From NCBI RefSeq assembly GCF_036365525.1, contig NW_027141174.1:7440001-7504000 (forward strand): a stretch of 64,000 bases of DNA, read 5' to 3'. The notes under the pieces are model-generated. The model saw only the letters and a program-made list of their open reading frames with translations, was not told the DNA's origin and made no database searches. The position numbers were made by a program, and so were the translations under genes. The stretch comes from Heterodontus francisci. Lineage: Eukaryota. Of the stretch, positions 1 to 64,000 are shown in pieces (within the stretch, counting starts at the first letter, position 1; the number at the start of each line of letters is the position of its first letter).

Positions 1-200
1 GGGGAATTGAAAAGCAAATAAGAGAAGCAAAGAAAGAGCATGAAAAGAGACTGGCAGCTGGCATAAAAGGGAATCCTAAAATCATATATTGGCATAGAAG
101 TAGTAAGAGGGTGCTATAAGTTTGAAAAGGGCCAATGAGGATGAAAAGTGAGATTTAGACCTGGTGGCAGGAGGTAAAGCTGAGGTATTAAATTAGTTAA
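1..200 (+). mobile_element. CR1 LINE ORF2 fragment
   Basis: Translates to IREAKKEHEKRLAAGIKGNPK, the same segment as IRRARRGHEKSLADRIKENPK in the CR1 at 40165-41328. Confidence 0.75.
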
Positions 201-202
201 GG

Positions 203-400
203 CAATATTCTACAGATGCTGGAAATCTGAAATAAAAACAAGAAATGCTGGGAATACTCAGCAGGTCTGGCAGCATCTGTGGAGACAGAAACAGAGTTAA
301 TGTTTCAGGTCAGTGACCCCCCATGAGAAATGCAGTTCCGATGAAGGGTCACTGATCTGAAACGTTAACTCTGTTTTTCTCTCCACAGATGCTGCCAGAC
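203..400. mobile_element. Non-autonomous Penelope-derived palindromic element (tail-to-tail 3' ends)
   Basis: Inverted arms 265-319 and 346-400 (~55 bp, few mismatches). The sequence matches the end of the Penelope element at 54781-54876. Confidence 0.75.
334..370 (+). ncRNA. Degenerate minimal type I hammerhead ribozyme motif (Penelope-type)
   Basis: AGTT-CCGATGA-A-GGGTC-ACT-GATCT-GAAA-C-GTT-AACT gives stem I AGTT/AACT, a 5-bp stem II and a palindromic ACGT stem III. The core CUGAUGA is mutated to CCGAUGA. Confidence 0.55.
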
Positions 401-404
401 GATA

Positions 405-2870
405 AGAATTCATTTAAGACCTCGCTCATTTCCCGTGGCTCCACACACAGATTACCACAATGATCCTTAAGGGGACCTACTCTCTCCCGAGCTCCCCTTT
501 TTACTCTTTACATACAGAGAGTCTTTTAGGATTCTCCTTTATCTTATACGCCAGGGAAATCTCATGGCCCCTTTCCACCCTCCTAACCTGAAACATGCCT
601 CCTCCTTTGTCCTGAGGAGACCTCAATATCCCTCGTGAACCAAGGTTCCCTAAACTTGCCAGCCTTGCTCTTCAATCTAACAGGAACATGCCGGCAATGG
701 ACACTTCCAATCTCACTTTTAAAAGCCTCCCACTTGCCAGACGTCCCTTTACCTGTAAACAGCCTCTCCGATTGAACTTTTGAGAGTTCCTGTCTGATGC
801 CATCGAAATTAGCCTTCTCCCAATTAAGGACTTCAACTTGAGGAGCAGTCCCATACTTTTCCATTCCTATCTTGAAGCTATTAGAGTTATGGTCAATGGT
901 CCCAAAGTGCTCCCGCACTGACACATCAACCACGTACCTAGCCTCATTTCCTAAGAGGAGGTCGAGCGCAGCACCTTCGCTAACAGGGACATCTACATAC
1001 TGCTTCAGAAAACTATCCTGGACATATAACAAATTCTTCCCCATCTGATCGCTTAGCACTAAGGCAGTTCCAGTCAATATTAGGGAAGAATACATCACCT
1101 ACTATTACAACCTTATAATTCCTCCACCTATCTGTGATTTACCAAAATATATGTTCCTCCAATTACCTCTGACTATTGGGGGGCCTATAGTATAATCCCA
1201 TCAAAGTGATCACCCCTTTCTTATTTCTAAGTTTACCCATATGACCTCACTGGAATTTCCCCCCAGGATATCCTCCCTAAGGACTGCCGTGTTGTCCTCC
1301 CTAATCCTCTCTTACCTTCACTTCTGTCACGCTGGAAGTATCGGTAACCTGAACATTGAGCTGCCGGTCCAGCCCATCCCTCAACCACGTTTCTGTAATA
1401 GCTATAATATCACAATCCCATGAACCAATCCATGCTCTGAGTTTATCTGCCTTACCTGTAAGGCTTCCTGCATTAAAGTTAATGCGGTTTAGCCTACCAG
1501 ACCTTACACGCTCCCTGTCCTGCCCTTGCCCGGCCTGCCTACTGGACTTGCTTGCTTTAACCTCTCCATTTGCCTCAACTATCTCATCGGGGAGACTACT
1601 ACTTTGGGTCCTGCAAGACTAGTTTAACCCCTCCCGAGTCGTATTAGCAAACCTCCACGCAAGGATATTGGTCCCCTTCCAGTTTAGATGCAACCCGTCC
1701 TTCTTGTGCAGGTTACCTCTGCGCCAGAAGAGATCCCAATTATCTAAGCAGCTGAAGCCCTCCCGCCTGCACCAGCTCTTCTGCCACTCATTCATTTGCC
1801 GTTTCCTCCTATTCCTACCTTCAATATCATGTGACACAGGGAGTAATCCTGAGATTACAACCCTGGAGGTCCTTTTTTTAACCTTCTGCATAACTCCCTA
1901 TATTCACTTTGCAGGACCACCTCTCTCTTCCTACTTATGTCGGTAGTACCAATATGAACCACGACCTCTGGCTGCTCACCCTGCCCTTTCAGAATATCCT
2001 GCAGACACTCAGTGTGACATTCTTGACCCTCGCACTAGAGAGGCAACATACCATCCTGAAGCCACGTTTGCGGCCACAGAAACGCCTATCTGCACCCGTT
2101 ACGATAGAAACCCCCATCACTATAGCTCTTTCACCCGATTACTGCCCTGCTGTGCAGCAGAGCCATTTTTGTTGGCGCAAACCTGGCTGTTGCTGCCGTC
2201 CCCTAGGAGGTCAACTCCCCCAGCAGTATCCAAAGCCGTATATCTGTTTGAGAGGAAGATGACCACAGGGGACTCCTGCACTACCTGCCTGCGCCTAATA
2301 CTCTGTCTGGTGGTCACCCTTTCCTTTTCTGCCTGTGCAGCCATGACCTGCAGTGTGACCGCCTCATAAAAGGGCTATCTCTGACGTCCTCAGAATCGCG
2401 CATGTTCTGCAGTGATCCCACCCGTAGCTCCAGCTCGGTAATGCGGGTAGTCAGTAGCTGCAGATGGATGCATTTCCTGCACATATGGTCGTCAGGGAGA
2501 CTGGAAGCGTCCCTGATTTCCCACATAGCACAAGAGGAGCAGATCACGGGGCTGAGCTCTCCTGCCATGGCTTACCCTCAGATTAATTAGTTGCTCCCTT
2601 CAATTAAAAAAAAAATATTAATTACACTTGGGGCCTTGTTCTACCCATTCCAATCTAAAGTCCTTAATAAGCTAGACTGAATTAAAATAATACACTTTAG
2701 TAGCACTCACCTTATCACCAGAGGCTTTCTTTCAAAAAAAATGCTTTCCCCTTTTTTAAAAGATATTTAAATATACTTACAGCTGTGACTCCACCCAACC
2801 GATTACCTCTCGGCTTTCCTATGACGTCAGTGTTTATTTTCTTCTTGTTTTTTCCAAAACTCCTGCACGC
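405..2870 (-). mobile_element. CR1 LINE, 5' part (ORF1 zinc finger/esterase plus endonuclease), decayed
   Basis: ORF1 start MAGELSPVICSSCAMWEIRD..CRKC at 2568; esterase VVISGLLPV..DGLHLN (1619-1891); APE end LDLLLGNE..EHFGTIDHNS (583-1098). Confidence 0.9.
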
Positions 2871-2879
2871 TCGGTTCCC

Positions 2880-3135
2880 TGTCAGATAGCCAATCAGTGG
2901 ACCCTCATCCCTCGATTTGCAGTGACTGTTGCTCCTCTTTATGAACTACCTAATGGTGATGCTGACCAGTTTTAACCTGGTTGGACTGAAGATAGCACAG
3001 AAGCAGTAATACAATTGAAGAAAGCTGTCACCCAGGCCACGTGTATTATCCCAACTAACCCTGAAAAGACGTTCTACATGGAGGTGGGGACACAGAGAAA
3101 AGCCTGGATGCTGGCTTATGTCGAGAAAACCAGGA
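2880..3135 (+). mobile_element. Fragment of LTR-element/retroviral RT thumb-connection region
   Basis: With one frameshift it reads IPRFAVTVAPLYEL..WTEDSTEAVIQLKKAVTQATCIIPTNPEKTFYMEV. Confidence 0.55.
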
Positions 3136-3140
3136 GAAAC

Positions 3141-3440
3141 TACCTGCAGACAGGATCAGAGGCTGGCGGACCTTGACGGAAGCTGATCCAGAGTGGGACT
3201 GTAAAAAGAGAGGCGGGACTGAAGGCTCTCAAATACCTGCAGACAGGAGCAGCAGCTGGCTGACCTAGGTGGAAGATGATCCGGAGAACGACCTGAAAAA
3301 GTGAGCATGGGGCTCAAGACCCTCAGTTACCTGGAGACAGGAGTGGCAGCAAGGGGACCTGGATGGAAGCTGATCCAGAGCGGGCCCTGAAATAGAGAGC
3401 GCGGTGCTCGAAGCCCTCAAATACCTGAAGCCAGGGCCGG
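3141..3440 (+). repeat. Degenerate ~94-bp tandem repeat (~3.2 units) upstream of a CR1 ORF1
   Basis: TACCTG(C/G/A)AG-type unit start recurs at 3141, 3234, 3328 and 3422; GGAAG(C/A)TGATCC is present in the three full units. Confidence 0.7.
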
Positions 3441-4540
3441 CGGCTGTTAGGCTCTCTCTAGCTCTCTCTGTGCTGGCATGCGTTGAAACTCGAAAGGCTA
3501 AAACAATACTTAAAGTGACACCAAGGGGAATCTGCAAGGTGTTTGGTTGGGTAAGAAACTGCTGCTCGTGTATTGAAATAGCTGAAACAAGTGGAAAGTG
3601 ATAAGGTGAGTCCTATTGAAGTGTTGCTTTTTATTTAGTGTAATTTCTGAAAGACTGAGATTGCAGTAGTTAGTGTTTGGAGTAGAAGCAGGCCCCCAGT
3701 GTAATTAGTATTTTTTAATGAAGGGAGTAACTATGTAATCTAAGGGTAAGTCATGGCAGGGGAGCTGGCACCGGAGATATGCTCCTCAGGTGCTATGAGG
3801 GAAATTAGGGACGCTTCCAGTGTCCCTGCCGACCAAGTGTGCAGGACGTGTATCCATCTGCAGCTGCAGGCTGCTCGTATTACGGAAATGGAGCTGCGGG
3901 TGGATTTACTGTGGAGGATCCGTGATGCTGCAGACGTCATGGATTGCACGATTAAAGAGGTGGTCACACCGCATGTAATGGCTGCACAGGCAGAAAAGAG
4001 ATGGGTGACCACCAGTCGGAGGAGTCGGCGCAAATCAGGTAATGCAGGAGTCCCTTGTGGCCATCCCCCTCTCAAACAGGTATACCACTTTGGATACTGT
4101 TGCGGGGAATGGCCTCCAAGGGGAAATCAGCAACAGCCAGGTTTGTGGCACCCACAGATGGCTCTGCTGCACAGCAGGGCAGTAAAAGAAGTGGAAGAGC
4201 TATAGTGAAACGGGATTCTATCTTAAGGGGTACAGATCAGCGCTACTGTGGCCGTAAAAGTGACTTCAGGATGGTACATTGCCTCCCTGGTTTTAGAGCC
4301 AAGGATGTCTCGCAGCGGCTGCAGGAAATTCCCGTTAAGGTGAAGGGTAGGCACAACAAGTCCAGATAAGCCTGGATGTCACGGGATATCGAGTATTGGA
4401 TCAGGGAAAAGGCGGCTTATGGCAGTTTCGGAGTGCTTAAAAGAGCAGAGGCACGAGAGGAGTATTGAAAGTGTAGTGGGGTACTTAAAAAAGTAATTTG
4501 GAGAGCGAAGAGGGGACATGAAAAGGCATTGGCGTGCACT

Positions 4541-4891
4541 ATTTATTTATTTTTTATATTTATAGATACAGCACTGAAACAGGCCCTTCGGCCCAACAAG
4601 TCTGTGCCAACCATTAACCACCCATTTCTACTAATCCTACACTAATCCCATATTCCTGCCACATCCCCACCTGTCCCTATATTCCACGACCAACTACCTA
4701 TACGAGGGGCAATTTATAATGGCCAAATTACCTATCAACCTGCACGTCTTTGGCTGTGGGAGGAAACCAGAGCATACGGCGAAAACCCACGCAGACACAG
4801 GGAGAACTTGCAAACTCCGCACAGGCAGTACCCAGAATTGAACCTGGAGCTGTGAGGCTGTGGTGCTAACCACTGCACCACTGTGCCGCCC
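4541..4891 (-). mobile_element. HE1/V-type tRNA-derived SINE, full length
   Basis: Minus strand begins GGGCGGCACAGTGGTGCAGTGGTTAGCAC (A box), then GGTTCAATTC (B box), V-domain GCGTGGGTTTTC..GGTTTCCTCCCAC, CR1-type tail GGGCCGAAGGGCCTGTTTC and (TAAA)n. Confidence 0.9.
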
Positions 4892-5423
4892 ACAAGGTAA
4901 AGGAAAATCCTAAGGCGTTTGAAAGTATATTAAGGGCAACCGGATAACCAGGGGCAGAATAAGGCCCATTATGGACCAAAGTGGCAATCTGTGTGTGGAG
5001 CCGGAGGACAAAAGTGAGGTTTTAAATGATTGATTTCCAACTGTGTTAACTATGGAGATGGCCGATGCACGTGTAGAGATCAGGGAGGGGGGTTGCAATA
5101 TACCTGAACATATTTGCATTAAAAGGGAGGAGGTATTAGCTGTTTTAGCGGGATAAAAGTGGATACATCCCCAGCCCCAGATGATATGTATCCCAGGCTG
5201 TTATGTCAGGCAGGAGAGGAGATAGCAGGGGCTCTGACACAAATTTCCATATCTTCTCTGGCCACGGGAGAGGTGCCGGAGGACTGGAGGAGAGCGGATG
5301 TGGGACCATTGTTCAAGAAGGACAGGCTAGACCAGGTAATTACAGGCCTGTGAGTCTACTATCAGTGCTTGGGAAACTATCAGCAAAAACATCTGAGTGA
5401 CAGGATTAATCTCCACTTGGAGA

Positions 5424-7385
5424 CAACAAAGAACTAAGAACAGCAAAGCACAGGAACAAGCCATTCGGCCCTCCAAGCCTGCGCCGATCTTGATGATTGC
5501 TTAAACTAACACCTTCAGCATTTCCGGGGCCCATATCCCTCTATTCCCATCCTATTCATATATTTCTCAAGATGTCTCTTAAACGTCGCTATCGTATCTG
5601 CTTCCACCACCTCCCCTGGCAGCAAGATCCAGGCACTCACCACCCTCTGTGTAAAAAACCTGCCTCGCACATCCCCTCTAAACTTTGCCCCTCGCACCTT
5701 AAACCTATGTCCCCTAGTAACTGACTCTTACACCCTGGGAAAAAGCTTCTGACTATCCACTCTGTCCATGCCGCTCATAACTTTGCAGACCTCTATCATG
5801 TCGCCCCTCCTCCTCCGTCATTCCAGTGAAAACAATCCGAGTTTATCCAACCTCTGCTCATAGCTAATGCCCTCCAGACCAGGCAACACCTTGGTAAACC
5901 TCCTCTGTACCCTCTCCAAAGCCTCCACGTTCTTCTGGTCGTGTGGTGACCAGAACTGCACGCAATATTCTAAGTGTGGCCGAACTAAGGTTCTGTACAG
6001 CTGAAACTTGCCATTTTTTATTTTCTATGCTGCAACCGATGAAGGCAAGCATGCTGTATGCCTTCTAGACTACCTTATCCACCTGCGTTGCCAGTTTCAG
6101 TGACCTGTGGACTAGTACGCCCAGATCTCTTTGCCTGTCAATACTCCTGAGGGTTCTGCCATTTACTGTATACCTCCCACGTGCATCAGACCTCCCAAAA
6201 TGCATTACCTCACATTTGTCCAGATTAAACTCCATCTGCCATTTCTCCGCCCAAGTCTCCAACAGATCTATATCCTGTTGTATCCTCTGACAATCCTCAT
6301 CATTATCCGCAACTCCACCAACCTTTGTGTCGTCCGCAAACTTACTCATCAGACCGGCTGCATTTTCCTCCAAATCATTTATATATACTGCAAACAGCAA
6401 AGGCCCCAGCACTGATCCCTGTGGAACACCACTAGTCACATCCCTCCATTCAGAACAACACCCATCCACTGATACCCTCTGTCTTCTATGACCGAGCCAG
6501 TTCTGTATCCCTCTTGCCAGCTCACCTCTGATCCCGTGTGACTTCACCTTTTGTACCAGTCTGCCATGCAGGACCTTGTCAAAGGCTTTACTAAAGTCCA
6601 TATAGATAACATCCACTGCCCTTCCTGCATCAATCATCTTCGTCACTTCCTCAAAAAACTCAATCAAGTTAGTAAGACACGACCTCCCCTTCACAAAGCC
6701 ATGCTGTCTCTCGCTAAGAACTTCGTTTGTTTCCAAATGGGAGTAAATCCTGTCCCGAAGAATCCTCTCTAATAGTTTCCCTACCACTGACGTAAGGCTC
6801 ACCGGCCTATATTTTCCTGGATTATCCTTACCACCCTTTTTAAACAAAGGCACAGCATTGGCTATTCTCCAGTCCTCTGGGACCTCACCTGTAGCCAATG
6901 AGGATGCAAAGATTTCTTTCAAGGCCCCAGCAATTTCTTCCCCTGCCTCCCTCAGTATTCTGGGATATATCCCATCAGGCCCTGGGGACGTATCTACCTT
7001 AATGCTTTGCAAGGCACCCAACATCTCCTCCTTTTTGATAATGGGATGCCTGAGACTATCTGCACTCCCTTCCCGAGGCTCATCATCCACCAAATCCTTC
7101 TCTTTGGTGAATACTGATGCAAAGTACACATTTTGCAGCTCGCCCATTTCCTCTGGTTCCACAAATAGATTCTCATCTCTGTCATTGAGTGGGCCAACCC
7201 TTTCCCTGGTTACCCTCTTGCTCTTTATATGTGTATAAAAAGCCTTGGGATTTTCCTTAATCCTATTTGCCAATGACTTTTCATGACCCCTTTTAGCCCT
7301 CCTAACTCCTTGCTAAAGTTCCTACCTACTGTCTTTATATTCCTCAAGTGCTTCATCTGTTCCTAGCCTTCCAGCCCTTACAAAT
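5424..7385 (-). mobile_element. 5'-truncated CR1 LINE (402-aa RT ORF 6065-7273)
   Basis: YMDFSKAFDKV, GVPQGSVLGPLLF and KFADDTK motifs; (TTCTTTG)-type tail at ~5424-5440. Same young subfamily as 21700-24171. Confidence 0.95.
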
Positions 7386-8702
7386 GCAGGGATTAATCAG
7401 GGATAGTCATCACTGCTTTGCCAGGGGGAGATCATGTTTAACTAACTTGATTGATTTTTGGAGGCAGTGATTAGATGTGTAGATGAGGGTAAAGCAGTTT
7501 GTGTGGTATTAATGGACTTCAGTAAGGTTTTTGATAAGGTCCCGCATGGGGCCTCCTAAGAATGTAAGAGCCCATGGGATCCAGGGCAATTTGGCAAATT
7601 GGATTCAAAATTAGCTTCGTGGCAGGAGATAGAGGTTAATGGTCGAGGGTTGTTTTTGCGAGTGGAAGCCTGTAACCAATGATGGACCACAGGCATCAGT
7701 ACTGGGACACTTGCTGTTTGTAGTGTACATTAATCATTTCGATGTGAAGATAGGAGGTATGTTAAGTAAGCATGCGGATGACATGAAAATTGATGGTGGT
7801 GTAAATGCTGAAGAGGAACGCCTTAGATTATAGGACGATATAGATGGGCTGTTAAGATGGGCAGAGCAGTGTCAAATAAAATTTAATCCTGACAAATGTG
7901 AGGTGGTGCATTCTACGAGAAAGGACAAGGCATAGAAATATACCATAGGTGGTAGGACCATAGGAAATACAGAAGGTCAGAGCAACTTTGGTGTACTTGT
8001 CCATAAATCACTGAAGGCAGCAGCACAGGTAGATCAGGTGCTTCAGAAGGCATGTGGGATACTTGCCTTTATTAGCCGAGGCATAGAATATAACAGCAGG
8101 GAGGTTATGATGGAGCTGTATAAAACGCTAGTTAGGCCAAAACTGGAGTACTGTGTCAGTTCTGGGTACCACACTATTGGAAGGAAATGATTGCACTGGA
8201 GAGGATGCAGAGGAGATTCACCAGAATGTTGTCAGGGCTGGAGCATTCAGCTATGAAGAGAGACTGAAAAAGCAAGGGTTGTTTTGCTTCGAGCAGAGAA
8301 GGCTGAGGTGGAACACGATTGAGGTATACAAAATTATGAGGGGCATTGATAGGTTAGATGGGAATATCCTTTTTTTCCCCTTATTGGAGGGATCAGTAAC
8401 CAGGAGACATTGATTTTAGGTAAGGGGCAGGAGGTTTAGAGGGGATTTGATGAAAAACTCTTCACCCAGTGGGTGGTTGGAATCTGGAACGCACTGCCTT
8501 AAGAGGTGGTAGAGGCAGGAATCTTCACATCATTTAAGAGGTATTTGGATGAGCACTTGAAACGTCATAGCATTTAAGGCTACGGGCCATGTGCTGGAAA
8601 ATGGGATTAGAATAGTTAGGTGCTTGATGGCCGGCACAGGCACGAGGGGCCGAAGGGTCTGTTTCTGTGCTGTATATCTCTATGACTCTGTGACTCTATG
8701 AC

Positions 8703-8985
8703 CTTATCAAATGCATGCTGGAACTCTAAGTACAGTATCTCCACCGATTCCACTCTATCCACAACACATGTTACTTCTTGAAAGGCCTCCAATAAATTGT
8801 TAAGCATTATTTACCTTTCATACAACCATGTTGACTCTGCCTGATTATCTTGAATTTTTCTAAGTGCTTGCTATAACGTCTTTAATAATACTTCTGACAT
8901 TTTCCTCAAGACAAATATGAAGTTAACTGGCCTGTAGTTTCCTGCTTTCTGTCCCTCTCCCTTTTTGAGTAAATGAATTGCATCG
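8703..8985 (-). mobile_element. CR1 RT fragment
   Basis: NNLLEAFQEVT..LYLEFQHAFDKV. Confidence 0.8.
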
Positions 8986-9720
8986 GCAATAAAGGAGTTA
9001 CCTATAGAGTGATGTCACTTCTGACTGGTTAAAAGCCCGATCTGTTGAAAAGTTGTGTAATGTAGCTGGACAGTTAGGCATTACTCTCCATGTAAACATT
9101 AGGAAACTCGAAATCCTAAGACTTGCGGCCAGCCATTTTTCACTTGAAGCTGAAGACCCAAACAGGGAAACAGATAGAGTAATGTTAGATAAGGTAAACT
9201 AGAACAGAAGAGAGCAGAATTAGAATTCCAGAGGGGTCGAGAAAGGGCAGAGTGAGTGTCAAGAAAGGGAAAAAGAAAGGGTGTTCCGGAAGGAGAAGCA
9301 GGAAAGGGAGTGAAGGTAGCTCAAACAACTAGAGGAAAACCCAATACATCCAGTAAAGGCGCAGCTAGTGAGTCAGTTACTCCTAGCTCAGGATCGTGTG
9401 CTGAGATGTTAAAGTTCTCCCAGTTCATTCCAAAGCTCACTGAGGAGGATGTGGCAGAATTTTATGTCACTTTTGAAAAGCTTGCAATGTAGCTGAAATA
9501 GCTGGCAGAGAGCTGGATTCTGTTTTGGCAAAGCAAAGTAACAGGGAAAGCCCATAAGATTTATTCACTGTTTCCAAATGAAAGTTCATCAGATTATGAG
9601 ATGACTTAAAATTCTATTCTGGGCCCATATGAGATCGTACTGGAGGCATATTGCCAAAATTTCCGAACCCTCCGAAAGCGGCCTGGCCAAACGTACCTTG
9701 AATTTGAAAGAGTTAAGCAG

Positions 9721-12261
9721 GTTAGGAACATCAGAGGAGGATCAGGCCATTCAGCCCATCGAACCTGCTCCACCATTCAATATTATCATGGCTGATCATC
9801 CACTTCAATGCTTTTTTTGCCCACATTATCCCCATCTCCCTTTATGTCACTGGTATTTAGAAATATGGCAACCAATGCTACAAACATTCTCAATGGCCGA
9901 GCTTCCACAGCCCTGTGGGATAGACAGTTTCAAAAGATTTACAACCCTCTGAGTAAAGAAATTTCTCTTCATCTCTTTCCTAAATGTCTTCTCTCTTATT
10001 TTGAAAACGTGTCTCCTCTTTCCATACTCCCCAATGTGGAAAAAATATGAACAGCTTACTTGCATCTACCCTGTCTATCCCTTTAAGTATTGCGTAGGTT
10101 TCCAATGAGAGCACCTCTGATTCTTCGAAACTCTCGAGAATACAGGCCCAGTTTACCAAATCTCTCTTCACAGGACTGTTCTCTTATCCTGGGTACAAGT
10201 GAACTTTCTTCACAGTCCCTCAATGGCAATGATATCCTTCTTAAGATAAGAGGACCAAATCTGCACATAACATTGCAGGAGTGGTCTAACCATTTTTCTA
10301 TATAATTAACGCAGTACTTGGCTACTCCTGTACTCAAATCCTCTGTGGCGAATGCCAACATACCATTCGCCTTCCTAAATGCTTGCTGCACCTGCATGTT
10401 CGCTTTTAGCGACTTATTGAGGAGGACACCCAGGTGCCTTTGTACATCTACACTTTCTAATCTCTCACAATTTAAGAAATGCTCTGCACACCTAGCAAAG
10501 TGGATAACCACATATTTTTCCGGACTATATTCCATCTGTCATGTTCTTGCTCACTCATTGGGCTATAATTTAGAGTCGGCGGACGGGAATTCGCCACCAA
10601 CATAAAGATCGGTGGCGAACCCACTTCTACCTAACCCAGGGATGCGTCCTGTATTTTACGGCTCCTCTGTCTTTAAGTGTCCCGAAGCAGGACTTCCAGC
10701 TGCTTGAGCGAGGAACTCACGCCTCATTGAGCTGCCAGTCGATCAGCAGGCGTGGTGGCCACTGCTGAGACTGCAGTCAGCCGACCATATGGAGCCATGC
10801 ATCAAAATAAATTGGACTTGACTCACCAGGGAGATCGGTCCTTCCCTAGTGAGGCTGGAGTTGTCGTTCGGGGCCGCCTTGGGTCCCGGGATGGGTTGGG
10901 AGTCGGGGGCGGCCCTTAATCGGGAACCTTGTGCCTGACTTCCGTGGCTACCCCCGCCCCATCTACACTGCGGCTCGCGGAAAAGCCGGCTATCGCCGCT
11001 TGCCAGGGGTTAAATACCCAACTATGCGGGTGAGAGCTCTTAAAAGGCCTTTAAGTGGCCACTTAACGGCCTTCATTGGTCTCGGGCGGTTGAGACGTTT
11101 CTCACCCCCCCCACACCCCCAACCGCCCGACCGCCGTAAAGTTGACCGGAGGCGAGAGCAGGGCAGTTAGGCCTCCTGGACGCTCCCGCTCAATTTTATG
11201 CCACATCCATTTCACCATGCGACTTGCTGGGACAGCATAAAATTCAGCCCATTATGTCCGTCTAACTCCCCTTGAAGCCACTTTGCATTTTCCTCACAGC
11301 ACAGATTCCTACCTAGTTTTGAGTTATCCGCGAACTTGGAAATATTACATTGGTGCCCACATTCAAATCATTGATATATATTGTGAACAGCTGATGCCCA
11401 AGCACTGATCCCTGCGGTACCTCACTCGTCTCAGCCTGCCAATGGGAATGACACGTTTATTCCTACTCTCTGCTTTCTGCCCGTTAATCAATGCTTAATA
11501 CATGTCAGGATATTACATCCAATCCCATGTGCTTTAGTTTTGCTAACGAAGTTACTGTGAGGGACTTTATCAAAAGTCTTCTGAAAACCCAAGTATAGTG
11601 CATCCACCAACTCCCCTTTATCAATTATGTTAGAGACATCTTCAAAAAACTCCAACAGATTTGTCAAACATGATTTCCCATTCATAAATCCATGTTGACT
11701 ATACCCAATTGGGTCATTATTATCAACTTGCCTGTTTATCACATCCTTCAGAAATTATTCTATCAATTTCACTACTACTAGTGCAATTCCACCAGGGCTT
11801 TAGGTCTCGCTTTTCTCCCCCCCTCCATTCATAAAGAGTGGGGTGATATTTGCGACATTCCAATCTGCAGGAACCCCTGAAGAGTCTGTAGACTTTTGGA
11901 AGATGATCACCAATGCTTCTACTATCTCCATAACTACCTCTTTAAACATTCTGAGATATAGAATATCACCTCCTGGGGACCTATCAACCTTTAACCCCAT
12001 TAATGTCTCCAATACAACATTCTACCAATACTAAAATCCTTAATTTCTTCATTCTCCCTAGCCCCTTTGATCTCTAATTCTTGGAGATTTTTTGTTTCTT
12101 CCTGTGAGAAGACAGACATAAAATAAACATTTAGCTTCTCTGTCATTGCTCTATTCCCCATTATAAATTCTCCTGACTCTGCCTGTAATGGACCCACATT
12201 TGCCTTAGCCAAATGTTTCCTGTTTACATACCGATAGAAGCTTTTACAGTCCATTTCTATG
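9721..12261 (-). mobile_element. 5'-truncated CR1 LINE inserted in gypsy gag
   Basis: SQHGFMNGKSCLTNLLEFFE and RNFFTQRVV motifs. The gag frame is continuous when this block is removed. Confidence 0.85.
10560..11250. mobile_element. GC-rich MITE, probably PIF/Harbinger-group
   Basis: Imperfect TIRs GGGCTATAATTTA...TAAAATTCAGCCC; 3-bp TSD ATT at 10557-59 and 11251-53. It interrupts a CR1. Confidence 0.7.
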
Positions 12262-15200
12262 CTTGCTTTTGACCAGTGGATACGGACACTGAAGATACAG
12301 CCCACATATGCAAACCTCAAAGAGTTGATCCTTCTCGCGGAGTTCAAAAACATCCTCCCCCTCCCACTAAAACCCACATAAAGGAACAAAAGTTTCAAAG
12401 AGCCAGGCTGGTTATAATTCTGGCTGATGAATTTTCCCTTGTGCACAAGGCCTTAACCCCAAAGGGGAAACCTTCCCTGATGACCCCCAAACACCCAAGC
12501 ATAGAAGGTGGGAATGTGATAGGAGCATGAACAGACATGGGCAAGAAGGAAAATCGAGACACAGAAGGGCCCATCATCAGGGTAAATAGGACGGTACTGA
12601 GAGCAGGAGTAGTGGCCAAAGACCTGTGTGCTTCCACTTTAAAAAGGCAGATCACTGTCGAGCTGACTGCTGGAATTTACAGGGAATAATCAAGGTCCAC
12701 CAGACCAGTTCTGGATAATAGGCCCTGATGGAAAGCACCACAGATCAGGCTGTGGCTTTAACTGCGGCAGTCAGGCACAGTAAGCCTGATGAGCATACGG
12801 GAAATCTTAACAAAATCCTTGAGAGTTACCAGGACTTTGTATCCCTAATAAATGTGACGCCATACCCCTCGACTGAGGCTAGCAAGCCCATAGCCATAGT
12901 TAAGGATACAGGGGTCACCCAATCTCTTCTGCTGGAAAAAGGCACGACCTTTCTCCCAGGGAGTTCAATGAATGCTAGAGTTTTAGTGAATAGTATTGGA
13001 AGATGATGCATTCCCACACCTTTATATCAGGTGTATGAGTGCGACCTATTTTCAGGACTGGTAACCATGGGGATTGTCCCTAGCTTACAAGTGGATGGGT
13101 CGACCTGCTCCTGGGTAATATTCTTGTCGGAGAAAAGATGTCAGCTTCCCCAGTAGTTCTATAGAATCCAAAAGAGGTCAGGGAGACAATGCAGTGACTG
13201 GAGAAGTTCCCTGGCATTCTCTCTGATTGTATGGTGACTCGGACCATGACCAAACAATCCCCTGAACTGATATTGCAGATGGATGACCCTACTGTCTCGC
13301 TGTCTGAAACCTTCTTTGGGAAGGTCGATTATCCAAAGGATGGCTTAAAAAGATCTTCCTTAGCTGATGCACAAAAAGACGACCCAGTGTTAAAAGAAAA
13401 TATCACAGACCATCCAAACCAAAACTGAAGCAGAAGGAGTTCCAGAGTGTTAGTATTTAAAAAATGAGGTGCTGATGAGGAAGTGGTAACCTTTTCACAG
13501 ACCTGCGGATGAAGAGTGGACAGTGGTTCGCCAGATAGTGGTGGTGTTGAGCTACCGTAAAGAAATATTAGGAATGGCCCATAAACTTCTAATGGCTGTA
13601 CATGTCAGTGTACGAAAAACCCAAGCCCACATAAGACAGCATTTTGACTGGCCAAAACTCCAGAAAGATGTGTTGGAGTTCTGTAAAACAGGTCACATGT
13701 GTCTGGTTGTGGGGAAGCCCCAACCTGCAATAAAACCTGCACCCAATATTCCCGTATAAGCTTTTGGGGAACCCTTCAGCAGAGAGCTGGTGGATTGTGT
13801 GGGACCCCTGGCACAAGCAAAAGGGGACGAGCAGTATCTTCTCACCATTATGGATGTCGTGACCTGATTCCCACAGGCAATTTCCCCAAAGGACTATGTC
13901 TGCCAAGGTAGCGGTGGAGGGCCTAAGCCAATTCATTACCCGATATGGGCTGCCTGCCGAGATTCAGATGAATCAGGGCACACATTTTATGCCCAGTACT
14001 TATCAAAGGTTCATGGATATTCTGGGCAAAACCCAGCTGAAGTCCTCAGCCACCCATACAGCGTCACATGGGACTATGTGATGAGTAACCCCATGACGGG
14101 GACAAAGGGCTGGAATTTCTCCTGCTGACTACCAGGGACTTATCCAATGAATACACTGGCTTTAGTCCCGTTGAATTAGTTTACGAACACGAGGTGAAAG
14201 GTCCTCTTAAACTAATAAAGGATAAGTTTTTTTGGGGGGACACAGCGATGAGTGTTCCATGTTAGACTACATTTCCATACTCAGGGAGCGGCTCACGAGA
14301 GCCTGTGCAATGGCTCAGAAACACCTGAAGACCTCCCAGGCAGCTATGAAAAGGTAAGCACAGAAAAATGCCAAAGCCAGAACATTTCAGCCCAGAGACC
14401 ATGTATTGTTACAAGTCGCAATGCATGGTGAACTCCTGAAAGCCCGATTCAGTGGTCCATATTGAGTGGCAAAATAAACAGCCAGGTCAATTATTTAATT
14501 GATATCCCAGACCAAAGGAAATAAGTGAAGGCAGTGGAGGGGATATGCAAACACAGGTCTGACAGACAGTCAGGAGGGAAGGATTGAAAAGGACAGTGAG
14601 GACAGGTTAGAGGAGGGCGAGGAGGTTTCTCAACTGCAGCCCCATCTTCTCCGCTTATCCAACCCTAAAATGTTAGAAACATTAGACGCCACCCTCTCCG
14701 TCTTAAATGCAGGCCAAAGAGGCACCCTACAAAGGCTGCTCGCAGCCTTGACAGAAAGCTGCAAGGACAAGGACATTTCCCAAAAAGGCAATCCATGGTG
14801 AGGGAGATGCCTCCCATAGTCGAAGTGTCACAGGGGATTGCAGTGACACATGGACAGACAGTTGCACACACTAATGACCCATAGGGCACAGAAAAGATTA
14901 GAAACAAATATCCTGCCTACAGTAAAGGGAAACGTGAAGGGAAAATGCCCTTAGGTCGACAGCACTTCTGTACCTCAGCAGAAAGCTAAAAGTAAGGTCA
15001 GTGTGGATGTGCCCACTGAAGAACGCAATGATCAGTTCCCAAAGCTCATCAAACCCAGCAATTTCAAAGCAGAACTCAGCAAGAACAAATGCCCAGAGGA
15101 AATCTCAGACACCTCACAAGGGCTAAATTTATACAAGGAACAGGAACCTAGTTAAAGTAGCATTGCAGAACAGAAAAAAAAATAAAACAATTTAATTGCT

Positions 15201-15429
15201 GATGCATTGTCCAGGGTCATACCCGAAACATACCCATCCCAGACAAAACTCCAAAAAAATTAACACAATTGTTACAGACAATGCCAGCTTAATTAAACTT
15301 AATTCTAAGTTTAATGTGTGAATTTGAGAAGGGATTATTGAGAATGAATGTGTGTTTCCTTCTATTTCTTTCCACAATACTGCAATAAATTGTTCTTCTT
15401 AACACATTTATTTCCATGTGCTGCGACGG

Positions 15430-16501
15430 TGTCAAGATAACACGATGTGCCAAATGAAGAACTTAAATTAGTCAATTGGAAACTTACAGTAAACTTTTGA
15501 TGGAAAAAAATCCCACAGTTAACCTTGAAAAATTCGCAGCCAAGATGGCCACCGCAATTGGCATTTGAAAAACCTTTTCACGTTCCAAGGCCTCCAACAG
15601 GAGACACATGTTTGATGATCCTGGACACAAATCATTGACTTGCTCAAGTAGCTGAATTACCTAAAATTAGATTTATTGACACGGCATAAAAGACCATCCT
15701 GGCACATGATTTTGAAAGAGCAAACTCCTACAACTGTAAATACTGGTATCCTGAGGCCTGGGGAGACAAAAGTTTCTGACATTGAATCTCACTATAAGGG
15801 ACCACTGAGGCAATCATGAAACCTTCTCTCCATCTCTGTGAAAGCTGGGAGTTTCCCTGGACAACGACAGGCAAGCCACTGACTCAAACTGTGCAGAAGT
15901 AGAAGGGTTCCCCTTCACCCTGCCTCTCTCTCTCTCCAGATAATATCACAAGTTTGAAAACCACTTGCGACTGTGGGCCCTCCAAGAATACAGATTGCTC
16001 CAGACAGAGACCCTAGGGGAACAACATCACCGACAAGTCTTCCTCCAAGAAAACCCTGAGCGGGCCAGGCACAAGGGGCACTTCGAACAACCAAAGACTT
16101 CAAGCATTCAACTTCAGCTGGGAGACCTCACAGCATCCAACCTCACCGAATGAGTATTTTTTCTTATTTATTCTGGACTCCAATCCAAACACACATTAAC
16201 TTCTCACTCTATAATCTATTTTTGTGTGATTCTCGTGTGAGTGTGTGTGTAAATGCGCGGTGTATTTTTTCTATTATTTTATTTAGATCGGGTTTAGATT
16301 GTTACGTGCAATAAACACACATCTTTCGTGTTTAAACTCAAGAGAACCTGTCCGATTAGTTCCTTCACCATCACACAAAAGGTAAAATACTCAATGTGTC
16401 GGTAAGCACATCCACTCTTTAAAAAGGAAAAACACTGTTGCAGTCAAACAACAGGAAGGAGAAGAAGAACGGCTGTGACTCCTCCTCACCTGGCCATAAC
16501 A
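15430..16501 (+). mobile_element. 3' LTR of gypsy element 1
   Basis: TGTCAAG...CATAACA termini; AATAAA near 16310. The end CCTCCTCACCTGGCCATAACA parallels the LTR ending at 44849. Confidence 0.7.
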
Positions 16502-16752
16502 ATAGGCATGGTTGGGATGGAGATACTATGGGAATGAACTTAGCTCAGCATTGCATTGATACCAGAGGTTGTAAATTTCCTGTTTCAGCCTCAGTCAATG
16601 CCCAGTGAGGGGGATGCAGATCGTGGAAATAGAATAGAGTTTGTGCAGGAAACGGAAGACAATGGCTTCAGTCATCTCATGATTTAATTAACAAGAACAA
16701 AAAATCAGTGAAATATGGCTTATGAATCTAATAGTTGGATACCGAGACTTAC

Positions 16753-17041
16753 CAGGAACACCACTGATAGCAAGGATGGGACAGTAAATAAATTGAGTCA
16801 TTCTCAGAGCATAATAGATCCGCCGCTCTAATGTTATCCAAAAATAATCTGCCGTAATCAGGCCAAACAAAGTGGAGAAACCCCTGCTGTCCATTGTTGT
16901 GACATTCCAATCTATTGTTCTCAGATTCTGACCCATTGGTGTAACATTCCAATCTATTGTTCTCAGATTCTGACCCATTGGTGTAACATTCCAATCTATT
17001 GTTCTCAGATTCTGACCCATTGGTGTAACATTCCAATCCAT
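16753..17041 (-). CDS. Exon 1 of a second GPR139-like orphan GPCR (96 codons + 1 nt); exon 2 not in window
   Basis: MDWNVTP(MGQNLRTIDWNVTP)n..MDSRG..RMTQFIYCPILAISGVP ends at a phase-1 donor CCTG|GTAAGT. This parallels LYYLILAGIGVP-G|GTAAGA at 52211. The start ATG is inferred. Confidence 0.8.
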
Positions 17042-17057
17042 TGTTCTCCGATTCTGA
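16891..17057 (-). repeat. 42-bp coding tandem repeat x4 (dimer of a 21-bp subunit)
   Basis: Units start at 16891, 16933, 16975 and 17017 and are nearly identical; they encode MGQNLRTIDWNVTP. Confidence 0.95.
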
Positions 17058-17150
17058 TCTTTGCTCTCCCTCTCTCTGGAGCCGCTGATCCCTGTTAGTT
17101 CCGGAGGTGATGCTCCCGTTGATACCATGGAATAGCACATCGAAAGGAGA

Positions 17151-17163
17151 CCCTTATAAATAA
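17151..17163 (-). promoter_or_regulatory. Candidate TATA box for the second GPCR gene
   Basis: TATTTATAAGGG on the minus strand, ~115 bp upstream of the proposed ATG at 17041. Confidence 0.4.
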
Positions 17164-17414
17164 AAGATGAAAACCCTCCAGTGACACAATTAGGGTCCAT
17201 GGAGACTGACATTCAGTACAGTCACTGTCCAAACAGGTTCAGTTAACATCTTTCAAACTAAAACTTCTGCACTGCCACAAAGTTGAACATTTACCTGGTC
17301 TGGATGGAATGGATGAGGGCGGTTGAGGGATAGTATAGTAGAAATAGCAGAATCTTTCAGTCATCCTTGGATATGAGAGTGACAGAAGATGGAAACCCTG
17401 AAGTGACACAAAAT

Positions 17415-20400
17415 GTTCACTATTTTTTTAACGAAAGGAAAACTGCTGTGCTAACCTGGGCTGGCCTACATGTGACTCCAGACATGCAACAATGTGTTTG
17501 ACGTGCACATGCCCTTTGAAATGGCCTAGAAAGCCACTCAGTTGTAGCTAACTGCTACAAAGTCAACAAAATGCAATAGAAACCAGAGGGATCACCCGGC
17601 CTCGGCACCAGAAACCACAACGCAAACCCAGCCCTATTGACCCTGCAAAGTCTTCCTTCCTAACATAAGAGGGCTTGTGCCAACGTTGGGAGATCTGTCC
17701 AACAGACTGGTCAAGCAACAGCCTAATAAGGGCAAAATGTCCCTGAAACTGCCATCACTATCCCCGGGAATGTCCTGACCGACCGGCAGGACAGACCCAG
17801 CAGAGATAGCGGCACAGTGCTCTACAGTCGCGAGGGAGTTGGCCTGGGAGTCCTCGACATCGACTCCGGACCCCATTAAGTCTCATGGCATCAGGTCAAA
17901 CATATGCAAGATAAACTCCTGCTAATTACCAGCTGACACTCTCCCTCAGCTGAAGAATCAGTACTCCTCCATGTTGAACACCACTTGGAGGAAGCACTGA
18001 GGTGGCAAGTGTGCAGAATGTACTGTGGGTGGGGGACTTCAATGTCCACCACCAAGAGTGGCTCGGTAGCAGCACTACTTATTCCTAAAGGAATAGCTGC
18101 TAGACTGGGTCTGTGGCAGCTGGTGAGGGAACAACGAAGAGGGCAAAACATACTTGAACTCATCCTCACCAATCTACCTGCTGCAGATGCATCTGTCCCT
18201 GACAGTATTATTAGCAGTGACCACCGCACAGTCCTTGTGGAGCCTCTACATTGAGGATACCATCCATCGTGTTGTGTGGCACTATCACCGTGCTAAATGG
18301 GATAGATTTCGAACAGATCTAGCAATGAATATGTGAGCATCCATGGAGCGCTGTGGGCCATCAGCAGCAACAGAATTGTACTCAACCACAATCTATAACC
18401 TCATGGGCCGGCATATCCCTAAGTCTAATATTACCATCTAGCAGAAAACCAACCCTGGTCCAATGAAGAGCGCAGGAGGGCATGCCAGGAGCAGCACCAG
18501 GCATACCTCAAAATGAGGTGTCAACCTGGTGAAGCGACAAGCCAAGAATACTTGTGTGCCAAACTGTGCAAGCAACATGCGACAGATAAAGGCAAGTGAT
18601 CCCATAACGAACGGATCAGATCTAAGCTCTGTAGTCCTGTCACATCCAGCCGTGAATGGTGGTGGACAGTTAAATAACTAAATGGAGGATTTGGCTTCAC
18701 ATTTGGCTTCACATCCCATGCTCAATGACGGGGGAGCCCAGTACAACAGTGCAGACGATAAGACGGAAGCATTTGCAACAATATTCAGCCAGAAGTGTCG
18801 AGTTGATGAACCATCTGGGCCTCCACCTGAAGTCCCCGGCATCTCAGATGCCAGTCTACAGCAAATTTGATTCACTATTCGTGATATCGACAAATGACTG
18901 AGGGCACTGGATATTGTAAAGGCTATGGGCCGTGACAATATTCTCGCAATAGTACTGAAGGCCTGTGCTCCAGAACGTTCTGCGCCCCTATCCAAGCTGT
19001 TGCAGTACTGCTACAACACCGGTATCTACCCGACAATGAGGAAAATTGCCCAGGTATGCCCTGTGCACAAAAAGCAGGACCCAGCCAGTTACCGCCCAAT
19101 CGGTCTACTCTCAATCATCAGTAAAGTGATGAAAGGTGTCGTTGACAGTGCTGTCAAGCGGCACTTGCTGAGCAGTAAGCTGCTCAATGACGCTCTGTTT
19201 GGGTTCCGCCAGGGCCACTCAGCTCCTGCCCTCATTACAACTTTGGTGCAAACATGGTCTAAAGTGCTGGACTCAAGAGATGAGGTGAGAGTGACTGCCC
19301 TTGACATCAAGACAGCATTTGACTGAGTACAGCATCAAGGAGCCCGAGCAAAACTCAAGTCAATGGGAATCAGGGGGGAAAATGCTCCGCGGGTTGGAGT
19401 CATACCTAGCCCAAAGGAATATGATTGTGGTTCCTGGAGGTCAATCACCTCAGCTCCAGGTCATTTCTGCAGGAGTTCATCCGGCTAGTGTCCGAGGCCC
19501 AACCATCTTCAGCTGCTTCATCAATGACCATCATCCAATAGGTCCGAATTGGGGTTGGTCACTGATGATTTCCCCATGTTCAGCACCATTTGTGACTTCT
19601 CAGATACTGAAGCAGACCATGTAGAAATGCGGCAAGATCTGGATAACATCCAGGTTTGGGCTGATAAGTGGCAAGTAATGTACGTGCCATATAAGTGCCA
19701 GGAATGACTATCTCCAACACAAGAGAATCTAACCATCTCCCCTTGACCTTCAATGTCATTATCATAGCTGAATTCCGCCCTTTCAACATCCTGGGGGTTA
19801 CTAATGACCAGAAAGTGAACGAGAGTAGGAATATAGATACCGTGGCAGAAAGAGCAGGTCAGTAGCTAGGAATCCTACGGTGAATAACTCACCTCCTGAC
19901 TCCCCACAGCCTTTCCACCATCGGCAAGACACAAGTCAGGAGTATGAGGAATTCTCTCCACTTACCTGGATGGCTGCAGCTCCAACAACACTCAAGAAGC
20001 TCGACACCATCCAGGACAAAGAAGCCCGCTTGATTGGCATCCATCGACAAACATTCACTCCCTCCACCACCGACGCACAGTGGCAGCAGTGTGTACCATC
20101 TACAAGATGCACTGCAGCAACGCACCAAGGCCCCATACACATCTCCTTCCAAAGCCGCCAACTCTACCATCTAAAATCACAAGGGCAGCAGATGCATGGA
20201 AAAATCACCAGCTGCAAGTTGCCCTCCAAGGCACAAACCACCCTGACCTGGAACTATATCATCTTTCCGTCACTGTCGCTGGGTCAAACTAATGGAACTC
20301 TATTCTTAATAGCAATGTGGTTGTCCTTACCCCACATAGACTGCAGCAGTTCGAGAAAGCAGCTCACCACCACCTTCTCAAGGACAATTAGGGATAGTCA

Positions 20401-20445
20401 ACAAATGCTATCCTAGCCAGCGATACCCACATCCCATGAATGAAT
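17415..20445 (+). mobile_element. CR1/L2-group LINE (EN-RT, no visible ORF1), decayed, with SINE-like 5' block
   Basis: APE segments (TNIRGL-like start, NILELILTN, ISSDHRTV); RT FGFRQGHSA..ALDIKTAFD; tail CCCACATCCCATGAATGAAT. Confidence 0.85.
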
Positions 20446-20449
20446 ATAA

Positions 20450-20720
20450 CAATAATGATGCCAGAGGACTGGAGCGCTGTAAATGCTACACCCTGCTTAA
20501 AAAAGAAGAGGTTGGATAAACGCTGTAACTATCTGTCTAATGATGGTGGTTGGAAGCCTCCAGAGGCCATAACGCAGCATAAAAATATTTCTTCTTGTAA
20601 AAACATGAGTGAATAAATGAAAAGCAGCACGGATAGTTCAATGGAAAATCATATCTGATAATCATGATAGAATTCATTGTGGATGTAACTGTGAGTGTTA
20701 ATGAGGATAGCCTTTTTCGT
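20450..20720 (+). mobile_element. Old CR1 RT fragment
   Basis: MPEDWSAVNATPCLKK..KQHG remnants. Confidence 0.55.
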
Positions 20721-20726
20721 GTTCCT

Positions 20727-23700
20727 GAATCATAAAATCATAGAACGTTTAAGGCACTGAAAGAGCTCACTTGGCCCATTGTGTCTGTGCCAGCCGGAAA
20801 ACGATACACCTTTTCTCATCCCATCTTCCAGCATTTGGAAGTCCTGCAGATTACCGCAATTGAGGTGTACATCCAGACTTCTTTTGAATGAGTAGAGGGT
20901 TTCTGCATCAACCATACTTTCGGGCAGCAAGTTCCAGACCCCCACAAATTCCAGGGGACGCAGAACTGAGCCCTGCAGAACGCCACGGGAAGCAGTCCTC
21001 CAGTCGCTAAAATACTCGTCAACAATTGCACTTTGTTCCTGCCCCTGAGCCAGTTTTGTATTTCTGGGTGCACAATTGTTTCCTCAACCAATCACTTTAA
21101 ATTTATCCCCCCTGGTCACTGAACCCTCTGCTAAGGTGAATAGACTCTTCATCTCCACTCCATCTAAGCCCCTCAAGATTTTATAGATTTCAATCAGATC
21201 TCCCCTCAGCCTTATCTGCTCCAAGGAGAACAACCTCAGCCTATCCAATCCATCCTCATAGCTGCATTTTTTTCAGTCCTGGCAACATCCACGTAATTCT
21301 CCTCTGCAACCTCTCTAGTGAAATCATGTCCTTTCTGAAATAAGGTGACCAGAACTGCACACAGTACTCAAGTTGTGGCCTAACCAATGATTTATACAAT
21401 TCCAGCGTAACCTCCCTGCTCTTATGTTCTATGCCTCGGCTGGTATGGGAAAGGACTCTATATGCCTTCTTAACCACATTGTCGGCCTGTCCTGCAACCT
21501 TCAGGGATCTGTGGATATTCACTCCAAGGTCCCTTACTTCCTCGACAATTTTCAGCATTTTTCCAGTAATCGTGTATTCTTGTGTCTTGTTTGACCTCCC
21601 CAATTGCTTCAACTCACACTTTTCCAAGTTGAATGCCATTTGCCACTTTTCTGCCCATCTGACCAGACTGTTAACGTCTTCCTGCAGCCAACAGCTGTCA
21701 AATAAAGAACAAAGAACAAAGAACAGTACAGCACAGGAACAGGTCATTCGGCCCTCCAAGCCTGCGCAGTTCTTGATGCCTGCCTATACTAACACCTTCT
21801 GCATTTCCGGGGCCCATGTCCCTCTATTCCCTTCCGATTCATATATTTGTCAAGATGTCTTTTAAACGTCGCTATCGTATCTGCTTCCACCACCTCCCCT
21901 GGCAGCAAGTTCCAGGCACTCACCACCCTCTGTGTAAAGAACTTGCCTCGCACATCCCCTCTAAACTTTGCCCCTCGCACCTTAAACCTATGTCCCCTAG
22001 TAACTGACTCTTCCACCCTGGGAAAAAGCTTCTGAATATCCACTCTGTCCACACCGCTCACTAAATTGTAAACCTCTATCATGTCGTCCCTCCACCTCCG
22101 TCGTTCCAGTGAAAACAATCCGAATTTTCCAACCTCTCCTCCTAGATAATGCCCTCCAGACTCGGCAGCATCCTGGTAAACCTCCTCTCTACCCTCTCCA
22201 AAGCCTCCACATGCTTCTGGTAGTGTGGCGAACAGAATTGCACGCAATATTCTTAGTGTGGCCTAACTAAGATTCTGTACAGCTGCAACATGACTTGCCA
22301 ATTTTTATACTCTATGCCCCGACCGATGAAGGCAAGCATGCCGTATGCCTTCTTGACTACTTTATCCACCTGCGCTGCCACTTTCAGTGACCTGTGGACC
22401 TGTACGCCCAGATCTCTCTGTCTGTCAATACCCCTAAGCGTACTGCCATTTACTGTATACCTCCCACCTGCATTAGACCTTCCAAAATGCATTACTTCAC
22501 ATTTTTCCGGATTAAACTCCATCTGCCATTTCTCCCCCCAAGTCTCCAACCGATCTCTATCCTGCTGTATCCTCTGACAATCCTCATCATTATCCGCAAC
22601 TCCAACCTTTGCGTTGTCCGCAAACCTACTAATCAGACCAGCTACATTTTCCTCCAAATCATTTATATATACTGCAAACAGCAAAGGTCCCATCACTGAT
22701 CCCTGCGGAACACCATTAGTCACATCCCTCCATTCAGAAAAACACCCATCCACTGATACCCTCTGTCTTCTATGACCGAGCCAGTTCTGTATCCATCTTG
22801 CCAGCTCACCTCTGATCCCGTGTGACTTCACCTTTTGCACCATTCTGCCATGAGGGACCTTGTCAAAGGCTTTACTAAATTCCATATAGATAACATCCGC
22901 TGCCCTTCCTTCATCAATCATCTTCGTCACTTCCTCAAAAGACTCAATCAAGTTAGTAAGACACGACCTCCCCTTCAAAAAACCATGCTGTCTCTCGCTA
23001 ATAAGTTTGTTTGTTTCCAAATGGGAGTAAATCCTGTCCCCAATAATCCTCTCTGATAGTTTCCCTACCATTGACGTAAGGTTCACCGGCCTATAATTTC
23101 CTGGATTATCCTTGCCACCCTTCTTAACAAAGGCACAACATTGGCTATTCTCCAGTCCTCTGGGACCTCACCTGTAGCCAATGAGGATGCAAAAATTTCT
23201 TTCAAGGCCCCAGCAATTTCTTCCCTTGCCTCCCTCAGTATTCTAGGGTAGATCCCATCAGGCCCTGTGGACGTATCTTCCTTAATGCTTTGCAAGACAC
23301 CCAACACGTCCTCCTTTTTGATAATGAGATGACTGAGACTATCTGCACTCCCTTCCCTCGGCTCATCATCCACCAAGTCCTTCTCTTTGGTGAATACTGA
23401 TGCAAAGTACTCATTTAGGACCTCGTCCATTTCCTCTGGCTCCACACATAGATTCCCATCTCTTCCCTTGAGTGGGCCAACCCTTTCCCTGGTTACCCTC
23501 TTGCTCTTTATATATGTATAAAAAGCCTTGGGATTTTCCTTAATCCTGTTTGCCAATGACTTTTCATGACCCCTTTTAGCCCTCCTAACTCCTTGCATAA
23601 ATTCCTTCCCACTGTCTTTACATTCCTCAAGGGCTTCATCTGTTCCTAGCCTTCCAGCCCTTAAAAATGATTCCTTTTTCTTTTTGTCTATGCTCACAAT

Positions 23701-26700
23701 ATCCCGTGTTATCCAAGCTTCCCTTAACTTGCCAAACTTGCATTTCTTCCTCACAGGAACATGCTGGTCCTGGATTCTAATCAGCTGACCTTTGAAGACT
23801 CCCACATATCAGATGTTGATTTACCCTCAAACAGCCGCCCCCAATCTAAATTCTTCAGTTCCTGCATAATAGTGTTATAAATAGCCTTACCCCAATTTAG
23901 CACCTTCACCCGATGACTACTCTTATCCTTATCCACAAGTACCTTAAATCTTATGGAATTATGGTCACTGCTCTCGAAATGCTCCCCCACTGAAACCTCG
24001 ACCACCTGGCCGGGCTCATTCCCCAATACCAGATCCAGAATGGCTCCATCACTAGTTGGACTATCTACATACTGTTTGAAGAAGCCATCCTGGATGCTCC
24101 TCACAGATTCTGCCTCATCCAAGCACCCAGCACTAAGTGAGTCCCAGTCAATATTGGGGAAGTTAAAATCACCCTCCTCGCTGTCTACCACACGGCCAAT
24201 CTTTGTGTCATCTGCAAAATTCTTGATCATGCCCCCGACATCTACTTCCAAATCGTTAATATACACTACAAAAGGCAGGGGAAGCAGTACTGAGTCCTGC
24301 AGAACGCCACTGGAAACAGCCCTTCAGTCACTACAACACCCGTCAACAACTACCCTTGTTTCCTGCCTCTGAGCCAATTTTGTATCCACCTTGCTGCATT
24401 TCGCTGGATCCCATGGGATGTAATTGTTTGAACCAGTCTGTCATGTGGGACCTTTTCAAAAGCCTTGCTAAAATCCGTGTGGACCACATCAACTGCACTA
24501 CACTCATCTATCTTCCTTGTTACGTCTTCAAAAGGTTCGGTCAAGTTGGTGAAACAAGATCTTCTAAGTGACAGTTTATCCAGTCTCTCAGAATAGATTC
24601 CAATAATCTGCCCAATCCTGAGGTTAGACTGACTGCCCGGTAACTATTAGGGCTATGCTTCAGTCCCTTTTTCAACAGAGATACAGCGTTAGCAATTCTC
24701 CAATCCTCCAGCACGACACCTGCATCCAGTCAGGACTGAAAAATGATGGTCAGACCCTCGGTTCTTTCGGCTCTTGCTTATTTTAACATCCTGGGGTACA
24801 TTTCATCCGGGCCTGGTGATTTACCTACTTTCAAGGATGCTAATCCCATTACTACTCCCTCTCTCCCTCTGTTATTCATATCTAATAATTTACACTCTTC
24901 CTCCTGAACTACAATGTCCCCATCCCCCCTCTTTAGTGAAGACAGACGCAAAGTGTTCAATACAAACCATACCAATATTTTCTTCTCCTGCACATAGGTT
25001 ATCGTTTTAGTATTTTATGGGCCTCACTCTCTCCTTCGTTACCCTCTTACTCTTAATGTATTGAGAAAACATCTTTGGATTCACCGTGATTTTGTTTGCA
25101 ATATTCTTTCATGCTCTCTCTTTGCTTTTCTAACTTCCTTTTTGATTTCACCCCTCCACTTTCTATACTCCTCCCAGCTTTCTGCAATATTAAGTTCTCA
25201 GTATCGGACATTACTTTCCTTTTCTGCCTTTTCTTACCCACTCGGTTCCCTGATATTCATGGGGGTCGAGATTTGGGCGCCTCACCCTTTTTTTGTGGGA
25301 ACATCTTTACCCTGAACCCCTTGAATCTCTCCTTTGAATGCCTCCCACAGCTCTGAGACGGATTGACCTTCATGTAGTTGTTTCCAGTCCATTTTCCCTG
25401 CACAGTTTATTAAAATTGGCCTTGCCCCAATTGAGAACTCTAACTCTTGTTCTATGTCCGTCCTTTTCCATAATTATGATAAAACTAACTGAATTATTAC
25501 CACTACCAGAAAAATGTTCTCCCACTGCCATTCCTTCCACCTGCCCATCTTCATTTTCTTAAACTAAGTCCAAAACTGCACCCTCTCGTGTTGCACGTGC
25601 CACATACTGTGCAAAGACGTTCTCCTGAATGCACCTCATGAATTCTGCTCCCTCAATTCTTTTCAGACTAAAACTATCCTAGTTAATATTGGGGTAATTA
25701 AAATACCCTACTGTTACTATCCTCATGTTCTTGCAATTCTCAGAGACTTGCCTACATATCTGCTCTTCTATCTCCCTCTGACTATTTGGCTGTCGAGATA
25801 ACATTCCCAGCAGTGAGATTGCCCCCTTTTGGTTTCTTAGCTCAATCCATAAGGCCTCATTTCATGAACCTTCCAACATATCATCCCTCCTCACAGCTGT
25901 AATAGATGCCTTGACCAAAATTTTCACTCCCCCTTCTTTCTTAACCTCGTCCCTATCGCGTCTGAAAAACCTGTAACCAAGAATGCTGAGCTGTCATTCC
26001 TGTCCCTGCTTAAGCCATGTTTCTGTCATAGCCATGATATAATATTGCTACGTGTGTATCTTTGTCCTCAGCTCATCTGCTTTATTCCCTATAACCCTTG
26101 CATTGAAATGGATACACTTGAGCACAGCCAAGCTCCTTTTGTTTTCAATTATTCATCTCCTCTGTCTTCCGGACTCATTCATTAATTTTCCACCTTCCAT
26201 TTTCATTTCTGATTGTGTCTCAGCTGAGTCCACCCTAAGGTCCCCACCCCCTGCCAAACTAGTTTAAACCCTCCCCAACAGCACTCGCAAAACGTTCTGC
26301 AAGGAACTCAGTCCTGGCTCAGTTCAGGTGAAACCCGTCCGGCCTGTACAGATCCCATCTCCCCCGCAGCCAGTCACGAAATCCAAAAACTCTGAAGCCC
26401 TCCCTCCTGCACCATCTTTCCAGCCATGCATTCATCTATCGTATCTTTCTATTTCAATAGTCACTTGCGTGAGGCACTGGGAGTAATCCAGAGATGACGA
26501 CTTTTGATGTCCTGCTTATCAATATCTTCCCTAGCTCCCTAAATTATGACTGCAAGACCACATCCGTCTTTCTACCTATGTCGTTGGTTCTGATGTGGAC
26601 CACGACTGGTGGCTGTTTTCCCTCCCCTTCCAGGATGATCCATAGCCGCTCGCTGACGTTCTTGATCCTAGCATCAGCGAGGCAATGCACCACCCTGGAT

Positions 26701-27370
26701 GCACGTCTGCGGCAACAGAAACGCCTGTCTGTTCCCCTGACATTGAATCCCCGAATACGATGGCTCTTCCAGTCTTTCCTGCGCCTCCTTGTGCTGTTGA
26801 GCTATCCGTGGTGTCATGGACTTGGCTCTGGCTGCACTCCCCAGGTGAAGCATCATTTTCCTCAGTATTCAGAACTGAATACCTGTTGGAGATTGAGATG
26901 CACTCAGGGGTCTCCTGTACAACCTGCCTGTTTCTTATTGACTGCCTGGTGATCACGCATTCCCTCTCCTCCTGCAGACTCTTTAACTATGGGATGACCA
27001 CATCTATAAACGTGCGATCTACGTAGATATCATCCTCACAGATCCACCGCAGTGTCACCAGCTGCCGCTCAAGTTACAAAACTCGGAGCTCAAGCAGCTT
27101 CAATTGACAACACTTCCGCACAAATTGGTCTCCAAAATACAGGAAGCATCCTGCAGCTCCCACATAGCATGATATGTGCACTCTCGAGGTTGAAGCTACC
27201 CTGCCATTCCTTTATTTATTAGTTGTCCCTTTGCTACTGCTAAAAAGAAAAACTTAGCAATACTACAACAGCTTAGAATTATTAAATAAACCGAATCACT
27301 ACTGATACATCCTGCTAAAAATCAATGCAGTTCACTAATTTAAAAAAAACTTACTCAAAAATAAAAACAT
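20727..27370 (-). mobile_element. Decayed near-full-length CR1 LINE, split by a younger CR1
   Basis: ORF1 at ~27210-26260 (ISISNRYSVL, IVFGDS); RT NFADDTKIGRVVDSEE (24172) resumes at ~21699; (TATGATT)n-type tail at ~20727. Confidence 0.85.
21700..24171 (-). mobile_element. 5'-truncated young CR1 LINE nested in an older CR1
   Basis: ORFs 23083-23805, 22253-23086 and 21789-22247 are frameshifted ORF2; tail reads (AAAGAAC)x3 on + at 21704-21724. Confidence 0.95.
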
Positions 27371-27374
27371 AGAC

Positions 27375-27820
27375 TGCAATTTCTGGACGAGTCCGTGTTT
27401 CATGTAAATATGAAATGTGCGAGATTGCAGCCCCTCTTTCAGTATATAAAGGGGCTGCGCCTCAGATTTTGGTTATACCTGAGCCCCACGCTCCTGATCT
27501 TTGGGCACACGATGGAGAGGGGCGTAGGCCGGGAGGAGGATATCCTCATCTGTCTGCTCCTGGGCCTTGCCAATGTGGCCATTCGCAGGAACACGCTGCA
27601 GGCCATCAGGCGGTCGGTCCACCCTGATGGCCTGCCCATTTTTGAGGTTACATTCGCACCCAGGTATCCCTGGAGAAGGAGCATTCAGTGTCTGCACGTT
27701 CATTTGAGGCTTTCCGCGACTGGTAGGCACCGCAGGGGCTGGAGTGCCTTTTCGATGTCGAGAATGGCAGATAACTTTGAGTCTGTTTTGTCTATTTTAT
27801 TTTATTAAAATTACAAAAAA
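27375..27820 (+). mobile_element. Tx1-clade LINE 3' fragment
   Basis: CNF..DESVFHVNMKCARLQPLF zinc knuckle, paralogous to 33860-34240; A-rich tail at 27815-27820. Confidence 0.85.
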
Positions 27821-27894
27821 GGGGTTAGATACAGAGTAAAGCTACCTCAGCACTGTCCCATCGAACCCACCCAGGACTGGTACAGCACAGGGTT
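27821..27894 (+). repeat. One unit of the ~68-bp GGGTTAGATACAGAGTAAAGCT satellite-like repeat
   Basis: GGGGTTAGATACAGAGTAAAGCTACCTCAGCACTGTCCCATC..CCCAGGACTGGTACAGCACAGGGTT; homologous units at 34354-34510. Confidence 0.8.
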
Positions 27895-30800
27895 GGCAGC
27901 TGCCTAATTGTAGTGCCGACTGCTGATTGCAGCAACAAGCCTCAGTAACAGCGCTGGTGGCAGTTGAAGGTTGTTGAGGTGGAGAGAGGAGCTACAGTTA
28001 GCAAATGAAAGCGTCAAATACAATCACCATTACAGTGAAGAAAGAGACATTTTGTTGGACGCAAGGCTTTTTCTGGAGATCGGTGCTGAACACCAGTAGT
28101 TTGGTCTTGTTTGGTCTGTTGGGGGAGAAACACGTGGCTGGAACAACACGGGGTAGGGATTCCAACTCAGCAGGAATCTGTGCTGCTGCAAAAAACACAC
28201 AGGGAAGCTCCCTCCCCAACCCAATTGCCCAGCCTTGGTTGGCTGAAGCTGCACGGCTAAAGAGATGGAAGGAGATAGATAGTGCCTGGGCAGCTTCAGC
28301 TGACCCAGTTTAAGCCACCTCCCCCAACCAGAAGACCAAAAGGCCAAGATTGTTGGCACAGTCTGTTTTAAGTGTGCTGTGTGCAACACCTCCTGAGAGC
28401 AAGACATCCGTTACAGCCTGTCTTTCCATCTCCTCTGTACCGTCAGCCTCTCCCCTAAACTGTTATTTGTCTGTTTTATTTTAATATACATTCAGGATCT
28501 CTGGTGAATCTTTCAAGTTATTTGTTTGCAGGCCCACAATTCGGGGTGGATTTAGCTCTTGGACCCATGGCACTTCATCACTGATGCTGGGGCCCTCTTC
28601 CAGCTACGCAGCTGCAGCCTCTGTGGCTGCAGCCCCGTCACTCTTTAATTTTATAGCATCCAGCCATGGGGTGAAGATCTATCCCCACCCCAACATGTCC
28701 ATTGAGGCCTGCGTAAAGGCAATGGCAGAGGTTGCCGGCACCTCAGGCATTGTTGCAGCCTCAAAGATGAACGGTAAGGCTGTGTTCTTTCTGAAGACTG
28801 AGATGGCGGTGACCCTCAATGTGGAGGGCACCTTACTGCCAGTGGACCCTCTCGAGACCACTGCGCAGCGGATCATGCAATCAAATGCCCCGCCCTTTAT
28901 TCCCAGTGAGCTCCCCCTCCCCCATTTGCACCATCTCGGGGAGGTAAGGTCGGGATCACCCGAGTCCTGCTCGGTCTTCTGGAGCACAGCCACCGACATG
29001 TCTACTCCTTCTGCCGCTAGCTATTCATGCAGTTGGCATGGGAGGAGGTCTCGGAGGGCCACTTTAGTGTGGAGTTCCAGGCGACGGCCTACCATGTCTT
29101 CTGGACCTCGGACGGGCGCGGTATCATATCTGCAAAGGGCTGGGACACGTTCGTAAGAACTGCCCTAACAGCCCGGCAGCCAGCTCCACTTCGGCGGCCC
29201 AGGGTGGGGTTGCTGCAGCTCCTCCCATTCCCCCTACACCTCCGAAAGACACTATTCAGTCGGTTCTGGAGGGGATGGTTTACATGGCCTCCGTCGGGGA
29301 GGGGTGTGTCTGTCCGAGCGGAAGGAAGGTGCAGAGGAAAATCAAACAACAAGAGGTGCATCTCCTGGACACCATGGCACAACCTGAGCCTGAGCTCACA
29401 CGATGGCCCGCTAACGGGGAATCCCCCGCCCTAGGACTGGGCTCAGGCACAGGGTGACCAAGGAAAAGGAGGGTGCAGAGGCTTAGGCCTCTGCTGACAT
29501 GGAGGTCTCTGAACATCTATGCCCAAGTGGGAAAAAGAGGAGAAGGCACCCCTCTACAGAGGCAACTCAGGACCTTGAGGTGCAGGGGACCATCTGCTGG
29601 AGGGGAGCTGGCTCCTGGTTAGGGTCCCCAGGTACCCCCTGCCACCACCAGCACCAAGGCTGCAAACCCTGGCAGGAGCTCCATAACCATCAGGATAGAG
29701 GGGAGGGGGAGACCCCTGAACATGCAGCCCCTCCTGATGGAACAAATGGCCCACTGCCTGTGATGCTGGAGCCTGGAGATGTTCCTGGAGAAGCCTCCCA
29801 TTCTGCCACTCGGTGGAGTGCACTCAGTGGAGGGGTGGGCAAGATCCCACAGGGTCGGCCTTCCCGGTTACATTCCATCCCCGATCAGGAGATACACGAT
29901 CCCGTTATAACTGAAAATGATGGTCCATCTGCGGGGTCTATGGGCGCTTGCGAGGTGGGAGATGGCCCCCTCTCTCTACCTCTGGTCTCGGCTCTGGCTG
30001 GATTTAAAGAGTCGAGAACCTTCGTCCCCCCTGGACCGCAATTTGGCCTGCGGACGGATTTGGAGGGGGGTCCTCAATCACTGGCGCCCATAGGCTCCAG
30101 TGTCACAGTAGAACCCAGAGAGGACTCCTCCGCCATCGATCCCGGGGGTTGGGATCGTCACCGAGGAAGGACCAGCTGGCCTAGCCGGGATGTAAACCCC
30201 ACAGTGTGTGGTGGGTGTGTCGGCCGCTGGCGGTGACGACCTTGAGGAGGACGGGGACTCGATGTGTGGCACGGAAGACAATCATGATTTCATCACCAGT
30301 GAGGTGGTGGACTCCCTCGTGCCTCCCACTGAGTCTTCTCTCATCCACACGGCAGATCTCTGGGATTTCCTCGCGGCATGTAAGGGTTGCTGCAATAAAG
30401 GTCAGCTGGCTCTCAGACATTCGTCGCATCTGGAGCTGACCATCCGGTCCATACGAGCCACCCTCAAGAAAGCGGGGAATGATGCGGGCGTGAAACTGGC
30501 TGAGAGACGCCAATTTAATGTGCTTTTCAATGGGTTGCTGGAGGAGTGGTAGGCCAGCTGTATTTCCACTCCTTATTCACAGTGAAGTGTTGCTGACGGT
30601 TTTTAAGTACATTTGACATGAAGATAACCATAGTCAGCCTCAGCATCAACGGCAGTAGGGCGTCTAACTGCAGATTTCACAATCTCTCAGTCCTTGGGGT
30701 AGGGAGATATGCGGTAAACATTTGGCAGGAAACCCACACTGTTCCGGGAGACAAAACCACCTGGCTCCTGGAGAGGAAGGATGGGGTCTACATGAGTCAC

Positions 30801-33800
30801 CTCACGCCTATTTCCAGTGGGATGGCTATCTTGTCGGCCCCAACTTTACAGCCGGAGATCTTGGGGTCAAGGAGTTCATGCTGGGCAACTTGCTTCACCT
30901 CACCATTCGCCTGGGTAGCGTTCCACTCCACTTTGTGAACGTGCGCGCGCCTAGGCCGGCGCGTTGCAATCATGCTTCTTTGAAGAAGTGTCCACTCTCA
31001 TGAACCCCATCGATTGCAGCGTGTGCATCATCCTTGGGAGGGGATTTTAACTATATCCTCGAGGTGGGGTATCGGTTCGGTCCCCAGCACGGCCAAGCGT
31101 CGGGTGAGAAGTTATTTGAACTTGGTGGACGTCTGGCGGAACGTCCATCCCGACTTCAGCGCCTTCACATGGAGGTTTGGAAGAGGAAGGTACCGAATCG
31201 ACCGCCTCTACTTTTCACAGGCAAATGTCTCCCGCGTCTTGGCGGCCTCCATGCTGCTGGTGCCGTGCTTGGACCAACACCTGGTGTGCGCGGAGTTCAC
31301 TCCACTCTGCATGCGGGCAGTCCACGTGCTGACACTTTAACAGCCGGCTGCTGGTGTACGAGCGATTCCGCGAGTACTTCCATCGATTCAGGGCCGACTG
31401 GAGAAGGAAGCAATGGGGCATCCCCTTCTTGAGGCTATGGTGGGATGTATGCAATACTCTCATCCGTGTCTTCTGTCAAGTGTACGCGAAGGGGTGGACC
31501 AAGAGGTGTGAAGCCGAGATCGGGCACCTAAAGAGGGAGTCCAGCTTCGGTCAAGCCGCCGCAGACCCGGCCCTGTGGCAGGCGTACAAAGGGAATGAGG
31601 GCGCGCTGAGGGACCTGCAGCTCATAGGGTTCCGAGGTGCCTACTTGAGGTCGCTGATCCAGTCCCTGGAAGATTTTGACGTGCCTCCCCCTTCTTCTAC
31701 TCGCTGGAAAAATGGCGTGGGGTCCATAAGCAGCTCATTTGAGCTGCTAGCCAGCGACAGATCTTCCATGAGGTATCCGGAGGGACTGGGCCTCCTAGCC
31801 CATACCTATTACTGTGCATTGTCCACTCCGGATCTGTCCAGCGAGGACGCGCACAGACTTTTGTGGGAGGACCTGCCGTAGGTCAGCCTGGAGGACATCG
31901 AAGGATTGGAGGCTCTGCTCATGTTGGCAGAGCTGACCGGTGCCTTCTACCAGCTGTCGAGGAACAAATTCCCGGGACTGAGAGGCTGATCGTAGAGTTC
32001 CTCAGGGGGTCTGGGACGTCCTGGGGGATGATTATACGCGTGTCCTGGGGAAAAGCCTGGTGACCGGGGAGATGCCCCTCTCGTGGCACTGGGCAGTCAT
32101 CGTCCTGCGTCCGAAGAGGGGTGATCTCCGCCTGCTTAAAAACTGGCGTCCAGTCTCCCTCCTCGGCACAGATTATATCATCATTTCCCGGGCTGTGTCT
32201 ACCTACCCTGGCTCCGTGCTGGCCCACATGATCCAGCCTGACCAGTTGTACACGGCCCCAGGCTGGTCCATACAGGACAGCGCCTCCTGGTCCAGAACCT
32301 GATACATCTTTCGCAGAGGACTGGTCTGTCCGTCGCCTTTCTCTCCTTCTATTATTCAGCTGGGTGGATCACGAATGTACTCTGCACGCGTTTGGACTCG
32401 GGCTGCATTTTGTGGCCCAGTCCGACTTTCTTACGCCGCCAAAGAGTGTCTGGTGAAAGTTAATAGCTCCTCGATAGCGCCCCCTGTGTTTGGGATAGGA
32501 TTGCATCAGGGGTACTCAATTTCCAGCCAATTGTATACCATTTGCTTGGAGCCATTTCTGTGCCTACTTCACAGGACGTTTCCGGGATTGGCTCTGCACG
32601 GGCCGGCCATGAGCATCCTCATCACAGCTTCCTCTGATGACGTGCTCCTCGCGGTCGCAGATCCCGTTGACTTGCAAACGATCGCCAGCAAACCTTTTCT
32701 ACAGCATCCTCTGCGAGGATCACTTGGGAGAAATGTTCCGGACTCCTGTTGGGTCAGTGGCATATAGACTCCCTAAGAGAGGAGTTAGCATTTTTTGCGT
32801 GGAGCACCACGCACGTCCTCTGTCTGGGAGTCCACCTTAGTCCCGCTAAGGAAGCCTGTGTGGCAAACTGGCAGGAGCTGGACGCGAAGGTCACCACTCA
32901 GCTGGGGCAATGGACAGGACTGCACCGAGTGCTTTCCGACAGGGGCCGAGCACTGGTCATAAACCAACTGGTGGCCTCGCTGCTGTGGCACCGTTTGGTA
33001 TATTTGGCCCCGCCCCTTGCATTCGCCACCAAGATCCAGAAGAAACCAGTCGAATTTTTCTGGGGCAAGGGGAAATGCTGGGGCTCTGCCATGGTCCTGA
33101 ATCTCCCAATTGAGGAGGGCGGCCAGGTTCTGGTGTGCGTCCGCACCCAAGCTGCGACTCTCTACCTTCGGACAATGCAGAGATACCTGTACATCAAGCG
33201 TCCTCCCAGATGGTGTGCGCTGGTGACGTATTTTTTCTGCCAGTGTCCCTGCCTTCAGGACAACAAGCAGCTCCCGGTGGAGACTATAAGCCGTACCTCT
33301 CTGAGGGAGTTGCGTGACTTATACCGGGATCTATTGCGAGTCTGGAACATGGTCGGCTCCAGTCAGAGCACTCCCCTGCTGGCGGAGGAGAGTCCCTCGG
33401 CTATCCGGGCGGCCAACTCGGGGGATGGAGCGGCGGGTGGAGGAGTAGCCGAAGCCCCAGGGACGCCCCTCACTGCGGGTGGTGAGGGGGCTCGGGAATG
33501 CAGAGCGCTCCTGGCCGAGCTGAGCCTGGCTCAGTTGGAGATGTTCATCGGACCCAGGCCCCGAAACCCTCCTTGGGAGTCGGTCCTGCACAATACGAGC
33601 CCTCGGTGCCATCCTAATCAGTGCGAAGGGGTTTCTTGTACGGGCTGCTCCTGTGCACGCCCCACGTCCTCGCCTTTGTCAGCCGGCCGGACACGCCCTG
33701 GTGGTCCATGTTGCCATCTGGCGAGAAACCCCGATGGAGGACTATCTACGTGGGAGTCCTCCCACTTTACATCAGGGACATGGCTCCGGTGGAGGGTGCT

Positions 33801-34350
33801 GCATAGGGCAGTCCTATGCACTAGACTTTTAAGTAGGTTCGTGGACTCCGAGGCTGCTTGCAATTTCTGCAGGCTGGACGAGTCCGTGTTCCACGTAGAT
33901 ATGGAGTGTGCGAGGTTGCAGTCCCTCTTTGAGTATTTGAAGAGGCTGCTCCTCACGTTTTGGCTACACTTCAGCCCCACACTCCTGATCTTTGGGCACC
34001 CGGTGTGGAGGCGCGTGGGCTGGGAGGAGGATCTCCTCGTCGGTCTGCTCCTGGGTCGGTCCAAGGTGGCAATTCACAGGTCCAGGCTGCGGTCCGTCGG
34101 GGGGGTTCGACCGACCTGATTGCCTGCCCCTCTTCTGAGGGTGCAGTCGCGCACAGGAGTCCATGGAGAAGGAGTAAGCGGCATCCGCCGGCACACTGGA
34201 GGCCTTCCACGACTGGTAGACACCGCAGGGGCTGAGAATGGCTTTTTTAATTTGAGTTTTTGTTTTATTTATCTGTTCTTTCAAAAAGCTACTTTAAAAA
34301 GTCTAGAAAGGGAGCCTGGAAGATAAAGGGTCCCTCGACAAGAAAAAAAA
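27895..34350 (+). mobile_element. Near full-length Tx1-clade (L1-group) LINE, both ORFs disrupted
   Basis: ORF1 HGVKIYPHPNMSIEACVKAMAEV..AASKMNGKAVFFLK (~28570-30550). ORF2 MKITIVSLSINGSR..QETH, GGDFN, RIDRLY, KNWRPVSLL, DD motif and C-terminal CxxC..H..C (30618-34240). Poly(A) at 34343-34350. Confidence 0.92.
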
Positions 34351-34353
34351 GAC

Positions 34354-34510
34354 GGGGTTCGATACAAAGTTAAAAAAGGGGTTAGATATCGAGTAATGCT
34401 CCCTCTGCACTCTCCCCATCAAATTCCCAGGGCAGGTACAGCAATGGGTTAGATACAGATTTTTAAAATAAAAGGGGTTATATACAGATTAAAGCTCCTT
34501 CAACACTGTT
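34354..34510 (+). repeat. GGGTTAGATACAGA satellite units interleaved with short A-rich inserts
   Basis: The motif recurs at 34354, 34378, 34446 and 34474. Confidence 0.8.
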
Positions 34511-35127
34511 CAAGGTCGATGGAGTGCAGCTGGAGGCTGATGCACTTGGTCATTGATTATGGCAAAATCTCTTTCCCACCTCCAATAAATGATAAAACAG
34601 AACAGGACGGATAGAAATGGAAACAAGCGACATTTTATTATTGTCGCAGATACTCATTGCATGGCTTTTGAGGTAGTTACCTGCTGAACGTTGAAAACCT
34701 GCACTGCTGAGTGCAAGACTATTACAATTTGTATTAATTACCTAGTTTCTGCTTTGTGAACTGTTGTAAAATTGAGATAGTTCATAGTTCATGTTATTGA
34801 AATTAATTAGAATAGTTTAGAATGATAAGAGGTTAATGCTGAACTACAGCAATAACAGACTCAAAAAACACAAAAATCATTCAATGATAAAAATTATCAA
34901 TACATAACGCAACACAGACATTAATTCAACGTAACATCAGTATCAGGTTCCCACTCATACATGCCAGAGCGTCACTCTCACGAATTGAAGCATGAAAAGG
35001 CACCCGACTGCTCCCTGCGTCTTCCCTGTTCCCGTGACTGTGCCTGTGTGAAATGCAAGAAATGGCTGTCTAATAACCCCACAAAACCTTACGAAAATTA
35101 ACGAATTTTATTTTAGAAATAGCTCTC

Positions 35128-35278
35128 NNNNNNNNNNNNNNNNNNNNNNNNNNNNNNNNNNNNNNNNNNNNNNNNNNNNNNNNNNNNNNNNNNNNNNNNN
35201 NNNNNNNNNNNNNNNNNNNNNNNNNNNNNNNNNNNNNNNNNNNNNNNNNNNNNNNNNNNNNNNNNNNNNNNNNNNNNN
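35128..35278. other. Assembly gap (151 N)
   Basis: Run of n. Confidence 1.
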
Positions 35279-37763
35279 AGCAGTCTGCAGGACTGACAGG
35301 CACAGGACCATGTAAGAGTGTTATCTCTGCCAAGGGCATAATTCCAACACAGGATCTGAACAAGACATTAACTAAAGCTGTTCAGATGGAGCCTCAAACT
35401 CTCTTTATTCAAAAGTCTGGCAGATATTTACACTCTGTACCAAGCACAAGATAAGGTGAAAGGTGAGTTCACGGTGGAGTGATGGGCAGAGGTGAACTTA
35501 CTTTGGTTACCTATCCCTTGGTGGTTAGGCAATTGGAATTTTAAAAAATGATTGACCAGAGACACTGACCAGACCCGAGAAATGACGAATATAAACAAGT
35601 GGTCGGGAGGGAAATGTTCAGTCTTCTTCGGACAGAAGGGGAATTTCCCGAAGCTGAACTTCAGCTGAGTTTTCAATTACAGACTAACAGTTTGGCCAGC
35701 TCAAGAAGACTGAGGACCTAAGAGACCTTTAACACCTCGCCTGCCTCATCTGTCAGCAAGACTGTCATCACCGTTCTCTCCCATCGTATGAACTGGGATT
35801 GGTAAACCGTTCAACCGGTTCTGTTTGGATGTCTTTTCTGTGTCCTTAGCTTTTGTATCATCATATTCAAGCTGCTGCCTCTTAAGAAACAACTTCAGAA
35901 ATACGCCTGTGCTTTCAATCCCCGTTTTTGGGTCATCTGTGACTTCCCAACCAAATGTTACACAAAGGCATGCCCAGCAGCAGGTAGTTATGAGACAGGC
36001 GCTGAAAGCAATTTCACAATTCAGCACTGTGGGGTACAGATAATTTTACAAGCACTTCATGTGGTCTGTCTCCATTGCCAACTGAATTATATAACTATTT
36101 GACATAATATGACCCCGAACACCCCACCCGTAACCAGCTTTTTATTTTTCAGTAACCTGTGAAGAATCTTCAAAGTGACACTTTTCAAAGAACTGTACAA
36201 AGTCTGGCAGATTGTGTCAAAACCCTCACTGGTTTGTGACATCACTCTGTGGTCTGTGGAAGACTGCAGTTAAAAGTCACAGCCTCTGCTACCGCCTGCT
36301 GACAACATGCTAAACTTTCTGGCTGCCCTACAGTTATCGCTATCGAAAAGCCAGAGATGCTTCATGTCCACCTCATTGAGAAATGTAATTAGACTTTTAT
36401 CAGTAACATTTTCACACATTTTCCTCCCATCTGCCTTTTGCGCTGCCATATTCGCTGCCTGTGAGTTAGTCTCCAAAGATTGCCGTCATATGTTTTGTAA
36501 CTTACAAAGATTTGCTGGGCAGACTCATAAAGAATTTGAGAGTGTGAAACAAATTAATATTGATTGTTGGATTTCGGGCCTTAATGATGGAGCCACATGT
36601 GAGACTCTTAGGGAACGAATTCTCCTGGAGGAATTTAAAAATTCACTCCCTCCATTGGAATTCAGGTCCACAAGACTAAACGTTACCATTATCACACGTT
36701 GGAACATGTTTGTGCAGAATGCTGGATGATTCATCAAAACCCATGGGACTGATTGGGGTGCACAATTCAATGCAGTGAAAGATGCACTGTCTGGGAGTAT
36801 GACAGATCAGACTGTCGCTCTGACAGCAGCTGTAAGGCCAAGTACAAAAAACACTGTGAATGTAGGGGTTGTGAATGAGATACCTGAGAGTTATTGGGAA
36901 TTCTTGTCGAAAGTAAATGCAAGTGAGCAACTTCAACTCATAATTATACTTAGGGATACAAGAGCTATCCAAAAGATTTTGCTGAGGAAATGCATAACAT
37001 TTCCACTAGAGAGCACACTAAACGTTAAAGTTTTAGTGAAGGGTATTGGCGGGAATATATACCTGTACCTTCGTATCGGGAGCAGCTAGATTGTGTCCTA
37101 ATGTCTGGAACGGTAACTACAGTGGTTGTCCATAGTTGTCAGTAAACAGAGTTGGCCTATTCATGGGAAATTATTTGGCAGGAGCAAAAGTAACTGCTTT
37201 TCCAGTTATCACGGATAAAAGTAAACAAGTGCTGTCAAAAAGTCACAAGAGTTGGAGGAAACATTTGCAGGAATGTTCCCTTCATGTGGAGTAACCCAAG
37301 CAATTGCAAAACAAGTTCCAGTGTCAGAGGTAAAATTGGTACCGCTGTCAGATAGCCGAATAACAGAAACGTTCTTTGGGGATTTGGATAACCAAAAGGA
37401 ATAGTTAATAAGCCTTCTCTGATCACAGTGGGGCAATCTGTTGCAGAGTTAAATAAAATGGTCAAGATAATTGATCAAATAAACTATTTGATTTGCACTC
37501 CAGTCCGCCGGAAAAAGAATTAATTGTGTCATATAATATGGTAAAACACTGTTATTGCCCGGAGGAGAATAAGCAAGTACAGGTATGTCCGGTAATAGGG
37601 ATAGTGAAGGATGAAAGGGATTATGAAGATGAGGCAGAAGGAGGCCCGAAAATTGCTTTAATTGGACCTTCTACTCTTCGGTTGAATAATACTGAATTGC
37701 GAGGCAAGATTGGATAAAGGGCTTTCATATTTAGATAAAAACCAACAAGAAGACCCAACAAGG

Positions 37764-38187
37764 TCGTTGTGCAGCTTTTCCAGGAGCACAGGCATTGCGA
37801 GCGAGAAGTGAACAGCTGGGAAGTCAATTTCATCGGGAGTTTCGGTGGAGCAGGGACTGCTGGGTAAGTAGAAACCTATATATTTGGGCTGTGTAAATTC
37901 TCTTACCTTTTCGTTGTGCAGATTTTCCAGGGGCACAGGCATTGCGAGCGAGGAGTGTACAGCTGGGAAGTCAATTTCATCGGGAGTTTCGGTGGAGCAG
38001 GGACTGCTGGGTAAGTAGAAACCTATATATTTGGGCTGTGTAAATTCTCTTACCTTTTCGTTGTGCAGCTTTTCCAGGAGCACAGGCATTGCAAGCCAGG
38101 AGTGAACAGCTGGGAAGTCAATTTCATCGGGAGTTTCGGTGGAGCAGGGACTGCTGGGTAATTAGAAACCTATATATTTGGGCTGTT
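37764..38187 (+). repeat. 147-bp tandem monomers (x2.9) forming the CR1 5' UTR
   Basis: Units start TCGTTGTGCAG at 37764, 37911 and 38058 and are near-identical. Confidence 0.95.
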
Positions 38188-41100
38188 TCTGAACCCGAGG
38201 CACTACTCTTGCAGTGTCTCCCACCCGCCCTCCTCCTCTTACCAAAAGAAAGGACTCAGTTGTGTGTAGGTAAGGTAAGACTTTTTCTATTTCTCTTCTT
38301 GTTTTATCGTGTGATTGGTTAAAAACTTGGGAATTTAGAATAGTGGGAATGGAGGTTAAGGCAGTTGAATGTTCCTCCTGCAGAATGTGGGAGGTAAGGG
38401 TCGCCAAGGGTGTCCCTGCTGACTGCATCTGCGGGAAGTGCACCCAGCTCCAGCTCCTCGAGGACCGCGTTAGGGAACTGGAGCTGGAGCTGGAGGAACT
38501 TCGGCTCATTCGGGAGGCGGAGGGGATTATTGAGAGGAGTTATCGGGAGGCAGTCACACCTCAGGTAAAAGAAGAAGGTAGGTGGGTTACCGTCAGGGGA
38601 AGGAGAGGGAACCAGCAGGCAGTGCAGGGATCCCCTGTGGCCGTTTCCCTCCACAACAGGTATACCGTTTTGGATTCTGTTGGGGGAGACGACTTACCAG
38701 GGGTAGGCAATGGGATACAGGTCTCTGGCACAGAGTCTGTCCTTGTTGCTCTGAAGGGAAGGGGTAAGAGGAGCAGAGCATTAGTCATTGGGGACTCCAT
38801 AGTTAGGGGAACAGATAGGAGGTTTTGTGGGAACGAGAGAGACTCACGGTTGGTGTGTTGCCTCCCTGGTGCCAGGGTACGTGATGTCTCGGATCGTGTT
38901 TTTGGGAACCTCAAGGCGGAGGGTGAGCAGCCCCAAGTCGTGGTACACATAGGCACCAACGACATAGGTAGGAAGAGAGATGTTGATTTAAGGCAGAAAT
39001 TCAGGGAGCTAGGGTGGAAGCTCAGAGCGAGAACAAACAGAGTTGTTATCTCTGGGTTGTTGCCCGTGCCACATGCCAGCGAAGCCAGGAATCGGGAGAG
39101 AGAGGAGTTGAACACGTGGCTGCAGGGAGTGTGTAGGAGGGAGGATTTCGGTTTCCTGGATAATTGGGGCTCTTTCTGTGGTAGTTGGACCTCTACAAAC
39201 AGGATGGTCTTCACCTGAACCAGAGGGGTACCAATATCCTGGGGAGGAGATTTTCTAGTGCTCTTCGGGGGGGTTTAAACTAATTCAGCAGGGGGATGGG
39301 AACCTAAATTGTCGTTCCAGTGTGCAGGATGTTGAGAGTAGTGAGGTCAGGGATAAGGTTATAAGGACACAAGAGGGCACTTGCAAGCAAGAGCTTGGTT
39401 TAAAATGTGTCTACTTCAACGCCAGGAGCATCCGGAATAAGGTGGGTGAGCTTGCAGCATGGGTTGGTACCTGGGGTCTCGATGTTGTGGCCATTTCAGA
39501 GACATGGATAGAGCAGGGACAGGAATGGATGTTCCGGGTTCCGGGATTTAGATGTTTCACTAAGAACAGAGAAGATGGTAAAAGTGGGGGTGTGTGGGGT
39601 GTGGCATTGTTAATCAAGGAAAGTATTACAGCTGCAGAAAGGACGTTTGAGGACTCGTCTACTGAGGTAGTCTGGGCCGAGGTTAGAAACAGGACAGGAG
39701 AGGTCACCCTGTTGGGAGTTTTCTCTCGACCTCCAAATAGTTCCAGAGATGTAGAGGAAAGGATAGCAAAGATGATTCTTGACAGGAGCGAGAGTAACAG
39801 GGTAGTGGTTATGGGGGACTTTAACTTTCCAAATATTGACTGGAAATACTATAGTTCGAGTACTTTAGATGGGTCTGTTTTTGTCCAGTGTGTGCAGGAG
39901 GGTTTTCTGACACAGTATGTAGACAGGCCAACCAGGGGTGATGCCACATTGGATTTGGTACTGGGTAATGAACCCGGCCAGGTGTTAGATTTAGAAGTTG
40001 GTGAGCACTTTGGTGATAGTGATCACAATTCGGTTAGGTTTACCTTAGCGATGGGCAGGGACAGGCATATACAGCAGGGCAAGAATTAAAGCTGGGGGAA
40101 AGGAAATTATGATGCGATTAGGCAAGATTTAGGATGCGTAGGATGGGGAAGGAAACTGCAGGGGATGGGCACAATCGAAATGTGGAGCTTATTCAAGGAG
40201 CAGCTACTGCGTGTCCTTGATAAGTATGTACCTGTCAGGCAGGGAGGAAGTTGTCGAGCGAGGGATCCGTGGTTTACTAAAGAAGTTGAAGAGCTTGTCA
40301 AGAGGAAGAAGAAGGCTTATGTTAGGATGAGACGTGAAGGCTCAGTTAGGGCGCTTGAGAGTTACAAGCTAGCCAGGAAGGATCTAAAGGGAGAGATAAG
40401 AAGAGCAAGGAGAGGACATGAGAAGTCATTGGCGGATAGGATCAAAGAAAACCCTAAGGCTTTCTATAGGTATATCAGGAATAAAAGAATGACTACAGAT
40501 CGGTTAGGGCCAATCAAGGATAGTAGTGGGAAGTTGTGTGTGGAATCGGAGGAGATAGGGGAAGTGTTAAATGAATATTTTTCGTCAGTATTTACAGTGG
40601 AGAAAGAAAATGTTGTCGAGGAGAATACTGAGATTCAGGTTACTAGGCTAGATGGGATTGAGGTTCACAAGGAGGAGGTGTTAGCAATTTTGGAAAGTGT
40701 GAAAATAGATAAGTCCCCTGGGCCAGATGGGATTTATCCTAGGATTCTCTGGGAAGCCAGGGAGGAGATTGCAGAGCCTTTGTCCTTGATTTTTATGTCG
40801 TCATTGTCGACAGGAATAGTGCCGGAAGACTGGAGGATAGTAAATGTTGTCCCCTTGTTCAAGAAGGGGAGTAGAGACAGCCCTGGTAATTATAGACCTG
40901 TGAGCCTTACTTCGGTTGTGGGTAAAATGTTGGAAAAGGTTATAAGAGATAGGATTTATAATCATCTTGAAAAGAATAAGTTCATTAGAGATAGTCAGCA
41001 CGGTTTTGTGAAGGGTAGGTCGTGCCTCACAAACCTTATTGAGTTTTTTGAGAAGGTGACCAAACAGGTGGATGAGGGTAAAGCCGTGGATGTGGTCTAT

Positions 41101-41506
41101 ATGGATTTCAGTAAGGCGTTTGATAAAGTTCCCCACGGCAGGCTATTGCAGAAAATACAGAAGTATGGGATTGAAGGTGAATTAGTGCTTTGGATCAGAA
41201 ATTGGCAAGCTGAAAGAAGACAGAGGGTGGTGGTTGATGGTAAATGTTCATCCTGGAGTATAGTTCCTGGTGGTGTACCGCAAGGATCTGTTTTGGGGCC
41301 ACTGCTGTTTGTCATTTTTTATAAATGACCTGGATGAGGGTGTAGAAGGGTGGGTTAGTAAATTTGCGGATGACACGAAGGTCGGTGGAGTTGTGGATAG
41401 TGCCGAACGATGTTGTCGGTTACAGAGGGACATAGATAGGCTGCAGAGCTGGGCTGAGAGATGGCAAATGGAGTTTAATGCGGAAAAGTGTGAGGTGATT
41501 CACTTT

Positions 41507-41593
41507 AAGAACATTACAGCGCAGTACAGGCCCTTCGGCCCTCGATGTTGCGAGGACCTGTGAAACCATCTGACCTGCACTATTCCATTTTCA
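41507..41593 (-). mobile_element. ~87-bp antisense copy of the same CR1 family's 3' end, inside RT
   Basis: Reverse complement matches 42244-42330 with a few mismatches. Confidence 0.9.
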
Positions 41594-43819
41594 AATGGAT
41601 GGAGTAACAGGATTGCAGAATACGGGGCTAATGGGAAGATTCTTGGTAGTGTAGATGAACAGAGAAATCTTGGTGTCCAGGTACATAAATCCCTGAAAGT
41701 TGCCACCCAGGTTAATAGAGCTGTTAAGAAGGCATTTGGTGTGTTAGCTTTTATTAGTAGGGGGATCGAGTTTAGGAGCCACGATGTCATGCTGCAGCTG
41801 TACAGAACTCTGGTGCGGCCGCACCTGGAGTATTGCGTGCAGTTCTGGGCACTGCATTATAGGAAGGATGTGGAAGCTTTGGAAAAGGTGCAGAGGAAAT
41901 TTACTAGGATGTTGCCTAGTATGAAGGGAAGGTATTACGAGGAAAGCCTGAGGGACTTGAGGTTGTTTTCGTTAGAGAGAAGGAGGAGAAGAGGTGACTT
42001 AACAGAGACATATAAGATAATCAGAGGGTTGGACAGGGTGGATAGTGAGAGCCTTTTTCTTCGGATGGTGATGGCAAACACTAGGGGACATAGCTTTAAG
42101 TTGAGGGGTGATAGATGTAGGACAGATGTCAGAGATAGTTTCTTTACACAGAGAGTAGTAGGGGCGTGGAACGCCCTGCCTGCAACAGTAGTAGACTCGG
42201 CAACCTTAAGGGCATTTAAGTGGTCATTGGATAGACATATGGATGAAAATGGAATAGTGTAGGTCAGATGGTTTCACATGTCGGCGCAACATCGAGGGCT
42301 GAAGGGCCTGTACTGCGCTGTAATGTTCTATGTTCTATGTTCTAAGGCTTGTCACAGCATTTAAAAGAGTCTGTACGGATAGGCCAGGATTTACAACCAT
42401 AGCCACAGATGATGTGGATATCGGAGAATCCGTTCCTATAAAACAACATCCTTAACACTTAATTCCAGAGAAACAGGCCCAGGTAAAAGCAGAAATCCAG
42501 TACATGCTGGAGAACCACGAAATAGAACTCAGTCACAGCAGCTGGAGTTCACCAGTCTAAGCTCAGCCTAAACAGAACTGCTCAACCAGATTTTGCATAG
42601 ACTACAGAAAGAGTTAATTCAGTAACAAAGGCAGACCCCAACCCAATTCCTGACTTGGAAGACTGTATTTACAGAGTGGGCAGTGTCATGTTTCTTTCAA
42701 AAACAGATTTGTTAAAGGGATACTGGCAAGTTACTTTGCCACACTGAGCTATAGAAATATCGGCTTTTGTCACACCGGATGGTCTTTTCCAATGTTAAGT
42801 GATTCCATTTAGGCTGGAAAAATGCCCTACAGCATTTCAAAGATGAATGATCCAACTGGTAGCCAGTTTCCCTAACTGTGTATGTTACCTCGACGATGTG
42901 CTGGTCTATAATGACACTTGGAAGGACCACCTGCAGCAACTAGAAACTCTGTTCAAAAATAAACATTGCAAAAAAGTGAATTCGTAAAAGCGAGATTGGT
43001 CTATCTCGAGCATGTACTAGGCCAAGGAACCACACAAGTACAGGTATTGGTGGAGTTCCCTACACCTAAGACTAAGCGAGAAATCGTGATGTTTTGGGGG
43101 ATGTTGTGGTTTCTACGGAACGTTGCTTTTACCAAATTTTAGTACCATAACTGTGCCACTGATAGATTTACTGCAGAAAAAAAAGAAAGCCAGCGTAGTT
43201 TGATCATGGGAGTGCCAAGCATCCTTTGAAAGGCTGAAAGCCATTTTGATTACTGAAGCCGTGTTGTCTGCTTTGAATTGTATTCCGACCTTCAAGGTGG
43301 TAATTGGTGCTAGTGACCTAGCGGTCAGTGCAGTCATGTTGCAATATGATAAAATGGGAATAGAAAGGCCAGTGGGATACATTTACTAAAATCTAAATTC
43401 GCATCAAAACGATATTCTGCAGTGGAAATAGGAACCTTAGTTCTATTATTGGCTCTGAAGCATTTTGAAATGAATGTCCACCACGGCAACAGAGAGACAT
43501 TGATAAATACTGATCACAACCTCCTAACCTTTGTGGAAACAAATATCAGAATGCCAGGTTATTCCAATGGATTTTCCTGTTGTAACATTATCACTTAAGG
43601 ATTATTAACATTGCAGGTGAAAATAATGTTATTGGAGATGTTTTATCGAGAATCGAACTTTGTTCAAATAATTGAATGAAAAGAGAGTATGGAATAGAAT
43701 TTTATTGACTGCAAAAAACGTTTGAATGGGTATGGGTTTTAAAATGTGTTTTCTATTTTTCCTACACGTTGCACCGAAATGCAAATAAAAATCATGTTTC
43801 ATTCCTCCGAAGATGGAGG

Positions 43820-44849
43820 TGTGATGAAAATTATTCTGTTTTGTTAAAAATATTTTAAAGGTAGTTATAGTTAATCTGAATAAACGTCAAAGCATTTTTT
43901 ATAAAGGAAGCCTTCAATGGGACGCTGAGGGATCCGGATTGGCAACAGTGTTGCTGGTTGTCACATAGTCTGGGTTGGAAATGCAGCAGAAACCCTGGAA
44001 ACGGGCAGAAACATGACAAGCACTCATTCGCTTGGACAAACCCAGTAGTAGCAGAGCACGTGGGATGGGCAGAGAAAAAATAACTGACAATCTTTTGTTG
44101 TCAGTCAGTGTGTTTGTGTGTTTTACCTTCTCGAAGGAGATAATATCAAGTGCTGCTGAGGTTTTTAAAAAGGAGAGAAGATCACAACCCAACTCACTTT
44201 CCAGAACCTCCAAAGAAAACACCCCGTGATATCCATTGTGTCCATTCCTCATGTTTCCTGTATTTGGAGAAAACTTGCTAAAAATAATTCTCAACGTTGT
44301 CTGAAAATAACTGATATGGACGATTCCCGTGACCTGTCTGCATGTCCTCGGAGGTTGGACTGTGTGCCAGATTGATGCAGCATTTCTCATATGCTGTTTG
44401 CCTTCATTGGTGGGCAAGTGATCTGCCCACGTGTTTTTGTCTGTAATAGTGCTCTGTTCCAAAAATCCTTCATATTTTTCCTTTTCGGTTAATTGAATTA
44501 AATCTATTGAATCTATGTGTTGTGTGTGAGTGTGAAGGGACTAAGTTAAAAAGGGACTTTAACATTTACTTAAAGTAGAAAGGGGACTTTTAAAAAATGT
44601 AATGTTGGATTTTTAAAATATTGATCTATGTGATACTGCTTTACTTCTCTACTATTTAAGACTTGTTTTATAATACATGTTTTTAAATGTTGTTGTTCAG
44701 TAAAGAGACCTGGTTAGTGTGTTCCATTATGGGAAAGTAGTATATTTGATTGACAATTTCGGTAATTGGGAATATTTTCCAAAAATGTTGTGACTGGTGC
44801 AGAAATAAGACTGAATTAATAGTGTAGTCCTCCCACCTTAGTCGTAACA
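43820..44849 (+). mobile_element. 3' LTR of gypsy element 2
   Basis: Polypurine GAAGATGGAGG followed by TGTGATG...GTCGTAACA. Confidence 0.75.
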
Positions 44850-44851
44850 CA

Positions 44852-46400
44852 TCTTATATTTACATAGCGCGTTTAACATAATAAAACATTCCAGGGCGCT
44901 TCACAGGAGCATTATCAAACGAAATGTGGCACGGTGACACAGAAGGAAATGTTAGATTAGCTGAACAAAAGCTTCATCAAATAGTTTGTTTTTAAGGAAT
45001 GATGGAAACGTGGACAGCCGGAGATGTGCAGGGAGACAATTGCAGACCCGAAAGCCTGGTCAACTAAAGGTGTGGCCACAAATGGCAGGGAGTTTAAAAT
45101 CAGGGTTTCTCAAGAGGATAGGATTAGAGAAGTGCAGATATATGGCAGGGTTGTGGTGCTGGAGAAGTTTTCGGAGATAAGGAAGGGCGAGACCATGCAC
45201 GGATTTGAAAGCAAGGGTGAGAATTTTAACATCAAGACTTTGTTTGACTGGGTGTCAATGTAGGTCAGCGAACACAGGGGTGAGAAGGGAAAGGGAATTG
45301 ATGCGAGCAAAGATACAGGCAGCATACTTCTGCATGACCTCAAGTTTTTGGACAGTAGCATGTGGGAGATCAGCTCGAAGCGTGTTGGAATAGTTAAGTA
45401 AAGATGTAGCAAAAGCATGAATGAAAGTTTCAGCAGCAGATGAGCAGAGCGCGGGGTGAATTCGGGCAATGTTATGGAGGTGTAATTAAGTGGTCTTAAT
45501 GTTGAAGTGAATATGAGCTCAGAAGCTCACCTCAGGGTTAAATGTGACGCCAAGACTGTGAACAGACTGTTGTCATGGAGCAGGATGGGCTCAATGTCTA
45601 GGGAAAGGGGCTTGAAGCAGGGAACAAAATCAATGTCTACAGTGTTTCCATTATTTATTTTGAGGATTTGTTTTGCTCATCCAGTACTGGATGTTGTTTT
45701 AATCGGACGGGTAACTTAGCAACGGTGTAGGAGTCGAGTGTGGTTTGCCAATGTAGTGCTGGGTGCCGTCAGTATACATATGAAAATTCATGCTGTGCTC
45801 TTGGGTGATGTCATTGAGGGGCAGTATGTATTTAAAAAATATGAGGGGTCAAGGATCGATCCTCAGGGAACAACAGAGGTAAAAGTGCAGGAACAGGAAC
45901 AGAGGATTTTGAAGGTGATTATCTCGCTCCGACTGGAGAGTTAAGAATGGAACCAGGTGAGTGCAGTCCCACCCAACTGGACGCAGTGGAGAGGCGTTGG
46001 AGGAGGATGGTATGGTCAACCGTGGCTGCCGCCAGGTCGAGAAGGACGTGTGGGGGGGGGGGGGGGGGCAGGTTTATATTTTTCAGTGTCACATGGGATG
46101 TCATTTGTGACTTTGATGTGAGCCGTTTCAGTCCAGTCAAAGGGGTGAACACATGACCAGAAGGATTCAAACTTGCAGTTCCAGGGAAAATAGGATCGGA
46201 TTTGAGAGGCTATAGCTTGTTAAAGCACTTTGAACAGGAAGGGGAGGTTGGAGATAGGGAGGTCGTTTGTTTGGACAGAGGCGACATGAGTTGTTTTCTG
46301 GAAGGGAGGCTGCTGATGACAGATTTGAAGGAGAGAGGGACAAAACCTAAGGAGAGAGAACCGTTATCAATATCAGCTAACCTGCGGACCAGGAAATGTC
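44852..46400 (-). mobile_element. L2 LINE 3' portion, decayed
   Basis: VLLDLAAATVDHTILLQRL RT motif; L2-type 3' end CCTGTGAAGCGCCCTGGAATG..GCGCTATGTAAAT. Confidence 0.8.
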
Positions 46401-47051
46401 TTGGTTACATTGATCCAAGCAGACGCCAAGCTGAGGAGTCAGGGATGTTGAATCCTGTGCCCAGACCGAACCAATTCCCGCGCCCCAGCCCCGTCTCCCC
46501 AACTGAGCCCAATAGCGCTTTTTTTCCAGAATAGAAACTCCCATCAGTCCCACCCTTTGAGTTGTGGAGGGAGAGAGAGAGATGACAGTGATCAGAAATG
46601 TGGGTGGGGAGGCAATATGAAAGGAGACAGCCACAATATAGTGTTTCCAAAAAAAAACAATCTATTCACAAGAAGATTTCCAGAATCTGCAGCATTTTGC
46701 TTTTGCAGGGGGGCTCTGAATCTCTACCTGGTTCCTTTCTCCCTCCGCCATTCTTTAAGTCCGCTCCTCCATAGCTCAAAACTTCCCTTTGGCCCACTGC
46801 TCCTTGGCGTGTGTGACTCCTCCTGCCAGTGTACATTCAGTCCTCCAACTGTCAGCCAACATGCACAGCGCTGGCAGTTCTTTTGTGCTTTTCACTCCTC
46901 CTGGCCTTTTCCTTCTTCTAGTCCGGTGATCTCCTCATGTCCCTTACCTGCTGGATCTTCGTGACTCCTGATGTCATTCATTTGATAGAAGTATAGAGAT
47001 TAATATCACATTCAGTAAATGGAAACACTGGGGCCGGCCCCTGGATTGCTC

Positions 47052-47962
47052 TCAGTTGTTTTGCTTGTTCATTAATTGAATAATTGATGCAACTGGATAT
47101 TTCATTGCATTTTTGACCTGCTCTCTGAATTTCGACTGAATCGCCAAATAAATAAACGTGTTTATGCAGCAACTTAAAGTCCGCAACATAAACCCAAATT
47201 CTCCAAATATGTATTCAGAATCGGTGTAATCGCTATGATCTGTTCCTGTAATGTTATAATATAAGAAATCCATAACATACACCAACCACAGAAGTATGAA
47301 GCTGCCAGATATGCTGAAGAGTAAAATCATAGATTTCCTTCTGCTCTCCATCTCTGGATCAGTGTGATTTTCTACCCTGCTCTGACACTTCAGTCCCTTC
47401 CGGACTCGACTGGCCACTAAAACGTGTCTGATTGTCAGAGCGTTGAGCAACAAAACTAAAGTGAATGGGAGCAATGGAGTTAAAACCACAGCAAACCAGT
47501 CAAATCCCACCCATCCGGGTGCAGTATAATAGCTTGGATTTCGATAACAGTCCCATGGCACGTTGTCAATTATCTCTCTCGGTTCAAATATAAAGTAGAA
47601 GGGAACGTTTTTTAAACAGAGAACAATGCAGCTTGTTGCGAGAACCACAGCTGCAGTTGTCTTGGTGCAATATTTTGTTTTTAGCTTCTGGCAACAAATA
47701 GCCACAAATCGATCAAAGGAGAAAGTGACAGTGAACCAGACAGAGCAGTCTGTGCATGCACGACTTAGGACAGCAATAACACTACACACAGGCGTGATGT
47801 CCAGGAAAGATCCCGGGAAATAATAATAACTGATCCGCCACAGGATGACTTCAGAGATAATGACCAGCAGATCCGCCATTGCCATGGCCACCAGGTAGCG
47901 AGTGGTGCAGGTGGAGAGTCCGCACTTTCCCCGGGACAGCAAGCCAATCGCCAGTAAATTAA
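47052..47962 (-). CDS. Exon 2 of an intact GPR139/GPR142-like class A orphan GPCR (325 aa total)
   Basis: Pyrimidine tract plus TCATATAG|TTAATTTACTG acceptor. (V)NLLAIGLLSRGKCGLS; TM2 LVAMAMADLL; TM3 SVWFTVTFSFDRFVAIC; TM5 PLLPFTLVLLLNALTI; TM6 ILLFSISGSFILLW; TM7 SCCINTFIY; helix 8 SKFREQV. Open to the TGA. Confidence 0.93.
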
Positions 47963-48059
47963 CTATATGAAGGAGAAGAAAAAAGAAAAAAACGGTAAAG
48001 TAACTGGTAAAACATTCCCTGTGTCTGATCCAGACAGTAAGGTCTGGATTTTAGCACCA

Positions 48060-51000
48060 ATAATGGTAATTGACACACACTCAATAATTTTTTTTTACCG
48101 TGACAAATACTCCCAGTAATACATGGTCACTGGGTTCAGATGTTCCTCTCCGGTTAGTGACCCACACGCAGAGCAGTTCTGCAGTGAGAGATGGTGCGAA
48201 GATAAATGGCCACTGGAGTCAGGTGTTTCACTCTGGTTAGTCACCAACAGTCACTAAAATTCTACAGTGGCGGGCATGTTCATTAATACATGGTCAATGG
48301 GATCAGGTATTCTACTTAACTTAGTGACCCTCATCGCAGTAAAATTCACAGCAATAGCTACTTCCACTAATACATGGTCACTGGGATCAGGTGTTTCAGT
48401 CTGCTCAGTTACAGACACTAACTGAAATTCTACATTGACAGGTACACCTAGTATTACATTGCCACTGGGTCCAGGTGTTCGACTCCGGTTAGTGACCCAC
48501 ACTCAGTACAATTCTGCAGTGACAGATAGTTCCAGTAATACATGGCCACTGGGATCAGGTGTTCCACTTCAGTTAGTGACGTACAGTCAGTGCAATTATA
48601 CAGTGAAAGATACTCACAACAATGCATGGTCACTGGGATCGATGTTCTGCTTCGTTGAGTAACCCACACTCATTACAATTCTTCAGTGACGGATGGTCCC
48701 AGCGGTACTGGCCACTGTGCTAAGGTGTTTCACTCTGGTTCTTGACTCACACGCAGGACAGTTCTACAGTGACCAATACTCCTAGTAATACATGTTCACT
48801 GGGATTAGGTGTTTCTCACTGGTTGATGACTCACACTTAGTACAATTCCACCGAGACAGTTACTCTCAATAATACATGGACATAGCGATAATGTGTTGCT
48901 CTCTGGTTAGTGACTCACACAGAATAACATTATCCAGTGACCAACACTTTCAATCGTACTTGGCCAGGGAGATCAGTTGTTCCTCTGCAGTTCGTGACCC
49001 ACTCTCAATGCAATTCTACAGTAACAGATCCTCCGAGTAATGCTTGACCACTGGGTTCAAGTGTCCCACACCGGTTTCTGATGCACACACAAGGCAATTC
49101 CTCATTCATAGATTCTCCCAGTGATTATCTGTGCTGCTTCGTTTCGTGCTGCACACACAGAACATACCGGCAGTGAAAAATAAAATAATTAAAATATTAA
49201 AATAATTCAATGTGATCAGCTGTTACACTCCAGTTAGTGAGCCACACTCAGTACAGTTCCACAGTGACCGCTACACCTATTAATACCTGATCACTGTGGT
49301 CAGTCATCCATCCTAGTTCGTGACACAGCCATTCAGCAGAATTCAGCAGTGAAAGATACTTCCAGATATACAGAGCCTCTGGGATCACGTGTACAGCTTT
49401 TGTAAGAGACTCAAACTCCGTTCAATTCTATACCAACGATATCCCCAGTGATACATGATGACTGGGCTCAGGTGATCCACTCCTGTCAGTGATGCAAACT
49501 AAGGACAATTCGATAGTAACTGATACTTCTGGTAATACCTGGTCACTATGGTCAGGTGTTCAACCCCGTTTGGTAACCCACACACACAAATATTCTGCAG
49601 TGACAGGTATTCCCAATGATACATGATCACGGGTGTCAAGCGTTTCACTCTAGTTGGTGACCCACACACAGTGCAATTCTACATTGTCAGATACGCCCCG
49701 CAATATATACTCCCCTCAAGTAGGAATGGCTTTGTGAGGGGCAGGTCATGCCTCACAAGCCTTATTGAATTCGTTGAGGATGTGACAAAACACACTGCTG
49801 AAGGAAGAGCAGTGGAGGTGGTGTATATGGATTTTTAGCAAGGCGTTTGATAAGGTTCCCCATGGTAGGCTCATTCAGAAAGTTAGGAGGCATGGGATCC
49901 AGGGAATTTGGCTGTCTGGATACAGAATTGGCTGGCCCATAGAAGACAGAGGGTGGTTGTAGATGGAAAGTATTCAGCCTGGAGCTCGGTGACCAGTGGT
50001 GTTCGGCAAGGATCTGTTCTGGGACCTCTGCTCTTTGGGATTTTAATAAATGACTTGGATGAGGAAGTGGAAGGCTTGGTTAGCAAGTTTGCCGATGACA
50101 CAAAGTTTGCTGGAATTGTGGATAGTGGGCAGGGCTGTTGTAGGTTGCAACGGGACATTGACAGGATGCAGAGCTGGGCTGAGAAGTGGCAGATGGAGTT
50201 CAACCTCGAAAAGTGTGAAGTGATTCATTTTGGAACGTCGAATTTGAATGCAGAATACAGGCTTAAAGACAGGATTCTTTGCAGTGTGGAGGAACAGAGG
50301 GATCTTGGGGTCCAGGTCCATAGATCGCTCAAAGTTTCCACACAAGTTGATAGGTTTGTTAAGAAGGCGTATGGTGTGTTGGCTTTCATTAACAGGGGGA
50401 TTGAGTTTAAGAGCCGCGAGGTTATGCTGCAGCTCTATAAAGCCCTGGTTTGACCACACTTGGAATATTGTGTTCCGTTCTGGTCGCTTCATTATAGGAA
50501 GGATGTGGAAGCTTTAGAAAGGGTGCAGAGGAGATTTACCAGTATGCTGCCTGGACGAGAGGACATACGAAGGATGGTTGAGGGAGCTAGGGCTTTTCCC
50601 ATGGGAGCGAAGAAGGATGAGAGGTGACTTGATAGAGGGGTACAAGATGATGAGAGGCAGAGATAGAGTGGATAGCCAGAGACTTTTTCCCAGGGCGGAA
50701 AGGGCTATCACCAGGGGGCATAATTTTAAGGTGATTGGAGGTAGGTTTCGGGGAGATGTCAGAGGTAGGTTATTTGCACAGAGAGTGCTGGGTACGTGGA
50801 ATGCACTGCCAGCGGTGGTAGTAGAAGCAGATACATTAGGGACATTTAAGCGACTCTTGTATAGGTACATGGATGATAGTAGAATGAAGGGTATGCAGGT
50901 AGTTTGATCTTAGAGTAGGTTAAAGGGTCGGCACAACATCGTGGGCCGAAGGGCCTGTACTGTGCTTTACTGTTCTATGTTCTGTGTTCTATATTGTCAA

Positions 51001-51920
51001 TGTGATCAGCTGTTCTTCTCCGTTTAGTGACAAAAAATCAGTACAGTTCTTCAGTAAAACATACCCACAGTAATAAATGCGCACAGGGATTCGCTGTTCC
51101 ACATTGGTCAGTGTCGAACATTGAGTAAAATTCTACTGTGGCAGCTACTCTCGGTAATACATGGTCCCTCGTTTAGGTGTTTAACTCCATGGTTCATGTG
51201 TATAAATCTGGGATGAGATCAAACTCAGTGCACAAACAGATACTCCCAGTAATACCTGGTCACTGTGGTCAGGTCTTCCATTCTGGATAGAGACACCCAC
51301 ACTGAGAGCAAGTCTGTCGTGAAAGATACTGCCAGGAATACATAACCATTGGGATCATGTGTTCCTCCCTGACTAGTGACCCAAGCTCAGTACAATTCTA
51401 CAGTGACGGATACTCCTTATGACAGATGCGCGCTGCGATCAGGTGTTCCACTCTGGTTTGTGAGCCACACATGGTACAAATCTGCATTGACATATGATCC
51501 CACTAATACATTATCTGTAGTGTCATGTGTTTCCTTCTGGTTAGTGACCCACAGTCAGTGCAAGTACACAGTGACAGACACTCCCAATAATGCATGACCA
51601 CTGTAATCTTGTGTTCTCACCGGTTGGTGACCACACAAAGTACAAATCTACAGAAATAGATGTTCGCAGTAATATATTGCCAGTTGTGTCATGTGTTCCA
51701 ATGTGGTTCGTGAGCCAAATTTTTTGCAATGCCACAGTGAGAGAAATTCTCAGAAGCACATGTCCACTGCGATCAGGTATTCCAGTCCTGTTGCTGACCC
51801 ACACACACTGCAATTCTGTATTGACATATATTCCCATTAATACATGGTCGCTGTGGTCAGGTGCTGCACATTGTTTAGTGACCCACATTTATTATGATTT
51901 TACACTGACTGATACTGCAA
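48060..51920 (+). repeat. Degenerate 84-bp tandem array (~30 units) in the GPCR intron, split by a CR1
   Basis: ATGGTCACTGGGATCAGGTG-like motif at 48123, 48206, 48290, 48374, 48458, 48542, 48626 and onward. Two blocks, ~48060-49710 and ~50991-51920. Confidence 0.92.
49715..50990 (+). mobile_element. 5'-truncated CR1 LINE within the 84-bp array
   Basis: GFVRGRSCLTSLIEF, GVRQGSVLGPLLF and KFADDTK motifs; tail (TGTTCTA)n at ~50971-50991. Confidence 0.95.
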
Positions 51921-52210
51921 ATACTATCTTGACTGAGAAATTTGCCTTCCGTTTGTTTAATTTAACAGAACAAGATATTCACCTGAAGGCAATAGCTTGA
52001 TAATTTGGAATGCCTGTGTGTTACCAAGAATTTGAACAAATCTACAGAGATAATTCAAGATATTTGAGTTAATAAAGTCATATGTTACTTATCGGGTTTT
52101 CTGCATAACAGCGATTATTAAATCACCACGTAACGCTATCAGTCAACCCATAATACCAGACAGCAGTTCACACACAGACTTACACAACTTCAATGTTGAT
52201 CGTCTCTTAC

Positions 52211-52277
52211 CTGGAACACCAATGCCAGCAAGGATCAGGTAATATAATTTCCTGATACTGTAAACTGTTTCTCTCAT
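52211..52277 (-). CDS. Exon 1 of the intact GPR139-like GPCR
   Basis: AAAATG-initiated MRETVYSIRKLYYLILAGIGVP plus G|GTAAGA phase-1 donor. G+TT gives Val in frame with exon 2 (67+911=978 nt). Confidence 0.9.
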
Positions 52278-52499
52278 TTTCTGTGTGAAATGTTGTGTCC
52301 CTTTATGCTGCAGGAAACCGCTCTGTCTTAAACTCTTAGTCTAAACATTTCCAGAGCCAACAATTTATACCCTGTGGGATCTCCTTGGGGAAATTGAAGT
52401 TGCAACATCGTTCAAATTGTTTTTCTTTCTTTTTTAATCGAACTAACAGATTACAAAATCGAGTAAAGTCTCTGTTGTGATAGAATATAAATATGAAGA

Positions 52500-52601
52500 T
52501 GTGAACAGTGTGTGGCTCACAAAGCGAAGTGGAACACCTTATCCCAGTGTCAGTCACTGAAGAGTTGGACTGAGTGTGGGACAGTAACCACAGTGGAGCA
52601 C
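52500..52601 (-). repeat. Inverted partial copies of the 84-bp unit upstream of exon 1
   Basis: Reverse complement reads CCCACACTCAGTCCAACTCTTCAGTGAC..CACTGGGATAAGGTGTTCCACTTCGCTTTGTGAGCCACACA. Confidence 0.8.
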
Positions 52602-52602
52602 T

Positions 52603-53025
52603 TAAAGAACAAAGAACAAAGATAATTACAGCACAGGAACAGGCCCTTCGGCCCTCCAAGCCTGCGCCGATCCAGATCCTCTCTCTAAACATGTCGCCTA
52701 TTTTCTAAGGTTCTGTATCTCTTTTCTTCCTGCCCATTCATGTATCTGTCTAGATACATCTTAAAAGACTCCATCGTGCCCGCATCTACCACCTCCGCTG
52801 GCAATGCGTTCCAGGTGCCCACCACCCTCTGTGTAAAGAACTTTCCACGCATATCCCCCCTAAACTTTTCCCCTTTCACTTTGAACTCGTGTCCTCTAGT
52901 AATTGAAACCCCCACTCTGGGAAAAAGCCTCTTGCTATCCACCCTGTCTATACCTCTCATGATGTTGTACACCTCAATCAGGTCCCCCCTCAACCTCCGT
53001 CTTTCTAATGAAAATAATCCTAATA
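52603..53025 (-). mobile_element. CR1 3' fragment
   Basis: GLFSLERRRLRGDLIEVY..FFTQRVV; (AAAGAAC)n tail. Confidence 0.92.
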
Positions 53026-53180
53026 TATATCTGATATATTGATATATATCTGATTGGGAAAGCTGCAAACAGTGGACAATTCTTGTCACATTAATTACCT
53101 AATAACATTTTGAACACGTATTCTCCCAGCAATGAGGTTGTTCTTTCAAACACCATCAATTCCATCACTTGATCTCATGT

Positions 53181-53556
53181 TTTATTTTTGTATTCATTTG
53201 TGGGATGCAGGCGTCACTGACTCGGCTAATATTTATTGTTCATCCCTAATTTACCTTGAACTGAGTGGTTTGCTAGGCAATTTAAGAGACAACCACATTG
53301 TTTTGGGTCTGGAGTCACATGTAGGCCAAACCAAGTCAGGATATCAGTGAGCCATATATTTTTTACAACAACCGATAATGGACAGCAGACGATGGTACCA
53401 TGGACACCATTACAATAGCTTTCAATTCCAGATTTATTAATTGAATTCAAATGTCACCATCTGCCATGGTGGGATTCGAACCCAAAGTCCCCAGAGCATT
53501 AGCATGGGCTCTGGATTACTATTCCAGTGATATTGCCACTATTCCACCGTCTCCCC
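53181..53556 (-). mobile_element. tRNA-derived SINE partnered with the LINE at 17415-20445
   Basis: Head GGGGAGACGGTGGAATAGTGG..GGGTTCGAATCCC (A/B boxes); central GGCCTACATGTGACTCCAGAC block; tail AATTAGGGATG..CATCCCACAAATGAAT. Confidence 0.85.
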
Positions 53557-53719
53557 TCGACTGCGACCACTGAGTACTTATATTCCAGAAGTTAGAATGC
53601 CTCTCTTACGGCTGCTCTACTGCACTCTGAGATGTGGTGTTCCGTTTAACTCTGGACATTCAGTTGCATTATTAAAGTGGGTTATTTATGACTATGCATT
53701 ACAGAATTCAACTAATATA

Positions 53720-54146
53720 GTATGATACCCTAATCCACACAACAAACGGACACAACATCTCAATCTAATACAGCACCTCAATCTAATGCAACGTTTTGCA
53801 CCAATAGAACAACTCAGGTAATACAGAAGATTCAATAGATACAACCGGTCCAACTGTTGCAGCCCCTTCAACCAAAACAAACTTTCAAACTCGTGCAGCC
53901 CCTGCGATTGAAGCGGCATCTCAAACAAATACAACTCCAAATAATAGGTCAACTGAAGCTAATTATGTCCTGATCCTAATACCTCACTTCACGCAAATGC
54001 GGCCCCTCACATTCAAATCCAACCCCTCAAGCGAATGGGGTACTTCCTATTAATACAGTATCTCAAGCAACTACCTCAAATTAGCACAACACCTCAAAGT
54101 AAGACAGCTCCTCAAACTAGTACAACACACCAAACTAATACAGCAT
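53720..54146 (+). repeat. Highly degenerate ~18-bp repeat (AATACAGCACCTCAAACT-like)
   Basis: Recurrent CCTCAAAC/TAATACAGC; reads as NTAPQS/T-type units with frameshifts. Confidence 0.55.
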
Positions 54147-54149
54147 GGA

Positions 54150-54720
54150 AATATAGGATCATTCAAGTTTACAGTACAGGAGGAGGCCATTCTGCCCATC
54201 ATGTCTGTGCCAGCCACAAGCGGGCTATTTCAACCAATCCCGCCTTCCAGCTTGTGGTCCACAGTGCTGTAAGTTACGTCAACTTAAGTGCATATCCAAG
54301 TGTCTTATTTTTAAAATGGAATGAGGGTTTCTGCCTCGACCACCCTTTCAGGCAATGAGTTCCAGGTACTCATCAACCTCTGGGTGAAAATATTTCTCCT
54401 TAACCTCCCTCCAATCCTTCCACCAATTACTTTAAGTCTATCTCCCCTGATTACTGACTTCTCTGTTGAGGGAAACAAGTCCTTCCTATTCACTCTATGC
54501 AGGGCCTTCATAATTATGCATACCTTAATAAAATCTCCCCCTCATCCGTCTCTATTCAAAACACAACATCCTCAGTCTAGCCAATCTTCCATCATCGTTG
54601 AAATTCTCCAGTTCCAGCAACATCCTCTGTAAATCACCTCTGTGCCATCTCTAATTTGATCTCATGCTTAGCGTATTGTGGTGACCAGAACTGTACACTT
54701 TCCTAGCTGTGGTCTAGTGT
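54150..54720 (-). mobile_element. CR1 3' fragment
   Basis: DLFPS..RNIFTQRLMSTWNSLPERVVEAET. Confidence 0.85.
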
Positions 54721-54780
54721 ATGTGGGGCAGACTAGTCATAGATGTAGTGCATTGTAAACAGATTGTATAGGATGGGTTT

Positions 54781-57310
54781 AAAACAGAAAGTGCTGGAAA
54801 TATTCATCAGGTCGGGCAGCATATGTAGAGAGAGAGCAGAGTTTACGTTTCAAGTAAGTGATCTTTCATTAGAACAGTCAAAGGTTAGAAAAATATTAGC
54901 CTTTCAGCAAGTGAAGTGTGTAGGGGGCGTGGGGGAGTGGTTGGTCAAGAGAACAAAAGATAAGATGTGCAATAGGGTAGAGGGCCGGAGAGATTAAATA
55001 ACAAAGCTGTCATAGGGCAAAGGCCATGGTGAAAGAGAAAGCATTAATCCAGAGAAATGAGCAGTTCTGTCCAGAAACACTGCATGGTAAACGGGCACAT
55101 GGTTAAAAAATAAAATAAAATAACTTAAATACATAAATGTTAAATAAAAATAAAAAAAGCCAGTTGTTCTGTGAAATTGTTGAAATCAATGTTGAGTCTG
55201 CAAGGCTGTAGCGTGCCTAATTGAAAAGTGAGGTGCTGCCCCTCGAGCTTGTGTTGATGTTCGCTGGAATACTGCAGCAGACCATGGACAGAAATATGGG
55301 CAGGAGATCATAATGGTGTGTTGATATGGCAAACAACTGGAATCTCGGCGTCACACTTTTGGAATGAGTGGAGGTTTTCTGCAAAGCCATAACCCAATCT
55401 ACGTTTGGTCTCCCCAAGGTAGAGGAGACCGCATTACGAGCACAGAACACAGTGCACTATATTGAAGGAAGCAAAAGTAAATCTCTGCTTCACATGAAGG
55501 GGGAATTTGAGGCCTTGGATGGTGCACAGACAGGAGGTAAAGTCGTTTGTATTATAACTCCTGCAATTGCATGGGAAGGTGCCGTGGAAAGGGGACAATG
55601 TATCGAAGGAATGGAGGAGTGGATCATGGGATCACGGAGGGATCAATCCTTTCGGAATGATGACAGGGGAGGGAGCATGTGTTTGGTTTTGGCATCACGG
55701 TGGACGTGGCAGAAATGGCGGAGGATGACCCTTTGGAAGCGAGGGCTTGGTGGGCTGGAAAGTGAGGAAAAGGGAAACCTGTCCTGGTTCTGGGAGGGAG
55801 GGTAAAGGGTAAGGGCAGAAACATGGGAAATAGGTCAGTCACTGTTGAGGGCATCATCAACCGCAGTGAAGGGGAATCCTCGGTTGATGAAAGAGGAAGG
55901 AGCGCTGTTGTGGAAGGTTGCACCATCATACCAGATGTGTCAGAGACGGAGAAACAGGGAGAATGGAATGGAATCGTTACAGGATGTTGTGTGTGAGGAA
56001 GCGTGGTCAACGGTGAGAGACAGATGGGCATTAAAAGCAAAGTTGGTGAGATGTTCCTGTACGTGTTAGAACAGGAATTGTAATGGATACAATCATCAAT
56101 ACAGTGCAAAATAAAATGTGAGGGAGGGATCCTGAGTAGGACTGAAACAAGGAATGTTCGACGTACCCCACAAATAGAGAGGCAAAACTAGGACCCATGC
56201 GGGTACCCTCAGCAGCACCTTTTACTTGAAGAAAGTGAGTGGACTTCAAGAAGAAGTTGTTCAATGTGAGAACAAGTTCAGCCAGGCAGAGTACAGTGAA
56301 GGTAGATGGGGACTGGTTGCGTCTCTGTTCAAGGAAGAAGCAGAGAGCTCTCAAACAGTTCTGTTGGGGATGGATGTGTAGAGGGATTGGACGTCCATAG
56401 TGAAGAAGTTGTGGTTAGGGCCAGGAAACAGGAAACTGTCAAAATGACATCGGGCGTCAGAAGAGTCACGGATGTAGGTGGGAAGAGACTGCACCAGGGG
56501 AGAAAAGATAGAGTCAAGATAGAAAGAAAATAGTTCAGTGGGGCAGGAAGAAGCTGAAACGATGGGTCTGCCAGGACAGTCCTGTTTGTGGATTTTCGGA
56601 AGGAGGTAAAAGTGGGCTGCCTCGGGCGGCGGGACTATAAGGTTGCAAGAGGTAGATGGAAGATTTCCAAAGGACATGAGGTGGGTCACAATCCTATGGA
56701 CAGCAGCTCAATTTTCGGTGGTGAGGTCATGGTCCAGGGGAAGGTAGGAAGCAGTGTCTGAGAGTTGATGCTCAGCCTCTGCAAGGTCAAGGTTGGTGCA
56801 CCAGACAACAACAGCACCACACTTGGCAGAAGGTTTGATCACAGTGTCGGGGGTAGATCTGAGAGAACGGAGTGAGCAAATTTCGAGGCAGACGGATTAA
56901 AGAGAGTGAGTGTAGTGGTGAAGTTAATATGGCCGATAACACGCCGACAGTTCTCAATGAAAACATCAAGAGTGGGTAATAAGCCAAAGGGAGGCGTTCA
57001 GGTGGAGGGAGAATACTGTAGGCAGGTAACGGGGCCCGCTGGTCGGTGGAGGACTCCTGAGCAAAGAAGTGAGCCCAGAGGCGAAGGCAATTAAGGATGA
57101 GCTCAACGTCATGCCGACCGTTAAATTCATTCAGGTGGGGGCCTTCGGGCATAAAACTGAGTCCTTTGTTCAAGACAGTTTGTTACTTGCTGGAGATACG
57201 AAGGTCAGAGGGTCAAGTGAATACATGGAAACGGGTGAGATTAGAAGAAAAGATGGGGCAGAGGGAAAGGAAGGGGAAGAAACATTTGGAGGGGCGTTGG
57301 TTCCCATGAA
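54781..57310 (-). mobile_element. Penelope-like element (RT + GIY-YIG), decayed
   Basis: FYLLPKIHKQDCPGRPIVS, TMDVQSLYTSIP, GTRMGPSFASLFVG, CIDD; GIY-YIG remnant CS*CGLLYLGETKRRL (~55400-55445); degenerate hammerhead at 54841-54876. Confidence 0.92.
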
Positions 57311-60300
57311 ATGCTGGAGCTCGCATTACTTAACACCTGAAAAGAAGGGAAAATATCTTGGATTTTCCTGCATTAACGTGCCAGTGGCAGGATGCCAAGG
57401 AACAGTTTGAGAGACATCCCAACGTGTTACAGACATAGTAGCTAACGTACACTGCTGACCTGGTGTGTTTCTGCGTAGGAGGGGCTCAGTCCCAATCCCA
57501 AACCACCCTCTCTCCCTCTCTTCAGGGGAATAGACATCTCTTTCAATCTGGTGTGTGTGGGTTGTGCGCTCTAAATATCTCTATGTCTCAATCTTGATCA
57601 CGTTCAAACCTTTGCTTTCTCAGCGGGATTTGTTTGCAATGGAATGTTTCTGGGAAAATGTCAGTGGAAATAAGAAAGGAAGCTCTGGGATGTTGCTTTA
57701 CCTTTTCTTATGAATCTCTTGCTTTTATCTTATCCAATGTATATTTCCACCTCCTCATGGGGACATTTATTTTACTTTGTAAACTGTAATGATAAGATGC
57801 AAAGGGCATGAGAGAGTTTTCGGATGAGGAATATTATTGGGCAGGTTATTCCTCTTACTTGGACAGAGGCATGCACCCTGCAACAGCATCCAATGGCTCT
57901 CTGTACTTTTCTGTCTGTTTTTAACACTGGGGTGGATTTTCTCTCAAGGAGACTGGGGCTCGATGCCTCGGTTACACGTGTTTCGGTTGGATTTCTGCCC
58001 TTGAGTTTTAAAGTGGTTTAAAGCTTTGGTTACTTTAGACGTGGACTTTCAATGTGACACAGTCATGTTAATCCACTTTGCAGAGTAGGGAATATCCATT
58101 CTTACAAAGTGGATATTGAAGTCATTCGTGAGAAACCATGCGAAGGTACTTTGAAAGGGAATTCAGTCACCCCCCGATTCGGCGATAGACCAGATGAGAC
58201 TCAAGTTCCGTTGTTCACTGTTTTATTGCAAGCATATGCAGGGGAGATCGCATCCATGCAAGATGGCATACAAACTTCCCGAGTGGTTTTGAAACATCGT
58301 TCTTAAACCGTTTTACAGATAACAGTTCATTTGGATTTGCCAACCATTCGGTTACACATTCTGACTCTTTTATCTCTACCCAATTGTGTTTATTAATACA
58401 TACCTAGGTTACCATATTACATTCTAAGCAGGTATACATTATACTATCCAATCAGTAGCAAGGCACCTAAACATGAAACTTTGACTCTTGACTGTTTTTT
58501 GTCACTCATGATAGCTTGTGGGCCATCAGGCCTTCTCCTTTGTTCGCTGTCCTTGTCTTTTTCTCCCCCTTTAGCCCTCCTCCCACTTTAAGGGCCTTGG
58601 CTCCGCCCAATTTGGCCAAACACCAGCGTTGAGAATTTATCCGCTTGTCCTTCGGATGGCCAGTCGTCCAGACTCCTGGAGGAATCCTAAACCGCTAAAC
58701 TGTGTAGTTTAGCCTTTCCTGTAATCCCTGTATTCCTTCTTTGTGTGCACATGGTGGGTCCCGGAAGATATCCTCGGAATGCCATTTTATATTCTTTTAG
58801 GGCTTTCGCTGGTAGTGGCAAAGACAAATGGTCCATACCAATAACCTCAAGCTGAAAATTGTCTTTACCACGTGACGGATTTCCCACTAATTTGTCATCG
58901 CACTGTGGTAGAGTAGGCTGAGGCCAACCTAGCCAATAGTGGCCAGGTCTACTTGGATGCGCTCCCGTATGATTTGTTCTCTCAATGCCCGGGTATACTA
59001 ATGTGCTATATTTGTGGCCTGCTGCATGGCCAATCGCGCTACCCTGCCTTGGGTTTCATTCGTAAATGATGCAACATCCAACCAGGGGCTACATACATAT
59101 CCTGTTGTTTGCCTGGGCAGGTGAGAGTCCCCAAATATAAGGGAGTTCGTCACTTGCATGCAAAAACTGGTGTTAGCTAAGAATTTAAATCCTCCCAATA
59201 CCATTTTATCCTCGATTGTCATAAAACACCGTTGTCTGATTACATCTGAACTGTGTTGAATGCATTATGGATCGGGAGCATGTCGAGCGTGATTCTGCTG
59301 CAATTGGTCATGAACTCTAGGGTACGACAAGTACATCTTTAGTGCTCATCCAAATCGTGGAGTTAACATAAGAGAGGTACCCATGGGATCCTGCACGCTA
59401 AACCGAACCATCCCTTTCTACTCTCAATGACTCAAAGCGATAGCTGATGTTAAAGGAGGTTCCCGTGTGATACACTTGGGCTATTATCACTGGGAATTTA
59501 ATTACCCCGTACGTTCCTCCACTCTGGGGTCGAGTGTAGGTTTCTGAGATTCAGTTGATCGATCGATTCAAACATGTGTCCGGGGACGTTTCCAAACCTG
59601 ATGTCTGCTATATCCGAGTTTATTCCCTCGATCAAATCCAGAACTAACATGTCGCGCACCCTTCCCCTGCTTTGTGAGTCGACAGTATCTACTAGCACTT
59701 GCTTGGTAATATTTATGGCTCTCACTAGTCTTTTGCCTTGTATCCCAGTATCAGTCAGAGCATATTCTGTCCCGGACGCATTGTACCACAGTATTTTGGC
59801 TGTGTCAGCAGCTACTCGTGATGCATAATTGTTTACTTCATGGATCTGAGCAGAGTTTATTACTGAATATGTGCTTCCAAACAGTCCCCCTATGTCTGAC
59901 ACCAAAGTCCTTGTCCATTTTTCCCGTCTCCTAATTCCTGGGGAAATTCGAGACTTGTAATCCCCAATGAGCTGTCCTAATTGGTATTTAGCTCATCTGA
60001 TTGAACTCTGGTGATCCCCACACGGTCCTTCTGATATAGTCACCAGGTTCGTGATATTGTCAATCACTTCCAGAGAAGCCATGGTAACGTCATGCAACAG
60101 GGGTTTAGCCTTCCCTACCCTAACTATCCCGTCTGGAAGGGGGTGGGAGAGAGGGTTGTCATTCTTGGACAGCGAGTCAGCCTTTGATACTCACAAGTAC
60201 TCAAATTATAATATTGTGTAACATAACATTCATGCCTATTTATCACATATTTACACACTTCCTGACAATACTGGCCATCAAGATCCAGTTCCCAAACGAA

Positions 60301-62415
60301 GGGGGGCAGATCATTCCGTCCGGCTGTGATGTTTACTTCATGAACGATGGTGCTGTCTGCGTTATTTGTTCGACACCCATAATACCATTTACCCAACCCC
60401 ATCACATTATTTTGGAAACATTTACGGTTTGGTTCCCAGACTCTTCTCTCGTGTGTCTGGGTGGTGACTTCATCTGTAATCCAGGTATTCCGCTGCTTTA
60501 CCCATTACCTCCTCCGGGGAGTGGAGCGTATTGTCTTGGGTGCAGGCAGGTGTTGCTGTGCACATGTACAGTCGATGCCTCCCACGTCACTACCGATCCG
60601 CTCAGGATAAGGAGATACCTGCAACGATATTAACATCAGCTCCCATCGCCCGGGTCGCCATCAGATTTCTCGGTTTCTATATACAGTTTCAACCGTACAT
60701 AATGTTTCCATTTACTTCCCGTTTTCAATTCTATGAGCACACACACATCACCTGTCATAATGACCTCATATGGTCCATGCCATTGGGGTTGAAGTCCGCC
60801 ACGTTCTGGCCTCAATCTGACCATTACCTTATCACTACCTGTGGAACCTTCTGTTTTTTTCCAGCTGCTGATGCAATTCTATGTCCTTAGCTGCCTATCG
60901 TTCCGAAACCTCTTGTCAGAGCTTGTGCAGCTATTTACTTATTTCTCTGACCTACTCTCAGATTCTGCCTTTAAGCAGGCCTGTGTCCATCCGACCATTA
61001 TTCCTTCTGGTAACTGTGTTTCCCGTCCTGTCATCAGCCCAAATTGAGTAAATCCTGTCTTCTTATTTCGGGTGGCCCGCAGGCACATCAGAATGCTGGG
61101 TAAAACTGTTGTCCAGCTGTTCCCTGTTTCTGGTATTGCATTAGCTATAGAGGTTTTAAAAGTCATCTTCATTCTTTCTACCATAGCTTTGAGGATGATA
61201 CGGGATGTGTAACTTTTATTTCATCCCCAGAATTCCTGTATTAACTCTTGCATCAGCCCGATATAAATGACAATTCCCATTTATTATAATCCTATTTCAT
61301 TCATGAGCCCTAGATAAACTGCACAGTCATAATACTTCAAAATAGAAATCAAACATTCCCATTTGATTCCAGGCATTGCCATATTATTCCCCTCTATCCT
61401 AGATGACATTCTTATTTCTTCAAAGTAACTTGCTAAATTACACTGGATTTCGACATCTCAGATTGTTGCTGAAGCGACAGATTTTTATCAATGTTCCATT
61501 TCATATCTCTCCAAATAAACGTTGTTTTTTATACATTTTTATACAACCAAAATGATTCCAAATTCTAATTCACAGCTATAAATACTTAAAAGGTTTGTTT
61601 CTCAACTTAACAGGTTAATTAACCTTAATAGTATGAACTTTGTTGAGATTATTAACTTATAATACTTAGTAACTACACACACAACAGAATAACATGTGCT
61701 CTTTTTTTAAAGATAGGTAGACCTTATTTTTCCTGTTCTTTCTTCAGACGCCTTTTCAAATGACAGTAATAAAACCAAAAAGTAAAAAAAAGTTATTTAA
61801 CATTCTTACAACAAAAGATTTAACACCACCTTCTGACACAATTTTAATCTTTCCCATATCTCCTTTTCTTATCCTTCTCTCCAAAAAAACAATATTTAAT
61901 TTCTGACATTGACTACTTTAAAACGGTCAGTAAAACATGTCTTCAAATTTAAACGGCAAAATAAAGCAATAGCAGATTTTAAACGTTGGTCCAACTAAAG
62001 CAGTGTTTTAAACTTCAAATTGGATTTCTGCCAGACATCTTCAGACGTTCAAGGCTGAAGCTTATCTCATAGAAAATTGTTCATTGCTGTTTTACAGTTT
62101 CCAAACCAACTTTTAAAATAAAAACAAAAGTTTAAAACTTTAAACAAATCTATTTTATATTGCATTCCTGGGAGCACAATCTTAAATTGAAATGAACATT
62201 TGCAACAATAATTTTCACACACATTCAATTCCAAACAACTTAGAAAATTGATTCCTGTAATGGGTTAAAAATTAAATGTACCAAAATCTGTGTCAAACTC
62301 CCTGTTCTGATGCCAAGGAATACATACAGATTGAAGTATTTCACAGCCAAAATGTGACTCAAGGTTCTCATAAACTATACGTTGTAAAAATGGAACAATG
62401 GGTACAATGCAGAAT

Positions 62416-62657
62416 GGGTGGCACAGTGGTGCAGTAATTAGCACTGCAGACTCACAACTCCAGCAACCCAGGTTCGGTTCTGGGTATTCCCTCTGTGGAG
62501 TTTGTAAGTTCTCCCTGTGACCGCGTGGGTTTCTGCAGGGTGCTCCGGTTTCATCCCACATCCAAAGAATTGCAGGTTGATAGGTAAATTGGCCATTGTA
62601 AAGTGCCCCTAGTGTACGTAGGTGGTAGGAGAATGGTGGGGATGGGGTAGGGAATAT
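62416..62657 (+). mobile_element. HE1/V-type SINE, 3'-truncated
   Basis: GGGTGGCACAGTGGTGCAGTAATTAGCAC head and V domain; same family as 4541-4891. Confidence 0.88.
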
Positions 62658-62780
62658 CAGGTCTAAATTTCAGACACACCCTGTGGACCTCCGTTCTCGT
62701 CTGACTCATACAACAGGAGAGTATTCTTTCAAATGAAATAATTCTCACAATTGCTTTCGCCTTCACAGAAGACCGGTTGT

Positions 62781-62798
62781 ATCCTGCCGACGACGCCA
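62781..62798 (-). promoter_or_regulatory. Primer-binding site complementary to tRNA-Ser
   Basis: TGGCGTCGTCGGCAGGAT directly follows the LTR end. From memory it is 17/18 complementary to the vertebrate tRNA-Ser 3' end ATCCTGCCGACTACGCCA. Confidence 0.85.
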
Positions 62799-62891
62799 TG
62801 GAAAGTGAGTTCAGTCAACCTCTTATTCCATGGTAGGCCAGAAGAGACTCAAGCTCCTTTGTTCACTCACTTATTGCAAGCATATGCAGGG

Positions 62892-63563
62892 AATACAAAA
62901 GTCCGAGTGGATCAAGCCTGTGTCCTCGGTACCTTGCTCTATGGTAGCGAGGCCTGGACAACGTATGTCAGCCAAGAGCGACGTCTCAATTCATTCCATC
63001 TTCGCTGCCTCCGGAGAATACTTGGCATAAGGTGGCAGGACCGTATCTGCAACACAGAAATCCTCGAGGCGGCCAACATCCCTATCTTGTACACACTACT
63101 GAGTCAGCAGCACTTGAGATGTCTTGGCCATGTGAGCCGCATGGAAGATGGCAGTATCCCCAAAGACACATTGTACAGCGAGCTCGCCACTGGTATCTGA
63201 CCCACCGGCCTTCCATGTCTCCGCTTTAAAGACGTCTGCAAACGCGGCATGAAATCCTGTGACATTGATCACAAGTCGTGGGAGCCAGTTGCCAGCGTTC
63301 GCCAGAGCTGGCAGGAAGCCATAAAGGCGGGGCTAAAGTGTGGCCATTCGAAGGGACTTAGCAGATGGCAGGAAAAAAGACAGAGGCACAAGGGGAGAGC
63401 CAACTGTGTAACAGCCCCGACAAACATTTTTTTCTGCAGCACCTGTGGAAGAGCCTGTCACTCTAGAATTGGCCTTTATAGGCACTCCAGGCGCTGCTCC
63501 ACACACCACTGACCACCTCCAGGCGTTTACCCATTTCTCTCGAGATAAGGAGGCCAAAGAAGA
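62892..63563 (+). mobile_element. 5'-truncated RTE-clade LINE inserted in the ERV 5' LTR
   Basis: ACVLGTLLYGSEAWT..FHLRCLRRILGIRWQD; terminal CSTCGRACHSRIGLYRH; AAGAAGA tail. The LTR is continuous across it. Confidence 0.92.
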
Positions 63564-63904
63564 TACAGGGGAGACGACACCCATACAAGATGGCGTAAAA
63601 ATTCCCTGAAGAGTTTCAAAACATCAGTCTTATACCATTTTACAGATAACTGTTCCTTTCCATTTACCAATCTTTCTATTACACATTCTTATTCTCTTAC
63701 CTCTATCCAATTGTGTCTACTTGTATATAGCTGGGTTACATTATTACATTCTAAGCAGGTATACATTATACTATCCAATCATTAGCAAGGCACATAGATG
63801 TGAAACTTTGACCCTTGCCTGGTTTTTGTCACTCATGACAACTTGTGGTTCATCAGACCTTCTCCTTTGTTCATTGTCCTTGTCTTGTTCTCCCCTTCAG
63901 CATT

Positions 63905-64000
63905 GAATAAGGGTGCAAGTGTAATCATGGGTACATTTAATCTGCATATAAATTTATCAAATTAAATTAGCAATAATACTGTGCAGGAGGATTTCCTGGA
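63905..64000 (+). mobile_element. CR1 endonuclease fragment
   Basis: VIMGTFNLHIN..QEDFL. Confidence 0.6.

Follow-up and report, generated by a model that had tools for sequence, protein, structure and literature searches.

The window, that is, the whole 64,000-nucleotide stretch of Heterodontus francisci DNA analysed here, carries on its minus strand a repeat-bearing exon of one receptor gene and, upstream of it on that strand, both exons of a neighbouring receptor gene, with an assembly gap of 151 N (35128-35278) between the two genes. The features are listed below in window coordinates; a slash in a donor motif marks the splice point.

16747..16753, minus: phase-1 splice donor G/GTAAGT, at which paralog contigs of guessed RNA status end or join (16753).
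16754..16894, minus: 47 aa of unique sequence covering the juxtamembrane segment and TM1's first half, 45/47 identical to P0350.
16895..17062, minus: four 42-bp units, in which 21-bp heptad halves of two kinds (MGQNLRT / IDWNVTP or T) alternate, eight in all.
17039..17041, minus: likely start codon, with A at -3 and G at +4, 96 codons before the donor.
17063..17124, minus: conserved leader, judged from relatives' sequence to be likely 5' UTR despite its open frame.
17124..17126, minus: position of the paralogs' splice acceptor (AG at 17126-17125, exon start at 17124), taken from paralog contigs.
17129..17135, minus: initiator-like motif with its A at 17133, a candidate transcription start by consensus match alone.
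17155..17162, minus: putative TATA-like box TATTTATA, which departs from TATAWAWR at one position and precedes the repeat array by 100 nt.
47052..47963, minus: neighbour's exon 2, 7tm_1 (Pfam 7tm_1 E 8.6e-22).
52211..52277, minus: neighbour's exon 1, without repeats, N-terminus as in P0314.

The rest of the window holds a LINE-type element (37764-41328) with a GDSL/esterase ORF at 38274-39218 and a 147-bp tandem repeat upstream, and a LINE-type RT ORF at 6065-7312. ORF fragments at 58687-60504 on the minus strand resemble endogenous retrovirus env/pol by eye, and none of three ORFs there gave a Pfam match at E<=0.05; a Pfam DUF58 match (E 0.057, below the cut-off) was discarded as noise. The neighbour's intron contains, just before exon 2, an 84-bp minisatellite (48096-49073, 11.7 copies, 65% matches), and similar-looking sequence was seen by eye near 51500-51900.

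The first-pass annotation had read the repetitive ORF at 16688-17212 as an exon in disguise, and this reading is borne out both by the closest relative and by a joined paralog contig of guessed RNA status described below. The ORF lies on the minus strand, which the first-pass annotation had left unsaid; its homologous part ends in IYCPILAISGVP-G/GTAAGT, and the window sequence confirms the proposed phase-1 donor with 16753 as the last exon base; the unspliced exon ORFs of relatives continue GVP-GKS past the donor position. The reading frame is open from 17212 through this donor, which is canonical. When the 96-aa peptide starting at 17041 was compared with 2,095 candidate proteins, 63 matched at E<=0.01, nearly all of them shark proteins that carry the label 'probable G-protein coupled receptor 139' or one like it, and in most of them the segment continues into VNLL..., the start of exon 2. 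A family profile matched the exon at E 3e-23, and the likeness to the receptor family is not due to chance. The closest protein, P0350 (XP_067883923.1, Heterodontus francisci), is identical at 45 of the 47 residues that follow the last Met, and its sequence goes on through an intact exon 2 (7tm_1 60.3 bits, curated cut-off 30.5); its annotated form is without any repeat. The window exon itself encodes just half of TM1, and this segment (16754..16894) was modelled as a helix with a pLDDT of 77-84. Judged by sequence comparison, this is a real, coding-type exon of a shark GPR139-like orphan class A receptor, and it can safely be called a first coding exon.

Exon 2 was not found in positions 1-16752 of the window by profile and tblastn searches, so that the intron would exceed 16.7 kb. 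A plus-strand match at 43386-43508, with E 0.01 by tblastn and E 0.08 by profile, was not accepted as exon 2, and splicing of 16753 to the neighbour's exon at 47963 is impossible, since that exon lies upstream on the minus strand. Annotation often misses this first coding exon: among the eight proteins of the P0350 cluster, one is annotated with it, six with a LINE-like first piece, and one is partial. In all eight, exon 2 translates to its full length (0-11 differences in 296 aa). The window likewise lacks the LINE-like piece that annotation places immediately ahead of exon 2 in siblings, as would fit a long intron that extends past the window edge. On this view splicing would span more than 16.7 kb and reach a P0253/P0350-type exon 2 to the left of the window. 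Seven of the nine accessions in the P0350 (P0253) cluster are consecutive with accessions in the P0314 (P0064) cluster, the latter being that of the neighbour, which suggests a two-gene block in several copies; it is accession numbering, not DNA, that suggests at least seven duplications of this two-receptor block in H. francisci.

The neighbouring gene encodes a protein identical to P0314 of H. francisci at 302 of 302 residues. Its exon 1 reads MRETVYSIRKLYYLILAGIGVP and ends at a phase-1 donor, CCAG/GTAAGA, with 52211 as the last exon base, and an intron of 4,247 bp leads to exon 2. The exon at 16753 had been said to share its TM1 half, intron phase and position with that at 52211; the phase-1 donor is indeed shared, and the likeness of the TM1 half holds loosely (a DNA match of 30 bp at 87%). 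The neighbour is a distant paralog of the repeat-bearing receptors, ~51% identical in the 7TM region, and the repeat unit was found in none of its 120 best matches, 22 of which have an annotated TM1 exon. In a tree of 345 of the 357 proteins, sampled as two clades from ~2,400-2,500 matches that include other GPCRs, all 126 unit-bearing proteins belong to a single 220-leaf clade (support 0.877), from which the 117 neighbour-clade proteins are absent, and identity between the groups averages 53%; further unit-bearing clades may exist among the remaining matches. The idea that the neighbouring receptors differ by a modular ectodomain is not supported: the neighbour comes from another clade, and what separates the two genes goes far beyond one module.

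The repeat itself is as regular as had been described. Tandem Repeats Finder placed it at 16891-17057 with a score of 306 (period 42, 4.0 copies, 96% matches) and gave a second, weaker period of 21. Units 2 and 3 have the same sequence; compared with them, unit 4 has 2 base differences and unit 1 has 5, and the array opens with a half-unit that is missing its ATG. The four sequons reported earlier, three of them followed by Pro, were found as NVTP three times and NVTT once, and the in-frame Mets noted every 7-14 residues map to 17041, 17020, 16978, 16936 and 16894 (spacing 7, 14, 14 and 14 residues). That Pro after a sequon disfavours glycosylation has published support: Pro at +3 is described as depleted in human glycosites and as reducing efficiency in the accessible part of bioRxiv 10.64898/2026.09.03.749169. 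Three of the four sugar-attachment motifs in this copy are therefore likely to be weakened. NVTP occurs in none of the 357 proteins, Pro follows the sequon in none of the 200 sequon-bearing units, and the exact N-terminus of the window exon has no match among these proteins. Because the Pro is private to this copy and common to three units, which also have in common a silent base linked to the CCA codon, the array appears to have been expanded or homogenised after the Pro change. The change from ACA to CCA would have arisen in one unit and then been copied into three, a recent event by this inferred order.

The claim of a recent expansion thus stands for the array of this copy and falls for the unit, which is old and clade-wide in sharks. 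We found it in Heterodontus, Heptranchias, Pristiophorus, Stegostoma, Rhincodon, Cetorhinus, Mustelus and Scyliorhinus torazame, and S. canicula carries a 13-aa variant; these sharks belong to both major lineages, Galeomorphii and Squalomorphii. The comparison of exon-1 repeat counts proposed at the outset gave 0-9 copies, with unit-bearing paralogs in at least eight genera, and the unit accordingly reads as an old clade-wide shark feature, not as a recent invention. The hallmark of the clade, M(G/D)(Q/R)NLRTIDWNVTT before a ~47-aa segment with YYP..G.P and a phase-1 donor, is present in the window exon with three deviations: Thr to Pro, Tyr to Cys and Ile to Ser. Among the 86 proteins with an annotated TM1 exon within the best 120 of 2,539 matches, ranked by 7TM similarity alone, DWNVTT-type halves number 0 in 26, 1 in 32, 2 in 17, 3 in 6 and 4 in 5, counts that are lower bounds, as the counter was strict and annotations begin at the first Met. 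The four units of the window lie near the high end; P0001 has nine. P0256, the one ray protein among those compared, lies outside the clade and is without the unit, which says nothing on absence in rays. A metagenome scan for the repeat unit gave 0 matches.

That the ectodomain varies in length among paralogs, as first suggested, was seen most directly in pairs with at least 97% core identity: the N-terminal length differs in 12 of 20 pairs, in 8 of them by multiples of 14, the pairs not being independent of one another. Copy-number turnover among close paralogs is thus fast by sequence comparison, and an in-frame unit that varies between homologous loci, the mark of a coding VNTR, is found here between paralogs and between species. 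As a separate observation, P0026 and P0311 have identical 7TM cores and clearly different juxtamembrane exon-1 sequences, and the pairs P0021/P0313 and P0034/P0300, each within its own 90% cluster, likewise differ in the exon-1 juxtamembrane part; exon-1 swapping between paralogs or annotation mis-joins could account for this.

The 5' side of the exon gives two different pictures. A distance of 29 nt separates the TATA-like box from the initiator-like motif downstream, and a TATA-like box is also present in the neighbour, TATAAATT at 52369, 92 nt before its ATG. Relatives' proteins read S/T/H-I-N-K/E at the position of the box, and their DNA would fit TATAAATA there. A leader-like stretch is found in P0050, P0275, P0013, P0044, P0255 and P0368, and in another frame in P0259. 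The window has GG at 17126-17125, where paralogs carry the acceptor AG, and this creates a weak ATG at 17128. Splicing could be followed in contigs from four runs of one sample, matched at 80% likeness, of which three runs are RNA by guess; every junction seen belongs to paralogs with ~80-86% likeness, not to this copy, and the contigs matched to the region break inside the repeat and none spans the stretch. In one X6 contig (record 19), 16753 is joined head-to-tail to 17122 with two letters between, which places the exon start at 17124; the depth of this contig, 14.2, is not a copy-number or expression figure. The joint is absent from the DNA run. An X7 contig ends exactly at 16753, and the loose-end consensus of the X1 DNA run at 17099 (6 contigs, agreement 0.67) has AG right before 17124 in paralogs. 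The joint and the ends indicate that some paralog uses both the donor and the acceptor, giving a 372-nt exon of phase 1-1, and a head-to-tail joint of such a symmetric exon fits circular RNA or tandem exon copies. The search for junction reads from the 16753 donor was thus answered in part, by a joint in a paralog contig of guessed RNA status and by none from this copy. For the question whether the exon is 5'-terminal, the TATA/initiator-like pair upstream stands against the acceptor used by paralogs at the 17124 position. An upstream exon read from contig tails stopping at 17115-17116 was set aside as weak: DNA contigs also diverge near 17099, and other guessed-RNA contigs run unspliced to ~17255.

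Start-codon choice is judged here by the scanning model. Translation would start at 17041, the ATG with the strongest context, and the CCA Pro codon gives the three following Mets a C at position -3. A strong first ATG followed by weakened ones argues against start-site choice by the repeat Mets, which had been offered as one use of the array and is unlikely. Translation may instead begin at one of the ATGs between 17212 and 17128 and give a long N-terminus, as the frame of P0255, P0365 and P0368 is open in that stretch, but the candidate transcription start is downstream of these ATGs or at most 5 nt away from them.

Several peculiarities of this copy raise the question whether it is still a working gene. 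Both differences of the 47-aa segment from P0350 are rare TM1 changes at conserved positions: Cys replaces the conserved Tyr of YYP, which is Tyr in 124 of the 125 unit-bearing relatives, and a Ser occupies a hydrophobic TM1 position at which none of the 125 has Ser. These changes suggest that this copy may be decaying. It could then be an exon in decay, or orphaned, within a block that was duplicated recently; relaxed selection would have allowed the expansion and the prolines, while the repeat stays functional in other paralogs. The absence of NVTP from all 357 proteins, the lost acceptor AG, the degenerate TATA box, and the lack of an exon 2 within 16.7 kb against the 4.2 kb intron of the neighbour all speak for it. 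However, the frame is open and the donor intact as described above, YCP also occurs in the full-length P0214, the exon 2 translations of all eight proteins in the sibling cluster are full length, and the siblings' LINE-like piece is likewise outside the window, fitting a long intron. We regard such decay as unlikely, though a real possibility.

The reading that we prefer, with a probability of roughly 0.55, is that the locus is a TM1-bearing first coding exon whose 42-bp repeat changes copy number by slippage and encodes a flexible, N-glycosylated tail of loosely constrained length. The unit would consist of two diverged 21-bp halves, usually with ACA in front and with ATG or ATA as the first codon, a construction by which any gain or loss of a repeat stays in frame. 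The sequon is present in 200 of 264 units (35 of 299 terminal-type units were dropped), and at least one non-Pro sequon occurs in 93 of 102 natural N-termini; in this copy the membrane-proximal NVTT would be left as the main efficient glycosylation site. AlphaFold gave a pLDDT below 50 for the repeat both in P0002, from an 84-sequence alignment, and in the window peptide, whereas the rest of the P0002 model is a normal 7TM body of seven helices; the low pLDDT would fit a flexible tail and does not prove disorder. The +2 residue of the sequon is Thr in 69% and Ser in 10% (79%), less conserved than the non-sequon Asn (92%), and Pro occurs within units in 26 of 127 proteins (34 of 264 units). The lower conservation at +2, the Pro within units, the 13-aa unit of S. 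canicula and a sister clade without the tail together favour a flexible tail of drifting length. Against this preferred reading, the heptad order (a=M/I, d=N, e=L/V), kept across sharks, exceeds what a neutral spacer needs, and the two rare TM1 substitutions and the missing paralog-type acceptor AG count against it in this particular copy. The failure to find an exon 2 in positions 1-16752, the single sibling protein annotated with this exon, the P0350 annotation without a repeat and junctions that stem from paralogs weigh against it as well.

The heptad order can also be taken as an Asn-at-d coiled-coil stalk that joins receptors or projects the N-terminus, with the unit number setting its length and the prolines breaking it. 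The positions are strongly biased (a=M/I at 84%/73%, d=N at 92%/89%, e=L/V), the same search also retrieves repeat proteins with Asn heptads that are unrelated, a YadA-like adhesin among them, the accessible text of PMC13580157 describes trimeric stalks with N at d, and AlphaFold drew a helix over residues 26-59 of P0002, though with a pLDDT below 50. Every second d-Asn, however, is a glycosylation sequon. An Asn cannot be both buried and glycosylated. The 34 units with Pro and the 13-residue unit of P0359, repeated about seven times, which breaks the heptad phase, also oppose a coiled coil, the model of the window peptide shows no helix in the repeat, and the E-values are inflated by repeat-to-repeat matches. 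The unbroken, Pro-free heptad phase that marks N-at-d coiled coils is not seen in this copy, where Pro recurs every second heptad. A trimer prediction for residues 1-72 of P0002, run without an alignment, scored 0.01 and counts neither for nor against. The bacterial and other repeat matches were set aside as compositional, not homologous. A coiled-coil stalk is therefore improbable in our estimate.

Another view, close to the one proposed in the first-pass annotation, makes the unit number a selected, possibly polymorphic module that tunes glycosylation, ligand access or start-site choice. It would gain from the fast turnover among close paralogs, from the retention of the unit in both shark lineages, and from the precedent of the coding VNTR in GPIb-alpha (accessible part of PMC6322330). 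On the other hand, a 42-bp unit is automatically in frame, so that its variation needs no selection, the sequon is no more conserved than the neighbouring residues, and the strong first ATG with weakened contexts after it opposes start-site choice. We hold a tuning module to be very unlikely; most likely, the variation in length is near-neutral turnover of a tolerant spacer.

On the preferred reading, a flexible glycosylated tail of drifting length, the repeat is apparently an undescribed feature of an already annotated shark receptor clade, not a one-off invention, and the window locus is one copy among many that may itself be decaying. The modular N-terminus, with 0-9 units, offers a natural series for testing how N-terminal length or glycan number acts on a class A receptor. 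At E<=0.001, 2,356 and 2,539 protein clusters match the two receptors, and in either set the top 120 come from sharks or rays without exception. Catshark has 5-8 receptors in each of the OR, ORA and TAAR families, according to the accessible part of PMC6368271, and given these few receptors the family may bear on shark chemosensation. A wider proposal, that a large undescribed shark GPR139-like family is an amino-acid or peptide chemosensory repertoire, with one clade whose variable heptad ectodomain (a glycan stalk or an Asn-core coiled coil) tunes trafficking or ligand access by its length and glycosylation, we consider doubtful.

Among known systems, the RefSeq shark proteins named 'probable G-protein coupled receptor 139' (P0350, P0021, P0214 and P0002) are the closest, as they share the exon end, the TM1 half and the repeat unit; none of them has NVTP or the exact N-terminus of the window, and the name is an automatic label. 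No paper describing this shark family or its repeat was found in a search whose scope was literature outside most subscription journals. Human GPR139 (PDB 7VUG, 9M42) is the best solved-structure match of the paralog P0021 (E 3e-11, the next at 6e-6), with a similar TM1 motif YY..L...G.P.N. It is a distant match, however, at 46 bits, and in sharks the receptors form a large, expanded family, not a single gene; with this best PDB match of just 46 bits and many shark paralogs, one-to-one orthology with GPR139 does not follow. To our knowledge, human GPR139 is without such a repeat. GPR139 is described as Gq-coupled and activated by L-Trp and L-Phe in the accessible text of PMC5863515, bony fish have extra GPR139/142 subtypes in that of PMC6504862, which never mentions sharks, and GPR139 is not mentioned in the accessible part of PMC11979771. 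After sharks, the nearest ESM Atlas clusters are invertebrate receptors of the FMRFamide/MIP type and Srw-like receptors, FMRFamide-receptor-like with PF10324 Srw on 16-74% of members; this likeness is at the level of features, without an alignment or a tree, and no repeat tail is reported in that group. GPIb-alpha likewise has an in-frame extracellular tandem unit of variable number, 13 aa in 1-4 copies (accessible part of PMC6322330), but that protein crosses the membrane once, has a mucin-like stalk and varies between alleles, whereas the shark exon forms the N-terminus of a 7TM receptor, carries N-sequons and varies between paralogs. The stalks of trimeric autotransporters show the same periodicity of hydrophobic a and Asn d as the shark repeat, a likeness of pattern and not of homology, and unlike these N-at-d stalks the shark repeat contains prolines, sequons and 13-aa units.

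Follow-up and report, generated by a model that had tools for sequence, protein, structure and literature searches.

Is the receptor gene in this 64,000-nucleotide stretch of Heterodontus francisci DNA (hereafter, the window) the shark counterpart of GPR139, or does it belong to a larger receptor repertoire, and what might such a repertoire detect? The gene lies on the minus strand and has two exons. Exon 1 (52211..52277) contains the ATG, a short N-terminus, and the first half of TM1 (22 codons plus 1 nt) and ends at a GT donor, and exon 2 (47052..47962) encodes the remainder of TM1 through to the stop codon. The phase-1 intron (47963..52210; 4.25 kb) lies inside TM1 and contains a degenerate 84-bp tandem repeat broken by a LINE fragment (about 49720-50990). 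A check of splice sites near the proposed ends yielded a single fitting GT/AG pair (52277-52211 joined to 47962-47052, minus strand), and the spliced ORF of 978 nt encodes 325 aa with no internal stops. This product showed 0 differences from P0279, comprising three identical RefSeq proteins of H. francisci annotated as 'probable GPR139' (XP_067882255.1, XP_067882896.1, and XP_067883922.1); an annotation artefact was ruled out by this identity. Exon 2 scored 78 bits with the Pfam 7tm_1 profile (cut-off 30.5) and encodes DRF (3.49-3.51), C3.25, C45.50, W6.48 without P6.50, and NTFIY in TM7. All eight core residues were intact, which rules out a pseudogene. The predicted structure, a moderate model (pLDDT 67.8), has seven long helices and an ECL2 hairpin. 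The focal gene is an intact class A (rhodopsin-like) GPCR. The splice sites, 7tm_1 match, and RefSeq identity confirmed the original prediction of a complete 325-aa seven-transmembrane gene with an intron in TM1, and the DRF, NTFIY, and ILLWLV motifs and the N-terminus of approximately 10 residues that it listed were all present in the translation.

No other host gene was recognized in the window. Among 13 other long ORFs tested, six matched LINE-type domains (RT, endonuclease, and GDSL esterase) and seven had no domain match, in agreement with the description of the gene as the sole host ORF amid decayed transposable elements. A divergent paralogous exon 1 was located at 16753..16894 on the minus strand, with an intact GT donor at 16753 and two in-frame ATGs (16894, 16801). 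Its PSSM score was 24.8 versus a maximum of 4.0 in shuffled sequences (0/100 reached 24.8). The proposed second exon, approximately 35 kb away in the same orientation, is therefore real (35.5 kb from focal exon 1); however, it lies downstream of the focal gene, and tblastn and the family HMM found no exon 2 for it anywhere in the 64-kb window. This exon 2 has either been lost or lies more than 16.7 kb further on. Since the second exon 1 has no exon 2 in the window, the window holds one gene and one fragment, not a cluster.

Of 5296 candidate proteins, 2019 matched the family at E<=0.001. The best 120 of these 2019 family clusters were all from sharks (120/120), and 85 of the 120 were distinct H. 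francisci clusters under the automatic name 'probable GPR139'; the 120 were picked by closeness to the query, and haplotigs may inflate copy counts. The same 74.5-Mb scaffold was listed by 29 of these 85 H. francisci clusters, clustering here meaning shared scaffold membership and not position along the scaffold. Thus, the proposed clustering fails in the window alone and stands at the scaffold level. More distant representatives that were looked up all came from sharks or batoids (19/19), and holocephalans accounted for none of the 139 named family rows (120 best plus 19 distant), a count to which we attach no claim of absence. Species-specific clades were present: all 16 Pristiophorus rows fell into one clade, and all six Heptranchias rows into one clade. 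The family is not low copy, and the expectation of a large elasmobranch birth-and-death family was borne out by copy number, trees, and species-specific subclades.

Four contig sets of guessed RNA status (two samples) contained numerous paralogous fragments that align to exon 2. In two of the listed contigs, the match begins at the acceptor of exon 2 (47963/47964), and one has a further match near 52275. Such matches are a weak hint of spliced paralogues, to which we gave no weight as evidence.

The RefSeq name raises the possibility of a shark orthologue of GPR139 or GPR142 that senses Trp or Phe. Among PDB molecules, the family profile matched human GPR139 best (E 2e-14) and no other at E<=1e-8; GPR139 was also the best hit of P0246, P0257, and P0236. 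The focal protein shares with GPR139 and GPR142 the TM1 pattern YY..L..G.P.N, N at 5.58, a TM7 N...Y without proline, and W6.48, and GPR139 is also a two-exon gene according to the available part of PMC7318219. However, the focal protein as a single query matched the ghrelin receptor equally well. Its identity to human GPR139 was 22% in the structural alignment (7vui), and a by-eye count in the family-profile alignment gave about 73 identities over 299 profile positions (22-25% range), versus 70% reported between the human and zebrafish orthologues (PMC7318219, in the part available). Only W6.48 is kept among the six residues of the published Trp/Phe site (E3.32, F3.33, H5.43, W6.48, R6.51, and N7.38/39); E108, F109, H187, R244, and N271 of GPR139 correspond to S89, R90, A180, Y251, and F280. 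In addition, P6.50 is present in GPR139 and absent from the focal protein, C3.25 and the ECL2 cysteine of the focal protein are not aligned in GPR139, and GPR139 has one copy whereas the shark family has many. Identity, binding residues, and copy number effectively refute GPR139/GPR142 orthology, to which we assign a negligible probability. The original prediction was correct in rejecting a 1:1 orthologue, but GPR139-like aromatic amino-acid sensing is unsupported because five of the six binding residues are replaced. GPR139 nevertheless appears from sequence to be the nearest characterized receptor of the shark family.

Non-mammalian orphans related to GPR139/142 were named 'GPR210A/B', with a gar/coelacanth subtype, in the available text of Rinne et al. 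2019 (PMC6504862), the main text of which does not contain the word 'shark'. Coelacanth P0236 and teleost P0245 and P0257 group with the shark family, with lancelet sequences outside. GPR210-type orphans and the shark family thus appear to share a wider clade, a link drawn by name and tree. In contrast to the focal protein, GPR210-type orphans keep R6.51.

In trees that contained orphan relatives from vertebrates and lancelets but neither GPR139 nor GPR142, the elasmobranch clade was supported at 98/84 and 96/91 and was sister to an amphibian and sturgeon gene (100/99). This sister gene, exemplified by XP_069092602, Xenopus P0302, and Acipenser P0318 (all 'probable GPR139'), shares ICL2 and ICL3 motifs with the shark family and is apparently single-copy in amphibians, with a single cluster for each species named among the 20 amphibian clusters. 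When a lancelet relative served as the query for GPR139 and GPR142, 10 proteins were returned, none from a named vertebrate. Since a conserved sister gene survives in amphibians and sturgeon, the lineage was not born in sharks; the expansion alone appears to be elasmobranch, and the lineage itself older. The claim of a lineage-specific family consequently holds for the expansion, but not for the lineage.

The paralogues may instead read the shark's own neuropeptides, pheromones, or gamete signals, for which we know of no matching expanded ligand family. GPR139/142 have been proposed as orthologues of MIP receptors (PMC7270403), ACTH/MSH-related peptides activate a response of GPR139 (PMC7318219), and several catshark V2Rs are testis-enriched (PMC11979771), as stated in the parts of these papers available. 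However, internal peptides are normally read by receptors that stay stable 1:1 orthologues (PMC2576165, in the part available), as the amphibian sister gene has done, and we regard this explanation as quite improbable.

The distribution of variability within the receptors bears on function. The 26 positions that we take to form the pocket, and the generic residue numbering, are presumed and alignment-based. Mean entropy in the shark family (120 clusters, 76% mean identity) was 1.54 bits at these positions versus 0.91 across the remaining outer-TM positions (p=0.0025) and 0.46 bits in the intracellular loops. The amphibian values were 0.10 for the pocket and 0.86 for the loops (20 clusters, 81% identity). 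Tree-aware relative site rates were 1.62 in the pocket versus 0.69 in the intracellular loops among the 85 H. francisci paralogues (p=0.002), and 0.30 versus 2.00 among amphibian orthologues (p=1.2e-5), on an amphibian tree ninefold shorter than that of sharks (2.5 vs 23.2). Substitutions in the shark pocket replace residues with ones of another chemical class (class entropy 0.93 vs 0.50), whereas the amphibian pocket is near-invariant and keeps F3.33, W6.48, N7.39, and a basic 6.51. The 120 clusters carry 115 different pocket signatures at nine sites, but we gave this figure no weight because the sites were chosen for variability. A fast pocket with slow intracellular loops in shark paralogues, and the reverse in amphibians, appears to be new here.

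The variable pocket may reflect relaxed constraint instead of selection. The copies may have arisen mostly by neutral amplification, through segmental duplication in repeat-rich DNA, with the pocket drifting after its ligand was lost or became redundant, and the inner face kept alike by folding and constitutive signaling or by gene conversion. The focal gene lies amid decayed LINEs near an exon-1 fragment without exon 2, is represented by three RefSeq proteins of identical sequence, has near-copies that are decaying, and is related to GPR139, for which constitutive activity was reported (PMC7318219, in the part available). In its own 90% cluster, five of nine members carry D2.50Y (three) or Y7.53C (two) and seven of nine models lack the normal exon 1; this newest subclade seems to show decay rather than pocket change, with some recent duplicates decaying. 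However, all eight core residues are kept in 116 of the 120 clusters, and with only four deviating, the core of the family appears to be under purifying selection. Furthermore, the family has lasted in both sharks and batoids, its variability pattern unchanged even where identity falls to 30-46%, and the pocket is more variable than neighboring outer-helix positions (p=0.0025 to 0.025). We consider mostly neutral amplification to be unlikely.

The pocket is the most variable part and the signaling side the least, which points to an extensive set of chemical sensors that has so far gone undescribed. We tentatively favor, at slightly less than an even chance, a sensory repertoire of sharks and rays with diversified pockets and one shared G-protein pathway. 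The family likely arose from a single ancient relative of GPR139 through successive duplications, and the near-invariant amphibian pocket suggests an ancestor tuned to one conserved ligand from inside the body. Diversified pockets would allow members to bind different outside chemicals or peptides, and members likely share one pathway, possibly Gq/11-Ca2+ by analogy with GPR139. The receptors may act at body surfaces, such as the nose, mouth, gill, or skin; environmental ligands and sensory cells are our guess. Against this reading, the top 50 specific genes of catshark 'brain & olfactory epithelium' include no GPCR in the available part of PMC11979771, which also places the expression of most catshark OR genes outside the nose.

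The same fast pocket and slow intracellular face would also be expected of an immune or barrier repertoire. Tetrapod MRGPRs and formyl-peptide receptors detect microbial or damage peptides, and the shark receptors may do so on leukocytes, mast-like cells, or nociceptors. Cartilaginous fishes reportedly lack MAS1 and its relatives (PMC8455134, in the part available). Three of 20 long family models are annotation-fused to TRIM, integrin alpha-X-like, or Ig domains (two TRIM-fused isoforms taken as one), a weak pointer to immune neighborhoods; however, the chimera neighbors look arbitrary because fusions to sodium channel, trypsin, hemopexin, and uromodulin-like domains also occur. Peptide receptors ranked top in a fold search with the focal model, which carries an ECL2 hairpin, but the search did not tell class A receptors apart (all TM about 0.7). 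An immune role seems possible, albeit on the unlikely side.

We found no published description of the elasmobranch expansion in the literature searched, including the supplements of PMC8455134 (12/24 files) and the readable files of PMC6504862, PMC10529500, and PMC10115646. The available parts of PMC8455134 and PMC11979771 credit cartilaginous fishes with a 'relative paucity' of GPCRs and olfactory receptors, whereas this family alone has at least 85 distinct clusters in a single shark. Known olfactory-type genes of catshark total about 51 (our own sum from the available part of PMC11979771). A bolder claim, which we hold to be doubtful but credible, is that this is an overlooked elasmobranch chemosensory family, derived from a GPR139 paralogue independently of OR, TAAR, V1R, V2R, and T1R/T2R, with a horn-shark set exceeding all known catshark olfactory families combined. 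If true, it would overturn the picture of cartilaginous fishes as poor in chemoreceptor GPCRs. How sharks sense chemicals with few known receptors is now a question that can be tested directly in the catshark tissue atlases already available. The amphibian sister gene, a conserved Xenopus orphan with a frozen pocket, provides a second lead, the ligand of which would reveal the starting point of the expansion.

Among known systems, OR, TAAR, V1R/ORA, FPR, and MRGPR families have clustered lineage-specific copies, a short N-terminus, a variable pocket, and a conserved signaling face, as does the shark family. However, they belong to other receptor clades and have established sensory or immune expression and ligands, whereas the shark family is known from sequence. 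OR, V1R, and srw profiles gave no match, 7tm_1 being the only match for exon 2 (E<=0.1) and P0003 (E<=0.001); to our knowledge, Pfam has no separate discriminating profile for TAAR. Nematode srw receptors, related to FMRFamide/myosuppressin receptors, show high gain and loss, and it has been speculated that they sense peptides from the environment (Thomas and Robertson 2008, PMC2576165, in the part available). The shark expansion resembles srw in its birth and death out of a peptide-receptor-related clade, and features of the focal protein resemble those of clusters with Srw domains; however, its origin is independent, and PF10324 was unmatched by focal exon 2 at E<=0.1. The shark pattern suits a repertoire shaped by birth and death in which many ligands feed into one shared transducer, like TAARs, MRGPRs, and srw, and the bolder chemosensory claim, if true, would make the family a vertebrate parallel of nematode srw.

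The GPR139-like class A receptor gene of the window consists of two minus-strand exons, 52277-52211 and 47962-47052, separated by a 4.25-kb phase-1 intron inside TM1; the GT donor of exon 1 and the AG acceptor of exon 2 form the sole GT/AG pairing found near the proposed ends. The spliced translation has 325 residues and no internal stops, and all of the motifs named in the original prediction were found in it. It showed no differences from P0279 (three RefSeq H. francisci models named 'probable G-protein coupled receptor 139') and six from P0003, a close family member. Pfam assigned 7tm_1 alone, and an AlphaFold model of P0003 of moderate quality (pLDDT 67.8, pTM 0.64) had seven helices and an ECL2 hairpin. 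In ICL2 (protein positions 114-116), the usual proline is missing and the loop falls one residue short of its GPR139 counterpart, and position 5.58 (protein position 196) is an invariant N where Y is usual; both may affect the choice of G protein. The intron is filled (48096-51900) by a degenerate 84-bp tandem repeat, nearly restricted to it within the window, and a LINE fragment at about 49720-50990 divides this repeat.

When searched with exon 2, a set of 5296 candidates, clustered at 90% identity, yielded 2019 proteins at E<=0.001. The best 120 of these matches were all from sharks: 85 from H. francisci, 16 from Pristiophorus, 6 each from Heptranchias and Cetorhinus, 4 from Scyliorhinus torazame, and 3 from Mustelus. 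The receptor was predicted to belong to an expanded repertoire, and the at least 85 H. francisci clusters among the best 120 of 2019 matches, a floor that haplotigs may inflate, agree with many copies rather than a single or low copy number. By hand tally, 29 of the 85 were on one 74.5-Mb scaffold, 12 on a second, and 8 on a third, with the others scattered over many further scaffolds. Clustering at 50% gave 119 family representatives at E<=1e-30, and the 19 looked up were all from sharks, skates, or rays. No chimaera was present among the 139 named family rows (the best 120 and these 19), a count that speaks for these rows only. Seven gene models (P0126, P0192, P0209, P0224, P0240, P0241, and P0298) join family members to unrelated domains (hemopexin, sodium channel, integrin alpha-X-like, trypsin, Ig, uromodulin-like, and TRIM). 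These fusions are probably annotation read-through, which indicates that family copies sit beside many unrelated genes. A TM1-TM4 piece is repeated inside the models P0004 and P0005, suggesting adjacent copies.

A paralogous exon 1 elsewhere in the window was also predicted. A second exon 1 of the same family, with an intact donor at 16753, was recovered (score 24.8; maximum of 4.0 in 100 shuffles); however, no exon 2 partner was found anywhere within the 64 kb. A 42-bp unit is present four times (96% match; 16891-17057) immediately upstream of and in frame with this exon. Among 13 other long ORFs tested, 6 were LINE-type and 7 had no Pfam match. A GC-rich (56-58%) broken retrotransposon on the plus strand (28400-34300), which we take to resemble a Tx1/L1-type element, gave no Pfam match in four ORFs tested. 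An assembly gap of 151 bases (35128-35278) and 2.9 copies of a 147-bp unit (37764-38186) follow, the latter preceding a LINE that carries GDSL esterase, endonuclease, and RT frames. By eye, 57900-61300 (minus) is a decayed LTR-retroelement or endogenous-retrovirus-like remnant that is interrupted by stops and frameshifts. It combines an integrase-like stretch with envelope-like frames, in which a hydrophobic stretch comes after a basic cleavage-like site, and it had no match in Pfam or Atlas.

The nearest relatives outside elasmobranchs were 'probable GPR139' orphans of salamanders, coelacanth, teleosts, and lancelets. A word-limited search with a salamander protein gave 25 matches among 1675 candidates, namely, 20 amphibian clusters (each with a different species label), 1 sturgeon, and 4 elasmobranch, with no amniote or teleost among them. 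Two trees, which took in neither GPR139 nor GPR142, were built, with the family represented by rows spanning profile positions 30-290: one of 77 rows (LG+G4), with 28 of its 59 family rows taken as elasmobranch by assumption, and one of 31 rows (mixture model). The elasmobranch rows formed one clade in both (support 98/84 and 96/91), sister to amphibians and sturgeon (100/99). Since this sister relation spans cartilaginous and bony fishes, the receptor lineage is older than their split, and the expansion itself is elasmobranch. In a FastTree of the best 120, all 16 Pristiophorus and all 6 Heptranchias rows formed their own clades, whereas Scyliorhinus and Mustelus rows were scattered, which points to ongoing lineage-specific duplication over an older subfamily framework. 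The predicted lineage-specific birth-and-death family is consistent with these trees. The sister gene (P0246 and P0299-P0318), seen in frogs, salamanders, a caecilian, and sturgeon, is a conserved orphan receptor whose pocket is nearly invariant and resembles that of GPR139; it is a candidate for deorphanisation in Xenopus.

Variation was compared using 26 positions that we took as the generic class A pocket and numbered by our own alignment. Pocket entropy in the 120 shark clusters, which share 76% identity on average, was 1.54 bits, compared with 0.91 for the remaining outer-helix positions (p=0.0025), 0.46 for intracellular loops, and 0.44 for inner helices; the order was unchanged in 47 deeper representatives with 46% identity. 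In contrast, the 20 amphibian clusters (81% identity) showed the opposite pattern (pocket 0.10, loops 0.86). Tree-aware site rates among the 85 H. francisci paralogues were 1.62 for the pocket and 0.69 for loops (p=0.002; p=0.025 for the pocket relative to the remaining outer positions), versus 0.30 and 2.00 in amphibians (p=1.2e-5). The 25 most variable columns were all in the pocket, outer helices, or extracellular loops, and only 4 of 120 clusters were changed at any of 8 core residues. Most likely, the ancestral receptor read one conserved internal ligand, as a gene still single in amphibians and sturgeon, and was duplicated many times in elasmobranchs, where each duplicate would have remodelled its pocket and kept its G-protein face, so that many inputs would feed one output. 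Because GPR139 couples mainly to Gq/11 (PMC7318219), we guess by analogy that the family signals via Ca2+.

We consider a ligand-diversified repertoire quite probable. Neutral amplification is rather improbable. Relaxed constraint or gene conversion could produce part of the fast-pocket pattern. The window gene's own recent subclade (96-99.6% identity) speaks against the repertoire reading: its pocket was unchanged, 5 of its 9 members carried D2.50Y or Y7.53C, and the normal exon 1 was missing from 7 of the 9 models; many new copies thus die. Sensory surfaces are a tentative site of action, at slightly below an even chance. Against this, no GPCR was among the 50 most specific genes of catshark 'brain & olfactory epithelium' (PMC11979771), though sparse receptors would probably seldom rank high enough for such a list. 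A role in immune or barrier cells is unlikely, and the reading of internal or social peptides very unlikely.

The gene is already annotated, and its automatic name is misleading. Full-text literature searches, with most subscription journals outside their coverage, returned no account of the elasmobranch expansion. Judging from sequence, the family appears to be an expanded class A repertoire of putative sensor type from an unexpected clade. Human GPR139 was the sole PDB molecule matched by the family profile at E<=1e-8; therefore, the RefSeq name gives the right neighbourhood. However, the window protein and GPR139 share 22% identity by structural alignment, whereas human and zebrafish GPR139 orthologues share 70% (PMC7318219). 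The published Trp/Phe site (E108, F109, H187, W241, R244, and N271; PMC7318219) corresponds to S89, R90, A180, W248, Y251, and F280, with the tryptophan alone kept. We rejected the gene as GPR139, in line with the prediction that it is not the 1:1 orthologue. At these positions the amphibian sister gene is closer to GPR139, with Y, F, Q, W, K, and N in 20 of 20 clusters. GPR210A/B is the name that Rinne et al. gave to non-mammalian relatives of GPR139/142, and the word 'shark' does not occur in their main text (PMC6504862). GPR139/142 have been proposed as MIP-receptor orthologues (PMC7270403), and the nematode srw family, from a related receptor clade, provides a precedent (PMC2576165).
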